Below the pieces are notes generated by a model. The model was given only the letters and a program-made list of their open reading frames with translations, was not told the origin of the DNA and did no database searches. Of a stretch of DNA of 64,000 bases, positions 1 through 64,000 are shown piece after piece. The position numbers and the translations under genes are program-made. Position 1 is the first letter of the stretch; the number at the start of each line of letters is the position of its first letter. Origin of the DNA: a virus (lineage: Duplodnaviria > Heunggongvirae > Uroviricota > Caudoviricetes); IMG/VR virus record IMGVR_UViG_3300020048_000019, positions 1 to 64,000 of that record; one strand, written 5' to 3'.

Positions 1-6
1 TTTTGG

Positions 7-35
7 TTGACCAAAAATGCCCAATTTGCTATAAT
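7..35 (+). promoter_or_regulatory. sigma70-like early promoter: TTGACC(7-12)-N17-TATAAT(30-35), extended TGCTATAAT
   Basis: Read directly. Consensus -35/-10 with 17-nt spacer and an RBS (aaggag) before a 48-aa ORF at 67. The same ~55-bp element recurs at 8651-8707. Confidence 0.55.
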
Positions 36-66
36 ATACACATAGCAAAGCAAAAAGGAGAACGAA

Positions 67-210
67 ATGACTGTAGCAGATTTGATAGCACAATTGCAAC
101 AATTGCCACAAGATGCAGAAGTTTGGGTTTCGCAGAACGGTGGCGAGTATTTGGGCGACATGAGCGGTGAAGTTGATGTTCAAGACGGTCGCGTGATATT
201 TTTGGACTGA
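67..210 (+). CDS. hypothetical small protein (48 aa)
   Basis: ATG at 67 preceded by AAGGAG. Below the 60-aa cutoff of the ORF track. Sits downstream of the consensus promoter. Confidence 0.3.
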   Translation: MTVADLIAQLQQLPQDAEVWVSQNGGEYLGDMSGEVDVQDGRVIFLD

Positions 211-382
211 GGAGATTGATATGACTATGCTTAGAGGCGGGAAGACAGGTGCCAATCCCGGACTCTTGCAGGACGACTCTAGGGCGTTGTTCCGCTGGTT
301 TGCTAGCAGAATGGATGCTCGTTGGACACTCCGCAGGGTCTTGACAAGTTGGTAATTATGAAGCGACTCAAGGAGCGGTAAT

Positions 383-919
383 ATGGAAAACTTTACAATG
401 GAACAAAGCGGCATGGATGTAGTGCGCAAGGCACAAGTGTATGCCATGGCTGCTCACGCCGCAGTTGGACAGAAGCGTAAGTACACTGGTGAGCCCTACA
501 TCGTTCACCCTGCTGAGGTAGCAAAGATTGTAGCAGGCGTGCCAGGTGCTATACCCGACATGGTTGCGGCTGCTTGGTTGCATGATGTTGTGGAAGACAC
601 CGGTTGCACATTCACCGACATCCATATGGCTTTTGGTATTGACATCGCTACCTTGGTTGGATGGTTGACTGATGTGTCCGTGCCCGAAGATGGCAATCGT
701 GCTGTTCGCAAGGCCATGGACCGTGAGCATAGTGCGGCAGCACCTGCTGAAGCACAGACAGTTAAGTTGGCTGATTTGATCAGCAACAGTCGCAGTATCG
801 TACAACATGACCCTGCGTTCGCCAAGACTTACTTGGAAGAAAAGAGAATGTTGTTGGCTGTGATGACCCGGGGTGATCGTGGTTTGCACGCCGAAGCAAG
901 CCGGTACGTAGGAGTTTAA
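383..919 (+). CDS. HD-domain (p)ppGpp hydrolase-like protein (small alarmone hydrolase / SpoT-Mesh1-type HD)
   Basis: Motifs YIVHPAEVAKIV and AAWLHDVVEDT match the RelA/SpoT HD-domain signature (H..HD..EDT). RBS AAGGAGCGG upstream. Confidence 0.55.
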   Translation: MENFTMEQSGMDVVRKAQVYAMAAHAAVGQKRKYTGEPYIVHPAEVAKIVAGVPGAIPDMVAAAWLHDVVEDTGCTFTDIHMAFGIDIATLVGWLTDVSVPEDGNRAVRKAMDREHSAAAPAEAQTVKLADLISNSRSIVQHDPAFAKTYLEEKRMLLAVMTRGDRGLHAEASRYVGV

Positions 920-920
920 C

Positions 921-1118
921 ATGAACGAACGAATTAAAGAACTTATTGAACAATGTACTGATCGTCACTTTAGTGAGTGTGTTGGAGGTTTTGAAACTTT
1001 TGACAAAGAAAAGTTCGCCGAGTTGATTGTGAAAGAATGTGCGAATGTTGCTGAAGAAGTAGATGGCGATTCACGGGCAAGAAAATGCGTGTTAGAACAT
1101 TTCGGAGTTGAAGAATGA
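921..1118 (+). CDS. hypothetical small protein, tandem paralog 1 (MNERI.EL.EQ ... KFAELIV.ECA ... EHFGVE)
   Basis: ORF abuts the preceding stop. Clear paralogy to the next ORF. Confidence 0.45.
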   Translation: MNERIKELIEQCTDRHFSECVGGFETFDKEKFAELIVKECANVAEEVDGDSRARKCVLEHFGVEE

Positions 1119-1342
1119 ACGAACGAATTCTAGAACTTGCTGAACAGGCTGAAACATGGAATGCCGATGGAGACAAGTGTGAGGTTGACTTGGAAAAGTT
1201 CGCCGAGTTGATTGTTCGGGAATGTGCTCGTGCTGTTGATAAGGTATACGAAGATGCTGAACCCGATCATGGGTGTTATGACTGGGCTACTTGGGCTGAA
1301 GGTGCAGATGTTTTGAAACATTTCGGAGTAGAAGATGTTTAA
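1115..1342 (+). CDS. hypothetical small protein, tandem paralog 2
   Basis: ATGA overlap with paralog 1. Shares the MNERIxEL, KFAELIVxECA and HFGVE blocks. Confidence 0.45.
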   Translation: MNERILELAEQAETWNADGDKCEVDLEKFAELIVRECARAVDKVYEDAEPDHGCYDWATWAEGADVLKHFGVEDV

Positions 1343-2240
1343 AAAAGAATTGAAAAAGTATGTAGAGACTTCGGGCCTTGTAAACATGAAAGAGGCCGGC
1401 GAAGGCATATATGTACTCAAGTACAAGAAGAAGGTGTTTTATGACAACCTGTGGAACGAGTACATTGCTGAATGTCGTGGATCAATTGTGGACCGGGATT
1501 TTAACCTAGTTACATATCCATTCACAAAGATCTACAACTACGGTATTGAGAAGGAAGCACCAGTACTGGCCGCAAATACTCCAGTAACTGCATTTCGTAA
1601 AGTCAACGGCTTTATGGTTGCTTGTACTTGGTACAAAGGAGACATCCTTGTGTCTACTACCGGTAGCACTGACAGCCTATATGTTAACATGGCCAAGGAA
1701 ATGATGCTAACACATCAAAGCTGGGCCGCCTGGCAATTGGCGTTTAACCGCAGTGACATGGACAACCTAACAGTGATGTTTGAGTGTGTTCACCCCGATG
1801 ACCCACATATCGTACCTGAAAAGGCTGGTATGTATGTACTAGGATATCGTGAAAACATTTGGGGTTCTAAAGTAGGACATCACCGTTCTATTCTAGAAGG
1901 AATGGCAATTGGTTTCAATTGCCATGTACCAGAACATTACTCTACTACTGTGGGCAACCTAGTAGAAGCTACCAAGAATGTCCGTCACGAAGGATTTGTA
2001 TTCTATACTGCGGATGGTGTAAGTGCCAAGATCAAGAGCCCTTACTACTTGACTTCAAAGTGGGTTGCTCGCAATCCACGTACAGACAAGTTGGTAGACT
2101 TGAACAAAGACATCAAGCATAATCTAGACGAAGAATACTATCCACTAGTGGATGCTATCCGTGCTAACATTGTTGAGTATACTGCTATGGACGAGCAAGC
2201 TCGTTTATCGTGGGTGCGTAACTATTTGGAGGCTGTATGA
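1335..2240 (+). CDS. putative ATP-dependent RNA/DNA ligase-like nucleotidyltransferase (Rnl-like)
   Basis: Candidate covalent nucleotidyltransferase motifs: I (RKVNGF, KxNG), IV (HEGFVFY, EGxV) and V (AKIKSPYY, KxK). ATGTTTAA overlap with the upstream gene. Confidence 0.4.
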   Translation: MFKKELKKYVETSGLVNMKEAGEGIYVLKYKKKVFYDNLWNEYIAECRGSIVDRDFNLVTYPFTKIYNYGIEKEAPVLAANTPVTAFRKVNGFMVACTWYKGDILVSTTGSTDSLYVNMAKEMMLTHQSWAAWQLAFNRSDMDNLTVMFECVHPDDPHIVPEKAGMYVLGYRENIWGSKVGHHRSILEGMAIGFNCHVPEHYSTTVGNLVEATKNVRHEGFVFYTADGVSAKIKSPYYLTSKWVARNPRTDKLVDLNKDIKHNLDEEYYPLVDAIRANIVEYTAMDEQARLSWVRNYLEAV

Positions 2241-2412
2241 AAGATGAAAGTCATCTGCCCGTAGCAGAACAAAGTCTTGTGTTCCGTTTGCGCAAGCGAG
2301 CCGAGATTCGCCGAAACATCAAGGATCGCAAAAGTGTGCAAGAAGGTGCCAAGGATCGTATTGCAGATTTGCTAGAAGAAGCTGCTGATGAGATTGAACG
2401 TTTATCTAAGTA
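2237..2412 (+). CDS. hypothetical small charged/coiled-coil-like protein (58 aa)
   Basis: ATGA overlap with the ligase-like gene stop. Not in the ORF track (<60 aa). Its 3' end converges on the minus-strand gene 2402..3568. Confidence 0.25.
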
Positions 2413-3568
2413 AAATCTCTTTTACCCTTGCAAGATCAATATTTTGCAAGGGTAATTCTTTTCCGTCCACTCTGCCATTATTCCAGAGGCGTACCGAAAG
2501 TTCAAAGTTGTCAACCAACTCATTGACAATACGATGCCTAAAAGTAGTCCACAAGTGATTAAAGTTATGCTCTAGAACTGGCTGCATCTCTTGATGCATT
2601 AGACGCAGTTCACTATCACTCATGGCGCACAAGCGTTGCGTTTGATCTGCGATAGCTTGCAAGCGTTGGTCAGGATCTTGGATAGTATCATAACTTTCAT
2701 CAATCCATTGATCAAATGTTTGAAAGCCATAGCTTTTCAAATACGCAAGATTGCCAGGTGCTGCCGCTAGCATAAACGGGCGTTGTGCCACAATAGGTTT
2801 GAATATTTTTTCTGTTAGGTGCAACTTGTTGTAATAAAACACAGTTTCGGTAACTATGTGCCATAGTCCTGATTTCCACAGATCAAATTCTTGATGGCCA
2901 AAGTCTGCACTTAAACTTCCCGTCGTGTTGTCCTTGTCGAGTATCAAAGACTGGTCCAAGTTCTGCGCAATCAGCTCACGTGCAGGAACACTGAGCCTGG
3001 TGTCGGGACTGGCAATTTCTTGTTGCCAGGTGCCGTATTCTGTATGCCCTAGATGCAAACTAACATGTCCTTGGTCAAGTAAATTTTGTTTGGATAGTCT
3101 GGCCACTAAATTTAGGCGATAACTTCGATCGTTTGTGTGTAAACGATTCATGGTAATGTACGGCCTGGTCCAGTCAACGTCTTGATCGAGGTGCCTGGCA
3201 TCCCGATACCAGTCTAACGCAGCAAATCCATGAAAGAAATAGTACCAATCTAGGTACTGATTTTCTTTAAGCAGATGTTGTTTTAACGCCGACTGCTCAC
3301 TGTTGGCCAACACTTTGAATTCACTAAAAAAATGTGTAAATGTGCAATCGTAAACACTTTTGCTGTTGATAGGTTCTTGATCAAAAAAATAGCAAATGGG
3401 ACTTTTAAGCAAGGGGCGGTTGCTTCGCCCCCTGAAAGGCAGGTATCGGCCGTACCCAAGATCAACTGCATCTACTGATCCAAACTGCCAATACATAACA
3501 TCATGGACGCCCAGTGGTTTTAGTAGATGCTGGTGTAAGACATAGTAAAAATTTTCAATGGAACACAT
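2402..3568 (-). CDS. fucosyltransferase-like (GT10-like) glycosyltransferase, paralog 1 of 5
   Basis: C-terminal block ETVFYYNKLHLTEKIFKPI..PFML.AAPGNLAYLKSYGFQTF..ESYD is shared with four other ORFs. It resembles the alpha-1,3-FucT motif FENS..DYITEK. ATG start confirmed (cat at 3566-3568). Confidence 0.5.
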   Translation of the reverse strand: MCSIENFYYVLHQHLLKPLGVHDVMYWQFGSVDAVDLGYGRYLPFRGRSNRPLLKSPICYFFDQEPINSKSVYDCTFTHFFSEFKVLANSEQSALKQHLLKENQYLDWYYFFHGFAALDWYRDARHLDQDVDWTRPYITMNRLHTNDRSYRLNLVARLSKQNLLDQGHVSLHLGHTEYGTWQQEIASPDTRLSVPARELIAQNLDQSLILDKDNTTGSLSADFGHQEFDLWKSGLWHIVTETVFYYNKLHLTEKIFKPIVAQRPFMLAAAPGNLAYLKSYGFQTFDQWIDESYDTIQDPDQRLQAIADQTQRLCAMSDSELRLMHQEMQPVLEHNFNHLWTTFRHRIVNELVDNFELSVRLWNNGRVDGKELPLQNIDLARVKEILLR

Positions 3569-3642
3569 AGCAGATCTTGTATTTAATCAAGCTAATACTA
3601 GAGTAGTACATTCAATGACCCTGAACTGTGTAGGGTTTCTGC

Positions 3643-3671
3643 TTGGCAGAAATTTTGTAATTTGCTATAAT
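3643..3671 (+). promoter_or_regulatory. sigma70-like promoter TTGGCA-N17-TATAAT (TTTGCTATAAT)
   Basis: Read directly. Lies upstream of a small ORF starting at 3702. Confidence 0.4.
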
Positions 3672-3701
3672 AAACACTTGTTAACGCAAAAGGAACCTGT
3701 A

Positions 3702-3869
3702 ATGAGCAAGATGAATGAACTAGACCAAGATATCCAGTACTTGCTGGCCGAAGGTAAGAATCCAGTTCAGGTGGCTTTGGCCTTGGAGATTCCTGTGAGC
3801 TGGGTCTACGAAAGCAGCCAGGATCACGCAGACGAAGACTGTGGTCCTTTTGCAACAATCAACAGTTGA
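3702..3869 (+). CDS. hypothetical small protein (55 aa, MSKMNELDQ...)
   Basis: In-frame ATG after the promoter and a purine-rich RBS. The longer ORF 3558..3869 in the track probably over-extends upstream. Confidence 0.3.
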   Translation: MSKMNELDQDIQYLLAEGKNPVQVALALEIPVSWVYESSQDHADEDCGPFATINS

Positions 3870-3893
3870 CCAATAAATTGCAAAGCCTTATAA
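3865..3893 (+). promoter_or_regulatory. sigma70-like promoter TTGACC-N17-TATAAT, -10 embedded in the palindrome aagccttataattaaggctt
   Basis: Read directly. Lies 45 nt upstream of the cobS start. Confidence 0.45.
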
Positions 3894-3938
3894 TTAAGGC
3901 TTACTAAACAAGTTTTGTATTTTTTGAAAGGTAATTAA

Positions 3939-5021
3939 ATGTCTGAAACACGCACCGTTAGTTCTGTCCAGGCCCGCAAAAGTCTGTTGTCTGCATTCAA
4001 AGTCAAGCGTCCTGTGTTCCTGTGGGGCCCTCCTGGTATTGGCAAAAGCGAACTGGTTGAAGGTATCACTGCCGAAATGGGCGGCTTGATGATTGACTTG
4101 CGACTGGGTCAGATGGAACCCACTGACATTCGTGGTATTCCGTTTTACAACAAGGACAAGAATGTGATGGAGTATGCTCCTCCTATCGACTTGCCTGATG
4201 AAGAAACTGCGGCACAGTATCCTATCGTGGTGCTGTTCTTGGATGAGATGAACGCGGCACCTGCGTCTGTGCAATCAGCCGCCTACCAGCTGATCTTGAA
4301 TCGTCGAGTAGGTAAGTATAAACTGCCTGACAATGTTGTGATGGTTGCTGCTGGTAACCGTGAAAGCGACAAAGGTGTTACTTACCGCATGCCAACTCCG
4401 CTGGCAAACCGCTTTATTCACCAAGAGATGAAGGTGGACTTTGCATCCTGGCAAGAGTGGGCAGTGCAACACAATGTCCACAAAGACGTTGTGGGTTACT
4501 TGAGTTTTGCCAAGCAGGACCTGTATGATTTTGATGCCAAGAGCTCAAGCCGTGCATTTGCCACACCGCGTACCTGGAGCTTTGTGAGTGAGCTGCTGGA
4601 CGAAGGTGGCGACGACGACACCATGACCAACCTGATTGCAGGTACAGTTGGAGAAGGCCTTGCTGTAAAGTTCATGGCACACCGCAAGATTGCAGGTCGT
4701 ATGCCTAACCCAACAGACATCTTGAAGGGCAAGGTCAAGGACCTGAACGTGAAAGAAGTCAGTGCCATGTACAGCTTGGTGATCTCCATGTGCTACGAAC
4801 TCAAGGCGCAGGTGGCAGACAAGCCAGTTGACAAAGAGTTCCACGAAATGGCTGACAACTTCTTTGGCTACATGATGAAGAACTTTGAGACTGAACTGGT
4901 TGTGATGGGTGCTCGTATTGCGCTTACCACATACAACCTTCCGTTCCAGCCTACCAAGCTCAAGAACTTTGACGAGTTCCATCAGCGCTTTGGTAAGTAT
5001 ATCCTGCAAGCAAGTGCTTGA
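3939..5021 (+). CDS. cobS: CobS-like / MoxR-family AAA+ ATPase (cyanophage cobS-type)
   Basis: Walker A LWGPPGIGKSEL and Walker B VLFLDEMNAA. Overall MoxR/CobS architecture. Followed by a strong intrinsic terminator. Confidence 0.7.
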   Translation: MSETRTVSSVQARKSLLSAFKVKRPVFLWGPPGIGKSELVEGITAEMGGLMIDLRLGQMEPTDIRGIPFYNKDKNVMEYAPPIDLPDEETAAQYPIVVLFLDEMNAAPASVQSAAYQLILNRRVGKYKLPDNVVMVAAGNRESDKGVTYRMPTPLANRFIHQEMKVDFASWQEWAVQHNVHKDVVGYLSFAKQDLYDFDAKSSSRAFATPRTWSFVSELLDEGGDDDTMTNLIAGTVGEGLAVKFMAHRKIAGRMPNPTDILKGKVKDLNVKEVSAMYSLVISMCYELKAQVADKPVDKEFHEMADNFFGYMMKNFETELVVMGARIALTTYNLPFQPTKLKNFDEFHQRFGKYILQASA

Positions 5022-5033
5022 TAGGCAACAACT

Positions 5034-5056
5034 AAAGGGGCTTTGGCCCCTTTTTC
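5034..5056 (+). terminator. rho-independent terminator: aaaGGGGCtttgGCCCCttttt
   Basis: 5-bp GC stem extended by A:T pairs, 4-nt loop, T5 run, immediately after the cobS stop. Confidence 0.6.
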
Positions 5057-5073
5057 TATATACGGAGCAGAAC

Positions 5074-5313
5074 ATGGGCTGGATAGTATATTCCAAGAAG
5101 AATCATGAACTTTTGAGATACTATGATACTGAATCAAAAGCGCAGGCACAGGTAACCGGACATAATAAGAAAGCACTTTGGTCTGTGTTGAGTCGCCCTA
5201 ACAGTGTAAAAGAAGAATGGGCCTATTGTGAGTGGAATGAATACGAAGAAATATTCAAACAATATTACCAACAACAAAAACCTTACATGTTACAGCGAAG
5301 CAGTTATAGATGA
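5074..5313 (+). CDS. hypothetical small protein (79 aa)
   Basis: First ATG after the terminator, GGAG RBS. The longer track ORF 4909..5313 overlaps cobS and the terminator and is unlikely to be real. Confidence 0.3.
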   Translation: MGWIVYSKKNHELLRYYDTESKAQAQVTGHNKKALWSVLSRPNSVKEEWAYCEWNEYEEIFKQYYQQQKPYMLQRSSYR

Positions 5314-5648
5314 GATACCAAGTTATAAAAATGGACAAGCGACATGCCTACTACGGCAGTTTTCGCTATATACTAGAGTTCTCTAAAAGCACTTGGTCAG
5401 GCACTGGCGTGTTGGATTTTGATCGTGCTAGGCGTTGGATGAACCAGACCTGGGGCTGGAGTCAGGATGTTGATACCCGACAAAATCTAGTTAATCGCCA
5501 GGCTGATCTTACTAATACCGCAGTTCAAGAACAAGACATTAACAGGCATTGGGCATACTCTGTAGAATATAAACAATATCGTATCTACTTGAAAAATGAC
5601 AAAGAACTAAACTGGTTTTTGCTAAGTCATCCAGCAACTCAACTATGA
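5310..5648 (+). CDS. hypothetical protein (112 aa)
   Basis: ORF with ATGA overlaps at both ends. Confidence 0.4.
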   Translation: MRYQVIKMDKRHAYYGSFRYILEFSKSTWSGTGVLDFDRARRWMNQTWGWSQDVDTRQNLVNRQADLTNTAVQEQDINRHWAYSVEYKQYRIYLKNDKELNWFLLSHPATQL

Positions 5649-7144
5649 AAATTGTGTTATTGTCTGTTCCGTATTGTGAGCCTTTTCCTATGGTTGCTCC
5701 AGTATTGCTTAGTGCCTGTTTGAATCGGTCCGGGATTTCTGCGGTAGGAATCGATTTTAATATAGCTTTTTTAAAAGAATTTTCTGATCAGCCCTGGTTC
5801 TCTGATTTTAAAATTATGCTGTGCATGGGGCACATTTTCTCTTCCAAATTTGAGCGCAAGGTGTTCAAGGATGTTTATCGTTTTACGCGAAACTTCCTCC
5901 AACAAGTACATCGAGACTATCAACCCGAATGGGTCGGACTAAGCATTTTTACTTCCGAGAGTTTGGACTTTGGGTTGATCATGAGTTATATGTTGAGACG
6001 GCATTGGCCAAATACACGCATTATTGCCGGTGGTAAAGGATTAGAAGTCACACATAACGACCAAGTAAAACACTATAATATCTGGATCGACAACGGTATT
6101 GCCGACACAGTTATTGTCGGGGACGCTGAAGCTGAAGTAATCAATACCATACGTGAGAACAAGACTGGACTAATACAGGCCACACAACAAACCAAACAGG
6201 ACCTTGACGATATACCTGTCCCTGAATGGAGCAGTTATGACCTACTCCAGTATTCTAATCAAGATCTTGATCAAGAAGCCTATATGACTGTAACTGGCAG
6301 CAAGGGCTGCGTCCGTAAATGTACATTCTGTGATGTTGGAGATTTTTGGCCTGATTTCATTTATCGAGATCCAATCAAGGTTGCCAACGAAATAATTCAC
6401 AATTATCACAGTACTGGCATTCGAAATTTTGAGTTCACGGACAATTTGATAAACGGTAGTATTTCAAACTATCGCACAATGAATCAACGATTGGTTGAGG
6501 TTATTCCGGGAAAAATCTCATATAATGGTTTTGCAATTTTTCGTGGGAAAGAACAGATGCCAATCCAAGATTTTCGATTGGCTGCGCAGGCTGGTTGTAA
6601 GTTATGGGCAGTTGGGGTTGAAAGTGGTAGCGAACGAGTTCGCTGGGCCATGAAGAAAAAGTTTAGCAATAATGATATTGACTGGAGTGTTAACGCATTA
6701 CATTCCAATGGCATCGCGCATGCTTGGTTACTCATGGTGGGGTATCCGAGTGAAACTGAATCAGATTTTCAAGAGACCAAGGCACTGCTTCGACGATACG
6801 CTCACCTGGCTCCGAATCGAATGATACAGTTGAATATTACTCCTACATTTTCTTTGCTGAATAATAGTCCGTTATTGAAGCAATCAGAACTAGCAGTTGA
6901 ATATGGCCTCGACCGTCACGCCACTTGGACTAATGACAAATTCTGGACCAGCACAGTTTATGTGGACAACGATTATCCAACCAGAAGTCGCTGGTGGAAG
7001 GAACTAGTATCTCTTGCACTTGAACTTGGTTATAGTTTTAAATCAACGGCCATGATCGACAAATACTCTCAAGAGATTACTAACCTAGACAGGGTTTACA
7101 ATGAAACACACCGCAAAGTTTTTACTATCCGTTCAGGTCAATAA
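5645..7144 (+). CDS. B12-binding (class B) radical SAM enzyme
   Basis: N-terminal Rossmann-like B12-binding-type region followed by TGSKGCVRKCTFCDVG (CxxxCxxC), then the usual radical-SAM core length. ATGA overlap with the upstream gene. Confidence 0.6.
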   Translation: MKIVLLSVPYCEPFPMVAPVLLSACLNRSGISAVGIDFNIAFLKEFSDQPWFSDFKIMLCMGHIFSSKFERKVFKDVYRFTRNFLQQVHRDYQPEWVGLSIFTSESLDFGLIMSYMLRRHWPNTRIIAGGKGLEVTHNDQVKHYNIWIDNGIADTVIVGDAEAEVINTIRENKTGLIQATQQTKQDLDDIPVPEWSSYDLLQYSNQDLDQEAYMTVTGSKGCVRKCTFCDVGDFWPDFIYRDPIKVANEIIHNYHSTGIRNFEFTDNLINGSISNYRTMNQRLVEVIPGKISYNGFAIFRGKEQMPIQDFRLAAQAGCKLWAVGVESGSERVRWAMKKKFSNNDIDWSVNALHSNGIAHAWLLMVGYPSETESDFQETKALLRRYAHLAPNRMIQLNITPTFSLLNNSPLLKQSELAVEYGLDRHATWTNDKFWTSTVYVDNDYPTRSRWWKELVSLALELGYSFKSTAMIDKYSQEITNLDRVYNETHRKVFTIRSGQ

Positions 7145-7508
7145 AGTTGATGTAGACATTGGATATACTGTTACTCCGGGTAGTCGCAGTTGGCAGCAAG
7201 ATGAATTAATCTGGCATGAATGGGAATATAATCCAAAATTGATCTTTGTGGCACAAGTTAATGCTATCAAAGAACTGGAGGGGCAAAGTCATATTATTGT
7301 GTCTAACTTGCAGGCCAATCAGATTCCACTAAATCAAATTGATTGTTTTGGTGTTTATAAAAGAACTGATACCAACCAAGTAGTGCCAGACGCATATGGA
7401 TATATGAGCTGGCAAGGTACGTATACATTTAAAATCAGATTCTCGCCGCAAATCCATAATTATATTACATACTTTTTAAAAGTTTGCAGTCATGAAAGTC
7501 ATTGTTAA
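7101..7508 (+). CDS. hypothetical protein
   Basis: ORF only. Overlaps the preceding gene by 44 nt, so the start is uncertain. Confidence 0.3.
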   Translation: MKHTAKFLLSVQVNKVDVDIGYTVTPGSRSWQQDELIWHEWEYNPKLIFVAQVNAIKELEGQSHIIVSNLQANQIPLNQIDCFGVYKRTDTNQVVPDAYGYMSWQGTYTFKIRFSPQIHNYITYFLKVCSHESHC

Positions 7509-7773
7509 AAAAAATTTGATTATATTCAGAAGCCCCGAAGAGTGGCGACCGATAATGGATCAGTTGATACTAGAGCACGGTATCAAGATCAGTATCTCTT
7601 GGGTCATGCGTCGCGAGTTAGGATTTACTGTGCGAACCCACCGCGCCTTGATCCCAAATGACCATATCAAACCTGGGCGGCCTGATATGCATTATGAAGA
7701 TCAGGTTTGTCTTGACTTCTTTAACGAAAGTACACAGAGTTGGTTTGTGTTGCGCTACTTGAATCTTAACTAG
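7492..7773 (+). CDS. hypothetical protein
   Basis: ORF only. Confidence 0.3.
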   Translation: MKVIVKKNLIIFRSPEEWRPIMDQLILEHGIKISISWVMRRELGFTVRTHRALIPNDHIKPGRPDMHYEDQVCLDFFNESTQSWFVLRYLNLN

Positions 7774-7779
7774 TCTAAT

Positions 7780-8130
7780 ATGGATAGAAAACTTCTAATA
7801 GAAAAATATAAATCAAAGATAGCGTCAACCCGTGGCAGAGTTGATATTAATGGTAATGCCATTGAGATGCGATTAACCGAAGATCAATGGTGTCAGTTAT
7901 GGGAAGAAGCTGAAGTTTTTCCCAACAGAAACTATGTTATTAGCCGAAAAAACGATACTGGACATTATGAACTTGGAAACGTATATATCCAACATAATCT
8001 ACATAATCTAACCGAAGCATTAACTGATAATAGTGAGCTTGAATATAAGATAACTGAATATGCTATTAAAACTGGTTATAAAAGACGCATTGTAAAGGCC
8101 ATGCTCAAACGAGGGGAACTTGAGTTGTAA
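7780..8130 (+). CDS. hypothetical protein, possible His-Me-finger/HNH-like (GHYELGNVYIQHNLHN)
   Basis: ATG confirmed. The H/N-rich C-terminal block resembles HNH endonucleases loosely. Followed by a terminator. Confidence 0.4.
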   Translation: MDRKLLIEKYKSKIASTRGRVDINGNAIEMRLTEDQWCQLWEEAEVFPNRNYVISRKNDTGHYELGNVYIQHNLHNLTEALTDNSELEYKITEYAIKTGYKRRIVKAMLKRGELEL

Positions 8131-8149
8131 ATTGCAAGATCTTGTAGCA

Positions 8150-8172
8150 AGCCCGCAAATCGCGGGTTTTTT
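8150..8172 (+). terminator. rho-independent terminator: aGCCCGCaaatcGCGGGtttttt
   Basis: GC stem-loop plus T6 directly after the 7780..8130 stop. Confidence 0.55.
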
Positions 8173-8333
8173 GCTGACTGCAGGAGCGCTATCATGTTGA
8201 TTTATATAGGGTTTTGATCGGCTAAAATCCATGCTTTTGCTACTGTAGGCGCTGACACAAGATCTTCACAAAGAATTGCTGTAAAACGTTCAAGACCCAA
8301 AAACTGTGTACTATTTGCTACAGAACAAAATAG

Positions 8334-8362
8334 TTGACCAATATTTCCCATTCTGCTATAAT
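8334..8362 (+). promoter_or_regulatory. sigma70-like promoter TTGACC-N17-TATAAT (CTGCTATAAT)
   Basis: Read directly. 30 nt upstream of the ORF at 8393, which has an aacaggag RBS. Confidence 0.55.
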
Positions 8363-8392
8363 TAACACTTAAACAGCAAACAGGAGTCAGCG

Positions 8393-8647
8393 ATGATTGT
8401 TAAAACAAGTGATGTGATTCGCAGCTACGATTTTAAACCCATGCTGGGCCGTGAGGATTGCTTTGTTGAAGGCATGGTCATTGAGACTACTAGTGAGCCG
8501 GGCTACCAGGCCTACAAAATTCGAGTAACCAAAGACTCCTGGAACGAAGGTAACGAGACGGGCCGATTTGGCAAGATCATCTTTGTACCCGTGGCCGTGG
8601 CCTACAATGATTATCCAGGCCGTGTGATGAATTTGAGCCGCATCTAA
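8393..8647 (+). CDS. hypothetical protein (84 aa)
   Basis: ORF with promoter and RBS. Confidence 0.5.
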   Translation: MIVKTSDVIRSYDFKPMLGREDCFVEGMVIETTSEPGYQAYKIRVTKDSWNEGNETGRFGKIIFVPVAVAYNDYPGRVMNLSRI

Positions 8648-8652
8648 AACGG

Positions 8653-8681
8653 TTGACCAAAATTGCCCAATTTGCTATAAT
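8653..8681 (+). promoter_or_regulatory. sigma70-like promoter, second copy of the ~55-bp element at 5-60
   Basis: TTGACC(8653-8658)-N17-TATAAT(8676-8681). About 96% identical to positions 5-60, including the downstream acaggag RBS. Confidence 0.55.
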
Positions 8682-8713
8682 ATACACATAGCAAAGCAAA
8701 ACAGGAGCCCAAA

Positions 8714-8938
8714 ATGACCAAGCAATTCGTACAAGTTAGCGCCCACAAAGATAGCAACAACTTTGCTCACTGTAGCAATCTGAGCCTGATGGCAGATCAG
8801 AAACTGACTGCAACACAGGCCCTGCGTTACTTGCAAGTCATGGCCGATGAGTATGCACTAAACGGGTACACAATTGAGTGGATTCGTGAAAATTTTGATT
8901 CGGTCTACGAAGAAATGTACGGCGAATTGTTTGCCTAA
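8714..8938 (+). CDS. hypothetical protein (74 aa)
   Basis: ORF after promoter and RBS. Confidence 0.5.
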   Translation: MTKQFVQVSAHKDSNNFAHCSNLSLMADQKLTATQALRYLQVMADEYALNGYTIEWIRENFDSVYEEMYGELFA

Positions 8939-8950
8939 AAAGGATTTGAA

Positions 8951-9133
8951 ATGACTTACACTGTTCAAGAACTTGCCCTGCAATACGCTGAGAAACTGAC
9001 CGCATACCACGAGGCCATGCAAAGCGACTGGAGCGACAAAGAGCGTGCAGTTCGACAGGCCCGTGACGAACTGTATCTTGCACAGAATGTTTTGAACGCG
9101 GCTTGTGAGCGGGACGCAGAACTTTTGGCTTGA
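8951..9133 (+). CDS. hypothetical small protein (60 aa)
   Basis: ORF with a gga RBS. Confidence 0.35.
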   Translation: MTYTVQELALQYAEKLTAYHEAMQSDWSDKERAVRQARDELYLAQNVLNAACERDAELLA

Positions 9134-9158
9134 CCATTAAATCAACATCAGCTATAAT
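9130..9158 (+). promoter_or_regulatory. sigma70-like promoter TTGACC-N17-TATAAT (AGCTATAAT)
   Basis: Read directly. Overlaps the stop of the preceding ORF and precedes the VWA gene. Confidence 0.5.
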
Positions 9159-9183
9159 ACTCACATAGCAACAAGGAATATAC

Positions 9184-10455
9184 ATGACATCCACTACACA
9201 GACCAAAGACGAAAAGAAAAAGTTTGCCAACCTGTTGGGTGCAACAGACCCCAAAGTTGATCGCGAAGTACGAGAAAAGCTGATCACAGCCCGTGTGGGC
9301 CTGCTGCTTCGCGCCAGCTTCTTTGGCAACTTGGCAACTCGGCTGAAGCTGGTGAACGCAGATGAATGGTGCGGTACTGCTGCAACAGACGGTCGTCACT
9401 TCTATTACAATTCGCGATTTATTCAAATGCTGCGTCCCAAAGAAATTGAGTTCTTGTTTGGACATGAAGTCTTGCATTGTGTTTATGATCACTTTGGTCG
9501 TCGTGGTTCACGCGATCCGCAGATGTTCAACATTGCCAATGACTTTTGCGTGAATGCCGACTTGGTCAAACACCGTGTGGGCGAAAAGATTACCACAGTG
9601 CCTTGCCTGTACGACAAAAAGTACGATGGCATGAGCTCAGAAGAAATCTACGACAAGCTGATGGAGAACGTGCAAAAGATCTCCATGAGCGACTTGCTGG
9701 ATCAACTGATTGACGAGCATCTGGATGGTGACGATGACAGTTCGGGTGAAGGTCAGGAAGGTGAAGGCAAGGGCAAGCCCCGGCTCAGTGCTGCAGATCG
9801 TCAAGCCATCAAGGACGAGATCAAAGAAGCCATGTTGGCTGCTGCTCAGACCACAGACGGTGCAGGCAACATCCCAGCTGGTGTGATGCGCATGATCAAG
9901 GAACTCACAGAGCCACAAATGAACTGGCGTGAGCTGCTTCGTATGAATCTAGAAAGCACTATCAAGAGTGACTACACCTGGATGCGTCCAAGCCGTCGAG
10001 GCTGGCACATGGATGCAGTAATGCCAGGTCGTAAAAACGACGAGATGATTGACATTGCTATTGCAATTGATACATCTGGTTCGATTGGCGAAAAAATGTT
10101 GAAGGACTTCTTGGGCGAAGTACAAGGTATCATGGACTCGTTCCCGGCATACAAGATTCACATTGTGAGCTTTGATACTGACACCTACAATCCTGTACAA
10201 TACGACAGTGACAACTTGGACAGTATCATGGACTATGAGCCAGCTGGTGGCGGTGGTACTGACTTTGATGCCATCTATCGTTACTTGAAGGACGAAGACA
10301 TCCAACCGCGGCGCTTGGTGGTGTTTACAGACGGCTATCCGTTTGGTTCATGGGGTGATGAAAACTACTGTGACGCCACTTGGATCTTGCACGGTACCAC
10401 CAGCATTGTTCCGCCCTGGGGCACATATGCCTACTACGAGGAAAGCAGCAAATGA
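9184..10455 (+). CDS. VWA-domain protein with N-terminal HExxH metallopeptidase-like region (DUF2201-like partner of MoxR ATPases)
   Basis: HEVLHCVYDH (HExxH). MIDAS-type motif IAIDTSGSIG and VVFTDGYP of a von Willebrand A fold. Confidence 0.6.
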   Translation: MTSTTQTKDEKKKFANLLGATDPKVDREVREKLITARVGLLLRASFFGNLATRLKLVNADEWCGTAATDGRHFYYNSRFIQMLRPKEIEFLFGHEVLHCVYDHFGRRGSRDPQMFNIANDFCVNADLVKHRVGEKITTVPCLYDKKYDGMSSEEIYDKLMENVQKISMSDLLDQLIDEHLDGDDDSSGEGQEGEGKGKPRLSAADRQAIKDEIKEAMLAAAQTTDGAGNIPAGVMRMIKELTEPQMNWRELLRMNLESTIKSDYTWMRPSRRGWHMDAVMPGRKNDEMIDIAIAIDTSGSIGEKMLKDFLGEVQGIMDSFPAYKIHIVSFDTDTYNPVQYDSDNLDSIMDYEPAGGGGTDFDAIYRYLKDEDIQPRRLVVFTDGYPFGSWGDENYCDATWILHGTTSIVPPWGTYAYYEESSK

Positions 10456-10637
10456 TCGAAATGCGTTGGTTTGTACCCGTAGAAGGCGAGAAGGTGTTAC
10501 AGTATCGCCAGCAGGTTGACGCTACTGTTCGAGCAGGCATGTGGAATCAAGAGTCAACCAGTGCCACTGCCAACATGCAATGGAGCCAGTGGCACGATGT
10601 GCCCTTGGTAGCCGAACGTGATCCTAGTTATCCTTGA
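10452..10637 (+). CDS. hypothetical small protein (61 aa)
   Basis: ATGA overlap with the VWA gene. The track ORF 10380..10637 extends upstream into the VWA gene. Confidence 0.3.
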   Translation: MIEMRWFVPVEGEKVLQYRQQVDATVRAGMWNQESTSATANMQWSQWHDVPLVAERDPSYP

Positions 10638-10646
10638 AAGGTTGTT

Positions 10647-10946
10647 ATGAAAATTAACTTGGCTGCAGATACTGCATCTTCAAAAGAACAACAAAAATTT
10701 GTTTATTGGCTTGCTTCTGAAATGGCCAAAGAATACAAAATTCACTCAAGTGTTGTCATGCATTTTATTAATGAAGGCAACGATGACTTTCGTAACTGGA
10801 TTAAACAAACGCATAATGTCAATGTTGGTCGATTTTTGTTTAGAGACGATACACAGACATACGGATCAGGATTTGATTTTGAAGATAGTCCTGAGCTAAC
10901 TGCATTGTTACTGAAAGTTCCTACTGGCAAACTAGTGTTAAAGTGA
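10647..10946 (+). CDS. hypothetical protein (99 aa)
   Basis: ORF with ATG and an RBS-like aaaggttgtt. Confidence 0.4.
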   Translation: MKINLAADTASSKEQQKFVYWLASEMAKEYKIHSSVVMHFINEGNDDFRNWIKQTHNVNVGRFLFRDDTQTYGSGFDFEDSPELTALLLKVPTGKLVLK

Positions 10947-10953
10947 GGATGAT

Positions 10954-11130
10954 ATGATTAAAATGTTTACAATGTGGTTGATACTGAGTGTGGCGATTGG
11001 TTTTGGTATCATAGCAGTTCGCCAACTTACCGGAAAACAACAATGGCAGTTGACAAAGCTGCTGGCCTATGCTATAATGTGTTCACTGGCAGCGGTGGTG
11101 CTCTTGGGCATCATTGTTGTTTTATTCTAA
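10954..11130 (+). CDS. small hydrophobic (two-TM-like) membrane peptide, 59 aa
   Basis: Strong RBS GAGGA 5 nt upstream. Contains the internal perfect promoter at 11050-11078. Confidence 0.4.
   Translation: MIKMFTMWLILSVAIGFGIIAVRQLTGKQQWQLTKLLAYAIMCSLAAVVLLGIIVVLF
11050..11078 (+). promoter_or_regulatory. perfect-consensus promoter TTGACA-N17-TATAAT (TGCTATAAT) inside a small membrane-peptide ORF
   Basis: Read directly. Would drive the 28-aa peptide ORF (11140) and the SPFH gene (11227). Confidence 0.5.
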
Positions 11131-11139
11131 AGGAATTTT

Positions 11140-11226
11140 ATGATCAATGACTTTTGGCTCAGGCCTTTGTATTTTGCTCTTGGTTTCACTGTGTGTTTTT
11201 ATCTTTTTTCTACTGGAGTTATTTAA
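11140..11226 (+). CDS. tiny hydrophobic peptide (28 aa)
   Basis: AGGA RBS. Its stop is immediately followed by the ATG of the next gene. Confidence 0.2.
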   Translation: MINDFWLRPLYFALGFTVCFYLFSTGVI

Positions 11227-12024
11227 ATGAATCGTTCTATCAAACTGTCTATCGTTGCTGCTGCTGTTGCATTGACCTCGGCTTGCACTCGAATTGAAAC
11301 TGGCGAAGTTGGTGTGCGTGTAGGCTTTGACAAACAAGTACAAAGCGGCGAGCTCTTGCCTGGTAGCTTTAACCAAAGTCTTGTGGGCACTATCCTTACA
11401 TTTCCAATCAAGGACGTTAACGTGGTTCTGGAAAATATGACTCCGGTGGCCAGCGACAACTCCACAATGAAAGACTTGGATGCTGTGGTTGTTTACAACA
11501 TCAACCCGCAACAAGTTGCCGAACTGTATTCAACCAAGAACAAGAGCTTTCACGCAGAGTTCAAAGGTGACACTTATGTGATGTACAACTATATTGTTCA
11601 GACTGCTCGTAATGCTATCTACAAAGCAGCACGTAAGTATGAGGCCCTGGACATGGCAGACAAGCGAAGTGAAATGGAAAAGTTCATTCAGGATGAAATC
11701 GTCAAGAACTTGACTGAAGAAAAGCTGGACGGTAGTATCACTATCAGCCAAGTGATGATTCGTAATGTGTTGCCTAGCGACACGGTAGTTGAAAGTGCCA
11801 ATGCCCTGGTCCGTTCCAAGAATGAACTCAAGCAGAAAGAAGTTGAAGTCAAGACTGCTGAAGCTGAATCGCGTCGTATGGCAGCACTGGCCAACAACTC
11901 CGGAGCAAGTATTGCATTCATGCAAGCACAGGCTATGTTGAACGTGAGTGAAGGTATCAAGAACGGCAAGGTTCAGACCATTGTTGTTCCAAGTAACTTC
12001 AACGCACTCATGATGCCCAAGTAA
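11227..12024 (+). CDS. SPFH/band-7 (prohibitin-like) domain lipoprotein
   Basis: Signal peptide with lipobox LTSAC. Body pattern EVGVRVGFDK..., DAVVVY.I and AEAESRR is consistent with an SPFH fold. GGAG RBS. Confidence 0.45.
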   Translation: MNRSIKLSIVAAAVALTSACTRIETGEVGVRVGFDKQVQSGELLPGSFNQSLVGTILTFPIKDVNVVLENMTPVASDNSTMKDLDAVVVYNINPQQVAELYSTKNKSFHAEFKGDTYVMYNYIVQTARNAIYKAARKYEALDMADKRSEMEKFIQDEIVKNLTEEKLDGSITISQVMIRNVLPSDTVVESANALVRSKNELKQKEVEVKTAEAESRRMAALANNSGASIAFMQAQAMLNVSEGIKNGKVQTIVVPSNFNALMMPK

Positions 12025-12183
12025 TGAGCAATCTTTGGTTCAACATCAGATTTGGTGTGCGCCATTTTCAGTTCTCAAGGGACTGGAAAATAACATTTCG
12101 TGTTAATCCTTACTTTCTTGAGAATCCTCCTACTAAATGGTTTGAAGTTTATTGTTTATTTGGAAAACAGATAGGAATTTAAT

Positions 12184-12408
12184 ATGCCCACAGTATACAC
12201 CGAAGTTGAAGTTGACGTTGATCTCGAGGACTTTGAGACTGATGACTTGATTGATGAGCTTGAGCGCCGTGGATCACTACCCACAGAAGGTGACTTTGAT
12301 GCCAAGGAATTGTTGACTGCAATTTGGCTCAAACGTAGAACAGGTAATAGCAACTATCAGACTGAGTTGGATAATCTAATCTATCAAGTACTAGGGCACG
12401 TGGTATGA
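12184..12408 (+). CDS. hypothetical acidic protein (74 aa)
   Basis: ORF only. Confidence 0.4.
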   Translation: MPTVYTEVEVDVDLEDFETDDLIDELERRGSLPTEGDFDAKELLTAIWLKRRTGNSNYQTELDNLIYQVLGHVV

Positions 12409-12530
12409 ACTTTCAAAGCGTAATAGAACTTTTTGCCCTGGGATTCATTGTTGGATATGTGTGGAACCCGTTGTGGGCAATAGTAAAGAAGATTTGGTCC
12501 GAAGCTAAACAAGCCCGAAAGGAATGGTAA
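12405..12530 (+). CDS. small hydrophobic peptide (41 aa)
   Basis: ATGA overlap with the upstream gene. Its stop overlaps the next ATG. Confidence 0.2.
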   Translation: MNFQSVIELFALGFIVGYVWNPLWAIVKKIWSEAKQARKEW

Positions 12531-12733
12531 TGACAAAAGCTGTAAAATTTGATCGCTTTGATCTTGAACAAGGCATCATGCAATGTTGGAACATGATTGA
12601 TGATGTCAAACTCTTGGTCAAGCGTGGCGCCCCGGTAGAAGACTTTGACGGTTTGGGCAAGTTGTATCAACACAAGTTTGAAGAGCTATTTGCTCAATTT
12701 GAAAACGGAATCTCTGAAGGAAAAATTCTATGA
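12524..12733 (+). CDS. hypothetical protein (69 aa)
   Basis: ORF only. Confidence 0.4.
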   Translation: MVMTKAVKFDRFDLEQGIMQCWNMIDDVKLLVKRGAPVEDFDGLGKLYQHKFEELFAQFENGISEGKIL

Positions 12734-12907
12734 ATAAATTTAGAACATGGTATGTGACTCACCAAGATGCTATCACTTGGTTCTTGATCGGGGTGTTGAT
12801 CACTGGCGGAATTGATCAGATGGCACGTGGTGATTACATGTGGGCCTGCGTTAATTTTGCTCTAGCATATGTTAACTATCTACTACGCCGACAACAACTG
12901 AGCTGAT

Positions 12908-13147
12908 ATGGGTACCCAGACTGATTACTTCAATCGCATAGGCTACAAACATGTTTATGATATTGGTGACAGAGTATTTGGGCACTGGAACAAGATACCA
13001 TTTGTGGCCACAGTGGGCAATGATCGAAAAATCAACGATATTGATGGTCCCGAAGTAACTGTACACTTGGACTTGCCTATCAAGTATCAAGATCGGGTAT
13101 ATACGTTCTTGATCGTCAAGCATAAAGACATTAAACTCTACCGATAA
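12908..13147 (+). CDS. hypothetical protein (79 aa)
   Basis: ORF only. Confidence 0.4.
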   Translation: MGTQTDYFNRIGYKHVYDIGDRVFGHWNKIPFVATVGNDRKINDIDGPEVTVHLDLPIKYQDRVYTFLIVKHKDIKLYR

Positions 13148-13184
13148 AAAATCTGCCACCCGCATACAGCAAGTAAATATCTGT

Positions 13185-13376
13185 ATGGAAAACGCACAAT
13201 TAACAGTGGCCGACATGGTCAATCTTAAAACACTCATCGAAGCATCGGCCAAGCGCGGTGCGTTTACTGCTGCCGAAATGAGTAACGTTGGGGCAATCTA
13301 CGACAAGCTAAATCGCTTTGTTGAGGCCAGCACCCAGCAACTGCGTCAGCAGGCACAAGGAGAGCAAAATGCTTAA
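13185..13376 (+). CDS. hypothetical protein (63 aa)
   Basis: ORF only. Confidence 0.35.
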   Translation: MENAQLTVADMVNLKTLIEASAKRGAFTAAEMSNVGAIYDKLNRFVEASTQQLRQQAQGEQNA

Positions 13377-14112
13377 ACATATTGGTAGACACGGTGACCG
13401 CAAGGTTGCAATTTTATTTAGAGAAGTACCCGGCGAAGACCATATGTGTCTAGTTGTGTATCCCGAAGTCCTTCCTACACATATTCATGATAGTATCATG
13501 AGAACACTGGAAAGCGAAGTTGGGCAGCAAGCTACAAACTTGGCAGAGGCCTTGCATCGTAATCTATTGCCAGATGGTCGTCCACAACTGGAAGCCTTGC
13601 ACAAAGAAGGCATGATCAAGAAGATTCCCACAGCCCAAGTTATTGTGACTCCAACCGCACAAAGCTCAGTCAAGCTGGACGAACTCAACAAGATTGTTCG
13701 TGAGATGGAATCTGGTGATCAGGCACTCAAGCGTTTACAAGAACTTGATCGCAATACTGGATTCGTTGACCCTGCACAAAAACGCAAGGCCGAAGCTGAA
13801 TATAAGCGAAGTCGAGAGCGTCAGGCACAGAACACGGCCTTGCCTGTGCAAGCTCCACCCAACAGTGCGTTAGATGATAAAACACTTGCCGGTGACATGA
13901 TTTCGCAAGCCAAGCGTATGGAAATTGAAGCTCGTAGTATGATTGCCGAAGCTGCTCGCATGAAGAAAGATGCCGAACGCATGTTCCCTGGTGCAGTACC
14001 AAAAGAAGCAACCACAATTGTAACCGTGGCCGCAGATAGTGTTGCTGCTACACCAAGAAAAGGACGCCCACCAAAGGCCAAGGCAGTAACTGCTGATGCT
14101 ACAGTTCAGTAA
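13369..14112 (+). CDS. hypothetical protein with C-terminal AT-hook-like motif (PRKGRPPKAKA)
   Basis: Start re-assigned to ATG 13369 (ATGCTTAA overlap with the upstream stop). Ala/Glu/Lys-rich helical region plus a GRP AT-hook core. Confidence 0.4.
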   Translation: MLKHIGRHGDRKVAILFREVPGEDHMCLVVYPEVLPTHIHDSIMRTLESEVGQQATNLAEALHRNLLPDGRPQLEALHKEGMIKKIPTAQVIVTPTAQSSVKLDELNKIVREMESGDQALKRLQELDRNTGFVDPAQKRKAEAEYKRSRERQAQNTALPVQAPPNSALDDKTLAGDMISQAKRMEIEARSMIAEAARMKKDAERMFPGAVPKEATTIVTVAADSVAATPRKGRPPKAKAVTADATVQ

Positions 14113-14401
14113 TGAATTTCTTGCCAAGTGGGAACACATTATTGATGAGGTAGTCAAAACTGATGTTCCGCTCGAATGCATCAAAAAAATAATAATCAAA
14201 TTAGATGGTAGGAAACAACGTACCATCAATTTGTACAAGCTACGGCAACAAGGACTCAGCAACGACGATTTGGAATCTGTACTAACAAGAACGCTGGACG
14301 AACTCAATGATGAAATCATCGATATTGCGTTTGTTGTAGATATTGGCGCTGTGGCTGAACTTGTCCAACCCGAAACTGACAAACTGCTCAACGGCCTTTA
14401 A
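14096..14401 (+). CDS. hypothetical protein (101 aa)
   Basis: ORF only. Confidence 0.35.
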   Translation: MLQFSNEFLAKWEHIIDEVVKTDVPLECIKKIIIKLDGRKQRTINLYKLRQQGLSNDDLESVLTRTLDELNDEIIDIAFVVDIGAVAELVQPETDKLLNGL

Positions 14402-14430
14402 GCTGTTGGGCTTTTTAACTATCAAACAAC

Positions 14431-15120
14431 ATGAATGTTACCCTTTTATCCTACAGTCAACCCACCGAAGAATTTAGATCTCAAGGAGTTGACGACGCAC
14501 AAGAACTTATCGCGTACTGTGCCCGTGTGTCCAATCCAGCCAACCAGTTCAACACTGAAACAAGTGAAAAGCTCATTCGGTACTTGGTCAAGCACCAACA
14601 CTGGAGCCCACTCGAAATGGTGTCAGCCTGCATGGAAATTGTTACCACACGAGACATTGCCCGACAGATACTGCGTCACAGAAGTTTCAGCTTCCAAGAG
14701 TTCAGTCAGCGATACGCTGATCCTACAGCTGAACTTGATGAAGCGTTTGTGCTACGTGAGTGTCGACTCCAGGACACCAAGAATAGACAGAACAGTGTAG
14801 AGCTAGACATGAACGACGAAGCTCAAAAGCTAATTGCTATTGAATGGGAACGTGCCCAGAAGCGTGTGTTGTTCAGTGTCAAGCAAGAGTATTCTTGGGC
14901 CATCAAGAACGGTATTGCCAAAGAACAAGCTCGGGCTGTGTTACCTGAGGGATTGACTGTTAGCCGAATGTACATGAACGGTACTATCCGATCATGGATC
15001 CACTATATCATGTTGCGCAAAGAAAACGGTACACAAAAAGAGCATGCTGATATTGCTCTTGCATGTGCTCAGGCCATTGCTGCAATTTTCCCAATGGCTA
15101 CCGATATGATTGCAAAATAA
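14431..15120 (+). CDS. thyX: flavin-dependent thymidylate synthase ThyX
   Basis: ThyX signature RHRSFSFQEFSQRY (RHRxxSxxxxSxR) and size of about 230 aa. Confidence 0.8.
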   Translation: MNVTLLSYSQPTEEFRSQGVDDAQELIAYCARVSNPANQFNTETSEKLIRYLVKHQHWSPLEMVSACMEIVTTRDIARQILRHRSFSFQEFSQRYADPTAELDEAFVLRECRLQDTKNRQNSVELDMNDEAQKLIAIEWERAQKRVLFSVKQEYSWAIKNGIAKEQARAVLPEGLTVSRMYMNGTIRSWIHYIMLRKENGTQKEHADIALACAQAIAAIFPMATDMIAK

Positions 15121-15138
15121 TGTGTTGCATGCTATAAT
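15110..15138 (+). promoter_or_regulatory. sigma70-like promoter TTGCAA-N17-TATAAT (TGCTATAAT)
   Basis: Read directly. Lies immediately after the thyX stop. Confidence 0.4.
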
Positions 15139-15176
15139 ACAGCATGGCAATAACTCGTAATCACACAGCGGAATAT

Positions 15177-15479
15177 ATGAACGTGACGCCGTCGGAAGTT
15201 AAAATCATCGACGGCGTCGCCGTGAAGTACTTGGATGTTCTGGTACACACATTTAGATTAGGCGATGTAGAAGATCCAGTAATCTATGCAGCAGCGCCTA
15301 TATGGGAATGGAAGCAAACAGATGCAGGCCAGTGGGTAATGGAACATGCTGTGGAAAAACCTTACTGGACCAAACGAGTAGACTATCACAGTTACGGATA
15401 TGAGTTCAATATCATTGCTCGCTTGCGTGAGTCAGATGCAGTGTTTTTTAGGTTAAAGTATGTGGGAACAAAAAATTGA
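15177..15479 (+). CDS. hypothetical protein (100 aa)
   Basis: The track ORF starts at 15144, only 5 nt after the -10 box. The internal ATG at 15177 is more plausible. Confidence 0.35.
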   Translation: MNVTPSEVKIIDGVAVKYLDVLVHTFRLGDVEDPVIYAAAPIWEWKQTDAGQWVMEHAVEKPYWTKRVDYHSYGYEFNIIARLRESDAVFFRLKYVGTKN

Positions 15480-15735
15480 ATATGTAGACGCCGAAGTCAC
15501 ACTTCCGCCTCCAGTAAAGAAGCAGGTGTGGGACGGTGAGAAGTTTGTACCGATGACACTGTATAAAACAAAAGGCTGGCCAGGCATGGAAGCAGAGAAC
15601 TGGTTGCTTGAAACTTTTGGGCACCCAGGCACATACCGTGCTGGAAGATTTTGGGATTACAGTAGAGCCGGAGACTTCACGCTGATGGATGAAAAAGTTT
15701 ATACATGGTATCAAATGAAATGGAGTAAAAGATGA
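15460..15735 (+). CDS. hypothetical protein (91 aa)
   Basis: ORF only. Confidence 0.35.
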   Translation: MWEQKIEYVDAEVTLPPPVKKQVWDGEKFVPMTLYKTKGWPGMEAENWLLETFGHPGTYRAGRFWDYSRAGDFTLMDEKVYTWYQMKWSKR

Positions 15736-16706
15736 CAAAAATTTTAGTAACAGGTGGTCTAGGCCTGATTGGGCACAACGTTGTGCAGCGTTTGCAACAG
15801 CGAGGTGACGATGTTTCAATTATAGACAATCAGACAACATACGGTATTATACCGCGTGAAGAAATTGATTATCTAGTAGGCGAGAGGCTCAAGAAGATTG
15901 AAAAGTGTCATATCTATCATGATTACATTGAAAATGCAAGTCGTGTAGACGCTATTATGGATACAGAAAAACCTGAGATAATAGTACACATGGCCAGTTT
16001 TCCTAGACAAAAAGTTGTTAATGCGAATCCAGCAAACGGTTCGCGTGTGATGATGGAAGGCTTGATCAACATGTTGGAGAGTGCCAAAAAGCACAAGGTC
16101 GAGCGCTTTGTTTACATCAGTTCTAGCATGGTGTACGGAGACTTTGAAGATCAAGTGCTGGAAGATGACCCTTGTGCGCCACAAGGACAGTACGGCATCA
16201 TGAAACTGGCAGGAGAATGGTTGGTCAAAGATTATGCAAGAAAGACAGGCATGGAATATGTTATTATCCGTCCGTCGGCAGTATACGGGCCTTTGGACGT
16301 GGAAGATAGAGTTGTTGCAAAGTTTATGCTGGCTGCAATGCGTGGGCATACCCTTAAGGTCAACGGAGCGTCAGAAACCCTGGACTTTACCTATGTGGAT
16401 GACGCTGCAGATGGCATCGTGGCGGCTGCAACTCGAATCATGGCGAGAAATAATACTTACAACATCACTAAAAGTCACTCAGTTACACTACAAGAGGCCG
16501 CGGAAATGATCGTGGAGATTGTGGGATCGGGTTCCATCGAAGTACGCGACAAGGATGCAGACTTTCCTAGCCGCGGTGCTCTCAACATTGATCGTTCTAG
16601 AACTATTCTGGGATTTGATCCCAGGGTGGATGTGCATGAAGGATTTCAGAAGTACTATGAATGGTTGAGTACATCTACATACTGGCAAGCTCAAATAAAA
16701 CAATGA
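15732..16706 (+). CDS. NAD-dependent sugar-nucleotide epimerase/dehydratase (extended SDR)
   Basis: TGGLGLIGHNVV Rossmann motif and YGIMK (YxxxK) catalytic motif. ATGA overlap with the upstream gene. Confidence 0.7.
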   Translation: MTKILVTGGLGLIGHNVVQRLQQRGDDVSIIDNQTTYGIIPREEIDYLVGERLKKIEKCHIYHDYIENASRVDAIMDTEKPEIIVHMASFPRQKVVNANPANGSRVMMEGLINMLESAKKHKVERFVYISSSMVYGDFEDQVLEDDPCAPQGQYGIMKLAGEWLVKDYARKTGMEYVIIRPSAVYGPLDVEDRVVAKFMLAAMRGHTLKVNGASETLDFTYVDDAADGIVAAATRIMARNNTYNITKSHSVTLQEAAEMIVEIVGSGSIEVRDKDADFPSRGALNIDRSRTILGFDPRVDVHEGFQKYYEWLSTSTYWQAQIKQ

Positions 16707-17773
16707 AAATCCCATTTACAGGCATTCAGAGGCAGTATGTAAATCTTCGAGAGGAGATCCTGGATATCACTGATCAAGTGCTTGTTACAGGCCATCTCAT
16801 GAACGGGCCAAGGACCATGGCGTTTGAAGACTGGCTGGCCAACAAGAATCATGTGAAGTACGCTGTGACTTGTCACTCGGGCACACAGGCGCTGGAACTG
16901 ATTGCTAGCTTTCATCGGCAATACGGGTTCGGCGGTGCCACTCCTACTGTGCTGATTCCAGCCATGACCTATATTGCCACAGCCAATGCTTGGGTCAAAG
17001 CGGGCTGGAACATTCACATTGTGGACACCGACGGCTACGGTCTAATAGATCCCAAGAAGGTACCTCGTGACCTAGTGTTCCACGCTGTGTGTACTGTGGG
17101 ATTGTACGGTGCTGCATATAATCGCTGGTTCCCAAACGAAGGCAACTATGTCATGATCGAGGATGGTGCCCAACACTGGCTCTCCAATGATTGTAGACGC
17201 CACGGTGCTGCATGTGCTATTAGCTTTGATCCCACCAAGAACTTTGCTAACTATGGCAATGGCGGCGCTGTGGTTACAAACGATCGACAACTGTTAGACT
17301 TTGCACGAGACTGGCAAAGCAATGGTCGAGGCGGTGGTGATGCCTATTATGTGACCAACAGTCGCATGAGTGAAGTAGACTGTGCGCAAATGATGATCAA
17401 GGCACGCTATCTCAACGAATGGCAGGCTCGTCGTGAAACGATTGCTAGATACTGGATGGATCAATTAACCGACTTACCAATACGTTGCTTGATCGACAGC
17501 ACCAACGTAGACAAACACTGCTTTCACAAGTTTGTAATTGACATTGACAACAGAGATTCTGTTATGAATAAACTAGCTGATGCTGACATTTCTACCAAGA
17601 TTCACTACACGCGACCCCTGCACGAAGAACCTAGATATGTAAACACCCCAGGACCAGACATGATGAGTGCAGCAAGTAGTCTAGCTCGTCGTGGACTCAG
17701 CTTGCCCATCTACCCTGAGCTAACTGATACTGAAGTTGAGTTTATTGCTGATCAGGTACTAAAGAACGTTTGA
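16703..17773 (+). CDS. DegT/DnrJ/EryC1/StrS-family PLP-dependent sugar aminotransferase
   Basis: Start re-assigned to MKIPFTG (ATGA overlap with the epimerase stop). Block ISFDPTKNFANYGNGGAVVTND matches the DegT PLP-lysine region. Confidence 0.6.
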   Translation: MKIPFTGIQRQYVNLREEILDITDQVLVTGHLMNGPRTMAFEDWLANKNHVKYAVTCHSGTQALELIASFHRQYGFGGATPTVLIPAMTYIATANAWVKAGWNIHIVDTDGYGLIDPKKVPRDLVFHAVCTVGLYGAAYNRWFPNEGNYVMIEDGAQHWLSNDCRRHGAACAISFDPTKNFANYGNGGAVVTNDRQLLDFARDWQSNGRGGGDAYYVTNSRMSEVDCAQMMIKARYLNEWQARRETIARYWMDQLTDLPIRCLIDSTNVDKHCFHKFVIDIDNRDSVMNKLADADISTKIHYTRPLHEEPRYVNTPGPDMMSAASSLARRGLSLPIYPELTDTEVEFIADQVLKNV

Positions 17774-20330
17774 CAAACGCATAACTTGCCAGCCAATCCC
17801 ACTCGTAGCTTTTACGAAGCTCAGTGGGATTACCTTTGACTGACTCGTAGTATTCCACGGCATCTTCTGCACCCAAGTGGCTGTACTCAAATGCATCTTC
17901 ATGCACAAGCCACTGTTTGAGTCTGTACTCGTTTTCAACGTTGGGCAAGCTAGCACGAAGTTTAAGAACCTCACGAAACGCTGTGCGCCAGCACATCCAC
18001 GGAGTTTCTTGATAGTATGCTCTGCCACTTAGGACGGGCACAACTTCATGAGCGCTGTCTAACGTAAAGTCAAGTCCATGTCCAGAGTTAGCCAACACCA
18101 AGTCTCGGTTGTAGGCAATCATGGCCTGATGTCCGTATACCAAGCCATTCACTGTGTTCTCAGCATGAAAGATATAATGCTTGGGTTGCTGCATACGATC
18201 AGGTTGCCAGTCCCAGTTAAAGTTTGGCTCTACACGTAGTTTGGCAAATACTGCAAAGAACCAAGGTGTAGCACTCTTGCGAGCCGCAGCATGATATGCA
18301 GCCACACGACCTTTTACGTTGTCCACACGATGAATCAAGTTGTTGCGATTGTATCTGCTGTCTAGTAGTGCAGAATAGTTAACGTCAGCGTTGGCTTCTC
18401 CGTTTGAAATAAACACAATATCCAAGTTTTTATCGCCGTGGCGCCGCTGTTGCTTTTTGTCAATGTAAGGATAATCGTACAGTTGTGTCTTGATATACGG
18501 CAGCGCCACACGCGGTACAATCACTGCACTTGCACCTGCACTAAGTGGCGTTATTGTTTTGGTTTCTGCACGCCACAAGTTCACAGCTGGCACCGTGACA
18601 GGCATGCCATTGGCAGTAAACAATGCTAGCGGGCCAGACCATTCTGCAGTTTTAACTGCTTCAACATTGCTGTCTCCCATATGCTCAATCACAGGCAACG
18701 GTCTGCGTGGCACAATATAATCAACAAAGTTTACATCGTACCATTCCAGTAGCGCCTTCTTTTCTGCACGCTCTGCAAAGGTAGGAACATGCATGTAAAA
18801 TGTGTCGCCAAACTTTTGATCGTTTGATGGGAACACATGCAGCATTGTGGCTTGCCATTGTTCAGGATGCCAGCTAAAGTCGAAGCCTGCGTAATCACAA
18901 ATGCTACTACACACCCAGACCCACTCATGCTCAGGTCCAATGCTCTTGGCAAGACGTATTAGCGTGTCGCGGTAGTTGTCAAAGTAGCGTACTGTTTTGA
19001 CAACGTTGGGCATTTGTCTAGCATGCCCGTCCAAGTGATCAATTTCGTAAATTGCAACAGATTCCTTGTTGTTGGTAATACGTATTTGATCCACGTACTT
19101 GACTTCTGTTGCTCCGAGTATGCTGTAGACAGGACCGCCTGTGCGTTGGTGCTGTGTGCCAAATTGATAGATGTAAGCTTTCTCGGCAGCATCAGGGTGC
19201 CAGGTCCAGTCAAATGTGTCAGTGTCTACACCTGCTGGCACTGTCCAACAAGAGTCCGTGGATGTTTTGATTGCACGGGGATGACTCACATATTTGACTT
19301 CTGTTGCTCCGGGCACAGTGTAAACAGGGCCACCTGTTTGTTGCCACTGTGTGCCAAATTGATAAATGTAGGCAACTTCTGTAGTGTCTGGATGCCAGGT
19401 CCAGTCAAATGTGTCAGTATCTATACCGTCGGGCACTGACCAAAAAGAATCTACAGACGTTTTAGTTGCTTGTGGGAAATTTATGTACTTGACTTCTGTC
19501 GCGCCGGGCACGGTGTAAACCGGTCCACCTGTTCGTTGGTGCTGCGTACCAAATTGATAGATCAATGGAGGATTACCCGGATCCGGTACCCATGAATAAT
19601 CTACCTCGGTACCATCAATGTCAGGTGGCACAGTCCATGATGCCCGATCAGGCAACAGTTGTGCATGCGGCCGGTCCATGTACTTGGCTTCCGTTGCACC
19701 CGGCACATGATATTCTAGTGTGGGCATTTTTTCCGCACTCCAATGCTGGTTACCAAACACATAAATGAAGGGCGGATCTCCCGGGTCAGGAACCCACGAA
19801 TAGTCCCACTCACAGTCAATCAAGGTATGCCAACGGTTGCAATGGCGTTCGGGTAACCGTGCTCGCGGCTCGGTCATGTACTTGCGTTCTGTTGCGCCAG
19901 TTACTGTATATTCTACAGTGGGCATGATCTCAGCCGAGTGCCACTGATTGCCAAACACATAGATAAAAGGCTGATCCATGGGATGCGGATGCCATGTGTA
20001 ATCAAAATCTGCTGTGGTTAAAAGATCAAATTCGGCAGGCAAGGACTTGTTGGGGACGATATTTTTATGAAAGTGATATTTGATTTCGCCGACAGCTGGT
20101 ACTAGATATGTACCTGAGTAATCGTGATGTTGGCTAGGCCAGGTATGTGTAAATTCACTCTGCCATGGCACAGGCTCATAATCAAAATCAAACGTATCAT
20201 AGTCTGATAAGTATGATATCCACCAAAAATACCTAGTACGACACAGTTGTTGTGCGTGCTCAATACTTTGTGCTTCACATTCGTGCGCAAACAGATTGGG
20301 TTTACTCCCTGAATAAAATACGTCAAACAT
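17742..20330 (-). CDS. 862-aa protein with about seven tandem ~43-aa repeats (FDxxWxPDxxxxPxIYxFGxQHxxxGGPVYTVPGATExKY)
   Basis: ATG confirmed. Protein-level repeats with matching ~130-bp DNA periodicity at about 19130-20010. C-terminal half is non-repetitive. Confidence 0.5.
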   Translation of the reverse strand: MFDVFYSGSKPNLFAHECEAQSIEHAQQLCRTRYFWWISYLSDYDTFDFDYEPVPWQSEFTHTWPSQHHDYSGTYLVPAVGEIKYHFHKNIVPNKSLPAEFDLLTTADFDYTWHPHPMDQPFIYVFGNQWHSAEIMPTVEYTVTGATERKYMTEPRARLPERHCNRWHTLIDCEWDYSWVPDPGDPPFIYVFGNQHWSAEKMPTLEYHVPGATEAKYMDRPHAQLLPDRASWTVPPDIDGTEVDYSWVPDPGNPPLIYQFGTQHQRTGGPVYTVPGATEVKYINFPQATKTSVDSFWSVPDGIDTDTFDWTWHPDTTEVAYIYQFGTQWQQTGGPVYTVPGATEVKYVSHPRAIKTSTDSCWTVPAGVDTDTFDWTWHPDAAEKAYIYQFGTQHQRTGGPVYSILGATEVKYVDQIRITNNKESVAIYEIDHLDGHARQMPNVVKTVRYFDNYRDTLIRLAKSIGPEHEWVWVCSSICDYAGFDFSWHPEQWQATMLHVFPSNDQKFGDTFYMHVPTFAERAEKKALLEWYDVNFVDYIVPRRPLPVIEHMGDSNVEAVKTAEWSGPLALFTANGMPVTVPAVNLWRAETKTITPLSAGASAVIVPRVALPYIKTQLYDYPYIDKKQQRRHGDKNLDIVFISNGEANADVNYSALLDSRYNRNNLIHRVDNVKGRVAAYHAAARKSATPWFFAVFAKLRVEPNFNWDWQPDRMQQPKHYIFHAENTVNGLVYGHQAMIAYNRDLVLANSGHGLDFTLDSAHEVVPVLSGRAYYQETPWMCWRTAFREVLKLRASLPNVENEYRLKQWLVHEDAFEYSHLGAEDAVEYYESVKGNPTELRKSYEWDWLASYAFVKRSLVPDQQ
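19130..20010 (-). repeat. in-frame coding tandem repeats (about 7 units) within the 862-aa gene
   Basis: Recurrent DNA blocks, for example ccaggtccagtcaaatgtgtcagt at about 19199 and 19392. Confidence 0.5.
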
Positions 20331-21456
20331 GATTAGAATAGATGAGCTTTATAATAATACGTTTTGGCCTTGGCTTTACCAAAATCGTCCCGGGATCAGA
20401 GCATATTTCTGTGATCCATTTGGTAGGAGTGATCCAGATAGTGTTCACAACCACGGCAGAGATGACATCCCCGAGTACAATTATATATTCTTTTTTGATC
20501 AAGAGCCTATTCATTTGAGCATACACACCAAGACATTTGAACACGTACTAGGTGCAAATCTTGACATAACGCACAAAAAAATTAAAAAACAATTCTATCG
20601 AAAAAAGAAAGCAGGGTACTTGATTACCAGTGAAAAAGACAGCGAGAACGTGGATCATGTATGCCAACAATTTGGTTGGAAATCTTTATATTACTTCTTT
20701 CATGGCTGGGCTGCACTAGATTGGTATCGCGGTTACGACAAAACATTCTTGATCACACCGGTCAACGAGCGCACAATTACTCATACATTTTTAGCACCAA
20801 ATCGTATTGTTGCCGGCGAGCGACAGCACCGATTGGAAATGTTGTATCATGTGTTCAAACGCAACATGGCACACAACCACATCAGTTGCCCTGCTGTATG
20901 CCCTGCTGAGAACATCAGCATAGAGGACGCGACCACTCCATTGTTATCAAAGTACCCAGATATTCAAAAAGTGTTTGCGGCTCAAACTTTGCCAATCAAC
21001 TTTGAGAACGAGTCTAATCATCCTATGCACAGTTGTTGGCTCAGTTTGTTTGGCCAAGCTAGCGAAAGTCTGTTATACTTGGTAACTGAAACTGTGGCAA
21101 CAGGCCGCAGACACCACCTTACTGAAAAAACTTTCAAGCCTATTGCCCTAGGCATGCCATTTGTTATTGTTGGTACTCGTGGCAGTTTAGAATACCTGCG
21201 CAGTTACGGTTTTCGCACCTTTGAAGGCATCTGGGACGAAAGCTATGATCAAGCAGACGACAGCAATCGAATTCAGCGTATTGCTAGCTTATTACAAAGC
21301 TTAGACGAGCTTCCGCAATCAGGCAAACAAGAATTGTTTGAAGCTTGTCAAGAAGTTATAGAACACAATTGGAATCACTTTTACGGTGGTGGCTTTGAAG
21401 CTGTGCTATGGCAAGAATTAAATGAAATGTTAAATGGAATTGAACCTAATAGCTGA
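20329..21456 (+). CDS. fucosyltransferase-like (GT10-like) glycosyltransferase, paralog 2 of 5
   Basis: YYFFHGWAALDWYRG and LVTETVATGRRHHLTEKTFKPIALGMPFVIVGTRGSLEYLRSYGFRTFEGIWDESYD. Confidence 0.5.
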   Translation: MIRIDELYNNTFWPWLYQNRPGIRAYFCDPFGRSDPDSVHNHGRDDIPEYNYIFFFDQEPIHLSIHTKTFEHVLGANLDITHKKIKKQFYRKKKAGYLITSEKDSENVDHVCQQFGWKSLYYFFHGWAALDWYRGYDKTFLITPVNERTITHTFLAPNRIVAGERQHRLEMLYHVFKRNMAHNHISCPAVCPAENISIEDATTPLLSKYPDIQKVFAAQTLPINFENESNHPMHSCWLSLFGQASESLLYLVTETVATGRRHHLTEKTFKPIALGMPFVIVGTRGSLEYLRSYGFRTFEGIWDESYDQADDSNRIQRIASLLQSLDELPQSGKQELFEACQEVIEHNWNHFYGGGFEAVLWQELNEMLNGIEPNS

Positions 21457-22618
21457 CCAAGTTATCAAGGGTCGCATATATCCTGCCCTAGCACGGCATT
21501 CCGCAAGGCCTTATACACAGGCATGGCGCGAGTTCGGGCTACATTTTCCTTACACTGTACCTTTAAGATTGCAAGAGTACTGCAACCACCACAATGTAAA
21601 AATTAATATTCATCACATGCACAGTGCTTTGCCCAAAAACACTTATTATCCTGTAGGTCTTGGATTTTTTAATTTTGGGATTGACTATTTCACATTGTTA
21701 CCTGCTGAAGTGTTTTATGCTGTGTTAAAGGGCAAAATTCGTGTGTTATTTTACTATCACGAAGGTGACAATCCATTTAGTATCAAGCAGCGTCTGGACA
21801 CTCTTGCAGCACAGTTAAGGCTTCCGCAAGATTGCTATGTGTTTGTCAGCGCCAATTCTGCTGCCAGCAGTATTCCCGGCTTTGTGCATTTTAACGATTT
21901 TGAATTATGGTACTGGCAACGCAATGAGGCTGTACAGCCTTGCAACATACATGATCAGCTACGCGAGCGTGAGTTCACTGTGTTGAATAGACTGCACAAA
22001 TCATGGCGTGCTACTGCAATGGCAGATCTGCATCGTCAAGGCATCTTGAACAACAGTTACTGGAGTTATTGCGAATCTGGAGACTTAGTAGATGCTGAGA
22101 ATCCCATAGAAATAGACAGTATTGATACTCTACGAACCTCCACTACAGATTTTCTAGCACAGGCTCCTTACATAAGTGACAAGCTGAGTCAGGATGAACG
22201 CAACAATCATAGTATTCAAGAATCCAAATATTATGTAAATGCCTACTGCAATATTGTAATGGAAACACATTTTGATGCTGACGGGTGTGATGGAACTTTT
22301 CTTACGGAAAAAACATTCAAACCTATCAAGCATGGACAATTGTTTTTTATTGCAGGGCCAGCTGGTAGTTTGCAGCAACTGCGTGATCTAGGTTATAGAA
22401 CATTTGATTCAGTCCTGGACAACACTTATGATCGCATTGCAGACAACACCCAACGATGGCTCAGACTGCGTGACGCTATTCAACAAGCACAACATAGATT
22501 AGCAGACAGATTTGAGGCAGCTAGATCAGATATCGAGCACAATCAGCAGTTATTTGTGGCTCCCAAGACCCAACGTTTAAATACTCTTGTTAGGAAAATA
22601 AATGAGCAATATTGTTAA
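21434..22618 (+). CDS. fucosyltransferase-like (GT10-like) glycosyltransferase, paralog 3 of 5
   Basis: C-terminal METHFDADGCDGTFLTEKTFKPIKHGQLFFIAGPAGSLQQLRDLGYRTFDSVLDNTYD. Confidence 0.5.
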   Translation: MELNLIADQVIKGRIYPALARHSARPYTQAWREFGLHFPYTVPLRLQEYCNHHNVKINIHHMHSALPKNTYYPVGLGFFNFGIDYFTLLPAEVFYAVLKGKIRVLFYYHEGDNPFSIKQRLDTLAAQLRLPQDCYVFVSANSAASSIPGFVHFNDFELWYWQRNEAVQPCNIHDQLREREFTVLNRLHKSWRATAMADLHRQGILNNSYWSYCESGDLVDAENPIEIDSIDTLRTSTTDFLAQAPYISDKLSQDERNNHSIQESKYYVNAYCNIVMETHFDADGCDGTFLTEKTFKPIKHGQLFFIAGPAGSLQQLRDLGYRTFDSVLDNTYDRIADNTQRWLRLRDAIQQAQHRLADRFEAARSDIEHNQQLFVAPKTQRLNTLVRKINEQYC

Positions 22619-23642
22619 TTCGTACACTAGTTGGCAACCACTAGAAGAAGTTATTGTGGGCAGAGCCTACAGTCCAGACTATTTTGATTTTATCGACAAC
22701 CCGCAGGTGCGCAATCAGCTACAACAAATCCTGTCCGAGACTGAGGAAGATCTAGACCAATTGAGCCGCACAATTGAAAAGTACGGTGCCACTGTACGTA
22801 GACCAAACTTGCCCGACAAAGAAGGTTTTCTTTGGCTCCACGGTAAAGATAAAAAAAGAAAAAAAGAAGCACCGTTGCCTCCCTTGACGCCACGCGACTG
22901 GCAAATTACACTGGGTGACAAATTGTTGCGTGTACTGAACATGGAAGGGCTGGACGAAATCTGTGCCAGCTATGGGGATCAAGTTATCAATCCACATTAC
23001 GGGCGTTGGGATCCTAAGTGTGTTCTAAACGGTGCGTCAGCTAGTTGTATTGTGCGGGTAGGGCGCGATGTATTCTTCGACAATAGCGATTTCCTCAAAC
23101 CTGAGCAAACACGCTGGATTGTGGACAATGTACTAGGTCCCGAATATCGCATTCATGAAGCCATTACAGACGGGCACGGCGACGCTGTATTTGCTATTCT
23201 CAAGCCAGGTGTTATTTTAAGCAGTAAGCATGACGTAAACTTGGACCTGGCCAAAGACTTTCCTGGATGGGATGTTTGCAAGATCTGGGACAGCAGCATC
23301 TGGGCAGCAATGGAAGTGGGCAAGTTCAAGTATGAGCAAAGTCCGGGGGCATGGTATGTGCAAGGTCAAACACCCACCCCTGAGTTTGCACAGTTTGTGG
23401 ACACCTACCTAAACAAGTGGACTGGCTTTGTGGCAGAAACTGTGTTTGACGTCAACTGTCTTGTGCTGGACGAAGAGAACGTCATCTTTAGTGCATACAA
23501 CAAGCAGGTGTTTGACTACTGCCACAAGCATCGTATCAATCCTATTATTAGTGAACTGCGACATAGCTACTTTTGGGACGGTGGTATCAGTTGCTGTACA
23601 CAGGATATTCGTCGTCGTGGTGGCATGGAGACTTACCTGTGA
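22602..23642 (+). CDS. amidinotransferase (AGAT/StrB1/CyrA/SxtG-like, guanidino-group-modifying enzyme superfamily)
   Basis: C-terminus WDGGISCCTQDIRRRGGMETYL parallels the AGAT catalytic-Cys tail GGGFHCWTCDVRRRG..YL. Internal GHGDAVFAILKPGVIL block. Confidence 0.55.
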   Translation: MSNIVNSYTSWQPLEEVIVGRAYSPDYFDFIDNPQVRNQLQQILSETEEDLDQLSRTIEKYGATVRRPNLPDKEGFLWLHGKDKKRKKEAPLPPLTPRDWQITLGDKLLRVLNMEGLDEICASYGDQVINPHYGRWDPKCVLNGASASCIVRVGRDVFFDNSDFLKPEQTRWIVDNVLGPEYRIHEAITDGHGDAVFAILKPGVILSSKHDVNLDLAKDFPGWDVCKIWDSSIWAAMEVGKFKYEQSPGAWYVQGQTPTPEFAQFVDTYLNKWTGFVAETVFDVNCLVLDEENVIFSAYNKQVFDYCHKHRINPIISELRHSYFWDGGISCCTQDIRRRGGMETYL

Positions 23643-24307
23643 AGATTTTGATCAATGGCGACAGCAACATGGCTGGCGAAGAACTAGCTGACAAGAGCCA
23701 AGCCATTGGCGCTCAGTTGTGTCGACTGTTAGGAGGCCAAGAGATCAATCTAGCACTAACAGGGGCCAGCAATGACAGAATCTATAATACCACAGTGGAG
23801 TTTGTTAAAGAGAATCCCAATATAGACTTGGTAGTAATTGGCTGGAGCGAGGTATCACGGGTACAATGGTTCCTAACCAATCGCGGGGTTCCTGAATTTG
23901 TTGAAGTAAACAATTTAGGCGTGGGGCGCTGGGAATATCCTCCAGAATACAATCAACGATTAGAACATTGGCACCAGTCTGGCACCAACATGGATTATCG
24001 TACAGGGCTTAGTCACTACTGGCACGAACGTATCTATAACTTGCACAAGTACCTAGAACACTTGCAAATACCGCATGTGTTTTTTAATGCTTTTCACGAG
24101 TTCATGATACCTGATCCGCAGTATCAACTGGACTGGAATCATTGTTTTGTGAGCCCATATGACCCAACTGACACTTATGTGGACTTTTGCCAGGCGCATA
24201 ACTACAAAGAAATCACACCAGGATGGTATCACTTTGAAGCTGCTGCTCAACTGGCATGGGCACAGCGTGTGTTTGCCCATGTACAGCAACATGGAAGAAC
24301 TAGATGA
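23639..24307 (+). CDS. SGNH/GDSL-family hydrolase (esterase or deacetylase-like)
   Basis: Block I motif ILINGDSNMAG (GDSx). Start proposed at GTG 23639 (GTGA overlap, GGAG 9 nt upstream). The track start at 23573 is a TTG. Confidence 0.45.
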   Translation: MKILINGDSNMAGEELADKSQAIGAQLCRLLGGQEINLALTGASNDRIYNTTVEFVKENPNIDLVVIGWSEVSRVQWFLTNRGVPEFVEVNNLGVGRWEYPPEYNQRLEHWHQSGTNMDYRTGLSHYWHERIYNLHKYLEHLQIPHVFFNAFHEFMIPDPQYQLDWNHCFVSPYDPTDTYVDFCQAHNYKEITPGWYHFEAAAQLAWAQRVFAHVQQHGRTR

Positions 24308-24495
24308 AAATTGTATCCTTAAAGGAGCTAGTTGCATTGTGCGTGTGGGCTGTGATGTGTTTTTTGATAACAGTGACTTTTTACGGTCTAACCAAACACG
24401 ATGGATTGTGGACAATGTACTGGGATCAGACTACTGAATCCGCGGAGCAATTTCTGACGGTCATGGTGACGTCGTATTTGAGAGTCTCAGGCCTA
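24290..24495 (+). pseudogene. decayed partial duplicate of the amidinotransferase gene (corresponds to residues ~115-195)
   Basis: The DNA at 24311-24480 aligns to 23015-23190. The peptide LDENCILKGASCIVRVGCDVFFDNSDFLRSNQTRWIVDNVLG carries a premature stop, a frameshift and an internal deletion. Confidence 0.45.
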
Positions 24496-24562
24496 GCGTA
24501 TTACTAGCAGCAAACTCAAAGTGTTATTTGTGATTCATCCAGATCTGTAATGTAAATCGTGT

Positions 24563-26050
24563 TTACGAGCATACCTTTATCCCGTATAACCGTTCAAATC
24601 TATCAGCGTCTGCACGATCATTGACCATGGGCTCGCCACGTATGTTTAATGAAGTATTAAGCAGCATAGGGCATCCTGTTAACACATACCACTTTTCTAA
24701 CAGTTCTCTAATTCCTGAACCATCTTTTGGTACAGTCTGGACACGACTAGTGCCATCAGCGTGAACGATAGCAGGAAATAACTCAGGATGGCGGCAACGA
24801 GCGATTGACTGCATATACCTATTGTTACTGAAACCGCGAGGCATATCAAAATGCTGATCAGCAAGTTCCTCCAGAATAACTGGCGCAAAGGGGCGGAACT
24901 GTTGTCTACGTTTGATTTCATTTACTTGATCCTTGATTTCTGGGCCTCTAGGGTCCGCTAACAAACTTCTGTTGCCTAGTGCTCTTGGACCAAACTCAGC
25001 CCTGCCGCTAGCAACACCCACAATACGGTCTGACAGAAGGCAGTCCAGAATGGCATGTACAGGGTAAGCACCGCCAATATCATGGCCCAGAAAAGCATTG
25101 TTCCAAGCAATCCTACCGCCATGAGCCAAGGCAGCGGCACCCAAGCTAGAGCCAGCATCACCAGGACAAGGCATAATCCAAATATTATCAAATAGCTCAC
25201 CAAGTCTCCTGTTGGCACTACAGTTCAGTGCAACACCACCTGCATACACCAAGTTCTTGCTCCAGCCGTGCCCTCGGGCACGATGCATCACATTCATTAT
25301 CAGATCTTCCACAAGATCCTGGGCACCTGCAGCAATGTCCATGTCACTGATATGACTCAGATACTTGATACTCAATCCTGTGTGCAGATTTTCCCGGAAC
25401 CGTAGTTCCCATTCATTTGCCACCAGGTCTTTCTTCATCAGCTCGCCAAAGCCACGTTCACCGTAAGCGGCCATGCCCATTAGAATGTATTCTTCGTCTA
25501 ATGGGCGTAGGCCAACGCGGCTAGTCGCTGCTGAATAAAAGAGTCCGATGCTATGCGGGTAACGCTGTGTCCACAGCTTCTGATAAGTTGCTTTACCTTT
25601 TGAATCATATTTTGCTCCCCAAATACTGATAGTATCAAATTCTCCAATAGCGTCAATTACTACTACTGTGGCACGATCAAAAGTGCTGGTCTGAAAGCCT
25701 CCTGCTGCATGACTTAAATGATGATTGTGCGTGCTTATGCGTGCTGGCAACTGGACCATGCCACTCAGCTGATCATTAATGATGCGTCTAGCACTTAACT
25801 TGTCCCACTCTATTCCCTGCCCCGAATACAGTTGTCGTAGCTGTTTCAGCCATGGACGTTCGTAATACGCAATATGATTTAATGCACCACCATAATTCTC
25901 GGCGTCTTGAATTAGTTCAAGACAAAGATTCTCATCGTTCTTTTTCTTGCTGTAACGTTCACTATGTCCGGCAAAAAGAATCTCACCGTCAGGTGATATC
26001 ACAGTGGCTGCTGCATCGTGGAACCCAGCACTAATACCCAGTATGCTCAT
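24563..26050 (-). CDS. NodU/CmcH-family carbamoyltransferase
   Basis: N-terminus MSILGISAGFHDAAATVISPDGEILFAGHSERYSKKKND is typical of NodU/TobZ/NovN carbamoyltransferases. Size 495 aa. Confidence 0.65.
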   Translation of the reverse strand: MSILGISAGFHDAAATVISPDGEILFAGHSERYSKKKNDENLCLELIQDAENYGGALNHIAYYERPWLKQLRQLYSGQGIEWDKLSARRIINDQLSGMVQLPARISTHNHHLSHAAGGFQTSTFDRATVVVIDAIGEFDTISIWGAKYDSKGKATYQKLWTQRYPHSIGLFYSAATSRVGLRPLDEEYILMGMAAYGERGFGELMKKDLVANEWELRFRENLHTGLSIKYLSHISDMDIAAGAQDLVEDLIMNVMHRARGHGWSKNLVYAGGVALNCSANRRLGELFDNIWIMPCPGDAGSSLGAAALAHGGRIAWNNAFLGHDIGGAYPVHAILDCLLSDRIVGVASGRAEFGPRALGNRSLLADPRGPEIKDQVNEIKRRQQFRPFAPVILEELADQHFDMPRGFSNNRYMQSIARCRHPELFPAIVHADGTSRVQTVPKDGSGIRELLEKWYVLTGCPMLLNTSLNIRGEPMVNDRADADRFERLYGIKVCS

Positions 26051-26149
26051 TTGTAGATAAAAGGGTCGCGCTTTCTCAGCTCTTTTAATTTTTTACGATA
26101 ACGAATTTCTAAGGTGATTCGTGCCCATAGTTGTTTGATCCAGTTCATG

Positions 26150-26356
26150 TTATGTCTTTCTAAATTTAGGTGTAGAGTCTGCACTGGCTTCATATTCCAG
26201 TCCTTGTAATACAGCAGCTAGATCTGCAAGAGATTTTTGATCCAGTCTGTGTCTAAACATTGTGGCAACTCCTGCGCCGTACACAAGATAAAACAGATCC
26301 TTGGGATCCTGCTCTAGTTGAATTTTAAATATTTCTTGCATTTTTTCCAGCGTCAT
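26150..26356 (-). CDS. hypothetical small protein (68 aa)
   Basis: ATGA overlap with the upstream gene. Confidence 0.35.
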   Translation of the reverse strand: MTLEKMQEIFKIQLEQDPKDLFYLVYGAGVATMFRHRLDQKSLADLAAVLQGLEYEASADSTPKFRKT

Positions 26357-27396
26357 TTCAATTCCTTTATTTGACGTGCAGGATAATCTGCATCAGTCCA
26401 GTTGTATGTATATGTAGCTTCGACGTTGCCAATTTGAATTTTATACACATCTAGATGCTGTGCAATCTGCGCCCAGATTGTGTTGTAATCCACAGTACCA
26501 AAGCTTTTGATCAAGTCTACTTGTGCTACCTTGGGATGCCCTATTGTCAAGCCTGGGTCTTCGGGATCAAACCCATTAACAATCAACCATTCACGAAACT
26601 CAGCTAGATTCTTTTGCTGCCATTCATATGCACCGGGATCACGTGCCCATTCTATATCAAAGTCGCCTGCTGCTAGAGTCTGTGATCTTAGAGTGCTGCT
26701 AGTCAGTTCGCCTAGCCTCGAGTCTCGCCCTTCGTCGGTAAACACTTCCCAATGAGCCTTGCCCACTGCTTTGTTCACACCCACATACACTCCGCCCAGC
26801 TGGCGATTTAGTGTATCAACCCCAAACAAGTCAAAGTCTTCAGGTTCTAGTTCAAAGCGCGGTGCATTCAACCAGCACATCAGCTGACTGGGGCGTCTCC
26901 ATTCGGGTGCTTGCACCGCTTTTCGCATGCTGAGCACCAGACTTTCCAGCTCGTGACACAAGAGATTTAGTTGACGAATATGCCAACGTGTATCTGCGTT
27001 GGCTTTGTTATAGTACAAACTCATGGCACCCGACACGCCTTGAAGGTCTTCAAACCAACGATGCAGCTGATTCATTCGCTCATGGTCAATGTCTAGGTCC
27101 GGCTGTATTACTGACTCCACTGTGTAAGCATCACAGTCAATACGATAACCCAGGTCAGCTCCATTAACAGCACCAATGCTGGTATTGATAGCCTGACAAA
27201 TGTATTCAGCGGTACGGTGACTTTCGGGCCAGCCCAACCAGCAGTAATTCTTTTCCAAATGTTTTTCATTTTTGATCAGGTCCTTTAGGGCAGCAAGCCA
27301 TTTTGAGCTGAGACTGTTGTTGTATACGTCAATATACACTGGCAACAAGCTGCCAGTTCTTGAACTGCGTAGTGTGATAATGATTTGCTTATTCAA
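26353..27396 (-). CDS. hypothetical protein (347 aa), probably TTG-initiated
   Basis: The only available start is TTG at 27394-27396. It is preceded by GGTGGA at 6-nt spacing and overlaps the upstream stop. Confidence 0.45.
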   Translation of the reverse strand: MNKQIIITLRSSRTGSLLPVYIDVYNNSLSSKWLAALKDLIKNEKHLEKNYCWLGWPESHRTAEYICQAINTSIGAVNGADLGYRIDCDAYTVESVIQPDLDIDHERMNQLHRWFEDLQGVSGAMSLYYNKANADTRWHIRQLNLLCHELESLVLSMRKAVQAPEWRRPSQLMCWLNAPRFELEPEDFDLFGVDTLNRQLGGVYVGVNKAVGKAHWEVFTDEGRDSRLGELTSSTLRSQTLAAGDFDIEWARDPGAYEWQQKNLAEFREWLIVNGFDPEDPGLTIGHPKVAQVDLIKSFGTVDYNTIWAQIAQHLDVYKIQIGNVEATYTYNWTDADYPARQIKELK

Positions 27397-28681
27397 TTTG
27401 ATTCCACCATTTTAGTACTGCAGGGCGCTGACTTAATATAGTGCTCATGTCAGTGGGGGCTGTGCGTATGCTTTCTAATTGTAACACACGAGCCTTGCCG
27501 CGAGCAAGCTCTTGTTGGTAAGTGTCAGGCCATTGTTCATCAAACGTGGGTCTTGACTTTAGCTGAGTTAGCACTGATCGCATACTAGACTCTGTGCAAC
27601 GGCCAATCAGTTCGTCCAACCAGGGTCCTAATAGGTGTCTAGGCAGCGCAAGTGGACTCATTGCAATACTGGGATCAAAGCTGAATATTACCTTGCTCAG
27701 TAACTCTACATCGTATTCGCGTGCTAGTGCTTGTATAGCATCTACTTCAGTCATGCCCGGCAGGGTCAGCGTAAAGTCTAAACGCATTTGTCTACGGTTT
27801 TTCTGGTGGGCAAGTCCGGCGGCAAAGTTGGTTCTGAATTGGTTGTAGTCAAGTCCGGTTCGGATGTACTCGCCAGTAGCTCCTGTGCCGTCGATGCTAG
27901 CGCATATCTGCCAGTCACGTATAGAATCCAAAATATCGCTATATAGATCACACCCACGAAAATTAACACGGCTAAGATTGGTATTGTACCTTGCATATAC
28001 TCGTCCTCCATCTCCTAATTCAACAATGCGCTGCATATAGCGCCAGTGCTGTTCATACATGAGCGGTTCTCCACCCACCCAGTACACTTCTTCTACCCTA
28101 TGCTGTTCTACAGCCTGAGCAAATTCCTGTTCAACTTGATTCTCTTGAAAGGCGTGAATCTGATGTCGTATATCGTTTCGCATCCAACTGTTTTTTGGAT
28201 CTGCCCAATTAACCATGTTGTTCTGCTTTTGTTCAGTTTCCCACGAGCTGGATAACATGTCCCCGCAAGTTCTACACTTGAAGTTACAAAGGTTGCTAAA
28301 CCTATAATCCCAGCTAACGGGCTGCATTGTGGTTGCTCCACTGCTATCAGTTGTGGCATAAACTTCCTGTAATTTGTGCGCAAACAAGTGTCCAAAGTAA
28401 TCCCTGTACACACTGGTATTTAACAGCTTTGAATTGCATACGTCACACTCGGGTAACGTTTCTCCTGCCATCATCCTGCGGCGCACTGACTTCATGTGGT
28501 CTGAGTTCCAGTGCGCTTCCAGAGTGACCGGAATATACTTGCCTGTGCCTGCTGCTGTGTCTATATACTGTTCAAAGTTTTGTGCGGGTTCGCGACTGGC
28601 ACAGCACAAGCGCCGTTCAGTTTGCGGACTCAGATACGTGTGAGTCCACGGTGCCAGACATAATGACTCAGGTTTATCCAT
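27389..28681 (-). CDS. radical SAM enzyme, paralog A1 (N-terminal Cys-rich module plus CNFKCRTC)
   Basis: CxxxCxxC in FSNLCNFKCRTCG. N-terminal CLAPW..CCASRE..RRRMMAGETLPECDVC. Start re-assigned to ATG 28681 (the track start is a TTG). Confidence 0.6.
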   Translation of the reverse strand: MDKPESLCLAPWTHTYLSPQTERRLCCASREPAQNFEQYIDTAAGTGKYIPVTLEAHWNSDHMKSVRRRMMAGETLPECDVCNSKLLNTSVYRDYFGHLFAHKLQEVYATTDSSGATTMQPVSWDYRFSNLCNFKCRTCGDMLSSSWETEQKQNNMVNWADPKNSWMRNDIRHQIHAFQENQVEQEFAQAVEQHRVEEVYWVGGEPLMYEQHWRYMQRIVELGDGGRVYARYNTNLSRVNFRGCDLYSDILDSIRDWQICASIDGTGATGEYIRTGLDYNQFRTNFAAGLAHQKNRRQMRLDFTLTLPGMTEVDAIQALAREYDVELLSKVIFSFDPSIAMSPLALPRHLLGPWLDELIGRCTESSMRSVLTQLKSRPTFDEQWPDTYQQELARGKARVLQLESIRTAPTDMSTILSQRPAVLKWWNQIE

Positions 28682-29687
28682 TAATGAACTCAAATAAAGG
28701 TTGCTGTATTGTGGTGTAGGCTAGTTCATTGGTTATACTGCGATCAAAGAACCTGTTTTGATTGTGGCGCAGCTTTTCCAATACTCTAGGTTGATCAACT
28801 CTAGCACAATCAAAACAGGTTACTTGTTGCACAACACAATCGATACGCTGCTGCCAGTCTGGAATGTTGTCATAGCTTTCGTCAAACAGCTCGGGAAATG
28901 TTTCAAATCCCTGTGAGCGCAGATAAGCAAGATTTCCTTGTGTTGATGCCATGAGTATAGGATGCTGCGCTGCTATGGGTTTGTAGCTCTTTTCGGTCAG
29001 GAACAAATGATCGTGTTGAGTAAGACTGTAGCCAGTTGTGGCTGCATAATCCACATAGGTTTCTACTGCCAGTGTAAATGCAGTGTTGTGCATCCAATCA
29101 GGATTGATATATCGTTGCTGCAATACAGGGTCGGGCCAATCATCGGGTAAATTTATTCCACGTGCTTGATAACTGTGAATACTGTCCCATAGCTGATTTT
29201 TCAGCTGATCAAATACATAGTCACGTTCAGTTCGTTGTTTGCCCAGGGTCAGAAAGAATTTCTTTTTAGGGGTTCTAGGTTGCCAAGCAATGTCGAGCAC
29301 GCCAGTTGTGGTCAATTGTGTCTGATCCAGGATCCAGTACCAGTAAGGCGTTGCAATAATTTTCACCCCTGGTAACAGATTAGGCTCGTGCCCTGATATA
29401 ATAAAACATCCTTGCCCCGGATGCTGTAAGAAATCTAATAGAATAGAATGCATTTTGAAATGAATGTAGTGTTCATTCTTGGCATCAAATATCACACGAT
29501 AGCCCTGTTGCAGGTGCAGCGGAATCATGTCATGATTCGGGCCGTACATGTCATAATAAAACACTGTACTCAGCGGGTATGTTGCTGCAGGATCAAAGAA
29601 TTCAAACGGCATGCCCTTGGGCACAATCATTCTTATCTTTTCCTGAGGTGCTCCCGTGGGATCGTAAACAAATACCAGCTTAGGCAT
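28674..29687 (-). CDS. fucosyltransferase-like (GT10-like) glycosyltransferase, paralog 4 of 5
   Basis: HDHLFLTEKSYKPIAAQHPILMASTQGNLAYLRSQGFETFPELFDESYD. Start re-assigned to ATG 29687 (the track start is a TTG). Confidence 0.5.
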   Translation of the reverse strand: MPKLVFVYDPTGAPQEKIRMIVPKGMPFEFFDPAATYPLSTVFYYDMYGPNHDMIPLHLQQGYRVIFDAKNEHYIHFKMHSILLDFLQHPGQGCFIISGHEPNLLPGVKIIATPYWYWILDQTQLTTTGVLDIAWQPRTPKKKFFLTLGKQRTERDYVFDQLKNQLWDSIHSYQARGINLPDDWPDPVLQQRYINPDWMHNTAFTLAVETYVDYAATTGYSLTQHDHLFLTEKSYKPIAAQHPILMASTQGNLAYLRSQGFETFPELFDESYDNIPDWQQRIDCVVQQVTCFDCARVDQPRVLEKLRHNQNRFFDRSITNELAYTTIQQPLFEFING

Positions 29688-30894
29688 TCTTTTGATACTC
29701 AAGTAACACGGCCATTTCAGGAGCAACTTGTGCGAAGTCTTGATTTCTTTTGCGATCTAGATCACGTATCTTCATCCTAGTCATCATGCCGTCGGTGCTG
29801 GCGCCACCATTCATGAAGTCTGAAATGCGCCCAAACTCCTTGGCATGTTCTTCAGGCACACCACAGGTTTTCAAGAACACGCTTAGTTCAGCTTTTGCTG
29901 TGTCTGGCAAGGTGGCAATACTAAAATACCAAGCATCGTGCATGATGTTCCAGTACACATAGTCAAAGCCCTGTTGCACAATCCATTGTGCCAATTGATC
30001 TAGATAGCGCACGTTGAACACGTTTACTGTACTGCAACACTGTAGCCGAATGTTGGCATGCTCAGATCGCAACTGGCGGAATCGTCCTAGGTTTTGTTCT
30101 ACTTCGGACCATATAGCGTTTGAGCGTTGGTATTCAAAGCGTGGACCTAGATCATCAATGCTGAAAGCAATTTCCACTGTTTTAAAATGGCTCCAGATCT
30201 CTGGACCACGATCGGGCCACTGCGTGCCATTTGTGTTGTAGTGTATTTCTACCTGATGCGCAATACCACGATCAATCATGCCTTGTAACATGTCAAAGTG
30301 CTGCTCAATCATGAACGGCTCACCGCCAGTAAACTCAATATAACGAATGTTGTTTAAATGATTGTCAATTTCTTGCCAGAATTGAGCATTTTCCTTGGGC
30401 CAAGCCCCGGCCCGTAGCATAGTATATGCATGTGACTTTTTCTGTTCTTCACGGGGCAAGAATGATATCTCTTCCGAAGCATATTGACTGCTACTCCAGC
30501 TGCCGCATATACGGCATTTTAAGTTGCAGATGTTGCCCAGTTTCAGATCCAGGAACATCAGGGGCTTGGCATCCACAGTCCACTCGGTGTCTGACAGAGT
30601 GTGCTTGAGGCGGTCCAGAGTATGCATGCGTTTGCTGGTACGCCCTGAACGTTCTTCATTCCAGCATTTGCGGCAGGTCTGCGGCTTTTCGCCAGCTAGA
30701 AACTGTTCACGTAGCTTGGTCATGCTTGAACTGTTTTGTATGCCAGCAAAGTCAGCACTCAGCAAACTGAACTTGTTACCAGCATCATCTACCAGTTCGT
30801 CGTCAGCTAGGCAACAAGGGCGCACTGTCCCCACGGGACTGGCTTCTAGGCTGATCCAAGGCAGTATGCAAAAGGTCTTGTGGGGGATGTTCAT
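29680..30894 (-). CDS. radical SAM enzyme, paralog A2
   Basis: LKLGNICNLKCRICGS. N-terminal FCILPW..PCCLADDE..FLAGEKPQTCRKCWNEE. Start ATG at 30894 forms an ATGA overlap with the upstream stop. Confidence 0.6.
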   Translation of the reverse strand: MNIPHKTFCILPWISLEASPVGTVRPCCLADDELVDDAGNKFSLLSADFAGIQNSSSMTKLREQFLAGEKPQTCRKCWNEERSGRTSKRMHTLDRLKHTLSDTEWTVDAKPLMFLDLKLGNICNLKCRICGSWSSSQYASEEISFLPREEQKKSHAYTMLRAGAWPKENAQFWQEIDNHLNNIRYIEFTGGEPFMIEQHFDMLQGMIDRGIAHQVEIHYNTNGTQWPDRGPEIWSHFKTVEIAFSIDDLGPRFEYQRSNAIWSEVEQNLGRFRQLRSEHANIRLQCCSTVNVFNVRYLDQLAQWIVQQGFDYVYWNIMHDAWYFSIATLPDTAKAELSVFLKTCGVPEEHAKEFGRISDFMNGGASTDGMMTRMKIRDLDRKRNQDFAQVAPEMAVLLEYQKNA

Positions 30895-32288
30895 GTCATG
30901 ATGTCCAAATAAGAAAAAAGGCTGCGCCAATTGGTGTTGCGTCTGCGATCCATTTCGTCTAGGTACACACGCAATTGCTCAATGTCATGATAATTATGAC
31001 TGGTTTGTTGCTGTAGTAGACTTTGCAGGCCCTGCATGCGCGGAATGGCCTCTTGTTGTTCCGCTGTGCGCAGTGGCATTGCTGCAAATATGCGTTCAAA
31101 GTCTTGTTGCCAGAAATCCCATGCATAGGTCTTGGGATGCTGAAACATGTGCAGGCCTGTGTAGAACTGAAAGTAATGGCCAATATGTTTGTGCTGGCTG
31201 TACTGATCTATTTTGCGTATGAGATCTGGCATGGTGCGCACCGTCATGGCTGTTACAGTTTGGTTAGCATTCAATCGCAGCCACGAGCCTTGCTCACTGG
31301 CCCAGGCAAAACGCTGTTCAAACTGATCAAGATTCAATCCCGAGCGCACAAATTCTTGTTCAGGGCCCCAGCAGTCTATACTGGCAGTGAGATCAAACAC
31401 TGCAATATTACCAGCAGCTTGTAGGTCACGTATGCGAGGAATGTATCTATTCCAGGCTGAGTCAGGCACATTGAGGTTGCTGAATATGCAGAACTGTAGA
31501 TTGGGACTGGGTCGGCGCTCAATGATATCCAGCACGCGAGTCATTAGTTCGTGCTGCAAAAAGGTTTCGCCACCCAGCAAATGCAAGCGCACTAGGCTTT
31601 GCACATTGCGATCCAGCCATTCCAGCCAACGTTCAAAGTATTCTTTTGCTGCTGCTGTGGGTTTGTGTATTACGGGAATGGTCACGTTACCTGAATCAAA
31701 GTCCCCATACTTGATATTTTCTGCTTCAATTTTACTACTAAGGTTGCCGTTACAGTACATGCAGCTTAGATTGCAGGTATTCTGTGCAAAGATCTCTACT
31801 ATGCGCGGAGTCACGTGTGTAGCAGTAGGATCGGTCAGCAGCTCAGGCGGTGTTAGCCCCCGTATGTCTAGATTGTGCTGGCGGTCACTCCAGCCACCTG
31901 CACGCTCAATATCGCCGCAGTATTCACAACCGCCACGTGGCCATTCTCCTGCCAGCATGAGTTCACGATCAGCAATCTTTTTGGGCAGGTTATGAAAGTT
32001 CTCCATTTGATCTAGTTCAAACGGCACAGGGTTTACTCTGTGACAACTGGCACTACTAAGCTGATTGAGATATATAGTACTCCAGGTCCATTTGGATTGA
32101 CACGCTGTGGCTGTGTTGATTGGAAACCTTTCACCTTGTGCCAACTGCTGCTGTGTAAATTCTGCTATTTCTTGTCGTATGTGCGGCAATGCTGCTTGCA
32201 CTCCTGCAATATAAGCCAAGTAGCTGGGCCAGTCTGGACCAGCAAACACAGCATAGTCATCAGCAGTGACATAATGAGCTAGATTCAT
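30891..32288 (-). CDS. radical SAM enzyme, paralog B' (B-type N-module with extra N-terminal extension)
   Basis: AQNTCNLSCMYCNG. CQSKWTWSTIYL..SCHRVNP..LMLAGEWPRGGCEYCGDIE. An internal ATG at 32288 gives an ATGA overlap. The track start at 32324 is also an ATG. Confidence 0.55.
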   Translation of the reverse strand: MNLAHYVTADDYAVFAGPDWPSYLAYIAGVQAALPHIRQEIAEFTQQQLAQGERFPINTATACQSKWTWSTIYLNQLSSASCHRVNPVPFELDQMENFHNLPKKIADRELMLAGEWPRGGCEYCGDIERAGGWSDRQHNLDIRGLTPPELLTDPTATHVTPRIVEIFAQNTCNLSCMYCNGNLSSKIEAENIKYGDFDSGNVTIPVIHKPTAAAKEYFERWLEWLDRNVQSLVRLHLLGGETFLQHELMTRVLDIIERRPSPNLQFCIFSNLNVPDSAWNRYIPRIRDLQAAGNIAVFDLTASIDCWGPEQEFVRSGLNLDQFEQRFAWASEQGSWLRLNANQTVTAMTVRTMPDLIRKIDQYSQHKHIGHYFQFYTGLHMFQHPKTYAWDFWQQDFERIFAAMPLRTAEQQEAIPRMQGLQSLLQQQTSHNYHDIEQLRVYLDEMDRRRNTNWRSLFSYLDIMT

Positions 32289-33547
32289 TTCAAGGCTCGC
32301 AATTCTGGAATCACGTCCAAACATGATTCATTTCTGATAGCATCAAGCTCGTGTGTTTTGCGCCAGAACGTGTCCAGCAGCTGAGTGTTGTCTGTTGCGT
32401 TCATAAAGGTAATGGCTGATTCAAAGCCTTGTGTGGCACGGCCCAGGTGATCTTGTGGCTGCAGCCAAGATATGTGCTCGCGCCATTTGGCTGTTAATTC
32501 GGCCTTGTACTCACTGGTAGCAATGTCTATTCTGTAGTGTGCAGGATCTTGAAGGATGTTTACGTTCAAATCCTGTGCTCTAATAAGGCCACGCTGAACC
32601 CAGCTACGATGAAAGTCCGGCAAGCTCCAAGCATTCATTATACTGAGTGTAGGCGAGATGTAAAAGTCCACATCAGGACACACACGCATCATTTCTGCAC
32701 GATTCAGCTCCACTGTGCTCCAGTTAGTGCCTTTTCTAATATACTCAGCTCTGGCGCCACGATCGTCTAGACTTGCACCCACTGCCACACTGTTGAATTG
32801 TTTCCAGTATTCGAATACACTCCGACCCTTTAGATCAGTATGTGTGAAGTTTGTGTTGTAGATCAAGCGCACATCAAAGCGCTTTCTACGCACCAGCTCA
32901 TCTAGAATACGATAATGTTCTTCCATGAGCAAGGGCTCGCCACCAGCAAAGTAGATCTGTTCCACATAGTCTAGATGCGGTTCTAGCTGTGTCCACATGT
33001 CAGTTTCAGTACGGCCTGCGTAGTTAAGAACAGTGTTGCGTTCTTTCCAGTCCCCGCCTGCCAGTCGGGCTTGGTCCTGATACCATTGTGAACTAAAGAT
33101 ATGCCCACAGCTTCTACACTTTAGATTGCACAAGTTACTGAAACGAATGTCCCAGTAAGTCATTTCAAACGGCGTGGCTTCTAGTTTTTTTACCTGGTGA
33201 CCGTGATGTTTGTTTGCACTCTTGCGGCCCGAAAAGAAACCTGACTCTTCTTGCTCATAACAGCGGCCACATGCAGCATTGGGTGTTTCACTCAGCATGT
33301 CTGCACGTAGTGATTGCATGGGTTTATCCTGCCAGATTTCTGCCAGTGTATTTTTCCTACAGTTGCCCACTTGCCCCACGCCCATTTCAGCATGGCAGCA
33401 AGGATATGCTTCGCCTGTGGGATAAGCATGCAAATGGATCCAGGGATAGATGCAAAAGGTCTTTGAGTCCTGTAACAGGAATTGTTCACGCTGTGTGAGC
33501 TCTGTGGGCTTTACTAAATCTGTGCTGTTATATTTGTATTGACTCAT
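32285..33547 (-). CDS. radical SAM enzyme, paralog A3
   Basis: FSNLCNLKCRSCGH. N-terminal FCIYPWIHL..PCCHAEMG..ACGRCYEQEE. Confidence 0.6.
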   Translation of the reverse strand: MSQYKYNSTDLVKPTELTQREQFLLQDSKTFCIYPWIHLHAYPTGEAYPCCHAEMGVGQVGNCRKNTLAEIWQDKPMQSLRADMLSETPNAACGRCYEQEESGFFSGRKSANKHHGHQVKKLEATPFEMTYWDIRFSNLCNLKCRSCGHIFSSQWYQDQARLAGGDWKERNTVLNYAGRTETDMWTQLEPHLDYVEQIYFAGGEPLLMEEHYRILDELVRRKRFDVRLIYNTNFTHTDLKGRSVFEYWKQFNSVAVGASLDDRGARAEYIRKGTNWSTVELNRAEMMRVCPDVDFYISPTLSIMNAWSLPDFHRSWVQRGLIRAQDLNVNILQDPAHYRIDIATSEYKAELTAKWREHISWLQPQDHLGRATQGFESAITFMNATDNTQLLDTFWRKTHELDAIRNESCLDVIPELRALK

Positions 33548-34928
33548 ACCATTCTTTTAATCTGGGAAACGTTGTGACAAAGTCAAGCCCACGGCGTTGA
33601 TCATATTGTGTAAAGAACCTGCGAAAGTCTTTTTCAAGATCATTGGAATTGAATTCTTTTTGCTGATCGTCAAAGGTTAATGGTTCCATGGTTATATATG
33701 CTCCACGATGCGGCTGCTCAACAGAACACAGATATCTTACAAAACTGGTCAGCAAGTCCTGTTCTTTTGTTGTTAGCCACTTGGAGTTACGTTCTACACA
33801 TGCTGCAATTTCATCACTGTACATTTGTCGCAGCGGCCGGGGCAAGATCAACACACTTTGGAATGTGGGCCAACGCACATAGCTCATGTAAAGATTAAAC
33901 AGCCTTGGACGGGCTTGTTGCTTTAGTGTGACAATCCAGTCGACAAATTCAACTAGGCCGTCAATGCTCACAGCACTCATTGTGGTCAGCAACTGTATAG
34001 ACACAAACAATTGGCTGTGCATCAGTGTGTGCATGTTTTGTGTCCACTGTGCCCAATCCAGACCGTGACGCACATATTCGCCTTTATCGCCCAGACCCTC
34101 GGCGCTGACAGCAATAGACCAGCTCCACTGTGAGCCCTTGATACGATCCAAAAAGCGTTGCAGCGTTTCGGCATCATAGCTGAGATTTGTGGTCAAGTGT
34201 ATGGTGCAGCCCGTGGGATTGGGGCGGTCATGAAGCCAGTCTAGTAGTCGCCAAAAGTGCTGACTCATCATGGGCTCGCCACCGGTGATTCTGAGTATTT
34301 TTACATGTTGGCCCAGTTCCTGATCCCACCACTTAAAGAACGCATCAGCATAGGGATTTTCTTCACGTACACCGTAAAGGAACTTGCCAGTGTCCACATA
34401 ATGATTTCGTTCATCTGTTACTAGGCCTTGATATGCGCCATTTTGTTTTATGTCTCTGCTCCAGCTTGAGCTAATGTCTGGACAGCAATAACTACATGCT
34501 AGATTACAGGTTCTATCAATGCCCAATTCTAGATACTTGGGAATTACTCGTTGGTCAGACGGTGCGTCAAATACTTGTTGCAGTTCGTCTTCGGTAGCCA
34601 TTTGGCTGTACCAGGTCCTATGTGCCAGTTCCTCTGACTTTTGATCTTCTACTACCCAGCAAAATTGGCAGTCTAGCGGACGCTCACCTGCTTGCATCAT
34701 GGCACGTTCTTGCTTTTTCTTGGCAGTGTTGTGCAGTGCAGACAGGTCCTGGGCTATTTCATCAAGATTGCTCACATGCGGAGGATTGTGGTGGCAACTG
34801 GCTGTCCACCCATTCCACAGCCATATACTAGAGTGAAACCATTTGGCTCCACAAAAGCTAGTGCTCTTGGCATCCAGTACACGAGCCTTGTACTCGTGCA
34901 TTATACGCAGATTTTCAGGAAAGGCCAT
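33528..34928 (-). CDS. radical SAM enzyme, paralog B1
   Basis: DRTCNLACSYCCP and ITGGEPMM (GGE). N-terminal FCGAKWFHSSIWL..SCHHNPPH..MMQAGERPLDCQFCWVVED. No C-terminal Cys cluster, so no SPASM domain. Confidence 0.6.
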   Translation of the reverse strand: MAFPENLRIMHEYKARVLDAKSTSFCGAKWFHSSIWLWNGWTASCHHNPPHVSNLDEIAQDLSALHNTAKKKQERAMMQAGERPLDCQFCWVVEDQKSEELAHRTWYSQMATEDELQQVFDAPSDQRVIPKYLELGIDRTCNLACSYCCPDISSSWSRDIKQNGAYQGLVTDERNHYVDTGKFLYGVREENPYADAFFKWWDQELGQHVKILRITGGEPMMSQHFWRLLDWLHDRPNPTGCTIHLTTNLSYDAETLQRFLDRIKGSQWSWSIAVSAEGLGDKGEYVRHGLDWAQWTQNMHTLMHSQLFVSIQLLTTMSAVSIDGLVEFVDWIVTLKQQARPRLFNLYMSYVRWPTFQSVLILPRPLRQMYSDEIAACVERNSKWLTTKEQDLLTSFVRYLCSVEQPHRGAYITMEPLTFDDQQKEFNSNDLEKDFRRFFTQYDQRRGLDFVTTFPRLKEWYESIQI

Positions 34929-36258
34929 TGTACCATTCTATTAGATCATTTTTCCCATTGAATGCTTGCGCAAAGTTCTTGTTTCGTCGTTGATCGTACT
35001 GTGAAAAAAACTGTGAAAAATCATTCAATAACTTGGTCTGGTCAAAAGCTTCTGAGTGAGGAGTGTCAACCACATCCAGGTAGTCAATTAGTCTCTGTAC
35101 ATGATCTAGTTCATGCTCATGAAACAAGGGATTGTGTTGACTGCGATAGTGCAATTCTTTTAGTTCAGCAGCATAGCGGGCACGTAGTGAGTGTGGCATT
35201 ACCAGCGCACTTTGAAAGCTGGGGAATCTAAGAATGTTTAAAGTGTAGCTCACAGCATCACGTCCGTAACGTTGTTTTAGGTCCAGTAGATAGCGCAAGT
35301 GATCACTCAAGCTGGGCAAGCACAGCGCATTGATTGTGCCCATAAAGTGTAGTGTACGCACACGCTTGCTGGCAAGAATCTTTTCCACGTTGGCTTGCCA
35401 TGCCAGGTAGTCTAAGCCATCACGAATGTATTCAGCCTGGGCGCCCACAGCTTCTTGACTGGTGTAGATATCCACATCAAGTCCTTGTACACTGTCCAAC
35501 AACCTATCTACGTCTATTTCTGCACCCAGGTTGCTGTTGATCGCAAGGCGTGTAGTGCTCTTGCCTGTATTGTTCTTGAACCAGTCAATGAGTCGCCAGG
35601 TGTGGTGGGACATGAGGGGCTCTCCTCCTGTGATACGAAGCTCTTGAAGGGTACGGTGTAGATCAGTCTCCCACCACTGAAAGAATGCCTCAACATAAGG
35701 ATTGGCTTGCCCGTGTTTATATAACTGAGCAGACTCATGAGCATGAGTGAAGTGATTCCGACCATCGCTAACCAAGCTAGTATAGGGTCCGTTATTTCTA
35801 ATATCTTTAACCCATGTTGTACTAAATGCAGGGTTGCAGTAGCTGCAAGCAAACTGACAAGTACGATCAAAAGCAATCTCCAAAGTACGGAGGTCCACGT
35901 CATCAGTTGCGGGTGTGTTGAATGCTTCATGCAGAGCCTTGATAGGGTAGATTTTTGATTTGTACACACGGTCGCTCACAGCATCACGGCCCATGTCTTC
36001 TATTTTCCAGCAGTATTCACACCCTGCAGGACGTTCGCCTGCAATCATTCTTGCACGATCTGCTTTCTTTTCAGGAGTATTGTGCAGCAGCCTAGGGTTG
36101 GCAACAACCTTATCTCGGTCTACCAAATGGGCTGGCGGATGGTGGCAGCTGGTGCTCATGCCGCTACCAAGCCAAATGGTAGCATTAAACCATTTTGCAG
36201 CGCAAAAACTGGGGCTCAGGGTATCCAAGACTTCTTGGCGAAATTCAAGATCGTTCAT
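34915..36258 (-). CDS. radical SAM enzyme, paralog B2
   Basis: DRTCQFACSYCNP and ITGGEPLM. N-terminal FCAAKWFNATIWL..SCHHPPAH..MIAGERPAGCEYCWKIED. Confidence 0.6.
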   Translation of the reverse strand: MNDLEFRQEVLDTLSPSFCAAKWFNATIWLGSGMSTSCHHPPAHLVDRDKVVANPRLLHNTPEKKADRARMIAGERPAGCEYCWKIEDMGRDAVSDRVYKSKIYPIKALHEAFNTPATDDVDLRTLEIAFDRTCQFACSYCNPAFSTTWVKDIRNNGPYTSLVSDGRNHFTHAHESAQLYKHGQANPYVEAFFQWWETDLHRTLQELRITGGEPLMSHHTWRLIDWFKNNTGKSTTRLAINSNLGAEIDVDRLLDSVQGLDVDIYTSQEAVGAQAEYIRDGLDYLAWQANVEKILASKRVRTLHFMGTINALCLPSLSDHLRYLLDLKQRYGRDAVSYTLNILRFPSFQSALVMPHSLRARYAAELKELHYRSQHNPLFHEHELDHVQRLIDYLDVVDTPHSEAFDQTKLLNDFSQFFSQYDQRRNKNFAQAFNGKNDLIEWYNGLS

Positions 36259-37357
36259 TTAGGTATTGTTCTAATAGAGTGGGCAATGCAGCCCGTTGCT
36301 GCTGATTGTATTCCACCAGGTGTTGTTGATTGTATTTACAGATGTTACGACTGGCTTCCCAGAAATCACTAGCACCTTGATCCACAATCCAAGCCACTGT
36401 TTCTATTATACGATCTATTCTATCATGTGGGCTATCTATTAGATCAAATGACTCGTCAATCAAATGACCAAACGTTCTAAACCCTGCATTGCGTAAAGAT
36501 CTATAGTAGCCAGGATTAGCAGCTACTACAAATGGGTGTGCCATTAAAATAGGCTTCCAGATCTTTTCTGTTCTAAACGTGTGCGGATAATCAAATATAG
36601 TTTCTGATACCAAGCTAAACCACGAGTCTGTATAGCAGCGCGGATTAACAATAGCATCGCCCCAGGTGTTGTCAAACAGCTGGTGTTTGACAAAGCCACC
36701 ATTGGTATACAAACTAGGCTTTAGATTTTCACGAGCACGATCTATTTCGTATTCTGGGGGCAACAAGCGTATAGGTTCTAGCTTGGCAGTTTCTAACTCA
36801 GACGTAAATGCCATTTCTACAGTGCTTCCTAGGTTGGTCCACAGTGCATGTTCCAGTGCACCTAGTTCACGCAGGCCATCTATTAGATACTTGCGATGAG
36901 GGCGCAAGCGTCCATTTAGGAAAAGAAACGTATAGGGCCTGTAATCTTTGTGGTCCAGAGCCGCTTGTACCTGTGCAGCTTGATTCTCTGTGTATTCTAC
37001 TATGTTGCTGAAGTAACAGTCTGTCTTGCAGTAGCGTATACCGGGCTCTAGATCGCCAGACGTCAACAAACCAATAAAGCCTTTTGCAATCATGTCATGT
37101 ATGCGCAAGCGTTTAAGCTGTAGTAGAATAGTTTCGGATCCTTCTGCAGGGTTTGAAAACACTATCTGTCCCGGATGTAGCAGGGCCCAGGCATTTATTT
37201 CAGCCCAGTGCTGTTTCAGCAGCACACGCCCCACAATATACACAGCATCAGAATCTAGTTCAGCAGGCCACTGCCAGAATGACCCATCGGCATAAGGCTT
37301 TAGCAGGTCCCAGGTCTCGGCCCATTCATCCACATGGATCTTATGTGGTCCTAGCAT
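36245..37357 (-). CDS. fucosyltransferase-like (GT10-like) glycosyltransferase, paralog 5 of 5
   Basis: ETIFDYPHTFRTEKIWKPILMAHPFVVAANPGYYRSLRNAGFRTFGHLIDESFD. Confidence 0.5.
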   Translation of the reverse strand: MLGPHKIHVDEWAETWDLLKPYADGSFWQWPAELDSDAVYIVGRVLLKQHWAEINAWALLHPGQIVFSNPAEGSETILLQLKRLRIHDMIAKGFIGLLTSGDLEPGIRYCKTDCYFSNIVEYTENQAAQVQAALDHKDYRPYTFLFLNGRLRPHRKYLIDGLRELGALEHALWTNLGSTVEMAFTSELETAKLEPIRLLPPEYEIDRARENLKPSLYTNGGFVKHQLFDNTWGDAIVNPRCYTDSWFSLVSETIFDYPHTFRTEKIWKPILMAHPFVVAANPGYYRSLRNAGFRTFGHLIDESFDLIDSPHDRIDRIIETVAWIVDQGASDFWEASRNICKYNQQHLVEYNQQQRAALPTLLEQYLNERS

Positions 37358-38759
37358 AGTAAGCGCACTCCTCCCAGAATGATTGCATTTCGGGAAAGGT
37401 CTTTAAAAAATCTGTACCACGGCGCTGATCATGTTCATTAAAGAAACGATAGAAGTCGCCTTTGCGCTGTGCAACTACATCGGCGGGTAGATTCTTTCCG
37501 TCACGCATCCATTCTATGTCACGATCCCAGCGCTGGATTTCATAGTCCTTGAATCCTTTAAAAGGCTCCTCGGGCTTTTCAATTTGACGCAACATCCAGG
37601 CCCAGATCAATTCCAGCTGATCCACATAGCTTTCGGGCAGCAATTGCAAGCTTTGCCAAGCAGGTTCGCGTAGTACAGGAGTATCAAACCACACTCGTTG
37701 ATATGTTTCACTGTAGGTTTTACGCAGGCCCAGGATACCTGCCAACAAGTAGCCCACGCCAGTAACGCTGAGATTGTTCATTGTGACAATAAATGTGATG
37801 CTGCTACGGCCGGGGATTTCTGTTAGAAATTGATTTACTCTGTCCCATACCAGATCAAAGTTCAGGCCATTTCTAATGTATTCTGCTTGATCGCCCCAGG
37901 TGTCCAAGCTAACATACTGCATAAAATGTTCTAGGTTGCCTTCTTGGCACAGTTGTTTTACATAGCCTAGGTACTTTTGCCATGACTTTTCATCTACTGA
38001 GAAGTTTGACGTCACATTTAGGTGCAGCTTGGGACTGGGGTTGGCCAACACATAGTCAAATACTCTGTAGGTATTCCGATCCAGCAAGGGCTCGCCACCA
38101 GTCATTCTAAAGTGTTCAAGCTCAGGGTACAGCTTAGGCCACCACTGCCAAAATGCTTCAACATAGGGATTGTGTTCCCTAGCGGGAATAACACGCCTAG
38201 CCCCTGTAAAGTGTTCAGGAGCATTATGTGGTGTGGAAGTAGCATAAGCGCCATCACGGTTAGCTTCGTCGGCCCAGCTAGAGCTAAACTGGGGACTGCA
38301 ATAACTGCACTTGAGGTTACAAGCATTGTTAAAATTAACTTCAACATAGCTGGGAATGACATCATCTTCTAGTCCTGTTGAATTCTTTATCCGTTCAAAA
38401 TCCACAGCAGCCCATGACTCGCCTGATCTGTAATGGCGATCACTCAGCTGATCATTTGCTTCCATGTTCCAGCAATAGCTACACTCTGCAGGCTTTGTAC
38501 CAGCTAGCATGGCCACACGCTGCTGTTTCTTGTGCTCAGTGTTGTGTAGTGCTGAGGGATTGCGACCAATGTCTTCTATGCTGATCTTGTGCAAGGGAGG
38601 ATGATAACATGAGTTATTGAGTCCCGTGGGCAAGTGTAAACTAACCTGTTTCCATTTGGCCAAACAAAGAGCAGGGCCTAGCTCTGCTCTCATTTGTTCA
38701 GCACTGCTAAGAAACTTGGATTGTGTTCCTACAGACTCATCACCTTTGTTTTGTGTCAT
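37341..38759 (-). CDS. radical SAM enzyme, paralog B3
   Basis: NNACNLKCSYCSP and MTGGEPLL. N-terminal LCLAKWKQVSLHL..SCYHPPLH..MLAGTKPAECSYCWNMEA. An internal ATG at 38759 makes an ATGA overlap. The track start at 38780 is also an ATG. Confidence 0.55.
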   Translation of the reverse strand: MTQNKGDESVGTQSKFLSSAEQMRAELGPALCLAKWKQVSLHLPTGLNNSCYHPPLHKISIEDIGRNPSALHNTEHKKQQRVAMLAGTKPAECSYCWNMEANDQLSDRHYRSGESWAAVDFERIKNSTGLEDDVIPSYVEVNFNNACNLKCSYCSPQFSSSWADEANRDGAYATSTPHNAPEHFTGARRVIPAREHNPYVEAFWQWWPKLYPELEHFRMTGGEPLLDRNTYRVFDYVLANPSPKLHLNVTSNFSVDEKSWQKYLGYVKQLCQEGNLEHFMQYVSLDTWGDQAEYIRNGLNFDLVWDRVNQFLTEIPGRSSITFIVTMNNLSVTGVGYLLAGILGLRKTYSETYQRVWFDTPVLREPAWQSLQLLPESYVDQLELIWAWMLRQIEKPEEPFKGFKDYEIQRWDRDIEWMRDGKNLPADVVAQRKGDFYRFFNEHDQRRGTDFLKTFPEMQSFWEECAYYARTT

Positions 38760-39352
38760 AATGCTCGTTGATCTTTCCATTGTTCAGCTTGGATTTCAGC
38801 TGGCTCAGTTGATTCTAATTCAGCAAATCGTTGTGTCAACTGGTCAATATTCAATATGTTCTTGGATGAATAAGGACTTTTTTTTGTGCGAGTAATCACT
38901 GATGGTATGTTCAACTGTTGACAAACCACTTCACTGCGCCCAATAAAGTCTTCAAACTTCAAGTAATGTCTATTTGTGTAGTGAGTTAATGCATGGTGCG
39001 CACGGTGCCAGTTTTTGTGCCAGTTGTGCTTTTGTTCGAATATATCTAGGTCTGCTACAAATGGCTGTCCATTTCCGCTATATCTAAACCATTCATTGTA
39101 CTGTTCGCAGATCATTGCACTGACAATTTCACTAAACAAATCATTACGAGTCACGTGTATAACCTGCAGGTCAGGCTGATCGGGCAACTGCAACTGTGCG
39201 TCATGACTGTGATACACCATGGATTCTGCAGTGGCGGGCAAAGGTTCTTGATTGCTCATGACCAGTCGCATGCCAAGGCTTTGTGCAATAGTTAGTGCTA
39301 CAAAGATACTGCCGCTACGCCCAGCGCTGCATACTAGGTATTTTACTGTCAT
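38756..39352 (-). CDS. Stf0-like sulfotransferase (PAPS-dependent)
   Basis: 5'-PSB-like VCSAGRSGSIFVA and 3'-PB-like HVTRNDLFSEIVSA (RxDxxxS). Size 198 aa. Confidence 0.45.
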   Translation of the reverse strand: MTVKYLVCSAGRSGSIFVALTIAQSLGMRLVMSNQEPLPATAESMVYHSHDAQLQLPDQPDLQVIHVTRNDLFSEIVSAMICEQYNEWFRYSGNGQPFVADLDIFEQKHNWHKNWHRAHHALTHYTNRHYLKFEDFIGRSEVVCQQLNIPSVITRTKKSPYSSKNILNIDQLTQRFAELESTEPAEIQAEQWKDQRAL

Positions 39353-39939
39353 GATCCAATTTCCAAATATAAGTTTAATCCATGTTGTATATGTTGTTGG
39401 ATTTTGAAATCTGCAGGCAAGGCTGCATCAACTTGTTCCAACGCCTGCTTGTTATTATAGCGCAAACGATGATAGATCATATGTGTTATGGGCATACAGG
39501 TTATTAAATTTCCATGTGGCTGCAACCATGATTGATACCATCTGACTGTGTTTGCGTACTCAATCGGCGTTTTGTATTTGGTCCACTGCTCGCCCAACAT
39601 AACCACTGTGGAATAAGTGTCAGTTACTCTGGGGAAAATACCTGGTGCAATTTCGGGTGTCCAAGGAGCCATTACTGTAGCAAAACTGTCCAATTCAACC
39701 CAACGTGCAACAGGATGGATTAGTTCTACCGCAGGAGCAAAGCTATCAATTGCAGCGATCTTGCCTGGCCGCACACACTGTTGAACAAACTGTGTCAATG
39801 TGCCCGGTCGGCCATGACGTGCTGCTGCATATTCTTGTGCTAGAGGGTGACAACGTTTGTAAAAGCGCCATTGCTCTCGCCAGCTCCGCTGACTCACTGC
39901 TGACATATCAGTTTGTTTAACCACGCTTGAAGTAGGCAT
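39349..39939 (-). CDS. hypothetical protein (about 196 aa)
   Basis: The track start at 39957 is a TTG. First in-frame ATG at 39939. ATGA overlap at the 3' end with the sulfotransferase gene. Confidence 0.4.
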   Translation of the reverse strand: MPTSSVVKQTDMSAVSQRSWREQWRFYKRCHPLAQEYAAARHGRPGTLTQFVQQCVRPGKIAAIDSFAPAVELIHPVARWVELDSFATVMAPWTPEIAPGIFPRVTDTYSTVVMLGEQWTKYKTPIEYANTVRWYQSWLQPHGNLITCMPITHMIYHRLRYNNKQALEQVDAALPADFKIQQHIQHGLNLYLEIGS

Positions 39940-40408
39940 AAGTTGTAGGATGTACAAAATTAAAATACTGCCCCTGATCTAGGCAACTGTGTCTTTTTAT
40001 TTCAGTGTAATCAGGCAAGCTAGTAGCAACGATATTCAGCAAGTCTTGATCATAGTCATCAGTTAGATTGGGCCATGTTTGTTGAGTAGTCACAGTGTAT
40101 TTGTTGATAGCAACATAGACCCAGGCAGGCTGATATTTAACTGAGTTATGCTGTAAGGTTTTTGTGAATTGTTCCAGTACTGTTACAGGATTAGGCAGCA
40201 AGTAAGCCAGCATAAACTTGCTGTCAAAACATGTGCTGCGCACCTTACAATTGGGCAATCGATCAGCAAAATACCCCTGGTCAGGATCACCCTTTAAAGC
40301 CAATTGCAGAACCTGTTGTTCAATACAAAAGTCAATTAGTTCTTGGTCCTGAGCGATTGTACCTTGGTTGTTGTAGTACAGTGATAATTGCCATTGTCGA
40401 GCATTCAT
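39917..40408 (-). CDS. hypothetical protein (163 aa)
   Basis: ATG at 40406-40408 overlaps the upstream TAA by 1 nt (TAATG). The track start is a TTG. Confidence 0.4.
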   Translation of the reverse strand: MNARQWQLSLYYNNQGTIAQDQELIDFCIEQQVLQLALKGDPDQGYFADRLPNCKVRSTCFDSKFMLAYLLPNPVTVLEQFTKTLQHNSVKYQPAWVYVAINKYTVTTQQTWPNLTDDYDQDLLNIVATSLPDYTEIKRHSCLDQGQYFNFVHPTTYAYFKRG

Positions 40409-41334
40409 TACCAACCTTCTAGTTTGCGAATAACATCAATTTCTCTAATCATGATACCTTGGTTGGCCCAGTTGCTGAGATAGTGTTGTTTGAAGAAAGC
40501 GCTTTGCTCGCCTTCAAACATGGCCACGGGCAAGCCCAGTTGAGAACCTAGGTCCAGTCCCACTTGATTGGCCAGAATACGTGGATCGCTATCTTGTACG
40601 CTTAGCCACAACTGTTCTAGTGCATCAAAGCTTTGCACTTCACGATAGTCCCAGCCAGTGAGCATGGTCATGTATGTGCCTTGGCGTGCGCCTGCTATGG
40701 CCCAGTGCCCGTAAGGAGTGTCTGCACCAATGTTGTGCCAGATTGTGAGATGATCAAGATTGCGCTGATGTACTCGATTGGTAAATTCTTCTGCAGTTGG
40801 CCGAACCCCGCGGTCCAGGCACATTTTGACTCCTTCTCGAAAACCAGCTCGCCAGGCTTGCCTAGCATCTCCGTCGGGATAGGTAGTGCTGTAGCAATCG
40901 TGCATGGCCCAGTAACGGGGATCAAAGCAAAATTCAACGTCATTTTCAAGCGCACCATCACTTGCTTCGTGTGTTCGCATGTCAAGAACAAATTCACGAG
41001 TCCACGAACTTAAACCACCATTACCATACATCAATCCATTTATATTATTTCGTGCCCGCCAGCGGAACACAGCATGCTCATATTCCGGTGTAGGAAAATC
41101 CAGCGTTTGATTAAAAAAACCTGGGTCGGGGAGATTGTCTCCGTCAATGAGTATAAACCTATCGGTAGATGATAGTTGCGCGGCTGCTTTATGCGCCGCG
41201 TCAGAACCCTTGACACCATCAACCCGCTGGGCCCAAGGCACCATGTTTTTAATCTGTGCCCAATGCTGTTCTTTGTTTGGTTCATCATAACTCAAGTATA
41301 TGCAGTCTAGATCTGCTATGTCAATTTGCTTCAT
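40408..41334 (-). CDS. hypothetical protein, possible nucleotide-sugar transferase (ILIDGDNLPD, DxD-like)
   Basis: First ATG at 41334 (MKQIDIADLD...). The track start at 41370 is a TTG. Confidence 0.4.
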   Translation of the reverse strand: MKQIDIADLDCIYLSYDEPNKEQHWAQIKNMVPWAQRVDGVKGSDAAHKAAAQLSSTDRFILIDGDNLPDPGFFNQTLDFPTPEYEHAVFRWRARNNINGLMYGNGGLSSWTREFVLDMRTHEASDGALENDVEFCFDPRYWAMHDCYSTTYPDGDARQAWRAGFREGVKMCLDRGVRPTAEEFTNRVHQRNLDHLTIWHNIGADTPYGHWAIAGARQGTYMTMLTGWDYREVQSFDALEQLWLSVQDSDPRILANQVGLDLGSQLGLPVAMFEGEQSAFFKQHYLSNWANQGIMIREIDVIRKLEGW

Positions 41335-41650
41335 GTGTTTTTTTGCTCCAATATGTTCCGTTTTGTTCAACTACTATAGCAACGTCATGTTCATGGCACA
41401 TTGTGCCAGTGTTGTTGGGTACAATTTTTTGTGTAGTTTGCCAGGTCAACTCAACCATTCGGCCATCACGCACTCGCACACAACTGCTGCCGAGGTTGTA
41501 TGCTGCCTGGTCAATCTCAATATATGTACCTGGCAGATCCTCCATGCTGTAGAATAATGGAACGCCCGACTCATCGTGATACAGTCTGTAAAACACCGGC
41601 TGGGGCTCGGGCATGTTGGCTATTGCACCAAAGAATTCTTCAGGTGTCAT
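41321..41650 (-). CDS. hypothetical protein (109 aa)
   Basis: ATG at 41650 gives an ATGA overlap with the upstream stop. Confidence 0.3.
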   Translation of the reverse strand: MTPEEFFGAIANMPEPQPVFYRLYHDESGVPLFYSMEDLPGTYIEIDQAAYNLGSSCVRVRDGRMVELTWQTTQKIVPNNTGTMCHEHDVAIVVEQNGTYWSKKTHEAN

Positions 41651-42417
41651 CTCCAACCTCGACCGTAATGAAATGCACCCCATTGTGCTAGGGTATTAAT
41701 ACGCAGGTGCCAGTCATGATATTCCCATACCAGTTCACGACCCCAGGATTCAGTTTCAGTGTCAGCATGATGTCGCTTCATGTGTACTATTTTGGGATAG
41801 CTAGCAAAGGGCATGGTCACACGTTCTGCACCCATGATCTGTGCTGCCATGGCATAAACCAAATCAGTGTCAGCTGTTTCGGGTGCAAACTTTATTACTT
41901 GTCGGAATTGATCCCAGTTTACGAATATATCACGCACTAGATCAAAGAATTCTTTGGCAGTTTCGCTCAGTCTCCAATAGGTCACAGCGTTGTACACATC
42001 AGGCAAATGATTTGCGTCAAACACTTTTCTGTAGTTTCTTGCAGTACTGACTTGATCTTTCCAGTTTCTGCACCCAGTTGATACTACAACATCTCTATGA
42101 CGAAACATGGTCCACCAGTGTGATATATCACTTACTACCATCATGTCTGCTTCCAGTTTGATGGTTTCTCTAAACGGGGTGTTCCTAAACACTTGCCAGT
42201 CATTGGCCCAGGGGTTGCCAAGATCCACATTGCTTAACACACGATAATGATCATAAACAGGATCATTGCCTTGCGGATCGTCTGTGATCAAACAAACTTG
42301 AGCACCTGGATCCCAGTGTTTGATTGTTTTTGCCAAGGTTCTAGCACAGTCCTGATAGTTGACACTATCAGAATTAATAGCCACAATCACATAACCTTGT
42401 TCGTCAATAGGACGCAA
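41647..42417 (-). CDS. GT-A-like (GT8-type nucleotide-diphospho-sugar) transferase, paralog 1 of 2; TTG start
   Basis: VIVAINSDSVNY near the N-terminus. DxD-like LEADMMVVSDI. The only start is TTG, with GGAG 8 nt upstream. Confidence 0.4.
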   Translation of the reverse strand: MRPIDEQGYVIVAINSDSVNYQDCARTLAKTIKHWDPGAQVCLITDDPQGNDPVYDHYRVLSNVDLGNPWANDWQVFRNTPFRETIKLEADMMVVSDISHWWTMFRHRDVVVSTGCRNWKDQVSTARNYRKVFDANHLPDVYNAVTYWRLSETAKEFFDLVRDIFVNWDQFRQVIKFAPETADTDLVYAMAAQIMGAERVTMPFASYPKIVHMKRHHADTETESWGRELVWEYHDWHLRINTLAQWGAFHYGRGWR

Positions 42418-43210
42418 TTATGTTCTCCAGGTGTTTCTTGCCCATGGCGTGAAAATCTGTACCGTACCAACCAGTTTGTCGTAGCTGGCTGCTACTATCT
42501 TGATAGGTAATGTTATACGCATCGGGAGCAATTTCAGTTAGGGTAGTATCAGGCATGACATTCATTAGTGGCCATGGTATCTCATCAACATGCCCGGTGT
42601 GCCCACTAACAATGCCCAGGGCAATGCTCAAGGCAAAATCGTTGCGATAAGTTTGATTGTTGATGTGGTACAAGTCTCGGTAATGTTGCCAGTTGTCTCG
42701 AATCATTTGCATGCAGTCAAATATGTATTGAGCAGTGTTGCTGCGACGAAACATCATTACTGTGGCCCACCACATGGGCATGTTGTGTTGTCCAAATACG
42801 TTAAGTCCGGGCATGGGATAACCGGTACTCATGTTCATTGCAGTTTTATGACACATGAAATCAGTGTCGTGTTCAAGTAAGCGCTGCAGATCAGCGCTGG
42901 CCACCACATAGTCTGCGTCCAAGACCAGGGTACGATCCCAGGGTGTTAGAGCGTAAGCGTCGACTCTACCCGCATTATGCCAAGTAACTGTTGCGTTGTA
43001 GTCTTCAAACCATCTTGTGCCACCAGACACCGATTGCGACGGTATGACTCGATCGAAGCTGCTGAGTCGAGTATCTGTTGGATCACAGTCGGTGACAATG
43101 GCAACTGGTATGTCAAGGTGTCGACGAATGTTTTGAACACTCCACTCAGCCATAGCAATGTAATCGGTTTGTTCATTGTTGAACGCAAATATGAGTGCGC
43201 CTGTGGTCAT
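42404..43210 (-). CDS. GT-A-like transferase, paralog 2 of 2
   Basis: LIFAFNNEQTDY and VLDADYVV (DxD). Start re-assigned to ATG 43210 (ATGA overlap). The track's N-terminal extension is Cys/Arg-rich junk after a TTG. Confidence 0.4.
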   Translation of the reverse strand: MTTGALIFAFNNEQTDYIAMAEWSVQNIRRHLDIPVAIVTDCDPTDTRLSSFDRVIPSQSVSGGTRWFEDYNATVTWHNAGRVDAYALTPWDRTLVLDADYVVASADLQRLLEHDTDFMCHKTAMNMSTGYPMPGLNVFGQHNMPMWWATVMMFRRSNTAQYIFDCMQMIRDNWQHYRDLYHINNQTYRNDFALSIALGIVSGHTGHVDEIPWPLMNVMPDTTLTEIAPDAYNITYQDSSSQLRQTGWYGTDFHAMGKKHLENIIASY

Positions 43211-43530
43211 CGTTTTTGGTTGTTGGTTTCGTGTTCTACTAGCCAAGCATTCATTTGTTCTTGCCAGCGTTGTTGACTTTGTGCATACAGTTCTTTGGTA
43301 TCCACTTTGACAGGGTGTTCGTACAAGTCTAGTACAACCGCTGTGGCATCGGGGCAAGTTAGCAGTGTGGTTTGCAATTCTGGTCCTGCTTGAAACATGC
43401 CTCCACGATAACCAAACAACATTTTTGCTTGATATTTTTCTTTGAGTATGCGCCGTGCTGTAGCATGATCGAATCTGGCACGGGCGTGAGCTACAAGTTT
43501 GTCAGTATCCATAGTGCTATTGTACAGCAT
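43207..43530 (-). CDS. hypothetical protein (about 108 aa)
   Basis: First ATG downstream of the terminator hairpin at 43545-43563. The track start at 43605 lies inside the terminator. Confidence 0.3.
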   Translation of the reverse strand: MLYNSTMDTDKLVAHARARFDHATARRILKEKYQAKMLFGYRGGMFQAGPELQTTLLTCPDATAVVLDLYEHPVKVDTKELYAQSQQRWQEQMNAWLVEHETNNQKR

Positions 43531-43544
43531 TCGCAGACAAAAGT

Positions 43545-43567
43545 AAAGGGGCAAAAGCCCCTTTTTG
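43545..43567. terminator. bidirectional hairpin terminator aaaGGGGCaaaaGCCCCttttt, 3 nt after the stop of the fibre-like gene
   Basis: Perfect 5-bp GC stem flanked by A3 and T5 (extending the stem) with a 4-nt loop. On the minus strand it is followed by TTTACTTTTG. Confidence 0.55.
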
Positions 43568-43568
43568 G

Positions 43569-44531
43569 TTAAGCTGTTGTAGCAGCCACTGTGGGCGTCC
43601 CCCAAGAAGCAGACAAATAAGTTGTACTTGGTGGGAAATAGGTCACAATAGTTGCAGGTGCTGTTCCCGGTGTTGCGCCGGTTGGCGCTGTGCCTCCCGA
43701 AATTGGATCAGCATCAGCAGCTACCCAAACAGTAGTAATGACCAAGGTGTTAGAACTTGCTCCTTTGGCAATTGAATGTTGAATGTAGTTTGATGTGTAC
43801 GGAGCAGTATCAGCAAACTGTTTGTATACAATTGTTGCTGCTGCACCGGCTGTTAAATCATACCATCCTGTGGTGGTTGCTAGTGTGTTAGGAGTACCTG
43901 TTCCGCCAATTTTGGTAGTACCTGTATAAGCTGTGCCAGCAATAGTCTGAGTTGCAGTTCCACCGGTGATGTAAATATCGCCGCACAAGGTGTTGGCCAA
44001 ATCGTTCCATTCTGGGTCGCCTAGGTTACCAACTGCGGTTTTGCTTACATCAATCTTGATCCGACCGCCTGCGTTGAAAAAATAACGTGCAGCGTCGGCA
44101 CTGGCCCAGGTCACAGTGTTGGTAAATGTAATTGTAAACGGACCGTTTGTTGTAGTAGTTTTCGAGTTGGTACCTGTCCAGCCTGTAAACTGTGTGCCGT
44201 TGGCCGCGGCATTCCGACGATTGGTAGTAATGTTGGTCAAGTCAGTGTTTAGCGCTGCCAAAATAGCAATGGTGCTGCCAGTAGTAGGAGCAGATCTTGC
44301 TGTAATGGTGGTATTGGTCTGTGCGCCCATGCTTGATAATGTATTGACCAGGCTAGCCCATTGAGTAGCAGTAATAGTACCTGCTGCCGAAACAGTCGCC
44401 AGGGCGCTTTGCCCCCAACCCGCATCAGTAGTGCCAGTACTCCAAACGTTGTTGACGTTGGCTCCTGCGTTTGTACTAACAAACCCGTTGTAGTCTGTGG
44501 CTTGGATTAGGCCACCTAGTGAATATGTCAT
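43569..44531 (-). CDS. Thr/Gly/Ala-rich fibre-like virion protein
   Basis: Low-complexity beta-rich composition (TGTT, GTAYTGTTKIGGTGTP). Preceded by a TATAAAAA late-like promoter and an AAAACAGGAACA RBS block. Confidence 0.5.
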   Translation of the reverse strand: MTYSLGGLIQATDYNGFVSTNAGANVNNVWSTGTTDAGWGQSALATVSAAGTITATQWASLVNTLSSMGAQTNTTITARSAPTTGSTIAILAALNTDLTNITTNRRNAAANGTQFTGWTGTNSKTTTTNGPFTITFTNTVTWASADAARYFFNAGGRIKIDVSKTAVGNLGDPEWNDLANTLCGDIYITGGTATQTIAGTAYTGTTKIGGTGTPNTLATTTGWYDLTAGAAATIVYKQFADTAPYTSNYIQHSIAKGASSNTLVITTVWVAADADPISGGTAPTGATPGTAPATIVTYFPPSTTYLSASWGTPTVAATTA

Positions 44532-44552
44532 TGTGTTGTTCCTGTTTTAGTT

Positions 44553-46373
44553 TTAGTTTTTTATAGTTACAATAGCTTCAATTGTACCTGATTCTGGGGT
44601 TGGCTTGTCAACCAGGCTTCGTCCAATCACGTTGAATGCAGTGGCTTCTCCAGGTTGCGCAGCTCTTGCAATACCGTTTCCAGCACTGACCAAACGATCA
44701 CCCTTTTTAACATAGCCCACAACCTTGACAGGCACACGTCCGGTCATAGCAACTGCTGGGTGAGTATCGTCTTCGCCCGCACCACCGTTCATGGTAAACG
44801 CAGGATTTGTACTGATAACACCAAACACTTGATCACTCAATTCCAGAGTGTTACGTGTGATTTCTTTGGCGCCACCTAGTTCTACAACTGTACCTGGCTC
44901 CATGACTTCATCAGATGCAAAGCGTTCTGCAACGTCAGCATAAAGTGCAGTAGTAGCAGTGGCAAACACACGGTTAAAGTAGTTGCTTGCGCTGCCAATA
45001 TTGCCCACAGCGTTGGTGCCAGACTTACCAATGCTTGGCGTTGTGATACCAGTTACAATAATGCCCGCTGTATCAATTACAACAACGTTGCTAACGCCGC
45101 CAACATTGAAGTTGATGTTGGCACCATTTCCGCCAATGTTGCCTTCTGTGTTACCATTAACAAATTTAGTTACACTAACGCCCAAGCTCAGGCCAGTGAG
45201 TTGACTACCGTTACCAATAAAGAATTGACCAGCTACGTTGGCTGCTGATGTAATGTTTCCAGCAGCACTTACTAGTCCACTGGTACGCAAGTTTCCAGCA
45301 TCAACGTTGCCAGTTACTACAGCACGGCTGACGTTGGCTTGGCCTGCAGTGATCAAGTTGCCGCCTGTGATGTTGCCCGAAGCAGTAACAATACCGCCTG
45401 TGACCAAGTTACTACCAGTTACGTTGCCAGTTACGACCAATGTGGTCCCCACAGTAGCTGCGTTGGCAACAGCAAATGTTCCATTCAATCCCAAAGCAGT
45501 TGCTACATTATAAATCGTGCCAGCAACGTTGGCACGGAGAATCAAGTTGCCACCGCTGATACCAGCTGTAATCAAACCGTCGTTGCCAGTTTCAGAAATA
45601 ATCGTAGCGTTGCCAGTTCCTACAAACAAACCAGTATCGTTGTTGACTCGCAAAGTGCCTGTTGTGGCTGTGTTGGCTGTGGCCCGCATGAAGTCAGTGG
45701 AGTCCAAGCTGTCTAACAACTGAGCATTGGTCACTGTTCCGCCAAACACCGGGCTTCCCGAGTTCCACAACGTGATACCATTGTAAATTGTTGGGAAAGT
45801 GCTGTTCAATGGCGCTGCTGGGGTAAAGTTAGCATCTTTACTAACAATTGCCACTCGCGTGTTGTTCACATACAAGCTGGTAATAAAGTGTGGAGTAGCA
45901 CCTGAGTCATTAACGGACTCTGGAATAGCACCTGAGATTCCTTCACTACTGGAGAATGCTGGGCCCACAACCATAAATGTACCCGGGGCGCCAGCAACTG
46001 AACAGACTTTTAGCTGTTGATTTGTGGTATCAAACCACAGGTCACCAACAATGCTGGGACTCGGTTGACTACCACCGGCAGTGGCAGAACTAATAGCTTT
46101 CCAAGCCGAACCGCTGTAGACTTTTAACAAACTATTGGTTTTATCCCACCAAAGTTGTCCTTGCAGTGGCGATGCTAGCTTGCCAGAAGTTGGATTACCG
46201 CCGGAACTTGCACTAGAAAAGTTTTCTAGTAGTTGAATAAAGTTCTCGTCAAGCAATTCACCATAGCCAGCGTAGTTCTTGCCCACCAGCGTCATTGAGC
46301 TTGCGTTGTTGATTGTACCGTCGGAAATTGTTGCAAAAACGTTTCCGTCGGTTAGATTGATTGTATATGCCAT
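44553..46373 (-). CDS. tail fibre protein (606 aa)
   Basis: N-terminus MAYTINLTDGNVFATISDGTINN... is of the phage tail-fibre type. Gly/Thr/Asn/Val-rich repetitive shaft. The distinct C-terminal domain (...LYADVAERFASDE...VFGVIS...) may be a chaperone or receptor-binding module. Confidence 0.55.
   Translation of the reverse strand: MAYTINLTDGNVFATISDGTINNASSMTLVGKNYAGYGELLDENFIQLLENFSSASSGGNPTSGKLASPLQGQLWWDKTNSLLKVYSGSAWKAISSATAGGSQPSPSIVGDLWFDTTNQQLKVCSVAGAPGTFMVVGPAFSSSEGISGAIPESVNDSGATPHFITSLYVNNTRVAIVSKDANFTPAAPLNSTFPTIYNGITLWNSGSPVFGGTVTNAQLLDSLDSTDFMRATANTATTGTLRVNNDTGLFVGTGNATIISETGNDGLITAGISGGNLILRANVAGTIYNVATALGLNGTFAVANAATVGTTLVVTGNVTGSNLVTGGIVTASGNITGGNLITAGQANVSRAVVTGNVDAGNLRTSGLVSAAGNITSAANVAGQFFIGNGSQLTGLSLGVSVTKFVNGNTEGNIGGNGANINFNVGGVSNVVVIDTAGIIVTGITTPSIGKSGTNAVGNIGSASNYFNRVFATATTALYADVAERFASDEVMEPGTVVELGGAKEITRNTLELSDQVFGVISTNPAFTMNGGAGEDDTHPAVAMTGRVPVKVVGYVKKGDRLVSAGNGIARAAQPGEATAFNVIGRSLVDKPTPESGTIEAIVTIKN
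44558..44565 (-). promoter_or_regulatory. T4-late-like promoter TATAAAAA (one mismatch to TATAAATA) upstream of the fibre-like gene
   Basis: The minus-strand reading is ctataaaaaactaaaactaaaacaggaacaacacaATG. Confidence 0.3.
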
Positions 46374-46398
46374 GTCAGTTACCTGTTCCTGTTTTCAA

Positions 46399-46406
46399 TA
46401 TTTATA
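46399..46406 (-). promoter_or_regulatory. T4-type late promoter TATAAATA upstream of the tail fibre gene
   Basis: The minus-strand reading is gtATAAATAttgaaaacaggaacaggtaactgacATG. It overlaps the stop codon of the upstream gene. Confidence 0.45.
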
Positions 46407-47007
46407 CAGCATTGATATTGCTCAATGTCTGAATCCGCAGAGTGTAATCAATTTGAATCTGGCGGTTTAAGCTTTTTTGTACGGGGTGGAAGATCACGTG
46501 AGTAATCAAACGCAAGTTATCCACTGCACCATTCCAGGACTTCAATCCTAGTTCGTCAAATACAAATTCACCGTTGAAGTTGGTGGAATTGTCAAACGCT
46601 TGTTGTTGTGCAGGCTCGCCGTAATCCAGCAAACACTGCACTAAAATATCAGTGTATACGTTCCCGGCGGTGTGTAGCACGGTCATTTTGTTGTTGGCTG
46701 GATCAGTATCAGCAGCTGAATTATCGTTGACAACTTTGCTGTATGTCTCATTGTACAAGTCAGCATTTTGTCCTGTAGTGTTTGGGGGCAAATATGTAAT
46801 AACTCCAGTGGGATCTACACTGCTACCGCCATTACCAAACGCCATGCTGTAGATCTGTCCCAACGCTCGATCACTAAGTGTTTGAGCCATTGCTACTGAG
46901 ATATTCTCGTAGTGAATGGCGTTGTGATCGTTATAAAATATCTCACCATTTGATGGGTCGTGTATCTTGACATGCCCAGTAATTTTAGCTAGTCCTGGCT
47001 GAATCAT
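46402..47007 (-). CDS. hypothetical virion/assembly protein (201 aa)
   Basis: ATG confirmed. Sits between the giant ORF and the tail fibre gene. Confidence 0.4.
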   Translation of the reverse strand: MIQPGLAKITGHVKIHDPSNGEIFYNDHNAIHYENISVAMAQTLSDRALGQIYSMAFGNGGSSVDPTGVITYLPPNTTGQNADLYNETYSKVVNDNSAADTDPANNKMTVLHTAGNVYTDILVQCLLDYGEPAQQQAFDNSTNFNGEFVFDELGLKSWNGAVDNLRLITHVIFHPVQKSLNRQIQIDYTLRIQTLSNINAV

Positions 47008-47150
47008 GCTCGGCCCTCCACATAAGTTTTTTGTGTTTGCGGATCAAAGATACGCATGTGACCTTGCACCGAGATTGAGCCAGTTTCATTGGGCTTTCGG
47101 GGTTGAGCCGGTTTCTGCTCAACCTGTTGTTTTTGCTGTGTGTTTGCCAT
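47004..47150 (-). CDS. small Gln/Lys-rich protein (48 aa, MANTQQKQQVEQKPAQPRKP...)
   Basis: Not in the ORF track. ATG at 47148-47150, ATGA overlap with the 46402..47007 start. Fills the gap after the giant ORF. Confidence 0.3.
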   Translation of the reverse strand: MANTQQKQQVEQKPAQPRKPNETGSISVQGHMRIFDPQTQKTYVEGRA

Positions 47151-47169
47151 GGTCTTTTATTTACCTTGA

Positions 47170-50100
47170 TTATTCACCGCGCAAGAACCTTGCAGCCACA
47201 GTATCAGTATCTTGCAATGCAACACCGTCGCTAGCGGTTCCGTCACCAGTTTGATACCAGGTCTTTCCGCGGCGGACCAGTATAGTAACTTCGACTCCGT
47301 TTGGAGGAGCAACAAGTTCAGGCACTGCGCTGCCATCAACTACAAATTGTATTGATAAAGGATCAAATTGCCCCAGGTTCCACGGATACTGACATGGAAT
47401 AATATCTCCAAATTGGTTTGCAGTAGCAAGATACTGCCGTGTTCCGCCCACATATACTTCAATTGCTTTGGTATCAATGGAACTATCTTCAAGTGGATTA
47501 TCAAGTTGGATACTTGGAGCATAAAATACTGTAGTAGATCCATCACCAATACTGGTATCTTTTACAATGTAGTCTTGGTATTCTGTATTCAACAAATTAC
47601 CACGTCCAGTGTCATAGACGTCTGCATCAACTGCATGCTCTGCAGCCGCTGTGCCAGCAGTACCTCGGCGCAAGCCGCTGACAGTATTATCAGCAAGATT
47701 ACGTTCACGATACATGATTCGTTCCCCATCAATAGTAATCACGCCAAAAACTCCGTCGGCTAAGTTTGGTTCACTGAGTATTCCAGCATTGGTTACATGT
47801 ATTACATCAGCATCTGCCGACAGTAGTTCAGATACAGTAGTAGTGGTAGTTGGGGTGATTCTATAAGTTGCTTGTACACCTCGCATGTCTTGGAACACAC
47901 GGAATGCAATTGCTTCAGGAGTAACACTATTGGTAAATTGAGTAATTACCATCACGTCAGTGATATTGATCGCGCCCGAAGCCAAGATCAAATATTCCCC
48001 TTCAACCACAAAGTCAACACCTTCAAACTGTTGTTCACCGTTCAGTGTTACCCACAAACGGCCAGCACTGACGTTGGCACGACCAAGCCAAAAATCATTG
48101 TTGTATACTATAGTACCAGCTGAATAATCAAATGATCCCGAAGTATTGTTAAATGCATTAGTTGTGCTGTTTCTGCTGTACACTGGACCAGTAGTAGTAC
48201 CTGTTCCGCTAGAAACAGCACCATTCTGAGTGGCAACAAAAGACACCCCAATTGTGTTAGATGCTGCCCCGAAGCTTACAAAGTTAGTAGTACCAACGCT
48301 GGCAATTGTGTAAGTGTCACCAAGCTTGATTGCAGTTGCTGGTACAGTTCCAGTGCTAGTTAATTCAACAAAATTGGGATCATATGCAGTAGCTTGATAG
48401 CCTTCAACCACAGTGATACCTGAAATAACTGGTCCAAGAAATACCGATGACAATATATTTTGCTGTGCAGTATCGTTCCATGTGACAACTGCAACTTCGT
48501 CACCTAAATTAATTGTGCCAACAATTTGTACTTGATTGTTGTTTACTATGTAGTCTGCAATAGTGCTAACTGAAATCAAGATTTGGGCTCCAGCTGCTGG
48601 GGCAGTGACAAACACTACTTGGCGGCCAGGAACGTTGGATCCAGACCAATTAGATACACTATAGTCTCCGTTAAATGCACCAAAACTTTGAGTCTGCAAC
48701 ACACTGTCTACCCAGACTTGTATGTCATTAATTGCGTCGATAATATTTTGTTCATATCCGCCACGCTGCGGCAACCCAAAGCTAACACTTGAATCGTCGC
48801 CAAGCCATTCAATTCCCTCGGCAGGTTGCAATCGTAAACCATTGCGAATGACTATCATGTTGGCAGGATTAGTGCCACCAACGTAGTTGTTCAGCTCTAG
48901 AGTTCTGCTAGCTTGCAGACCAGAATCAATAACAAAATTCTCAACCTGAGGGGTGCTCCAGCTGTATTGAACAGGAGTAGTTGTCCCTAGAACAGCAATG
49001 CTAACGCCATCTGCAGTACCAAATGTAGTTCCAAAATCAACCAAGGTTAACAATGTTGGAACAAACTCTATCCAGTATGCAATGTCAGTTATGGCTGTTC
49101 CGCCAGGAACCAGCTGTGCTGCACGGTAATAGCTGCCAGATTCGTTAACTATGGTGTTACGATCATAAGTTTCAAGAATACTCCAATCAACACTGTCAAT
49201 GTACGGCGTCCAAGTGATGCCGCCGATTGCTGTGCCGTTCACAAATACAACCACATCGTAAATTTCAACGCTGCTTACTGGAATTTGTAGAGTCTGTCCT
49301 AGTTGTGCTCCTGTATAACTATTGCGGTATAATTGGCTGCCGCCACCAATCTCATAAACATTAATATTGATAATTTCGCCATCAATTATACCATCAATGA
49401 TCTCAATTGATTGATCAGCCCAATTTACATAGTAATTGATACCATAATATAAATCTAGGCCACGTGTTAAATTACTAACCAAGACTTGTACTGGATTTTC
49501 AACAATGTTGGCCCAACTGTATAGGTTGGTCACGGCCGGTTCGTATGTATAACGAATAGTGCCAATCTGAAACCCGTGACCGTCGCTGCTCCAATCAGCG
49601 CCCGGTCGTGTGTAAACACGGAAGTCCATTGTGTCAAATTCGCTACCATTAACTAGTTCTTCAGGGGCATGCGTCTCAAACGCTCCTAAGAATTTGCCGC
49701 CATCTACATTGATATCAGTGGGCAAGGTTCCTGTTGTAATGTTATTGAATCCATTTTCATACACTACGTCGAGTGCAGTTGTTCCCAAGAAATAATCACC
49801 AAATACCTGAACACCCGGATAATCAACTCCGTCAATTAGGAGAGGTAATTCCAAGCCAGGCTGATTGACGCCTGGCACATACAAGCCCATGGTACGATCA
49901 ACGCCAGTTACATATGCAGTACCGGCCGCAACTTCGTAGTAGCCTTGAGCAGCATTATATGTCAACTGCAAGTTGGCAGGATTGACCAAGATCCAGTTTT
50001 CAAGATCAAAAGTTGGGCTGACCACAGCAGTGGAATCTTGACTTGCTGCTTGCCAAATACGATTGTCATATCTTGCTAGTTCTCCATCCTGATATGTGGC

Positions 50101-53100
50101 GTTAGCTTCCCAAGTTTGAACGTTGGTATTGTATTGCACACGATCGTAGCGCAGTGTAGTCTTGAATTGTCGCACAAGATCATTGCCCATGACTGCATAA
50201 GCACGGGCAGCAACACCATTGCCCCCGTCGAATGTCACAGTCGGGGTTATGTTGTACCCAGCACCCGAATTGGTAATGCTAATTCCAACAACTTGACCTA
50301 AACTATTGATAATAGCAATTGCTTCGGCTGCTTGGATGGCCTCACCAGTAAAGACCACCAATGGTGGTTCTGTATATCCGGATCCACCATCAACTATTTC
50401 TACATCTTGTAATTCCAACAAATAATTATTGTACCACTGATTATAAGGCCAGGTAGACCACACAGTGCTAGTTAACGGCACATTGCTCTTGGTGTTTAGC
50501 GCAGCATTGAATGCACTGCCCGACTCATAAGGGGTCAGAATTGGACTTACATATTGCGGGACTTCTAGCGAAGTGTCATAATATGCTGGCAAATCAAAGT
50601 CTGTGACATCACCAAGATACTGGTCAAAACCAGAATATTTCAAGTTGAACTCGCGTATCTGTACGTGATATGGTTTGACTTCTTGAATGTAATCTTCAAC
50701 AAATTCTTGATTGTCTCGGATGTAGTTCTGGAAAGGCACCAATTCGCGCAACCTGTGGTCAACGTCAATCAACGAAGTCTTGATCAACCATTCTGGGGCA
50801 GAAAACTCACTCAACACATAGTTGAACATTAGAACCAATGCACGGTTACGTTCTATTGCAAGATCGTCAATAAACAGTTCTTCGTTAATGGCTTGAATAA
50901 TTTTTCGAGTTTCAATCACAGGCTCTTGGTCATAGTACTGTGCATCAAATACTTCAACGTCCCATCCGAATCTACCAGCAGCATAATCCCACAGCTGGTT
51001 AGAAAATTCAATAGTGCCGCCTTGCAACCCAACTCGCTCCCAACCTAGGTCAGTGCGTAGATAAATTTCCCACTTGCCTTGCGAGTTAGCAGTTACTTTA
51101 ACAGAACTTCCAACAGGCACCGACAATGCATCTAGCGAGCTATATGTAACTACTTCGGCTACTACACGAACACTGCTATTGTAGCCTGTACGGTACCAGT
51201 CGATGTAGGCCCAGTAATCGGGTGTATTGTAATTTTGCACTCGGGTCAACACTAGCACACGTTGCGTTGGCACAGTGTCTCTTGCCTGCACAGTATAAAT
51301 GGTCCAGCGGCCGTTATTGTTAGCATCAGTCTCTACTAGGTAACGATAAGGTAAACTAGCTTCGGGAATTGCATCAATATCCTGATAACCAAGTATTTCT
51401 AAATTAGCTACACGTTGGTTCCAGTTAGTAACAGTAACAGTGTCGATCAGCACTGATTGTGCCGGCTCAGATTCTTTACTGTTTAGCAAATTAAAATTAC
51501 GACTTTCAGTAATAGGATATTGTGCCAATATAGTATTTGCGCGAGTCAGGTAGTTGCGCAATGCTTCAAAGCGGTCCACAAACATACTCTGACGAGGACG
51601 GAATTGCACACCATATCGTTCAGCTGGGCCTAGGTTGGGGTCAGGAACTATGTTACCAAAAGTGTCAACTCCGCAGAAGCTATCCTGTAACTTACGATAC
51701 AAATTATTACTCAAGAAGCCGTCACCACGATCTTGTGGGATTAATTCGTATTCAGTGTGAACATTATTTGTGGTATATTCACGATCGTACTCAATATGCA
51801 AGATAGTATCTTGCGCTTGAATATAATCCCCCGAATTGTAAATTGCAACGGTGCTGGAATTTATAGGAGCCAGATACGCAATACCAGAAGCGCGAGGGTT
51901 TTCGATATAACTAGCAACCACACTAGCTGGTAGCGTTTTTCCAAGGCCAGTAACTGTGGCTGTAATCCCGCGTACCCAGAAATAGTATTCAGTAGCAATG
52001 TTACCATCAATTGCGAGCCGTCCATTTACGGCATAACTCAAGGTATCACGAGGAGTACCCTCGCCAGCGTACTGTGCTGGTGGCACACTACTCACTACCC
52101 ATTGATAAACATCTACACTGGATCCTGGAAACAACTGTGCCCACCTGCGTGAAGCATATACAATGCTGTCCTGATTAGGATCAATAAAACGAGCACTTGT
52201 TGTGTCCCACCACATTTTACCAACATGCCCATTGGTCCAGGTAGTTCCTCGAATGTTGGTTGGGCCCGAATTGTAACTAGCCGGATCCACGGATCCAATA
52301 TAATCTAGGTTCTGGCGTGCAGCACCAAGAATTTTGCCTTGTAGCGGATTTATAAAGTCCAAAAACTCTGTCGTAGCCGAAGTCACTCGGTCATACAAGA
52401 ATACCGAGTTCAACAATTGTATATCAACTACAGGTTGTTGTTGTTGGATAGTTGTCCAGGCAGCTCCTCTGTTAGCATTATCATAGATATACACTGCACC
52501 ATAATTTGCAGCGCCAGAGTCTTCAAAGTCATTGCCGGGTGTGCCAATCAACAGCACACCCGAAGTGTAATTGATAGCAAGACCGTATTGGTCATAAGAA
52601 TTAACAGATGTGTTGCTGATTTGCTGACCAAATACAAACTTTCCTGGATTAGTTACGCTCATGGTTGAGCTTGCCAAATAATCATATGCATACACTGCCC
52701 CGCTTTGCACCGTGATTGAAAAGAAGGTGGTACTGCCAATATCAAATATAGTCGAGCCATCATCAAAGATATTTTCCAAATACAGCGTGCCATTTGGGGC
52801 TCCGACAACCAAACTAATTGCAGATGAATCCAACGAAACACTGCTACCAAATCCAGCAAACTGAACTGGGTATGGACTAGTAATCGTTTGAGTCCAAGCA
52901 AATGTTTCGAATGTCAAGGCATCAAACGCAGTTCCTACAGAACCAGGGCTGACTTGTACTTTGTTAAAATCAGTTGCTGCTAGGCTATTCTTGACTGCAA
53001 CAGTCAAATAACCAGCAGTATTAACTGTGGCAGAAATGTTCGGAACCACCACATTGATTTGTTCAGCTAATGCACGTACCTGAGCACTTGCTGTCACCGT

Positions 53101-56100
53101 AGTAGTTACTTGCTTCCAATAAGTGGTATTGGAAATAGCTGTCAGTGCCGGTACTAACTGGACCGCTAGATATATTGTAGTGGTTGCACCAACAGTGTTG
53201 TATACTACTTGATTCACAGCATAAGCAAGGGCACTGTTCCATTGATCAGGAACTGTTACATCAATGTTGTTGACTCGTAATGTATTACCAGCAGTCAATA
53301 CAGCATTGGCCACTAACGATGTTGTAGTACCATATACGCGACTTTGGTTAACTTTTCGTTCAACTACACCACCCTTGTAAACTTGTTCACTACTGTTAGG
53401 TTCTCCAACGTACAAGCTGCAATCATAACTGCAAAGCTCTACTGCATAACCAAAGTTACTAAATTCTGCCAAAGTGTTTTGTTCCACAGATTGCATTAAT
53501 ACAAACTGATTGGTTTCAATTTCAACTACATCACCAACTGCTAACGAACCATTGATAGTAATTGCAGATGCGCCATTCCAGCTAAAAGTATTAGAACCAT
53601 CAACAACTGCATCATCCTGATTGATATAGAATATGTTATTGACTAGCACACTAATAGGAGGAGCAGCAGGTGTGCCGAGCACTGTAAACACTGGGTTTGC
53701 TGTGGTACTAGTGTTGATGAACTTCTGCACATTTCGATCAAACACATACACAGCGCCGGCTTGTGTTGCCGAGCCCACAGTTTGATTAGGTGCACCAACT
53801 AACACTTGTCGGCCGTCGCTGGTACAACTAATGGAGCTGCCAAATCGAGCTCCAACAATTAGTCCAGCCGCTGTGATACTGTTTACATATTTGAAATAAC
53901 TTTGTGCCTCTACAACAATAGTTGCCCCGGCAACTGGCACAGTAACAAATGTCAGTTGCGCAGTGCCAGTGTTGAATGTATAATCAATATTGGGTCTATA
54001 GATAGTTCCGTCAACCTCAACTGTAAACGAATAAATGTTGTCCACAGTAAAGAAGTATTGTCCAAGATCAAATACTGAGGTCAAGCTCACTGGCGTGTAT
54101 GCGATATTGAACGTTAGGATGCCGCCGCCGCCATCAACACTAGCGATAGTCAATACCAAGTTGGCTTGACCGCCAAACTTACTTGACGCAAATGTTACTG
54201 TGTTGCCCACAACATAGTTTGATCCTGTAGTTGTAACACCTACGCTGCCTTGGGTGGCCCCGGGTTGACCAACTTGATTACGAACACGGATGATAGTAAA
54301 CTTTGCGCCTACGCCAGATCCCGAAGTAGAAGTTTGAGTCACATCGTAATAAGTTTGTGCGTCCAGTGGCTGCACGTAGATGCGTTGTATGTCAACTATT
54401 GTCCCTAAAGCAGGCGCTGTTGCAAATGTAACTTCAGTAAAGCCAGCATCAACTGTGTAATCAGTACCCAGTAACTGTATTGTTCCATCAACTGTAACTT
54501 TGAGTTGGGTGCTTATGTCGATTTGAATAATGCCATCGATAGAATATACTGTAGTAACATCGTCGCCGCGTGAACGAACAAATTGATTTTGCCAATCAAC
54601 TCGGCCATATGCATGCACTTGATTCAGCCCAGGGGCACCAATATACATCCAGCGCTCGTCTTGACTCATTACGACACTGTAGCCAAATTCTCCGGCGCCG
54701 GGTGTGGTGCTGGTTGTTGTACCTGGTTGTGTTAGTAATTGCAGTTGTGTGTATGGATTAGTGTTTGGCTGTCCCAGTGCAGGGTCGCGATAGATCACAG
54801 CAGCATAGCCGTTATCAGCTTGTGCGCCAGGGCCCAGGCTCTTGCTTGCACCTGCTACTGCCCAAGTTTGATTACCAAAGTCAACTGCATTACCGTATCC
54901 ACGAGCACCAGTTGCATTTAGTTCAAGAATAGCATCACCGCTAATGTTAGTGGGGCTTGTTAAGGTAAAGGTACCTCCAACATTCTTAACGTACACAAAT
55001 ACAGCACCAGTTTCAGTCCCCGAATCATGGCCATACCGCGGGACGCCGACCAATGTAGCCAATCTGTCTTGTGCTTGCGCAACGCTTTGGCCATAGTAAT
55101 CGCCTGCATTAAGCGTCACAGGGCGTAGTGTTTGTGTGGCTGTGAATATGTCTTGCTTTTCGAGCACTTCCCATAATTCACTACCGTTATTGTCAACCCA
55201 AACACGGGCCCCAGAATTTAAATTCTGAGCATATGGTAAATCAACAATGTCACTAGCTTGCGCCACTCTCATGGTCTGTAATGTAAATCCTAAGCCAATG
55301 CCGTTAGCAACTGATCTGTCCCCGGTGAACTGGAAAGAAATATTTACAGTGTTTAAACTAGCAACACCGAGTACTTGGTAGACACCATCAACTTCGGGAT
55401 CAAAGAACTTGATAATCAACTTGTCGCCAACGCCAAGTCCATGTTGTGCGCTAAAGATTACCCGGCTGGTTCCATTCAAGTTGTCACATACGTGTTGGAT
55501 TATTCCTGGTACAGGTTCTGCACGATAAATGTTCCAATCATAGTCGTTGGTCTTTGCTACCCAGATACTGGTACCAACTTCAATTTCGTCAATATTTGCA
55601 GCCAAGCTAGTGGTATCTGTAATATCAAATACTGTAATGTCTGCATCATCAATGTTTACATATCCTGCACTCGGCAACGCTACATCAGTTGGCGTAGTAA
55701 TTGTAGTTGGAAGAATATTTGTGCTGGTCAATTTGTAGCTCTGGCGCCATACGTCACTCAACAAGATAGTCTGATCAGCTTCAGAAGTTTCTTGTGGTAA
55801 TGCTATTTTGACCAGGCTTGGGTTAGCATTGAGTAGTGCCCGATTTAATCTTAATTCAATAAAACTACGGTTAGCATTGGCACCGTACACCGCTTGTTGT
55901 ACTGCCCAATTTTCGTAAACATCATAGTCGGCATTTTCTTTACCAAGATTTGCACCTTTGAACAATTCTGTTGCTTGTACTGTTCCTTTGGTATCAAGGA
56001 ATTGTCTGTATATATTGAGTTGACTTACATCATCTAGATTCAACGCTGCCATATATTGACGTGGTCGGAAACCAATCAGACCGTAGCTTAGTAAGTCAGT

Positions 56101-59100
56101 ATCGCTTTCAACGTTGGCCACATTTATGTCATAACTATTTTGCAACTGGTTTGCTTTGTTAGGCAAGTTAGGCAGTAATCCTAGTTCAATTTGTTCGTAA
56201 TCGCTTTGTGTCCAGTCATTAAAGTTGAACGATACACTGGCCTGCACAATAGTCAACGCCGACCAGTATACATTTTTATATTTGACAATTTCGCCCTTGC
56301 TGTATGTGCGAGTACCAGTCCATTCCTCGACGTTGTCTTGATTAAGAATAAAGCCCGGAGCATTAACACTACCGTTCCAATCAGTTGTGGTCACTGCTAT
56401 TAGATTCAAACGACTTTGACGTGCTCCGGTAGTGGGATCATAGATCAAGTCTCCAAACACACTTTGATTGTCCATGACAATAATATGTTCATACGCAGTG
56501 AAACTCAAATCTGTGTAGCTGATTGCCTGCGCATTCAAGGGCTGGATACTAAACTCGTTACCTAATCGTACAATATTAAGATTGCGGGTAGGAAACTCAT
56601 TGCTATTTTGATCTAATACGCCATTGTTGAGAGTTTGTGAACGGATTGTGTCCACCACTGCCTTGTCTCGAGATATCTTTAGTCCAGCAGCTAATGGGTT
56701 TAGATTGATGATTGCATCGGTGTTCCAACCTTGGTTGCTCCAGTATAGGAATTCTTGAGACATGCGTTGCCAATCAAGAATATAGGAGTTGGCTATATTG
56801 TCAAAGGTTAGCCCTTGTGTTTCAAGGAACTTGCCATAACTCAACAAAAAGTCAACCACACTAGTTGCACTTGAAAAAACAAAACCGTACGGAACTTGCA
56901 CTACTGTATTAGAATAAGTGATTGGAACCCGCACAGTTACGCCACCAGCGGTGATGTTTTGTTGACGACCAGCTGCACGACTTTCTAAAATGTTAAAATA
57001 CGGTTGTGTGTTACCATAACCAAATACAGCGTAGCCGCCATCGGCAGTTTTTTGTACTGCAACACTGCTATAAGTTGTGCGGGTAAAGGGTTGATTCTTG
57101 TATACAAACAAATTATAACTTTCGTCAGGAATCAACAGTGCAGTGTTCAGACTGTTAGGACTCGATTTCTCAGTATAAATCTTGATATATTGTTTGTCAG
57201 AATAACTAGCCAATCGGTAGCACAATCGCACATCAAGACTGCGCAAACTGGCAGTAAGAGTGTCAGTTGAGTTTATGCCAGTTAGACGATTGTAGTCAAC
57301 GATCCAGTTGATATAACTGGCTTTGCTAACACCATTCCCGTATACTTCTATTCCGTTAGCATCTAATCGATAACGGTTATTATACAAATATTGATTGTAA
57401 TCAGTATTGTAACGATACAAGTCTCGGTCAGCAAATAACGCAAAGAATTTAGCCGGACGTGTTAATGCCAACACACGCATGACAGAGAATGGATATGCGC
57501 TGCTGTTCCACCAAGATGCTTCAACTGGGCCGCCGTCGCCGATTGCCCATGATCGTTGGCGCTGATTTTCATCAAACGTACCGACTACTGATGCAAATGG
57601 GCTCAGTAATTCGCCCGACGTGCCTGTGGGGATTACTTTTGTCAGGCCAGGGCGTGCGTATTCTAATCGAGTGTGTGGTGCAATTGGATCAGCAACGTAG
57701 CCTGCTTCCAGGTCGTCCCACAAAACCAAGTTGTCAGCAGTATAAGGTGCTGGACCATAACGATCTTGCCACCAGGTTGGCTCTACACTGAGTCCCAGCA
57801 TTTCCCACGGAGTCAGACTAGGTTGCTGGGTATCATAGAAGTAACGATAGATCCCGCGCCAGGCTCCCAGCAAGTTTTCATTGTTGAGTTTGTTTTGTGC
57901 AGCACTGTAATTCCAGGTAAACTCGTTGTTGGCAAAATATGTTTGATTATTGAAATCTAATTTGTTCCAGCCACAGTAGCTGAGAAAGTCTGCACCTAGA
58001 ATTCCTGAAATTTCTTGATATGAATATCCAGTACTACGGAAGTTGCCGGGCAGTACATTTTCAATAGTCAATGGCACTGGGTTATTATCCAGTTTTAAGT
58101 TGTTGTAGATACGAGTCTCAAATTCCAACAACACTTGATCGCGAATATCCTCAAAAACAGGTGTAACACTACCGTCATGACCTAAGATTGCAGTGCTTTC
58201 ACCATTGCTAGTTACCTGAGTAACTATTTCTGGTTGCCAGGCTGGATACAATCCCAGTTTGGTAGGGGTATTAGGCACAAAGCTGCCATATGTGGTAACA
58301 TATTCATTGATAGTAATAGCATCACCAACGCTGAGTGCAGTGGTAACAGTGATACGAGGGCCGTCGGCTGCTACTATGTAATCAACCCCACGAGTAAGTA
58401 AATTATCATTCAAATAAACCAGCAATCCAAGATAGTTTGCTGTGTTGTAATTGTACACCTGTACAGTATCAAATATGTTGGTAGTAATAAAACTTACCAA
58501 GTATTTTGTGCTGTAAGTTGTAACTCCTTGCGGAAGCATATCACTCCAATAGAATGACTGGCTATCTACTTTGCCTAAGGTGATATCCTGAATAGCAGTA
58601 TCTAAAATTTGTGCAGGCGTCTGAAAGTTGATTACTTGTTTGGTTACTGCATCCAACAACTGAGCCTTGTACTTGATGTATTCTCGACTGTTGTATTGTA
58701 ATGCTTCAAAGATATTGTAATTTTGACTACGCATAAAATAACCAGTCAAGGTAATCGGAGCACTCTGTTGTAGTATAATTAGACCATAAGGAACAATATT
58801 GCCAAGATCTCGTGTGTTGTTGGCACCATTAACTGATCCAACCAAGGTGGTCAAGTTTTCACAGATGCTTTGATAGTGTGTACGAATAGTACCCAAGGTA
58901 AAACTAGGGCTGTTGGCATTGAGAGGATTACTTTCAAGATTGATTGGTACCTGGAAGAAACCAGTAGCGCTGGTTTGTTCACTCAAGATCAATACTTCAA
59001 CTATTGATTCTAATGCAACAGTATCAGCTAATGTAATTGTGGTGTTGTTGTTGGTAACAGTATATGAGTAAGTTTTGGGGTCTTGAAAAATAGATCCAAT

Positions 59101-62100
59101 ATACAATTTAACCACAGGAACTGAAATAGTGGTTTGATTGTTAGCAGCAACGTCTAACTTTAATGTGGCGCCTGTGTAGGTAAAGCTAAACTGTTGATAA
59201 ATTTGGCTTGGGACCACAGCGGTTTGCCAGCCTAGTAATTTCTGGTATGTTGCGCGAGTTGCGTACTCGCGCACTGAGCCTGAACTGATATCTGACGTGA
59301 CAGACGCATTATCAACTACGTACAAGAATGTATCTTTGTACATGTTGTTTTCAAACACAATATCACCAACGTTGTTGATATTCAGATACTGCAAAGGAAA
59401 CTGCAAAATAGGATCCAAGATTGAAGTATCGCCTACTGCATAAGAAAACAGTTTACTACCAACAAACGTAGTTGACTGGTACTTTGTAGCGTCGCCAAAA
59501 CTTACACCATCGGTGTCGTAGATATTGTACAAGGGCGCTTGTTGCACACCAGTCTTTTGTTGTGCTTCGATCCAATCGGATCCATCGTACCAGTATGTTT
59601 TGCCGCCAGTTAATATTGGTATTGGTGCAATGTCTGTTCCACTGTTTAGGATCACAGTATTTTGATCAGTAGATAGTACTCCATCGTCAGCTAGTGTTAA
59701 CACAATGATAGGTTGCGAAATTAATGGCGCAACGCTATCTGGGGTAACAAAGCTCACAACATAAATTTTGTTACGGACATCAGGATCTGTGTCGGCTGCA
59801 AAAATTACACGGCTACCTTCAACAAAAGTATATCCATCTACACTGTAACTAGTACTACCTTCAATGTTGGAGAATGCATCAGTTGCAGAAAAATCAATTA
59901 CGTCAACTGGCGCTTTGCCGTCAGACCCCATGTTCCACAAACGAATTCCTGGTCGGAATTGAATGATTGGCCGCTTGGCACGATAGTTGTTGTCTAGTAC
60001 CGCAGGAGTGTTGTTATACTTGGCAGTGGCATCGATCACGTCAATGTGGAACCAACGGTTGCTACGAGTCCAAGCATTCAAGTCCTTGCTGGCACGGTTA
60101 ATAGTTAGATAATCAAGCTGCTGAGGTTCTTTTGCCAAAGTACTGGTATTGTAATCTACAACGTATGTCTCAGGTACAACAAAATTTTCAACTGGCAGCA
60201 ATTCAATTGCTGTGCCTACACCCGCAACATAATATTCTTTATCGCTGATTGAAATTGCAGTTGCATTACCAGTGCCAAATTGAAGTTGTGTGTTTGTGCC
60301 ACCCTTTACAGTGCTAACTGTAAATTTGGTACCAATTGCAGCAATGGTGCTGACATAATAACTAACCCCTGCTTCAAGTCCGCCAAGGGTAGGTGCAGTG
60401 AAAACAATTTCTTGTCCAATGTACAAGTCCTGGGCATCTTCAAGGTTGATGTAGTTTGTGATTGCTTCGGTGCCAATATAGGTAAATGATGTATTGCCTG
60501 ATCGGTATCTTGCAGGCTCTACATCTCCTAAGAATTGAATCTTGAGGCCATTAGAGAACACCACGCCGTTAGGAGCAGTATAAGTTGGACTACCAATAAT
60601 TTCGTCAACAAAGATTGTTGACGACGCAACTTGATCAATTAATTTAATTCGTCCAAAAATTTCTGGGTCTGTTGCATCTTGATAGTATAGTGTATCCTGT
60701 ACCGCAGTCAGCAACGGAATTTGTTTGTATACGCCTGTTGCATCTTTATACCATTGTGTATTGCTGTAAATTGTGCCATACAAAATCTTGAACTTCTCAA
60801 GATTGCTTACTTGTGTAATGTTGGCAAGGTTGATATAAGTTTTGCCTGACAATGTTACATAGTTGATTTGCCAAATGTCATAACGTTGACTCAATGGTAT
60901 CTCTGTTGTTTCACTATAAGGAGTAGAATCAAAACTACCAGGGAGACCATTGTTGGCTGGGCCAGCATCAAGTGGGTCAAACAGTGAAGTTCTGATCCAG
61001 CCACCAGCTTCGGCACCGGGCACAGTATTAGTAAAGATCAATGTACGACTATTGAGATTAGTAATGCCATCAATGCCACCATATGTTGCAATAAATTGAT
61101 CTAATGGTTGGTTGTTGATTTGATCAAAGGTCAAATTGGTCACAAGATCAACGTTGTCGATTGCAGGTAAGTTGTAGTAAAAATCTTGAGATGTTTTGTA
61201 CGGAGCGTTGAATATTATGGTACCAAGATCTTCGCCGTTGTTTTCTACTCCAAAAACGTCTCTACTAGAAATATTGTTAGCAGTGGGCAATGTACCACTA
61301 ATTCCGGGTGCTGCTTGAATCCAAAAACCAGGACCAGTGCCCGGCACACCGTCGATAATAGTCAAGATACCTTGCATGTTGCTTTGATTTTCAGCAATGT
61401 AATATAATGTGTCAGGAGCATCCTGAGGTACAGTAAATGTTACTAAACCTGTGCTAGCACCATTTCGAATCACACCATTGCTGTAGGTTTGACTGAGGCC
61501 AGTAACTGGGGCAGTTTTTATCCAGAATGGAAAAACTGCATCAGTGTTCAGATTGAACACATAGGTATTTCCACGACTCAGTGTCAAGGTTGGATTGTTC
61601 TGAAAGTCAATTACGTATGCTGCGATACCAGAATTACGAACTCGATAGTTCACAGTTTCTTTGGTGTTTTGCGCTACTTGGAAAGTGTAGCTGCCGCCCC
61701 TGACTAATTCAATCACGGGATTATTACCAGCAATTCCACCAAAGGTATAAACACCATTTGCACGATCAACTACATAATTGCGGCTAGTAGGTATTGTTGA
61801 TGCCTGTACGTCCACAGCGTTGGGTCCGTTGGGCAACCAAAAATATTGACTAAAGTTAACAAAGGTGTCAAAGTCAACAAATGGATCCCATGAATAATAT
61901 TCGCTGGTGTACAATCTGTCAGGGCGACTATTGGGACCTTGCTGATAGCCAATAGCATCGTTGATGCCGGGATATGTGATGGTGTCTGCAATTCTATCAG
62001 TGTCGGGCACTAGACTTACTACCCCTGGCTCTAATTGGTAATTGGCACGAACCGCATCAGGTTCAACAATATATCGATCACCAGGGTTAACACCCGGTCC

Positions 62101-62241
62101 AACACGGCGACCAACAAAGCCTTGGGTTTTTGCAAACTGTGGCTCTTGAATAAGTTGATCCAATGTAGCAGCAAGGAACTGCTTATTAGCATCTGTCTGA
62201 AAAATTTCAGGAAGAAAGTCTACACTACGAACTGTTGCCAT
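47170..62241 (-). CDS. giant 5023-aa virion-associated protein with FG-GAP (integrin-alpha-like beta-propeller) repeats
   Basis: Uninterrupted 15-kb ORF with ATG start. TAATG overlap with the upstream gene. Thr/Ser/Asn/Gly/Val-rich. About seven repeats of type FGxSVxxxxxxxxLxVGAP...GAVYVYD between residues ~2380-3255. Confidence 0.7.
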   Translation of the reverse strand: MATVRSVDFLPEIFQTDANKQFLAATLDQLIQEPQFAKTQGFVGRRVGPGVNPGDRYIVEPDAVRANYQLEPGVVSLVPDTDRIADTITYPGINDAIGYQQGPNSRPDRLYTSEYYSWDPFVDFDTFVNFSQYFWLPNGPNAVDVQASTIPTSRNYVVDRANGVYTFGGIAGNNPVIELVRGGSYTFQVAQNTKETVNYRVRNSGIAAYVIDFQNNPTLTLSRGNTYVFNLNTDAVFPFWIKTAPVTGLSQTYSNGVIRNGASTGLVTFTVPQDAPDTLYYIAENQSNMQGILTIIDGVPGTGPGFWIQAAPGISGTLPTANNISSRDVFGVENNGEDLGTIIFNAPYKTSQDFYYNLPAIDNVDLVTNLTFDQINNQPLDQFIATYGGIDGITNLNSRTLIFTNTVPGAEAGGWIRTSLFDPLDAGPANNGLPGSFDSTPYSETTEIPLSQRYDIWQINYVTLSGKTYINLANITQVSNLEKFKILYGTIYSNTQWYKDATGVYKQIPLLTAVQDTLYYQDATDPEIFGRIKLIDQVASSTIFVDEIIGSPTYTAPNGVVFSNGLKIQFLGDVEPARYRSGNTSFTYIGTEAITNYINLEDAQDLYIGQEIVFTAPTLGGLEAGVSYYVSTIAAIGTKFTVSTVKGGTNTQLQFGTGNATAISISDKEYYVAGVGTAIELLPVENFVVPETYVVDYNTSTLAKEPQQLDYLTINRASKDLNAWTRSNRWFHIDVIDATAKYNNTPAVLDNNYRAKRPIIQFRPGIRLWNMGSDGKAPVDVIDFSATDAFSNIEGSTSYSVDGYTFVEGSRVIFAADTDPDVRNKIYVVSFVTPDSVAPLISQPIIVLTLADDGVLSTDQNTVILNSGTDIAPIPILTGGKTYWYDGSDWIEAQQKTGVQQAPLYNIYDTDGVSFGDATKYQSTTFVGSKLFSYAVGDTSILDPILQFPLQYLNINNVGDIVFENNMYKDTFLYVVDNASVTSDISSGSVREYATRATYQKLLGWQTAVVPSQIYQQFSFTYTGATLKLDVAANNQTTISVPVVKLYIGSIFQDPKTYSYTVTNNNTTITLADTVALESIVEVLILSEQTSATGFFQVPINLESNPLNANSPSFTLGTIRTHYQSICENLTTLVGSVNGANNTRDLGNIVPYGLIILQQSAPITLTGYFMRSQNYNIFEALQYNSREYIKYKAQLLDAVTKQVINFQTPAQILDTAIQDITLGKVDSQSFYWSDMLPQGVTTYSTKYLVSFITTNIFDTVQVYNYNTANYLGLLVYLNDNLLTRGVDYIVAADGPRITVTTALSVGDAITINEYVTTYGSFVPNTPTKLGLYPAWQPEIVTQVTSNGESTAILGHDGSVTPVFEDIRDQVLLEFETRIYNNLKLDNNPVPLTIENVLPGNFRSTGYSYQEISGILGADFLSYCGWNKLDFNNQTYFANNEFTWNYSAAQNKLNNENLLGAWRGIYRYFYDTQQPSLTPWEMLGLSVEPTWWQDRYGPAPYTADNLVLWDDLEAGYVADPIAPHTRLEYARPGLTKVIPTGTSGELLSPFASVVGTFDENQRQRSWAIGDGGPVEASWWNSSAYPFSVMRVLALTRPAKFFALFADRDLYRYNTDYNQYLYNNRYRLDANGIEVYGNGVSKASYINWIVDYNRLTGINSTDTLTASLRSLDVRLCYRLASYSDKQYIKIYTEKSSPNSLNTALLIPDESYNLFVYKNQPFTRTTYSSVAVQKTADGGYAVFGYGNTQPYFNILESRAAGRQQNITAGGVTVRVPITYSNTVVQVPYGFVFSSATSVVDFLLSYGKFLETQGLTFDNIANSYILDWQRMSQEFLYWSNQGWNTDAIINLNPLAAGLKISRDKAVVDTIRSQTLNNGVLDQNSNEFPTRNLNIVRLGNEFSIQPLNAQAISYTDLSFTAYEHIIVMDNQSVFGDLIYDPTTGARQSRLNLIAVTTTDWNGSVNAPGFILNQDNVEEWTGTRTYSKGEIVKYKNVYWSALTIVQASVSFNFNDWTQSDYEQIELGLLPNLPNKANQLQNSYDINVANVESDTDLLSYGLIGFRPRQYMAALNLDDVSQLNIYRQFLDTKGTVQATELFKGANLGKENADYDVYENWAVQQAVYGANANRSFIELRLNRALLNANPSLVKIALPQETSEADQTILLSDVWRQSYKLTSTNILPTTITTPTDVALPSAGYVNIDDADITVFDITDTTSLAANIDEIEVGTSIWVAKTNDYDWNIYRAEPVPGIIQHVCDNLNGTSRVIFSAQHGLGVGDKLIIKFFDPEVDGVYQVLGVASLNTVNISFQFTGDRSVANGIGLGFTLQTMRVAQASDIVDLPYAQNLNSGARVWVDNNGSELWEVLEKQDIFTATQTLRPVTLNAGDYYGQSVAQAQDRLATLVGVPRYGHDSGTETGAVFVYVKNVGGTFTLTSPTNISGDAILELNATGARGYGNAVDFGNQTWAVAGASKSLGPGAQADNGYAAVIYRDPALGQPNTNPYTQLQLLTQPGTTTSTTPGAGEFGYSVVMSQDERWMYIGAPGLNQVHAYGRVDWQNQFVRSRGDDVTTVYSIDGIIQIDISTQLKVTVDGTIQLLGTDYTVDAGFTEVTFATAPALGTIVDIQRIYVQPLDAQTYYDVTQTSTSGSGVGAKFTIIRVRNQVGQPGATQGSVGVTTTGSNYVVGNTVTFASSKFGGQANLVLTIASVDGGGGILTFNIAYTPVSLTSVFDLGQYFFTVDNIYSFTVEVDGTIYRPNIDYTFNTGTAQLTFVTVPVAGATIVVEAQSYFKYVNSITAAGLIVGARFGSSISCTSDGRQVLVGAPNQTVGSATQAGAVYVFDRNVQKFINTSTTANPVFTVLGTPAAPPISVLVNNIFYINQDDAVVDGSNTFSWNGASAITINGSLAVGDVVEIETNQFVLMQSVEQNTLAEFSNFGYAVELCSYDCSLYVGEPNSSEQVYKGGVVERKVNQSRVYGTTTSLVANAVLTAGNTLRVNNIDVTVPDQWNSALAYAVNQVVYNTVGATTTIYLAVQLVPALTAISNTTYWKQVTTTVTASAQVRALAEQINVVVPNISATVNTAGYLTVAVKNSLAATDFNKVQVSPGSVGTAFDALTFETFAWTQTITSPYPVQFAGFGSSVSLDSSAISLVVGAPNGTLYLENIFDDGSTIFDIGSTTFFSITVQSGAVYAYDYLASSTMSVTNPGKFVFGQQISNTSVNSYDQYGLAINYTSGVLLIGTPGNDFEDSGAANYGAVYIYDNANRGAAWTTIQQQQPVVDIQLLNSVFLYDRVTSATTEFLDFINPLQGKILGAARQNLDYIGSVDPASYNSGPTNIRGTTWTNGHVGKMWWDTTSARFIDPNQDSIVYASRRWAQLFPGSSVDVYQWVVSSVPPAQYAGEGTPRDTLSYAVNGRLAIDGNIATEYYFWVRGITATVTGLGKTLPASVVASYIENPRASGIAYLAPINSSTVAIYNSGDYIQAQDTILHIEYDREYTTNNVHTEYELIPQDRGDGFLSNNLYRKLQDSFCGVDTFGNIVPDPNLGPAERYGVQFRPRQSMFVDRFEALRNYLTRANTILAQYPITESRNFNLLNSKESEPAQSVLIDTVTVTNWNQRVANLEILGYQDIDAIPEASLPYRYLVETDANNNGRWTIYTVQARDTVPTQRVLVLTRVQNYNTPDYWAYIDWYRTGYNSSVRVVAEVVTYSSLDALSVPVGSSVKVTANSQGKWEIYLRTDLGWERVGLQGGTIEFSNQLWDYAAGRFGWDVEVFDAQYYDQEPVIETRKIIQAINEELFIDDLAIERNRALVLMFNYVLSEFSAPEWLIKTSLIDVDHRLRELVPFQNYIRDNQEFVEDYIQEVKPYHVQIREFNLKYSGFDQYLGDVTDFDLPAYYDTSLEVPQYVSPILTPYESGSAFNAALNTKSNVPLTSTVWSTWPYNQWYNNYLLELQDVEIVDGGSGYTEPPLVVFTGEAIQAAEAIAIINSLGQVVGISITNSGAGYNITPTVTFDGGNGVAARAYAVMGNDLVRQFKTTLRYDRVQYNTNVQTWEANATYQDGELARYDNRIWQAASQDSTAVVSPTFDLENWILVNPANLQLTYNAAQGYYEVAAGTAYVTGVDRTMGLYVPGVNQPGLELPLLIDGVDYPGVQVFGDYFLGTTALDVVYENGFNNITTGTLPTDINVDGGKFLGAFETHAPEELVNGSEFDTMDFRVYTRPGADWSSDGHGFQIGTIRYTYEPAVTNLYSWANIVENPVQVLVSNLTRGLDLYYGINYYVNWADQSIEIIDGIIDGEIININVYEIGGGSQLYRNSYTGAQLGQTLQIPVSSVEIYDVVVFVNGTAIGGITWTPYIDSVDWSILETYDRNTIVNESGSYYRAAQLVPGGTAITDIAYWIEFVPTLLTLVDFGTTFGTADGVSIAVLGTTTPVQYSWSTPQVENFVIDSGLQASRTLELNNYVGGTNPANMIVIRNGLRLQPAEGIEWLGDDSSVSFGLPQRGGYEQNIIDAINDIQVWVDSVLQTQSFGAFNGDYSVSNWSGSNVPGRQVVFVTAPAAGAQILISVSTIADYIVNNNQVQIVGTINLGDEVAVVTWNDTAQQNILSSVFLGPVISGITVVEGYQATAYDPNFVELTSTGTVPATAIKLGDTYTIASVGTTNFVSFGAASNTIGVSFVATQNGAVSSGTGTTTGPVYSRNSTTNAFNNTSGSFDYSAGTIVYNNDFWLGRANVSAGRLWVTLNGEQQFEGVDFVVEGEYLILASGAINITDVMVITQFTNSVTPEAIAFRVFQDMRGVQATYRITPTTTTTVSELLSADADVIHVTNAGILSEPNLADGVFGVITIDGERIMYRERNLADNTVSGLRRGTAGTAAAEHAVDADVYDTGRGNLLNTEYQDYIVKDTSIGDGSTTVFYAPSIQLDNPLEDSSIDTKAIEVYVGGTRQYLATANQFGDIIPCQYPWNLGQFDPLSIQFVVDGSAVPELVAPPNGVEVTILVRRGKTWYQTGDGTASDGVALQDTDTVAARFLRGE

Positions 62242-64000
62242 TAGATAACTCCACTACCAGGGGCAGTACGCAAATTGGTACTGGTTAATGCGTCAATCAC
62301 TTCAATGTTGTTAATGGTGGCGCCATTAACGAAAATCTCATTGGGTTGACTACGAATCTCATATAAATCACCAAAACTCTTTTGGGAGTCTAACGGTACT
62401 AACACGACAGAACTAATAATAGTGCCTAGTTCTCGATGCAGATATGCTGCCAGTTCAGAGAAGTAAAACGTGTCACCAAAGTTCCACTTGTCAATGCTAA
62501 AATAATCGTTCATGACTGCCACTACTGAGCTTTTGATTTCACTAATACTAGCAGTTGAGTTGCTGGCACGAATTACTTTAATTGTGGCTCGCAAATTATT
62601 TGCTGCTTTTTCGCCAAACAACGGCTTGAATGTTACTGAGTTCAAGATGATATTATCACTCAACATTTTGTAGTCTTGCAAGCCCTGATACGCTGTGCTT
62701 AACTCATCAATACTGGGCTGTGCAGGATCGGGCACAGTACCAGTCGTGTCACGAATCCAGTTCTGATATGAAGTATAGTATGACAGAGTCACAACATACA
62801 AGTCAATAATGTTTGTGGTTCCTGGGTCAATTCTTGATGTCAGCGGGCTGTTGTGACGATATTGATAGTACAGACTTTGGCGACCAGTCCGAGCAATCCA
62901 ACCTGACACTTCCACCAATGTCCTAGCACCAGTTACACTAATACTCAGTTCATAAAATGTCTGCTCAGTATAGGCATAAAATACTTGGCCCGGTGTCCAC
63001 TCTGACTTGACCAATTCAATTTCGTCAATTGTAGCGTAGTCGCTGATCACCCGTCCGGGCTCGACCAACAAGTATCTTTGCAAGTTGTCAAAGTCCACTG
63101 TTTGCTGCAAGAATATTAGCTTTTGATTAGAATCGGTATCAGGCGCAACAATTTCTGTAAAGAAATCTGGATTGTCCGGAACTCCGTCATTGTCGCTGTC
63201 ACGGAATCCAACTAGTACTTGGAAGTCATCAACATAACCATCGCTCTCAACAGGTTGCCCAGTAATGGTCATATAGATATCGCCGGGCAGCGGCTCTGTT
63301 GAATCTGGCTGTGTGTTTACTGCCAAGCAATTGATGTAATCTTTGATCACAGTGCCAGTCCGACTGTCGTACACTTGCTGACCATCATAGAAGAAGAAAC
63401 GAGTCTGTAACACTGATCCAAAGCTGTAGCTGAGTCCGCGGAATGTAATAGTGTAGTTGCTGTTATTGACTTGGAAGGCTACCAGCCACGAACTGTCGCC
63501 GCCAGGTACTGATTGCCCAGCATTGGTTTGACTCCAAGGAGCCACTTCAGTTGTGCTGTCTACATAATACTTGAGGTTGGTACTATTGATCAAGTACCAA
63601 GAATACGGTGTGCCAGTAATGCTGCCGTCGTTATCATAACCAATGCCAAATGGGCGCAACAATAAAATTTGTTCTGCCATCGCAGTTTCTAATGCAATAG
63701 GCAAATCAGTTACAAACAATGGGATTACTTGTTCGACAATTGCCCCAGTAGGAACATAATTGTTGATTGTAACTGGTCCTTGTCCAGAAGGCAAATTGCC
63801 AAGTCCTTGGTTGCTACCATCACCTACAATCTCTTGAGGGCTGGCCCAAATTTCTGTGCGTTCGTCGGCCCGAGTAGGAGCACCTTGTTGCAACTTGTTG
63901 TTTTTGTCAAAGTAGTAGCCAGTTGGTGCAACAAATTTGACCAAACTGCTGACTGCGATATATTTCAATGCAGTACTGCTAGTATTGCCAACGATTACTG
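62241..64000 (-). CDS. structural protein, 5' end beyond the window (at least 586 aa)
   Basis: The ORF is open to the window edge. The apparent start at 63968 is a TTG and is probably an artefact of truncation. Its stop overlaps the giant ORF start (TAATG). Confidence 0.45.
   Translation of the reverse strand, partial: VIVGNTSSTALKYIAVSSLVKFVAPTGYYFDKNNKLQQGAPTRADERTEIWASPQEIVGDGSNQGLGNLPSGQGPVTINNYVPTGAIVEQVIPLFVTDLPIALETAMAEQILLLRPFGIGYDNDGSITGTPYSWYLINSTNLKYYVDSTTEVAPWSQTNAGQSVPGGDSSWLVAFQVNNSNYTITFRGLSYSFGSVLQTRFFFYDGQQVYDSRTGTVIKDYINCLAVNTQPDSTEPLPGDIYMTITGQPVESDGYVDDFQVLVGFRDSDNDGVPDNPDFFTEIVAPDTDSNQKLIFLQQTVDFDNLQRYLLVEPGRVISDYATIDEIELVKSEWTPGQVFYAYTEQTFYELSISVTGARTLVEVSGWIARTGRQSLYYQYRHNSPLTSRIDPGTTNIIDLYVVTLSYYTSYQNWIRDTTGTVPDPAQPSIDELSTAYQGLQDYKMLSDNIILNSVTFKPLFGEKAANNLRATIKVIRASNSTASISEIKSSVVAVMNDYFSIDKWNFGDTFYFSELAAYLHRELGTIISSVVLVPLDSQKSFGDLYEIRSQPNEIFVNGATINNIEVIDALTSTNLRTAPGSGVI

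Follow-up and report, generated by a model that had tools for sequence, protein, structure and literature searches.

The interval 3939..10455 of the viral DNA analysed here (a stretch of 64,000 nt, henceforth the window) is not a single three-gene module but consists of two independent units. The picture that we consider likely is that of a MoxR-VWA pair, i.e., a MoxR-family AAA+ ATPase and a VWA-metallopeptidase protein, whose genes enclose an independent mobile cassette encoding a radical-SAM enzyme and a small protein, p135; this cassette lies between the genes of two further small proteins, p112 and p93. A first-pass annotation of the same DNA had singled out three ORFs (3939..5021, 5645..7144 and 9184..10455). 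All three were recovered on the + strand with exact coordinates (360, 499 and 423 aa), and the domains assigned to them (AAA ATPase, radical-SAM, VWA-metallopeptidase) were confirmed by Pfam matches. In the window's lineage the three genes point in the same direction within 6.5 kb, but the wider co-occurrence that had been suggested as a check was not found: an orthologous radical-SAM gene is present between the ATPase and VWA genes of one of 69 relatives (L067, the same contig as L017). The window does not belong to the T4-like cyanophages; the nearest relatives of its ATPase, its VWA protein and its structural protein are all in PA5oct- and Phosso-type jumbo phages.

The ATPase and the VWA protein form a conserved pair

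The ATPase (3939..5021, + strand) matches the Pfam families AAA (29.3 bits, above the cut-off), AAA_3 (28.2 bits, cut-off 27) and AAA_5 (24.1 bits, cut-off 22), as well as PHROG 1297, annotated 'ATPase' (1.3e-97), and its top sequence match in the PDB is the AAA module of midasin. The residues of Walker A (P32, G33, K36, S37) and Walker B (D102, E103), together with N140/R141, are invariant from the window to an N4-like phage, and the homologue of PA5oct is 52.7% identical. The Pfam AAA-domain matches stop at residue 160 and leave a C-terminal region of ~180 residues outside them. The label 'CobS-type' that the gene had received holds at the level of the superfamily. We rejected CobS itself: the cyanophage CobS family phrog_249 aligns with the P-loop only (residues 18-49, E 1e-5), far from the score of PHROG 1297, and the NCBIfam results at E <= 0.01 contain no CobS or CobT model.

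The VWA protein (9184..10455, + strand) has the DUF2201-like architecture that had been suggested for it, with matches to DUF2201_N (139.5 bits, 2.1e-40) and DUF2201 (54.2 bits, 2.1e-14) far over the cut-offs, and it matches PHROG 1314 at 1.6e-105. Its HExxH motif is HEVLH at residues 94-98. The first-pass annotation had left open whether this motif is conserved among homologues; we found that H94, E95, H98 and H103, as well as D296, S298, S300, T359 and D383, are invariant across six phages, down to 26% identity, and that the HExxH and MIDAS residues are unchanged as far as the N4-like phages. The PA5oct homologue is 46% identical.

The distributions of the two families match closely. Among cultured phage records we counted 859 members of the ATPase family and 802 of the VWA family, with the same counts by genus (e.g., ATPase/VWA: Escherichia 216/216, Pseudomonas 112/112, Klebsiella 70/70), and the family extends to N4-like, rV5-like and S-TIM5-type phages. 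The genes adjoin directly in Phosso; in an N4-like phage two small ORFs lie between them, and in PA5oct three small ORFs and an endonuclease-like gene do. Of the 70 close relatives, i.e., metagenomic loci with enough DNA to judge and an ATPase 75-88% identical to that of the window, 69 have the VWA gene 3' of the ATPase gene, at a distance of 65 nt to 6.5 kb. The matching distributions, the conserved gene order and the invariant residues thus support the reading as a MoxR-VWA chaperone pair, which had been one of two offered for this interval. Such a pair has already been published: Iyer, Anantharaman, Krishnan, Burroughs and Aravind (2021, Viruses 13:63; PMC7824862) described a MoxR ATPase with a metallopeptidase-vWA cochaperone in the group 2.2 jumbo phages, and cited the MoxR-vWA pair of ATV p618 as an example.

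The two genes each have one host-type promoter-like site, identified by consensus match. A putative sigma-70-like promoter (TTGACC-N17-TATAAT; 3866..3894, + strand, 11 of 12 consensus positions) ends 45 nt upstream of the start of the ATPase gene, and another (9130..9158, + strand, 11/12) ends 26 nt before the VWA gene begins. Two more candidates on the + strand, both 11/12 with an extended -10, precede small ORFs in between: 8334..8362 lies upstream of an 84-aa ORF (8393..8647) and 8653..8681 upstream of a 74-aa ORF (8714..8938). All six sites of the form TTGAC(C/A)-N17-TATAAT that the 64 kb contain are on the + strand and fall within 7..11050. This confinement makes the label 'early block', which had been given to the region, plausible. 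The ATPase gene is followed, 13 nt past its stop codon, by a pattern resembling an intrinsic terminator (5034..5053, + strand), a hairpin AAAGGGGC-TTTG-GCCCCTTT with an 8-bp stem (5 G-C pairs) and a T-rich tail.

A chaperone pair that may act in assembly or in host takeover

In cellular MoxR-VWA systems, the expected mechanism is the ATP-driven remodelling of a client bound by the MIDAS domain. By analogy with the characterised systems, we infer that the VWA/MIDAS domain of the phage protein would dock a target protein and that the ATPase ring would remodel it; the fused peptidase domain probably cleaves the docked target. This target could be a virion or a host protein, encountered during assembly or during host takeover.

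A role in virion assembly is what the literature proposes for the phage pairs. We regard it as possible, although not probable, that the pair is instead a counter-defence or host-takeover device, remodelling and cleaving, at an early stage of infection, a host protein involved in immunity or regulation. The sole functional data that we found on phage MoxR-VWA ATPases concern a V5-like phage, Bas54, whose MoxR ATPase gene bas54_0063 is required against the predicted defence system DS-28 (bioRxiv 10.1101/2025.11.20.689424), and this requirement points to counter-defence rather than to assembly. The gene is a putative member of the window's ATPase family: the 'MoxR ATPase' of another V5-like phage, rV5_ev146, belongs to the tblastn family of the window's ATPase (28.8% identity, E 3e-30). 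The location of the two genes in the window, behind predicted host sigma-70-like promoters and amid small genes of early type, far from the structural genes and in the opposite orientation, is consistent with such a role. The preprint, however, gives a single ATPase phenotype and is silent on the VWA partner, the ATPase of PA5oct is annotated as detected by ESI-MS/MS, and searches with PADLOC and other tools yielded no connection with any family known from defence or anti-defence.

A radical-SAM enzyme of cobalamin-binding type

The protein encoded between the pair (5645..7144, + strand, 499 aa) combines a B12-binding-like N-terminal domain with a radical-SAM core. The latter is matched by Pfam Radical_SAM with 57 bits (cut-off 29.5), and its CX3CX2C motif (C222/C226/C229) is invariant across 18 homologues. 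The match to Pfam B12-binding is sub-threshold in this protein (16.9 bits, E 0.0059, cut-off 32.1), and the scores stay under the curated cut-off in all the family members scanned, but 14 of the 18 members each match the model by themselves (E <= 0.01, the best at 2e-5) and it is the sole Pfam family besides Radical_SAM to recur. In an AF2 model (pLDDT 83.7), the best structural match is cobalamin-bound TsrM (E 5.5e-16 over 489 columns), which takes the first four places and is followed by MgmA, OxsB, TokK and CysS. The top match of the family profile is MgmA (4e-11). Among NCBIfam families, PhpK and a RiPP C-methyltransferase family match best, with alignments of B12 radical-SAM families reaching into the N-terminal domain, although all scores are far under the family cut-offs (e.g., 79.5 bits versus 600). 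The first-pass assignment to the class B, cobalamin-binding radical-SAM enzymes had hinged on a cobalamin-binding fold in this protein, and the predicted structure has a fold of that type. In the most likely mechanism, the enzyme cleaves SAM at a [4Fe-4S] cluster, and we infer that cobalamin held in the N-terminal Rossmann-like domain is most likely used to methylate an unactivated carbon.

A reading that we consider rather unlikely is that the enzyme is cobalamin-free, its N-terminal domain being vestigial or substrate-binding as in AprD4, and that its chemistry is not methylation. AprD4, MiaB and RimO, which are not known to use cobalamin in spite of the shared fold, stand high among the structural matches with similar E-values, and the low B12-binding and NCBIfam scores given above fit this reading. 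Against it stand the recurrence of the B12-binding match within the family, the four cobalamin-bound TsrM structures that lead the fold matches, and the fact that the nearest sequence relatives (PhpK, the RiPP C-methyltransferase family and MgmA) are B12-dependent methyltransferases. Moreover, the N-terminal domain has no three-cysteine auxiliary-cluster set of the methylthiotransferase type, C25 being its sole invariant cysteine.

The enzyme travels with p135 and has probably landed within the pair

The class B enzyme is accompanied by p135 (7101..7508, + strand, 135 aa), whose gene overlaps its own. In the clade with a radical-SAM identity of at least 43%, p135 is encoded directly 3' of the enzyme in all 14 loci, with up to 64 nt of overlap or up to 23 nt between the genes; the two would be translationally coupled. 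A more distant branch has a fusion form of enzyme and partner, of 664-666 aa. The C-terminal motif of p135, YGYMxxxGTYxFKIR, is conserved in alignments. Its AF2 model (pLDDT 76) shows a beta-sandwich that ends in a C-terminal helix, and found no significant match in PDB or BFVD; the sequence has none in Pfam, PHROG or PADLOC. The protein would serve as a substrate adaptor or be the substrate itself.

The distribution of the cassette is unlike that of the pair. We found no homologue of the radical-SAM protein in 50,697 cultured phage records, 853 in metagenomes, and one weak match in a motif scan of 185,579 species genomes. Its gene is flanked by the ATPase and VWA genes solely in the window's lineage (the window, L004-6, L010 and L017), and 19 other loci carry it with neither gene in the contig flanks. 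The insertion site can be located precisely. The lineage-specific small proteins p112 (5310..5648, + strand; 60 of 83 related loci; no Pfam or PHROG match) and p93 (7492..7773, + strand; 52 of 83 loci) are usual neighbours, and their genes adjoin directly, between the ATPase and VWA genes, in the majority of relatives, as in L039, L040, L053 and L055. In the window the cassette sits exactly at this p112/p93 junction, with the p112 stop codon overlapping the radical-SAM start codon at 5645..5648. We take the cassette to be mobile cargo that landed at this junction in one phage lineage. A point against its independence is that it lacks a strong promoter: it would be translationally coupled to p112 and p93, and would therefore be expressed from within the region of the pair. 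The rest of the gap includes a 79-aa ORF (5074..5313, + strand), called as a gene on the ENA contig L002 (4732..4971), and a 116-aa ORF (7780..8130, + strand) that matches PHROG 16521, of unknown function, at 7.4e-6 and occurs, among the first 34 loci, only on L002 and L003, two contigs identical to the window. The gap is also poorer in GC (0.37-0.44) than the genes of the ATPase and the VWA protein (~0.50), in line with an independent cassette.

Radical-SAM genes as a group are denser in the gap than around it. Across the 69 related loci, 11 radical-SAM-like ORFs, from at least five families, lie in the 128 kb between the ATPase and VWA genes and 9 in 806 kb of flanks, a 7.7-fold higher density (binomial p 1.6e-5, in a test that ignores phylogeny), and the window holds seven further radical-SAM paralogues. 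Cellular MoxR-VWA pairs (NorQ/D, CoxD/E, CbbQ/O, RavA/ViaA) mature metalloenzymes. The enrichment could reflect a functional link instead of a neutral hot spot, with the pair maturing the phage's many radical-SAM enzymes by cofactor insertion or activation and these genes accumulating beside it. We think this unlikely. Hundreds of phages carry the pair with no radical-SAM gene noticed (e.g., in the N4-like and rV5-like regions examined), the remaining cargo of the gap is diverse, and radical-SAM genes also occur ~20 kb from the pair in the window and ~85 kb from it on the L022/L079 contig. As the comparison was made with conserved flanks, the enrichment may only mark the gap as a hot spot for cargo, in a lineage that has many such genes.

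That the ATPase and VWA protein act like a CobS/CobT chelatase, supplying or loading cobalamin for the B12-type enzyme encoded in the same orientation beside them, is highly improbable, even though CobS-CobT, too, combines a AAA+ protein of the MoxR class with a VWA partner: the distribution data already refute the reading for the most part (the pair in ~800 phage genomes without this radical-SAM gene, in addition to the loci that have the gene without the pair and the single orthologue in the gap), and neither CobN nor, in a search for it, a cobalamin riboswitch was seen. The cobalamin-linked module offered as the other initial reading is thus not borne out.

Comparison with known systems

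The window's ATPase shares with CobS its AAA+ superfamily class and the presence of a VWA partner. It differs from CobS-CobT in that this partner is a peptidase-VWA protein, which does not have the chelatase-type architecture of CobT, and from the cyanophage 'cobS' in that phrog_249 covers nothing beyond its P-loop. As in RavA-ViaA, CbbQ-CbbO, NorQ-NorD, CoxD-CoxE and ATV p618, a MoxR-class AAA+ gene stands beside a VWA/MIDAS gene, but the phage VWA protein has a fused HExxH peptidase domain (DUF2201_N) and the phage ATPase extends in its C-terminal region beyond the Pfam AAA matches.

The closest known system is the pair of the group 2.2 jumbo phages (PMC7824862), likewise a MoxR-type ATPase with a vWA protein that has an N-terminal metallopeptidase domain, with conserved HExxH and MIDAS residues; the nearest cultured homologues are of PA5oct type (at the identities given above) and of Phosso/Atu_ph07/Rak2 type. 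It differs in that in the window's lineage 4.2 kb of cargo splits the ATPase from the VWA gene and p112 and p93 normally sit inside the pair, and in that the family is also found in N4-like, rV5-like and S-TIM5-type phages.

The radical-SAM enzyme resembles the class B enzymes (TsrM, MgmA, Mmp10, PhpK, PoyC-type RiPP C-methyltransferases, TokK, CysS, OxsB) in its N-terminal Rossmann-like domain of B12 type followed by a CX3CX2C radical-SAM barrel. In contrast to these methyltransferases, it scores far below every NCBIfam cut-off, it always comes with a beta-sandwich partner of ~125-135 aa without recognised relatives, and its family is essentially confined to viral contigs. The cassette adds to the B12-type radical-SAM enzymes a new member that is restricted to phages.

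The ATPase and VWA genes form a widespread phage module

Three ORFs lie on the + strand where the first-pass annotation had drawn them, encoding an ATPase (3939..5021, 360 aa), a radical-SAM protein (5645..7144, 499 aa) and a VWA protein (9184..10455, 423 aa). The ATPase matched Pfam AAA, AAA_3 (28.2 bits, cut-off 27) and AAA_5 (24.1 bits, cut-off 22), the margins being slim, and PHROG 1297 'ATPase' (1.3e-97); its best PDB sequence match was the AAA module of midasin. The Walker A motif GPPGIGKS (P32, G33, K36, S37), the Walker B residues D102/E103 and the residues N140/R141 are invariant in 5 phages. On these sequence features we assign the protein to the MoxR-family AAA+. The label 'cobS', under which this gene is usually filed in cyanophages, did not hold: phrog_249, the cyanophage CobS family, aligned to residues 18-49 only, i.e., to the P-loop (E 1e-5), and the NCBIfam library, which presumably contains a CobS model, returned no CobS or CobT model for the ATPase, only weak P-loop matches of Hda and RFC. 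A full-length CobS profile match is absent and the partner is of the DUF2201 type, not CobT, so we rejected CobS as the identity of this protein. PADLOC gave weak AAA-type matches only (DolB, IetA).

The two domains expected of the VWA protein were confirmed by profile search: DUF2201_N (139.5 bits, cut-off 23.2, 2.1e-40) and the DUF2201 VWA-like domain (54.2 bits, cut-off 26.4, 2.1e-14). The HExxH motif (H94, E95, H98), whose conservation among homologues was to be checked, is invariant across six phages, together with H103, down to an N4-like homologue of 26% identity; the MIDAS residues (D296, S298, S300, T359, D383) are invariant across the same six phages and down to the same identity. 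The minigluzincin MJ1213 matched weakly (E 0.04), and PADLOC found nothing in this protein. The gene at 9184..10455 is thus predicted to encode a DUF2201-type metallopeptidase-VWA protein. Its family, PHROG 1314, is labelled 'HNH endonuclease', a name copied in many GenBank phage records; this looks like a propagated mis-annotation, because DUF2201_N and VWA domains are present and no HNH domain was detected.

The two genes have matching distributions. By tblastn, 859 records of cultured phages carry the ATPase and 802 the VWA protein, with equal counts per genus for Escherichia (216/216), Pseudomonas (112/112), Klebsiella (70/70), Erwinia (35/35) and Pectobacterium (26/26). Members of the family are found in PA5oct-, Rak2/121Q- and Atu_ph07-type jumbo phages, N4-like Schitoviridae, rV5-like phages, the cyanophage S-TIM5 and Thermus phages. 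The genes are adjacent in Sinorhizobium phage Phosso, separated by two small ORFs in an N4-like Achromobacter phage, and by three small ORFs plus a 498-aa protein in Pseudomonas jumbo phage PA5oct. The latter protein has a size similar to that of the radical-SAM protein but is a Vsr/MTES_1575-type endonuclease-like protein, and was discarded as a radical-SAM candidate. As close relatives we took 80 IMG/VR loci whose ATPase shares 75-88% identity with that of the window; 70 of them have enough DNA to judge. In 69 of these 70 the VWA gene lies downstream of the ATPase gene, after a gap of 65 nt to 6.5 kb. Of the two readings offered earlier, that of a MoxR-VWA pair is therefore borne out, and it is already published: Iyer et al. 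(PMC7824862) describe the same MoxR/peptidase-VWA pair and propose for it a role in virion assembly with peptidolytic processing. The pair is a published, widespread phage module.

On the best-supported reading, the pair would be a remodelling machine driven by ATP, in which a MIDAS domain serves for docking and is fused to a predicted zinc peptidase. The sole functional data that we found that may bear on it concern the V5-like phage Bas54, whose MoxR ATPase, according to a preprint (bioRxiv 10.1101/2025.11.20.689424), is required to defeat a predicted defence system. The ATPases of rV5-like phages fall in the same tblastn family as that of the window. Near-perfect, sigma-70-like matches to the consensus pattern TTGAC(C/A)-N17-TATAAT occur on the + strand at positions 7, 3866, 8334, 8653, 9130 and 11050, with no further such site elsewhere in the 64 kb. 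Five of the six have an extended -10 TG and the common extended consensus is TTGACCAA...TGCTATAAT. One site is 45 nt upstream of the ATPase gene and another 26 nt upstream of the VWA gene, and a pattern match to a terminator-like hairpin follows the ATPase gene (5034..5053). The six sites suggest an early block transcribed by the host polymerase. Their pattern fits ATPase and VWA genes that would be separate units, with the radical-SAM gene and the small gene p135 behind it (7101..7508, +, 135 aa; together, the cassette) lacking a strong promoter of their own. Such early-type promoters suit a role in counter-defence or host takeover no less than one in assembly.

The window derives from an uncultured jumbo phage

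Megablast of the region 3939..10455 against 50,697 records of cultured phages found no similarity at the DNA level, and metagenomes are so far the sole source of this phage lineage. An identical copy of the radical-SAM protein is found on a record from a 177-kb contig, and homologues of its gene on contigs of 338-365 kb. At the protein level PA5oct is closest (52.7% identity for the ATPase, 46% for the VWA protein), Phosso being close as well, and the structural protein encoded at 44553..46373 matches a virion/baseplate protein of both phages. This kinship and the large contigs identify the source as a jumbo phage, not yet cultured, with relatives among the 'group 2.2' phages. We ruled out a T4-like cyanophage, since the closest proteins are of the PA5oct/Phosso type.

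Other features of the window can be listed here. Downstream of the structural-type genes, a single ORF of 5023 aa occupies 47170..62241 (-). The + strand block that contains the pair also carries auxiliary genes at 1335..2240, 11227..12024, 14431..15120 and 15732..17773, among which are a T4 Rnl1-type RNA ligase, an SPFH/Band 7 protein, a ThyX thymidylate synthase, an NDP-sugar epimerase/dehydratase and a DegT-type aminotransferase. PADLOC found nothing in the SPFH/Band 7 protein. Adjoining the ATPase gene, in an arrangement conserved in relatives, is an ORF of 388 aa (2402..3568, -) that is without match in Pfam, PHROG or PADLOC; partial homologues (32-35% identity) lie near distant B12-type radical-SAM genes in three metagenomic viral loci (L019, L023, L024).

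The radical-SAM gene is distributed apart from the pair

The radical-SAM protein had no match in the 50,697 cultured phage records (tblastn, E <= 1e-5). A motif scan of bacteria and archaea, with one genome per species for 185,579 species, returned a single weak relative, in an Elusimicrobia MAG (24% identity), and at the level of that scan the family is virus-restricted. A large metagenome protein collection contained 853 homologues; the best 120 of these are at least 46% identical to the radical-SAM protein, and some are on contigs of 100-365 kb. Of 23 distinct loci with a homologue that we compared, only those in the lineage of the window (the window, L004-6, L010 and L017) have the ATPase and VWA genes on either side of it; there the radical-SAM proteins are at least 62% and the ATPases 84-86% identical. 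In the other 19 loci (radical-SAM identity 26-53%), ATPase and VWA genes were absent within 3-10 kb on each side. Of the 69 close relatives, only L067, which is the contig of L017, has an orthologous radical-SAM gene in its ATPase-VWA gap.

The co-occurrence of the three genes as a module, raised by the first-pass annotation, thus finds no support, since the pair occurs in about 800 cultured records without the radical-SAM gene and the radical-SAM gene in 19 loci without the pair. Best supported is the reading of the cassette as cargo independent of the pair. The proposal that a CobS-like ATPase supplies cobalamin to the phage's own radical-SAM enzyme is rejected because of both the family membership of the ATPase and this distribution. 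The annotation can be corrected accordingly: the ATPase is not a cobalamin gene, and no single pathway should be read into the three.

The enzyme has a class-B type architecture in its model

The product of 5645..7144 can be assigned to the radical-SAM superfamily by its match to Pfam Radical_SAM (57 bits, cut-off 29.5) and by its CX3CX2C motif (C222, C226, C229), which is invariant in 18 homologues. The Pfam model of a B12-binding domain gave a sub-threshold signal: B12-binding (PF02310) reached 16.9 bits (E 0.0059), under its cut-off of 32.1. This model was matched by 14 of the 18 family members at E <= 0.01 (best 2e-5), all under the curated cut-off, and is besides Radical_SAM the only Pfam family that recurs among the 18. 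The closest NCBIfam models are those of B12-dependent enzymes (PhpK P-methyltransferases, RiPP C-methyltransferases, a ladderane-type lipid B12/radical-SAM protein, the MCR glutamine C-methyltransferase, BchE and BzaD), with scores far under their cut-offs and some alignments extending into residues 72-143.

An AlphaFold model built with 18 homologues (pLDDT 83.7) has as its top four Foldseek matches entries of TsrM, two of them described with cobalamin (best E 5.5e-16, TM 0.56-0.58, 489 aligned columns). These are followed by MiaB, MgmA, OxsB, AprD4, TokK and CysS; RimO matches too, and MgmA is also matched by the profile of the radical-SAM family (4e-11). With TsrM as best fold match, a cobalamin-binding-type fold is present in the model. 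The three methylthiotransferase cysteines are absent from the N-terminal domain of the family, where C25 alone is invariant, and Pfam finds no TRAM domain in it. Membership in the methylthiotransferases (MiaB/RimO) was rejected, as both the auxiliary-cluster cysteines and TRAM are missing. We conclude that the modelled architecture is of the class-B type. The enzyme probably uses cobalamin and transfers a methyl group, which we infer with some reserve because AprD4, MiaB and RimO, which have the same fold, are B12-independent enzymes.

We found nothing in the literature on phage B12 radical-SAM enzymes, and PADLOC found nothing in the protein. Rfam gave no cobalamin riboswitch in the window, and none of its families passed the gathering threshold there; under relaxed settings, 3400..11300 yielded two sub-threshold matches only (SmY, BSR0709), which we took as chance. 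If cobalamin dependence and a target were established, this would be virus-encoded B12-dependent radical chemistry, and phage replication would depend on host cobalamin.

The cassette includes an obligatory partner and sits at an exact junction

In the clade with a radical-SAM identity of 43% or more, each of the 14 loci has an ORF of ~120-139 aa directly 3' of the radical-SAM gene (14/14), placed between a 64-nt overlap and a 23-nt gap; in the window this is p135. The family is 19-56% identical across the alignment and keeps the C-terminal motif YGYMxxxGTYxFKIR. It is without match in Pfam, PHROG and PADLOC. The model of p135 (pLDDT 76) shows a beta-sandwich followed by a C-terminal helix, and none of its structural neighbours was significant, the best in PDB being a CBM60-like module (E 0.05, TM 0.35) and the best in BFVD uncharacterised phage proteins (E 8e-3). 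Hence, p135 is an obligatory partner of the radical-SAM gene with no relatives in the libraries searched. The cassette would encode a B12-type radical-SAM enzyme and an adaptor or substrate protein.

Most close relatives have the order ATPase, p112, p93, VWA, where p112 and p93 are small, lineage-specific genes that abut in L039, L040, L053 and L055. In the window, the radical-SAM gene and p135 lie exactly between p112 (5310..5648) and p93 (7492..7773), and start and stop codons overlap at both junctions. The same p112/p93 junction has received different insertions in L052, L069, L078 and L097. The GC content is 0.37-0.44 in the gap, against ~0.50 in the ATPase and VWA genes. At the borders of the cassette we found no significant repeats that would point to a mechanism of mobility. 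Neither p112 nor p93 was detectable in PA5oct, Phosso or N4-like phages, and they are therefore not general parts of the pair module.

Radical-SAM genes are recurrent cargo of the lineage

Radical-SAM-like ORFs of at least five families occur in the ATPase-VWA gap of 9 of the 69 close relatives (L047, L067, L069, L075, L092, L096, L097, L101, L105). There are 11 in the 128 kb of gap vs 9 in the 806 kb of flanks, a 7.7-fold enrichment (binomial p 1.6e-5, a statistic that ignores phylogeny). The other cargo in the gap is diverse and unrelated. Because there is no correction for phylogeny, a gap is compared with conserved flanks, and the other cargo is so diverse, we regard the enrichment as mainly that of a hot spot in phages among which radical-SAM genes abound. 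That the same enrichment reflects a functional link of these genes with the pair has, against this background, a low probability. The space inside the MoxR-VWA pair is a cargo hot spot that has repeatedly captured radical-SAM genes.

Elsewhere in the window, a tandem array of nine ORFs occupies 27389..38780 (-; ~27.4-38.8 kb), adjoined by a Nol-like carbamoyltransferase gene (24563..26050). Seven of the nine carry CX3CX2C and match a profile built from array ORFs and phage homologues; by Pfam, five have Radical_SAM and three a SPASM-type domain. The four array paralogues scanned with NCBIfam matched NF033640, 'twitch domain-containing radical SAM protein' (270-383 bits, cut-off 170). Only 5 cultured phage records contain homologues of the array paralogues, and these are weak. 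In six other phage contigs (L011, L014, L015, L016, L018, L019), array homologues lie within 10 kb of a B12-type cassette.

A distant B12-type branch (~30% identity) is part of a conserved cluster on marine viral contigs (L023, L025, L026, L029-L033; e.g., L031 6234..16619). This cluster encodes Mre11-like and Rad50-like proteins, two B12-type radical-SAM enzymes whose genes each lie beside that of a ~178-aa protein, a SPASM radical-SAM enzyme, an SDR-like protein and a small radical-SAM enzyme. L022 (9989..11983) encodes a fusion of the B12-type enzyme with a 178-aa family member, 664 aa in all, and a similar protein of 666 aa is encoded by L097 (13030..15030). The comparison of p135 with the 178-aa partner family was not significant (hhalign, probability 0.7%), and we therefore claim no homology between them.

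A wider reading, which we think improbable, is that uncultured freshwater jumbo phages of this lineage carry a large, shuffled radical-SAM toolkit that the MoxR/peptidase-VWA pair helps to mature. In this phage the toolkit consists of one B12-type enzyme with its dedicated beta-sandwich partner plus seven N-terminal-twitch paralogues. The gap is a preferred landing site of such genes, and the preference could be functional, the pair maturing or activating phage metalloenzymes. The cassette would then methylate a phage-specific macromolecule, e.g., a virion protein, a glycan or DNA.

Comparison with known systems

We keep to the view of the cassette as independent cargo lodged in a known module. 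What is new is a phage-restricted B12-type radical-SAM family, with 853 metagenomic homologues and none in cultured phages; with the pair already described, what remains as novel is the radical-SAM/p135 cassette, together with the radical-SAM-rich cargo of the lineage. Nishimura et al. 2017 (PMC5332604) noted 12 radical-SAM genes in the genome of a T4-like marine virus.

Follow-up and report, generated by a model that had tools for sequence, protein, structure and literature searches.

The gene and its neighbourhood

The window, that is, the whole 64,000-nt stretch of DNA analysed here, carries on its minus strand a gene for an 862-aa protein. The gene, its neighbours and a more distant paralog are arranged as follows.

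17742-20330, minus strand: target gene, encoding an 862-aa multi-module GT-A-like protein (open reading frame list; stop codon at 17742-17744)
15732-16706, plus strand: SDR epimerase/dehydratase, convergent neighbour (Pfam)
16661-17773, plus strand: DegT/StrS-type sugar aminotransferase, convergent neighbour (Pfam)
within 20329-23642, plus strand: two paralogous, unannotated divergent ORFs of 375 and 394 aa with a TEKTFKP motif (synteny)
22602-23642, plus strand: amidinotransferase homolog on the divergent side (matches to AGAT, StrB1 and SxtG, E = 6e-15)
40408-41370, minus strand: stand-alone, DxD-bearing paralog (FILIDGDNL) of the same superfamily (superfamily HMM 133 bits, E = 7e-41; alignment)

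As an earlier, sequence-only reading had proposed, the open reading frame spans 862 codons from an ATG start on the minus strand, and this start lies in a CATG (20328-20331) common to the target and the divergent gene at 20329-21456. At its 3' end, the target is overlapped by 32 nt of the aminotransferase gene. The divergent 375- and 394-aa ORFs gave no match in Pfam. The convergent SDR and DegT arrangement is repeated in contigs L002, L003 and L061 and in one further contig, and the gene context is kept in five independent contigs, with one lineage adding a GT25 gene. The content of this island includes an SDR enzyme, a DegT aminotransferase, an amidinotransferase, a carbamoyltransferase, other transferase-like genes and radical SAM enzymes.

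Since the window is metagenome-derived and assemblers can be misled by repeats, the ORF might have been spurious or in decay, or its repeats a product of faulty assembly, but this explanation is effectively refuted already and its likelihood is negligible. The identical protein (P0001, encoded on a 177-kb contig) turns up in JGI, Logan and ENA data; its homologs form 3,974 or more clusters at 90% identity, thousands of them are intact, and no relative examined has a broken ORF. Moreover, the gene is under strong purifying selection, with a dN/dS of 0.13 over its whole length (against an 83%-identical ortholog) and values of 0.11 for the repeats, 0.08 for the middle domain A2 and 0.105 for the C-terminal domain A3. 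The AF2 models of the protein are confident, and the repeat units are too diverged for assembly collapse, because their identity at the DNA level is only 45-68%.

A repeat array of variable length

The protein can be divided into the following modules, all encoded on the minus strand.

20007-20330, minus strand: N-terminal cap module, aa 1-108, strand-helix-strand plus the degenerate unit R0 (hhalign, HMMs, model)
19809-20006, minus strand: repeat unit R1, aa 109-174, a-type (repeat HMM 104 bits)
19605-19808, minus strand: repeat unit R2, aa 175-242, a-type (repeat HMM 113 bits, unit BLASTP, model)
19410-19604, minus strand: repeat unit R3, aa 243-307, b-type, QFGTQHQRTGGPVY (repeat HMM 82 bits, unit BLASTP)
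19215-19409, minus strand: repeat unit R4, aa 308-372, b-type (repeat HMM 84 bits)
19023-19214, minus strand: repeat unit R5, aa 373-436, b-type, with which the array ends in conserved form (repeat HMM 72 bits)
18426-19022, minus strand: middle domain A2, aa 437-635, degenerate GT-A-like (AF2 pLDDT ~90, Foldseek, HMM)
17745-18425, minus strand: C-terminal domain A3, aa 636-862, complete GT-A-like with a helical bundle (superfamily HMM, alignments, Foldseek)
18240-18248, minus strand: F695-A696-K697, within A3, in the DxD columns of relatives (alignments)

Chance cannot account for the repeats: BLASTP between units yielded E values of 1e-9 to 1e-29 (down to 2e-21 for R1 against the other units), and each unit scores 72-113 bits with the repeat HMM. 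The five repeat sequences quoted in the sequence-only reading are all present, at aa 109, 175, 243, 308 and 373, although its unit of about 43 residues corresponds only to a conserved core within a true period of 64-68 aa (195 nt in the TRF array at 19092-19559). Nor are the units near-identical, as had been thought, since they share 32-66% identity as protein. About seven units had been counted, two of them degenerate; we find five canonical units, in keeping with that count, and three degenerate copies rather than two, at aa 47-107 (motif FDFDYEPVPW at aa 47; repeat HMM 17.5 bits), aa 483 and aa 704. The latter two lie in the C-terminal half, which had been taken to be non-repetitive. The richness in Trp, Pro and Gly holds and extends to Thr: the array contains 11.0% T, 9.5% P, 6.7% G and 4.6% W, versus 4.2%, 5.6%, 4.0% and 3.5%, respectively, in the rest of the protein.

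According to its AF2 model (pLDDT 88.8, pTM 0.70), the array is a folded structure, in which R1 is predicted to contribute three strands and one short strand, while the N-terminal cap is modelled as strands and one helix. The impression that the repeat belongs to no recognised family was borne out, with no match for the repeat or the protein in Pfam, PHROG or NCBIfam, none for the protein among PDB sequences and none for the array model against the PDB by Foldseek.

The number of units varies between homologs, from 3 to 15, and is closely correlated with protein length (r = 0.97); the strings of unit types across homologs form stepwise series. In 98% of homologs the array ends in a b-type unit, and mean identity between homologs is 78% for this terminal unit versus 45% for the internal ones. 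Recent expansion or contraction, suggested earlier as a comparison to make between related phages, is indeed observed: two phage genes from different samples, identical along with their flanks in every other respect, differ by a clean deletion of exactly one 198-nt unit at a 35-nt common run, and an 85%-identical ortholog has two units fewer. Unit number has thus changed among related genes, and unequal recombination between neighbouring units would be the mechanism.

GT-A-like domains and the origin of the repeats

The C-terminal part had been suspected of being transferase-like, and this view gains support from the model and the alignment, which place the segment IVFISNGE at the first strand of a domain with the GT-A fold. 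The AF2 model of this half (pLDDT 89.6, pTM 0.85) can be confidently described as two GT-A-fold glycosyltransferase-like domains. Its top Foldseek matches in the PDB are all GT-A glycosyltransferases (RmlT, WrtF, ArnC, GtrB, SunS/ThuS, ppGalNAcT and GlfT2), with probabilities of 0.93-1.0 but E values of only ~1e-4 and TM-scores of 0.2-0.3, the query comprising two domains. The polymerases K4CP and CHSY3, which have two GT-A domains, align over more than 500 columns.

In sequence, the target belongs to none of the curated transferase families of CAZy, Pfam or NCBIfam; its separate domains have no Pfam match even at E = 5, and separate searches of the PDB by sequence or profile gave none either. 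A sub-threshold PF00535 match (19.9 bits), across the DxD region, appears in one distant superfamily representative only. In alignments, relatives of the target carry a GT2-like signature, DIIFISYNEPNAD and hhhhDxD. The superfamily to which the target's family belongs comprises 1,652 representative clusters (50% identity) in jumbo phages and bacteria, especially Bdellovibrionales; this very large family is without a name, a curated model or a literature. Its habitat is environmental jumbo phages and predatory and other bacteria.

A3, whose first strand reads DIVFISNGE and which carries FNWDWQPD at aa 704, matches the ~225-aa superfamily domain over its full length (226 bits, E = 4e-69, profile positions 3-226). 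It shares the invariant columns of the superfamily, whose conserved residues are D-I-x-F-I-S, E, N-x-x-N-G-L-x-Y-G, D and W-R-x-A-F-R-E-x-x-K-L; apart from DxD, the alignment shows E645, N-x-x-N-G-L-x-Y-G, D754 and R786-E787-K790 retained in the target. A2 is 66-92% identical across homologs; it has the motif FDFSWHPE at aa 483 and CSSICDY in place of DxD, and it reached 30 bits with an HMM built from partial units and 55.6% in hhalign.

Profile searches favour an origin of the repeats in this enzyme core over an add-on binding module, the possibility raised from sequence inspection. The best explanation for each repeat is that the middle of the GT-A-like domain has been duplicated in part. 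Across the superfamily, profile positions 40-110 collect 304 partial matches from 149 representatives, and the HMM built from the partial units of other subfamilies matches all eight modules of the target in register, those to R2 and R3 being individually marginal. The N-terminal cap scores 42.5 bits with this HMM, and the R4 match reaches into the preceding linker, a probable relic of the DxD strand. In hhalign, the N-terminal module matches the GT-A-like core profile at 95.8% probability and the same module of longer stand-alone relatives at 97.2%. The repeat profile reaches 78% at the aa 483 motif and 61% at the aa 704 motif, and single-unit BLASTP also picks up aa 47, 483 and 704. Compared directly, the repeat and core profiles give only a weak match (16% probability). 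Taken as sequence comparisons, these results establish internal homology among the modules. The ancestral segment, from the centre of the GT-A-like domain, would have consisted of the DxD-bearing strand, an F-D-x-x-W-x-P-D turn and a β-hairpin, and the repeats would retain a relic of the strand along with the turn and the hairpin. The protein would then be eight serial copies of this segment, unequal in completeness: five are minimal (the units of aa 109-436), one makes up the cap before them (aa 1-108), and two follow as GT-A-like domains, the first degenerate (aa 437-635) and the second complete (aa 636-862).

Units that are aromatic- and Pro-rich, β-structured, variable in number and joined to a transferase-like domain could also be extracellular carbohydrate- or cell-wall-binding repeats that target an enzyme to the host envelope. 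We consider this very improbable, since the units seem to derive from an enzyme core and known repeat and binding modules (PKD, Big, CBMs, cell-wall-binding modules and YG/CROP) match them neither in sequence nor in fold. Furthermore, no signal peptide or membrane segment was evident in the protein by eye, and its neighbours are cytoplasmic sugar-nucleotide enzymes, not lysis or virion genes; the absence of a visible secretion signal and the cytoplasmic sugar-tailoring island both argue against a role in wall binding.

DxD loss, proposed function and known systems

Whereas DxD is found in about 97-99% of the rest of the superfamily (154/158 and 119/120 sequences), none of 127 members of the target's family has it. 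The columns hold FAK in 122 of them, FGK in four and PAK in one, with Lys at the second D position in all 127. The canonical motif is absent from all three GT-A-like modules of the target, the N-terminal one reading ISYLSDYD. Metal-independent GT-A enzymes that use basic residues exist, such as the GT14 enzyme C2GnT-L, as do bacterial GT6 enzymes with NxN.

We propose, with a probability of about 0.5, that the target is a metal-independent, sugar-transferase-like component of the conserved sugar-tailoring island and that its array serves as an arm. The protein would be cytoplasmic and work within this island, where it would bind a sugar-nucleotide or transfer a sugar without metal, Lys697 standing in for the divalent cation. 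The array would form a semi-rigid, β-rich arm of variable length. Given its origin on the acceptor side of the fold, this arm may bind an acceptor that is long or repetitive, or keep it spaced.

The loss of DxD could instead mean that all GT-A-like modules are catalytically dead, as A2 and the N-terminal module also lack the motif and the same genome keeps a DxD-bearing paralog. The target would then be a pseudoenzyme scaffold, a non-catalytic platform or lectin-like adaptor that holds sugar-nucleotides, glycan or partner enzymes while the paralog and the neighbouring transferase-like genes catalyse. This is a serious but somewhat unlikely alternative: the other conserved residues of the domain are kept, the replacement is itself invariant, the dN/dS of A3 is as low as that of the other domains, and basic residues have precedents in metal-independent GT-A enzymes.

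A third possibility arises from the company that the superfamily keeps. Its members usually adjoin N-terminal-twitch radical SAM enzymes (N_Twi_rSAM) and are sometimes fused to them: stand-alone relatives lie directly beside such genes in RsoM2USA, on a phage-like contig of 206 kb and on a Bdellovibrionales chromosome, and P0331 and P0366 are natural fusions of a GT-A-like domain with SPASM and radical SAM domains. The window has seven N_Twi_rSAM paralogs, and an array of partial domains might offer multiple docking sites for these or for their substrate. We regard this as improbable, however, for in the window and in syntenic contigs the target does not adjoin the train of radical SAM genes but has DegT on one side and the divergent transferase-like genes on the other. 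In the window it is ~6 kb away from the train, which instead has the DxD paralog beside it.

A bolder version of the arm proposal, to which we give rather low odds, is that a core fragment has been co-opted as a new β-rich rod whose length is tuned by frequent unequal recombination, with F-A-K marking a new metal-independent GT-A mechanism. As a ruler or multivalent arm, the rod would determine how long a glycan or modified sugar polymer made by the phage becomes, or how it is patterned, or else would dock the radical SAM paralogs. Jumbo phages and Bdellovibrio-like predators would thereby gain a rapidly variable surface or product chemistry. More generally, a piece of an enzyme core apparently multiplied into a confidently modelled array unlike any solved structure, whose copy number is still shifting in present-day populations, is an unusual way to build a protein. 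The target ties together a GT-A-like domain with a lysine where the metal motif would be, the N-terminal-twitch radical SAM family and a phage sugar- or aminocyclitol-style tailoring island. The product of this island could be a glycan or small molecule not yet known from phages, and it could show radical SAM enzymes in a new part in phage biology.

By Foldseek, aa 424-862 of the target share their overall fold with the GT2-type GT-A enzymes RmlT (8bz5), WrtF (9omm), GtrB (5eke), ArnC, SunS/ThuS (7msp/7msk) and GlfT2 (4fix). The likeness extends to a first strand of the hhhhS-x-N-E type and, in the target's relatives, to DxD after the third strand. In contrast, the target family has F-A-K for DxD, a shortened nucleotide-binding half, a family-specific C-terminal helical bundle and core fragments amplified as an N-terminal array. 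Also close are uncharacterised stand-alone proteins of 221-399 aa next to N_Twi_rSAM (NF033640) genes, such as RsoM2USA_348 (homologous to aa 636-855; 28.7% identity, E = 1e-8), which have an intact DxD and no repeat array; some relatives also have the N-terminal module.

Tandem GT-A-like domains are reminiscent of E. coli K4 chondroitin polymerase (2z86) and human CHSY3-CHPF (9o4g/9q8z), which align over 500-640 columns with TM-scores of about 0.22-0.28. These polymerases have DxD-type motifs in both domains, whereas both GT-A-like domains of the target are without DxD and do not form such a pair of acidic metal sites. Clostridial toxin CROPs, glucan-binding YG repeats and choline-binding repeats are extracellular, about 20-50 aa long and not from a catalytic domain. 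Transferases and glucansucrases with such short, aromatic β-hairpin repeats resemble the target in joining a catalytic-type domain to an aromatic-rich β array of variable unit number, but the units are unrelated in sequence and unmatched in fold. Finally, the coiled coil of WbdD is a molecular ruler of glycan polymerisation, and the target may be its functional analogue, with a variable-length spacer beside transferase domains that would be a β array rather than a coiled coil.

Repeat organization of the 862-aa protein

The ORF at 17742..20330 (minus strand), hereafter the target, encodes an 862-aa protein with an ATG start, as the sequence-only reading had described. A regular-expression scan for [FWV]-D-[FWY]-x-W-x-P returns matches at aa 47, 109, 175, 243, 308, 373, 483, and 704, and five unmistakable units (R1 to R5) occupy aa 109-436. 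Each of the five scores 72 to 113 bits with a repeat HMM, single units retrieve the others by plain BLASTP at E = 1e-9 to 1e-29, and Tandem Repeats Finder reports a period of 195 nt. The true period is therefore 64 to 68 aa, and the 43 residues first proposed as the repeat length correspond to the conserved core within each unit. The units had also been called near-identical; their identity is only 32 to 66% at the protein level and 45 to 68% at the DNA level, the latter ruling out a recent duplication of near-identical units. Besides the five clear units, there are three degenerate copies: an N-terminal one (aa 47-107; 17.5 bits) and two (aa 483 and aa 704) inside the C-terminal half, which was thought to be non-repetitive.

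The start codons of the target and of the divergent 375-aa gene do share the palindrome CATG, an overlap found in three genomes (window 20328-20331; homolog-bearing loci L002, 10001-10002, and L003, 3483-3484). Consequently, there is no intergenic promoter region, and either each gene must contain the promoter of the other or both must be transcribed from a distance; a promoter and terminator scan around the target returned 8 sites, not above the 6.3 +/- 2.3 expected from shuffled sequence. In the closest homolog, P0007 (844 aa; L003 3483-3536), the start was called 18 codons too late, and a conserved MFDVFY upstream restores the 862 aa of the target. An artifact as the explanation of the ORF or its repeats is excluded.

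Compared with an 83%-identical ortholog, dN/dS is 0.11 in the repeats, 0.08 in module A2 (aa 437-635), and 0.105 in module A3 (aa 636-862), and the low value for the repeats indicates that the array is functional protein. Among 127 homologs, the number of units ranges from 3 to 15 and accounts for protein length (r = 0.97, slope of 69 aa per unit). The units fall into two subtypes, with an a-type unit in first position in 99% of the homologs and a b-type unit in last position in 98%; the last unit is 78% identical between homologs, versus 45% for internal units. The internal blocks differ by steps, giving the series aaab(n)aaaaaab (n = 1-5) and a(n)b, and an 85%-identical ortholog has exactly two units fewer.

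The number of units is still changing. Apart from a clean one-unit deletion of 198 nt, two genes taken from different samples, one with 11 units and one with 10, are the same over 3,390 nt and roughly 2 kb of flanks. The longer allele was recovered identically in two samples. Since the breakpoint falls in a 35-nt exact run common to adjacent units and the shorter allele contains a chimeric unit, the deletion carries the signature of unequal recombination. Collapse of the repeats during assembly could also yield such a one-unit difference, but it is unlikely: the exact run in common is only 35 nt, below the usual final assembly k-mers.

GT-A-like domains and replacement of the DxD motif

The target gene had no megablast match in 50,697 phage records, and tblastn with the protein retrieved a sole match in phage records, in the cultured phage RsoM2USA. 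Neither the whole protein nor any of its domains taken separately matched Pfam, PHROGs, or NCBIfam, even with the threshold relaxed to E = 5, and PDB sequence and profile searches gave no match. A few homologs carry precomputed PF09271 and PF02019 tags, which were marked as faint and lacked support; we treated them as spurious.

For the C-terminal half (aa 424-862; pLDDT 89.6, pTM 0.85), all top Foldseek matches in the PDB are GT-A-fold glycosyltransferases, and more than 500 columns align with chondroitin polymerases, which carry two GT-A domains. On this basis, the C-terminal half is read as a tandem pair of GT-A-like domains, A2 and A3. The N-terminal half (pLDDT 88.8, pTM 0.70) is modeled as three strands plus a short one per unit; Foldseek found nothing significant for it in the PDB (best E = 2), and in a viral structure library it matched only two uncharacterized members of the target's own family.

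The sole cultured-phage relative, RsoM2USA_348, is a hypothetical protein of 233 aa whose match is confined to A3; it has 389 unnamed relatives of 221 to 399 aa. Aligned with A3, these stand-alone proteins display a GT2-like signature, with DIIFISYNEPNAD on the first strand followed by hhhhDxD. In the target, the DxD columns of A3 read F-A-K, and the remaining conserved residues of the domain are kept. DxD is present in 119 of 120 stand-alone relatives and, as DAD or DGD, in the complete domains of 154 of 158 representatives of the wider superfamily. Its replacement is invariant in the target's family, none of whose 127 members carries it (FAK in 122, FGK in 4, and PAK in 1).

The target is a real, conserved, multi-module GT-A-like protein. 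It may bind or transfer a nucleotide-activated sugar without a metal, Lys697 taking the place of the cation; metal-independent GT-A enzymes have precedents. The main rival is that the protein is a catalytically dead scaffold.

Probable origin of the repeats in the enzyme core

A profile built from A3 and its stand-alone relatives, searched exhaustively as an HMM, delineated a superfamily of 1,652 representative clusters (776 with E <= 1e-30) whose proteins range from 225 to 2,164 aa. In nearly all of them the complete domain is C-terminal, and there are up to 15 extra partial matches per protein. The 304 partial matches cluster on profile positions 40-110, which take in a helix, the strand with DxD, the F-N-F-D-Y turn, and the hairpin after it. 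The N-terminal module of the target matches this core segment with 95.8% probability and the N-terminal module of longer stand-alone relatives with 97.2%.

A partial-unit HMM derived from other subfamilies matches all eight modules of the target in register (N-terminal cap, aa 1-108, 42.5 bits; A2, 30 bits; A3, 40 bits); its matches to R1-R5 are weaker and periodic. In R4 and R5, the match extends back into the linker, where FWSVPDGIDTDT-FDWTW aligns with MFWVVDDDVEVLDD-FDFDY, so that the linker looks like a relic of the DxD strand. Direct matches between unit and core are weaker (78% and 61% at the target's own motif sites, 73.5% to the partial-unit profile, and 16% to the stand-alone profile). 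The conclusion that the array consists of partial copies of the target's own enzyme core is consequently drawn from consistent register and transitivity rather than from one strong score.

Other subfamilies, exemplified by the 1735-aa homolog P0248, have arrays in which the period is about 100 aa and the partial units, as many as 15, include the helix and the DxD strand. Because the length of the amplified fragment thus differs among subfamilies, the amplifications appear to be independent.

On this view, the array would derive from the acceptor side of the fold and could form an arm of variable length for binding or spacing a long acceptor. An extracellular wall-binding role, as suggested earlier, is less likely than the dead scaffold.

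A sugar-tailoring island and its radical SAM genes

The window belongs to a jumbo T4-like myovirus and carries RnlA, a 5,023-aa ORF, and a baseplate wedge protein nearest those of Atu_ph07, SCTP-2, RsoM2USA, and Rak2-like phages. The target itself sits in a conserved sugar-tailoring island.

Genes of the island and the 5,023-aa ORF
One flank of the target: ThyX, an SDR epimerase/dehydratase, and a DegT/StrS-type aminotransferase (Pfam), the DegT gene being convergent with the target and overlapping its 3' end
20329-21456 and 21434-22618, plus strand: two paralogous unannotated ORFs (375 and 394 aa), divergent from the target, with a common ...LTEKTFKP... motif
22602-23642, plus strand: unannotated 346-aa amidinotransferase homolog (AGAT 2jdx, E = 6e-15; StrB1 1bwd, 1.7e-14; SxtG; HsvA)
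Beyond the amidinotransferase homolog: a DUF6071 protein and a NodU/TobZ-type carbamoyltransferase
26353-38780, minus strand: train of ten overlapping ORFs, seven of them N-terminal-twitch radical SAM paralogs (NF033640, 180-383 bits)
40408-41370, minus strand: stand-alone paralog of the GT-A-like superfamily (133 bits, intact DGD) at the end of the radical SAM train
47170-62241, minus strand: 5,023-aa ORF adjoining baseplate and virion genes

The 375- and 394-aa ORFs, previously termed GT10-like, have no Pfam, NCBIfam, or PDB sequence match, and the three ORFs of 347 to 370 aa interleaved in the radical SAM train match nothing. The amidinotransferase homolog bears a C-terminal GGISCCTQDIRRRG motif. 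The stand-alone paralog probably starts downstream of its listed TTG, there being a Met 12 codons in. The 5,023-aa ORF is possibly a giant fiber or structural protein and conceivably a glycosylation target.

The order epimerase, DegT, target, and divergent genes is kept in five independent contigs, the longer of which also show ThyX and the carbamoyltransferase; target length in these contigs is 731, 862, 1129, 1195, or 1267 aa. In one lineage, a gene for a 209-aa GT25-family glycosyltransferase (PF01755) lies between the target and DegT (L061 6082-6711, L062 3783-4412, and L063 4289-4918). The island gains and loses transferase genes.

Stand-alone members lie directly beside N-terminal-twitch radical SAM genes in RsoM2USA, in a 206-kb phage-like contig, and in a complete Bdellovibrionales chromosome. 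Moreover, natural fusions join the GT-A-like domain (aa 1-226) to SPASM/twitch and radical SAM domains in the homologs P0331 (681 aa) and P0366 (639 aa), Rosetta-stone evidence that the two would form a functional pair. A role for the target in docking radical SAM enzymes, with which such adjacency and fusions would be compatible, is less likely than the dead scaffold.

Cellular homologs are strikingly concentrated in the predatory Bdellovibrionales, Bacteriovoracaceae, and Oligoflexia (loci L005-L060, including four complete chromosomes), and others occur in Roseibium, Sulfitobacter, Mucilaginibacter, and Dyadobacter. At one locus (L012), the gene is surrounded by housekeeping genes and accompanied by three radical SAM genes and one of metallo-beta-lactamase fold, and in Roseibium it follows a GT1-family transferase.

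Literature searches on jumbo phage transferases and radical SAM enzymes, twitch radical SAM proteins, RsoM2USA, and NF033640 did not find the family; the RsoM2USA paper does not mention ORF348 and ORF349, and the function of NF033640 appears to be unpublished. While the fold class is known, the literature searched describes neither the family nor its amplified-fragment architecture, its F-A-K variant, or its connection with N-terminal-twitch radical SAM enzymes. Taken together, the amidinotransferase, DegT/StrS, TobZ/NodU carbamoyltransferase, SDR, and radical SAM genes make the island resemble a phage-borne tailoring pathway of the aminoglycoside or aminocyclitol style.

Follow-up and report, generated by a model that had tools for sequence, protein, structure and literature searches.

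The window analyzed here is the whole 64,000-nucleotide stretch comprising positions 1 to 64,000 of IMG/VR record IMGVR_UViG_3300020048_000019, and comes from an abundant lineage of jumbo myoviruses with a baseplate resembling those of Rak2, Atu_ph07 and RsoM2USA. Directly downstream of the baseplate, giant-protein and tail fiber genes, and sharing their strand, lies an island whose core encodes seven N-terminal-twitch radical SAM (rSAM) proteins, four GT-B-like paralogues, a 347-aa protein, a 33-aa micro-protein and a carbamoyltransferase, joined in most relatives by an amidinotransferase. The presence or absence of each gene was scored across 80 related IMG/VR loci; for genes at the cluster edges, only the loci extending far enough were counted.

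On sequence evidence, the minus-strand gene at 24563..26050 encodes a complete two-domain O-carbamoyltransferase (495 aa) of the TobZ/NovN/NodU superfamily, with a Kae1/ASKHA-like N-terminal domain and a YrdC-like C-terminal domain. Both Carbam_trans_N (PF02543; 1.9e-36, 126.7 bits) and Carbam_trans_C (PF16861; 1.7e-46, 158.3 bits) were detected with scores well over the cutoff, and collinear matches were obtained to the solved enzymes NovN (1.5e-53, the nearest in the PDB), GdmN (2e-45) and TobZ (2e-39), so the protein does have its C-terminal catalytic domain. The motifs for metal binding and adenylation, as defined for the Kae1 domain and for the KxR...SxN signature of YrdC in the description of the two-step mechanism of these enzymes (PMC9654439), are intact, with H110xxxH114 and D133 at the metal site, G297-D-A-G-S, and FGPRALGNRS at 353, K380-R-R, FRPFAP at 385 and S467-L-N in the YrdC-like domain. 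TobZ, NovN, GdmN and NodU have the same domain architecture, are collinear with the phage enzyme across almost its full length, and contain the same HxxxH...D metal site and FGPRALGNRS, K-R-R, FRPFAP and NTS-x-N motifs. However, the phage protein is about 80-190 residues shorter (495 vs 576-687 aa), shows low pairwise similarity to the solved enzymes and, unlike all four, is encoded by a phage, with a translationally coupled 33-aa micro-ORF upstream. The original prediction of a NodU-type enzyme thus stands at the superfamily level, whereas identity with NodU itself is rejected by the equivalog profile (141.8 bits; cutoff 1000). The gene is present in all 65 related loci that reach this far and is a fixed, core part of the cluster.

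The array at 27389..38780, also on the minus strand, consists of seven N-terminal-twitch rSAM paralogues (27389-28693, 29680-30930, 30891-32324, 32285-33547, 33528-34928, 34915-36258 and 37341-38780) with two interspersed GT-B-like genes (28674-29726 and 36245-37357). All seven rSAMs match the NCBIfam family NF033640 (N_Twi_rSAM) at 180-383 bits (cutoff 170), and each contains a CxxxCxxC motif, with four N-terminal cysteines invariant among them; rSAMs are found in 80 of the 80 related loci. To our knowledge, no member of NF033640 has been characterized. Bacterial members of the family, encoded in Bdellovibrionota chromosomes, likewise form tandem arrays, located among genes for GT2 glycosyltransferases, NDP-sugar epimerases and UDP-glucose dehydrogenases; they differ from the phage arrays in being chromosomal, only 31-37% identical in sequence, and only occasionally accompanied by carbamoyltransferase homologues. 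Two further GT-B-like paralogues, of 375 and 394 aa (20329..22618, plus strand), share a C-terminal domain with the pair in the array, and the residues E252-T, T263-E-K and K268-P are invariant in the alignment (A3) of these proteins. The AlphaFold2 model of the 370-aa paralogue (pLDDT 79.7) was most similar to SenB, EXT1/2 and Helicobacter pylori alpha-1,3-fucosyltransferase in Foldseek searches, at weak E-values of 1.5e-3 and above, which tentatively suggests that the four paralogues are GT-B-like glycosyltransferases.

An amidinotransferase had been named along with these genes, and its identification is borne out. The gene at 22602..23642 (plus strand), convergent with that of the carbamoyltransferase, encodes a member of the AGAT/StrB1 family, with collinear matches to AGAT (6.2e-15), StrB1 (1.7e-14) and SxtG (7.4e-10) in the PDB and conservation of both the GGxxC...RRRG catalytic cysteine motif and the histidine of H-x-D-A. 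It was detected in 47 of the 53 related loci reaching far enough.

The genomic context points to glycan tailoring beside the tail fiber module, because the four GT-B-like paralogues, the seven rSAMs and the amidinotransferase, which resembles StrB1 (acting on inosamine-phosphate), occur together with an NDP-sugar 4,6-dehydratase/epimerase and a PseC/DegT aminotransferase (encoded at 15732-17773); because the bacterial rSAM relatives reside in glycosyltransferase and NDP-sugar loci; and because NovN (decarbamoylnovobiocin carbamoyltransferase) and TobZ carbamoylate sugar hydroxyls, and the carbamoyltransferase gene of cyanophage S-CAM1 adjoins heptose-synthesis genes as well as those for an NDP-sugar epimerase and a tail fiber. 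We therefore lean towards assigning this region to an island of the jumbo myovirus lineage that makes and tailors a sugar or glycan. By analogy with TobZ, the YrdC-like domain would convert carbamoyl phosphate and ATP to carbamoyl-AMP, and the metal site of the Kae1-like domain would pass the carbamoyl moiety on to a product hydroxyl, most probably one on a sugar; we infer which donors are used, that the acceptor is a glycan and that all the enzymes act on one product. The product could also be something other than a glycan, namely a small molecule or modified protein. Genes for a flippase, a polymerase or a lipid carrier were not recognized, and no genes for the synthesis of PAPS or carbamoyl phosphate were seen in the window.

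Between the rSAM array and the carbamoyltransferase gene, the minus strand encodes two more conserved proteins. The larger one (347 aa; 26353..27396) is present in 70 of the 80 related loci and has no match in Pfam, PHROG, NCBIfam or PDB. The smaller one is the 33-aa micro-ORF (26047..26148; checked translation MNWIKQLWARITLEIRYRKKLKELRKRDPFIYK), whose stop codon overlaps the start codon of the carbamoyltransferase gene (ATGA) and which was found in 69 of the 80 loci, with 88-97% amino acid identity among the matches listed. Among its 54 unique nucleotide versions, variable sites are distributed over the three codon positions as 21/13/31, and codon differences are predominantly synonymous (15709 vs 8226 non-synonymous), a pattern that makes protein-level constraint clear, with conservation exceeding that of the enzymes. 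Peptides with the C-terminus ...RK.DP[FY]IY also adjoin carbamoyltransferase homologues that are only 30-58% identical (loci L006, L007, L092, L097 and L148). Among homologues that diverged, the motif is also retained beside that of phage RsoM2USA, which has no rSAM gene nearby, whereas the loci fetched for the carbamoyltransferases of phages C48C1 and S-CAM1 did not contain it.

The conservation of the micro-ORF, its persistence beside diverged carbamoyltransferases and the overlap of the two genes would fit a cluster that modifies peptides or proteins instead of sugars, with the micro-protein serving as substrate, scaffold or carrier in a RiPP-like or carrier-peptide pathway loosely comparable to the carbamoylation of the HypE C-terminus by HypF, a possibility that we consider doubtful although it is the likeliest of the alternatives. 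The rSAMs, carbamoyltransferase, amidinotransferase and optional sulfotransferase would then act, equally doubtfully, on the conserved ...RKRDPFIY tail or on the neighboring giant or tail fiber proteins. Peptides are frequent substrates of Twitch/SPASM radical SAM enzymes, an observation that, along with the strongly conserved 33-aa ORF in the cluster, counts against a glycan. Peptide maturases are also among the secondary NCBIfam matches of the rSAMs, and enzymes of the HypF type, which combine Kae1 and YrdC domains, carbamoylate a protein cysteine (PMC9654439). Against this stand the four GT-B-like genes, the sugar dehydratase and the aminotransferase, all of which speak for sugar chemistry, and the residues following the conserved tyrosine of the micro-protein, which vary (K, KH or EE). 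Moreover, we know of no peptide substrate for NF033640, the bacterial members of which occur in glycosyltransferase-rich sugar clusters with no precursor-peptide gene recognized among the annotated genes. The linkage would be explained equally well if the micro-protein were a small partner subunit of the carbamoyltransferase.

Just upstream of the rSAM array is a hypervariable slot, spanning 0-3.7 kb and containing more than 30 protein clusters among the related loci. Elsewhere in the lineage, the slot is empty or encodes an AMP-binding enzyme, a GDSL-like protein, a DegT aminotransferase, an extra rSAM, an extra GT-B-like protein or, in other members, two further sulfotransferase-like types. 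Here, it holds a gene for a 198-aa sulfotransferase-like protein (38756..39352, minus strand), coupled translationally to both neighbors by 4-nt overlaps, and two accessory ORFs of 202 and 165 aa (39349..40414, minus strand) that have no family matches and were found in none and one of the 80 loci, respectively. In two relatives (L001 and L002), the sulfotransferase-like gene is alone in the slot. The gene is real and conserved; it has 20 homologues, which are 46-100% identical to it, and its family counts about 20 close and 166 remote members, with no close relatives in 185,579 reference prokaryote genomes. [quoted passage not shown] Thus, although the carbamoyltransferase and sulfotransferase genes flank the rSAM array and its interspersed GT-B-like genes, as originally described, they do not form a conserved set (65/65 for the former and 47/53 for the amidinotransferase, against 1/80).

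The 198-aa protein has no direct match in Pfam, NCBIfam, PHROG or PDB sequences. Its confident AlphaFold2 model (pLDDT 88.9) was most similar to Stf0 (1tex; E 2.5e-3, TM about 0.5) among PDB structures, with P-loop kinases intermixed, and among 98 remote relatives, 19 match Pfam Sulfotransfer_3 and two match Sulfotransfer_1; one of these relatives (P0031), linked to the family at 1.5e-16, matches Sulfotransfer_3 at 28.5 bits (cutoff 27). The top PDB matches of the family profile are sulfotransferases, at weak E-values (0.02-0.6), and in that alignment R12-S-G-S15 falls on the 5'-PSB loop of human SULT1A2, H50 on its catalytic His108 and R69/S78 on its 3'-PB residues, a register also seen with SULT1A1, so the motifs do align to PAPS-binding loops. 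In the model, G11-R-S-G-S15 occupies the loop that connects strand 2-8 to helix 15-26, H50 follows strand 44-49, R69 ends strand 63-68, and S78 lies in helix 72-85. As judged from sequence and model, this is a small, divergent member of the sulfotransferase superfamily with PAPS-loop-like motifs. The P-loop-like fold, the R-S-G-S loop, the histidine at the catalytic position and the 3'-PB Arg...Ser pair are shared with Stf0, NodH (9vki), Sulfotransfer_3 proteins and SULT1A1; by contrast, the protein is far smaller than known PAPS-dependent sulfotransferases (198 vs 244-295 aa), and a C-terminal GxxGxxK-type 3'-phosphate element was not identifiable in it. The sulfotransferase call is accordingly upheld by the fold, the relatives and the motif register, and the description as Stf0-like applies to the superfamily and fold but not to the family (no PF09037 match). 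Such an enzyme would use host PAPS to sulfate a hydroxyl or an amine, either on the product of the other enzymes or on a related one. That the protein is instead a sugar, nucleotide or small-molecule P-loop kinase, or a non-catalytic P-loop fold, appears improbable. Shikimate kinase (2.6e-3), hCINAP/adenylate kinase and gluconate kinase were retrieved by Foldseek with E-values similar to that of Stf0, and the direct Pfam sulfotransferase match is missing, but the loop reads S/P-G-R-S-G-S, with an invariant arginine at the PSB Lys/Arg position of sulfotransferases and no GK[ST] Walker A lysine, none of the 98 relatives matches a kinase family, and the profile alignment places the histidine and the 3'-PB residues in register.

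Hypermodification of phage DNA against host restriction, for example by glycosylated, carbamoylated or aminated bases, is still less probable. Thymidine hypermodification pathways include radical SAM, PLP aminotransferase and P-loop enzymes, the window encodes ThyX (14431-15120), and Campylobacter phages with modules of rSAMs and an amidinotransferase carry modified DNA; however, no signature of a DNA glycosyltransferase, hydroxymethylase, DpdA-like enzyme or nucleotide kinase was detected in or beside the cluster, which sits in the tail fiber/baseplate module and has bacterial rSAM relatives in polysaccharide-type loci. The suggested analogies to Nod factors and saxitoxin go no further than superfamily-level similarity of three tailoring classes (NodU/SxtI, NodH/SxtN and SxtG/StrB1), and synthesis of a Nod-factor-like lipochitooligosaccharide or a saxitoxin- or aminoglycoside-like small molecule is very improbable, given the wide failure against the NodU equivalog, the rarity of the sulfotransferase-like gene, and the lack of NodC chitin synthase, NodB deacetylase, NodA acyltransferase, SxtA polyketide-like enzyme and inositol cyclase among the window ORFs scanned.

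Neither the carbamoyltransferase nor the sulfotransferase is unusual as an enzyme kind in a phage. Carbamoyltransferase homologues are encoded in 139 phage records, mostly cyanophages, and phage enzymes of this kind have been described since 2010 (PMC3037559); cyanophage S-SCSM2R has annotated sulfotransferase and amidinotransferase genes; and at least 181 IMG/VR contigs contain the present gene cluster, so the claim that such a combination would be very unusual for a phage fails. The same family includes the "Nol-like carbamoyltransferases" encoded by T4-like cyanophages and by pelagiphages, as well as a homologue left unannotated (46% identity) in the nearest isolate, the Ralstonia jumbo phage RsoM2USA; their genes are located in sugar-related or tail-proximal islands (PMC3037559). 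The cyanophage enzymes are only 26-36% identical to the one described here, which is encoded together with an array of seven N-twitch rSAMs and the DPFIY micro-ORF. The large Campylobacter myoviruses CP220 and CPt10 similarly combine five tandem radical SAM genes with a glycine-amidinotransferase-like gene, in a module described as interchangeable and of unassigned function (PMC2853527), whereas here seven N-twitch rSAMs are accompanied by GT-B-like genes, a carbamoyltransferase and a variable tailoring slot; no sequence similarity to these phages was detectable (tblastn, E<1e-3). The cluster is a widespread gene cluster of jumbo phages, probably for sugar modification, in which, because the slot is variable and encodes alternative tailoring enzymes elsewhere, sulfation would be one strain-specific option among many decorations.

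The carbamoyltransferase gene (24563-26050, minus strand) encodes a protein of 495 amino acids, in which Pfam searches, matches to PDB sequences and motif inspection identify both domains of the family: Carbam_trans_N (PF02543, the Kae1/ASKHA-like domain; residues 104-306, 126.7 bits, cutoff 24, E = 1.9e-36) and Carbam_trans_C (PF16861, the YrdC-like domain; residues 338-484, 158.3 bits, cutoff 27, E = 1.7e-46). In phmmer searches of PDB sequences, the protein is collinear with NovN (1.5e-53), GdmN (2e-45) and TobZ (~2e-39) over residues 9-483, and the alignment of residues 10-199 with NovN and GdmN takes in the ILGIS..HDAAA start. TobZ-type enzymes have two catalytic motifs, a His/His/Asp metal site in the Kae1 domain and KxR...SxN in the YrdC domain (PMC9654439). 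Both are present here and aligned with NovN and GdmN, the former as H110-H-L-S-H114, D133 and D298 (within G297-D-A-G-S), and the latter as K380-R-R382 and S467-L-N469, which indicates a complete enzyme; FGPRALGNRS and FRPFAP, two further motifs of the family, are found as well. Judging from its sequence, the protein belongs to the NodU/CmcH/TobZ-type O-carbamoyltransferase superfamily and is predicted to catalyze a carbamoyl phosphate- and ATP-dependent transfer. The original prediction of a carbamoyltransferase is thereby borne out, C-terminal domain included, but the label NodU-type fails in the strict sense: the score with the NodU equivalog profile (NCBIfam NF041651) is 141.8 bits, the cutoff being 1000, with residues 232-488 alone matching. 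A scan for promoters and terminators around this gene yielded nothing exceeding the shuffle background.

Direct family searches with the second bracketing protein, the sulfotransferase candidate of 198 amino acids (38756-39352, minus strand), yielded no matches in Pfam (even with E-values of up to 10), NCBIfam, PHROGs or PDB sequences; a tblastn search of 50,697 phage records found none, and no close relatives were present among 185,579 species genomes scanned. The gene is real, with 20 homologs at 46-100% identity, all without names. The top PDB fold match of an AlphaFold2 model built from the alignment of these homologs (pLDDT 88.9, pTM 0.86) is Stf0 (1tex; Foldseek E = 2.5e-3, TM 0.41-0.52), interspersed with other sulfotransferases (CurM, 3-OST, Cpz8) as well as kinases (shikimate, adenylate, gluconate). 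The modeled fold by itself does not discriminate between a sulfotransferase and a P-loop kinase.

Three results at the sequence level separate the protein from P-loop kinases: Pfam matches of its relatives, PDB matches of the family profile, and the register of the motifs. The profile was searched against 1.84 billion representatives and retrieved 166 remote relatives; of the 98 that were aligned, 19 match Sulfotransfer_3 (best 8.1e-7) and two match Sulfotransfer_1, whereas none match a kinase family. One remote relative (P0031), which matches the family profile at 1.5e-16, scores 28.5 bits with Sulfotransfer_3, over the cutoff of 27. The phage protein itself has no match to a curated sulfotransferase family, and its connection to Sulfotransfer_3 is transitive only, via such relatives. 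The leading PDB matches of the 98-sequence profile are SULT1A2 (0.021), NodH (0.044), SULT1A1, CurM and Stf0; a few unrelated PDB proteins were matched as well, at E-values of 0.3 or weaker. With respect to the motifs, G11-R12-S13-G14-S15 aligns to the PKSGTT 5'-PSB loop of SULT1A2/1A1 and to RSGSS of NodH, fits the pattern (K/R)-(S/T)-G-(S/T)-(S/T), and falls in the loop that connects strand 2-8 to helix 15-26 in the model. R69 and S78 fall on the R-N-x-x-D-x-x-x-S 3'-PB element of SULT1A2/1A1, in the same register in both, where the corresponding residues are R130 and S138; both phage residues are invariant or nearly so, and in the model they are located at the end of strand 63-68 and in helix 72-85, respectively. 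F133-E-D is aligned with Y-E-D of SULT1A2/1A1, and H50 with the catalytic His of their KTH motif, with weak alignment E-values (0.02-0.07); the catalytic base of Stf0-type enzymes may differ from the SULT-type His. R12 is invariant in the 98 relatives, and G14, S15, H50, R69 and S78 are each conserved in at least 90%; no other positions in the superfamily alignment are as conserved as these six. The Walker-A signature GK[ST] is absent.

The 198-aa protein is quite probably a sulfotransferase, and the PAPS-binding motifs on which the tentative initial assignment was based are in register with those of SULT1A2/1A1. Its description as Stf0-like stands for the fold and fails for the family, PF09037 being unmatched. 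Two small ORFs beside this gene (39349-40414, minus strand) were considered as PAPS suppliers and rejected, having no APS-kinase-like P-loop.

An ORF convergent with the carbamoyltransferase gene (22602-23642, plus strand) encodes a member of the AGAT/StrB1 amidinotransferase family (AGAT 6.2e-15, StrB1 1.7e-14, SxtG 7.4e-10), with the catalytic Cys and His retained (GGisCcTqDiRRrG vs GGfhCwTcDvRRrG; hGDA vs HiDA). The array between the two bracketing genes (27389-38780, minus strand) encodes seven paralogous radical SAM (rSAM) proteins that score 180-383 bits with NCBIfam NF033640 (N_Twi_rSAM; cutoff 170). All seven contain CxxxCxxC, share four invariant N-terminal Cys residues, and carry the auxiliary-cluster (twitch/SPASM) domain at the N-terminus; a literature search for this N-terminal twitch family found no specific paper and no characterized member. 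Their bacterial relatives are found mostly in Bdellovibrionota, often in tandem arrays, with as many as 13 match positions (in 600-nt bins) over 21 kb (loci L129, L132, L137, L140, L152, L170 and L172), and in the two bacterial chromosomes examined, these genes are located amid genes for GT2 glycosyltransferases, NDP-sugar epimerases and UDP-glucose dehydrogenase. A B12-binding rSAM protein encoded elsewhere in the window (5645-7144, plus strand), which is not related to the N-twitch family and lies at a distance from its array, resembles PhpK and RiPP C-methyltransferases (1.7e-22).

The array also includes two non-rSAM paralogs that share a domain with the products of two genes at 20329-22618 (plus strand). 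Pfam searches with these proteins gave no match, and homologs of the GT-B-like protein form clusters numbering in the thousands. For the 370-aa member, the best Foldseek matches of the AlphaFold2 model (pLDDT 79.7) are all GT-B enzymes and all weak: SenB (1.5e-3), EXT1/2, Helicobacter pylori alpha-1,3-FucT, MshA and WaaG. PDB sequence searches with the neighboring 347-aa, 320-aa, 394-aa and 375-aa proteins and one rSAM protein returned nothing or chance-level matches only.

Searching IMG/VR with one of the rSAM proteins, we found 181 related loci, with source genomes of up to ~350 kb, and fetched 80 of these. The seven rSAM genes are present in all 80, and the carbamoyltransferase gene in all 65 that reach far enough, the remaining 15 being cut by contig ends; the amidinotransferase gene is present in 47 of 53 loci reaching far enough. 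The 198-aa sulfotransferase, in contrast, is found in only one of the 80 (L067). Its gene occupies a hypervariable slot that is flanked by the conserved 320-aa gene and the first rSAM gene (38756-40414 in the window; locus coordinates ~2.3-6.3 kb in L008-L087), which across the fetched loci ranges from 0 to 3.7 kb in length and accommodates more than 30 unrelated protein clusters. Slot contents identified in other loci include an AMP-binding enzyme, TctC-like and GDSL-like proteins, a DegT aminotransferase, an extra rSAM protein and further GT-B-like paralogs. ORFs of the sulfotransferase superfamily occur in nine of the 80 loci, confined to the slot and in three unrelated forms, namely, the 198-aa type, a 363-aa type (seven loci) and a 231-aa type that matches Stf0 weakly; PF09037 itself is matched weakly (8.8e-4) by a slot protein of L081, different from the 198-aa protein of the window. 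In relatives L001 and L002, the 198-aa type is the sole slot gene. Given the variability of the slot, the single occurrence of this sulfotransferase among the 80 loci and the confinement of all sulfotransferases to the slot, the bracket formed by the two enzymes physically exists in this genome but is not a conserved design, and sulfation is one optional cassette; the functional coupling read into the bracket is overstated.

A second variable interval lies where the 3' ends of the carbamoyltransferase and amidinotransferase genes converge (23573-24562); it is occupied in the window by a 244-aa DUF6071-like gene and ranges from 3 nt to ~4 kb in relatives. A 63-aa ORF (26150-26341, minus strand), flanked by the 347-aa gene and by a 33-aa micro-ORF described below, is shared with one relative only (L060, 69% identity) and so is another strain-specific insertion.

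Neither kind of enzyme is unusual in phages; both are ordinary there, contrary to the rarity originally claimed. Carbamoyltransferase homologs occur in 139 phage records, mainly of cyanophages, and were already catalogued in 2010 (PMC3037559). S-CAM1 encodes one beside heptose genes, an epimerase and a tail fiber gene; amidinotransferase and sulfotransferase genes are annotated in cyanophage S-SCSM2R; modules in Campylobacter phages CP220 and CPt10 combine five rSAM genes with an amidinotransferase (PMC2853527); and the marine single-cell viral contig AG-345-D19 contains the amidinotransferase, carbamoyltransferase and rSAM trio, in an order that differs from that in the window. The best match of the carbamoyltransferase in a phage isolate is from RsoM2USA (46% identity), where the surrounding genes are all annotated as hypothetical. 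Taken as a whole, the original interpretation had the enzyme classes right and overstated family membership, functional coupling and rarity. Both enzymes belong to known kinds, as new and divergent representatives.

The window is phage-like, encoding an RNA ligase, a MoxR-type ATPase, an HNH endonuclease, ThyX and a baseplate wedge subunit, the nearest relatives of which are found in the jumbo myoviruses SCTP-2, Phosso, Atu_ph07, RsoM2USA and Rak2-like phages; megablast of positions 24000-40000 against phage records gave no matches. On the minus strand, the baseplate wedge gene (62241-63968) is followed by genes for a Thr/Val/Gly/Asn-rich 5023-aa protein with a faint FG-GAP match (47170-62241), a 201-aa protein and a 606-aa tail-fiber-like protein with a C-terminus weakly resembling Peptidase_G2 intramolecular chaperones (44553-46373), then by several unknown genes and the region discussed here. 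This location beside fiber genes suggests that the island acts at the virion or host-surface interface, and the 5023-aa and 606-aa proteins are candidate targets. Copies of the cluster at 54-74% identity, accompanied by tail genes, are also present in contigs binned to bacterial MAGs: L091 and L142 (Haliscomenobacter MAG EUL_031; 183 and 148 kb), L092 (Legionellales), L093 and L136 (Fischerella). These are probably mis-binned phage contigs, or possibly hint at the host.

Under the best reading, the pathway would make a sugar or glycan bearing carbamoyl groups, in most cases amidino groups too and, in a few strains, sulfate. This reading draws on the neighborhoods of the bacterial rSAM genes, the GT-B-like paralogs, an NDP-sugar dehydratase/epimerase encoded together with a PseC/DegT aminotransferase (15732-17773), the StrB1-like amidinotransferase and the closest solved relatives of the carbamoyltransferase, which are sugar-directed in specificity; the acceptor and the target are inferred.

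The competing possibility that the cluster modifies a peptide is kept alive by an unannotated 33-aa micro-ORF (26047-26148, minus strand) in the gap upstream of the carbamoyltransferase gene, the stop codon of which overlaps the start codon of that gene. It is found in 69 of the 80 related loci, within 400 nt of the carbamoyltransferase start in 56 of the 65 that carry this gene, and its conservation (88-97% among the matches listed) exceeds that of every enzyme of the cluster; sites vary most at third codon positions, with synonymous codon differences in 2:1 excess. The peptide, which ends in ...RKRDPFIYK, has counterparts ending in ...RK.DP[FY]IY in L006 (~11030-11140), L007 (~5730-5815), L092 (~18244), L097 (~18620) and L148 (~3074), where they adjoin carbamoyltransferases of just 30-58% identity. 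RsoM2USA encodes a peptide of the same type one gene upstream of its carbamoyltransferase, unannotated in the deposited record; a tblastn search of phage records with the 33-aa peptide gave no match, and this copy was recovered by a motif regular expression only. The linkage of the micro-ORF is to the carbamoyltransferase, not to the rSAM genes, and its product may serve as a small subunit, as a carrier or as a substrate.

The glycan reading can be extended into a fuller scheme, which we regard as speculative and rather unlikely in its entirety: the lineage would make a decorated glycan or glycopeptide, worked on by the rSAM enzymes and bearing carbamoyl and amidino groups, with the micro-protein as a new carrier or obligate partner of the TobZ-type carbamoyltransferase. 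The candidate targets would be the phage's own giant baseplate or tail fiber proteins or, in the micro-protein, its invariant C-terminal ...RKRDPFIY sequence, and the sulfotransferase would be one cassette of the slot that diversifies the decoration from strain to strain. If so, this diversification would be a chemical counterpart of sequence variation in tail fibers, serving host range or defense evasion.

The cluster, its variable slot and the micro-ORF are more interesting than the two enzymes. What is noteworthy is the setting, an uncharacterized and very abundant cluster (at least 181 IMG/VR contigs) that joins seven N-twitch rSAM proteins with glycosyltransferase-like, carbamoyl-, amidino- and optional sulfotransferases beside host-recognition genes. 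The micro-ORF offers a concrete new lead on the working of this subgroup of TobZ-type carbamoyltransferases, and the slot is a natural experiment, in that phages differing only in its content could reveal the product and its effect on host range.
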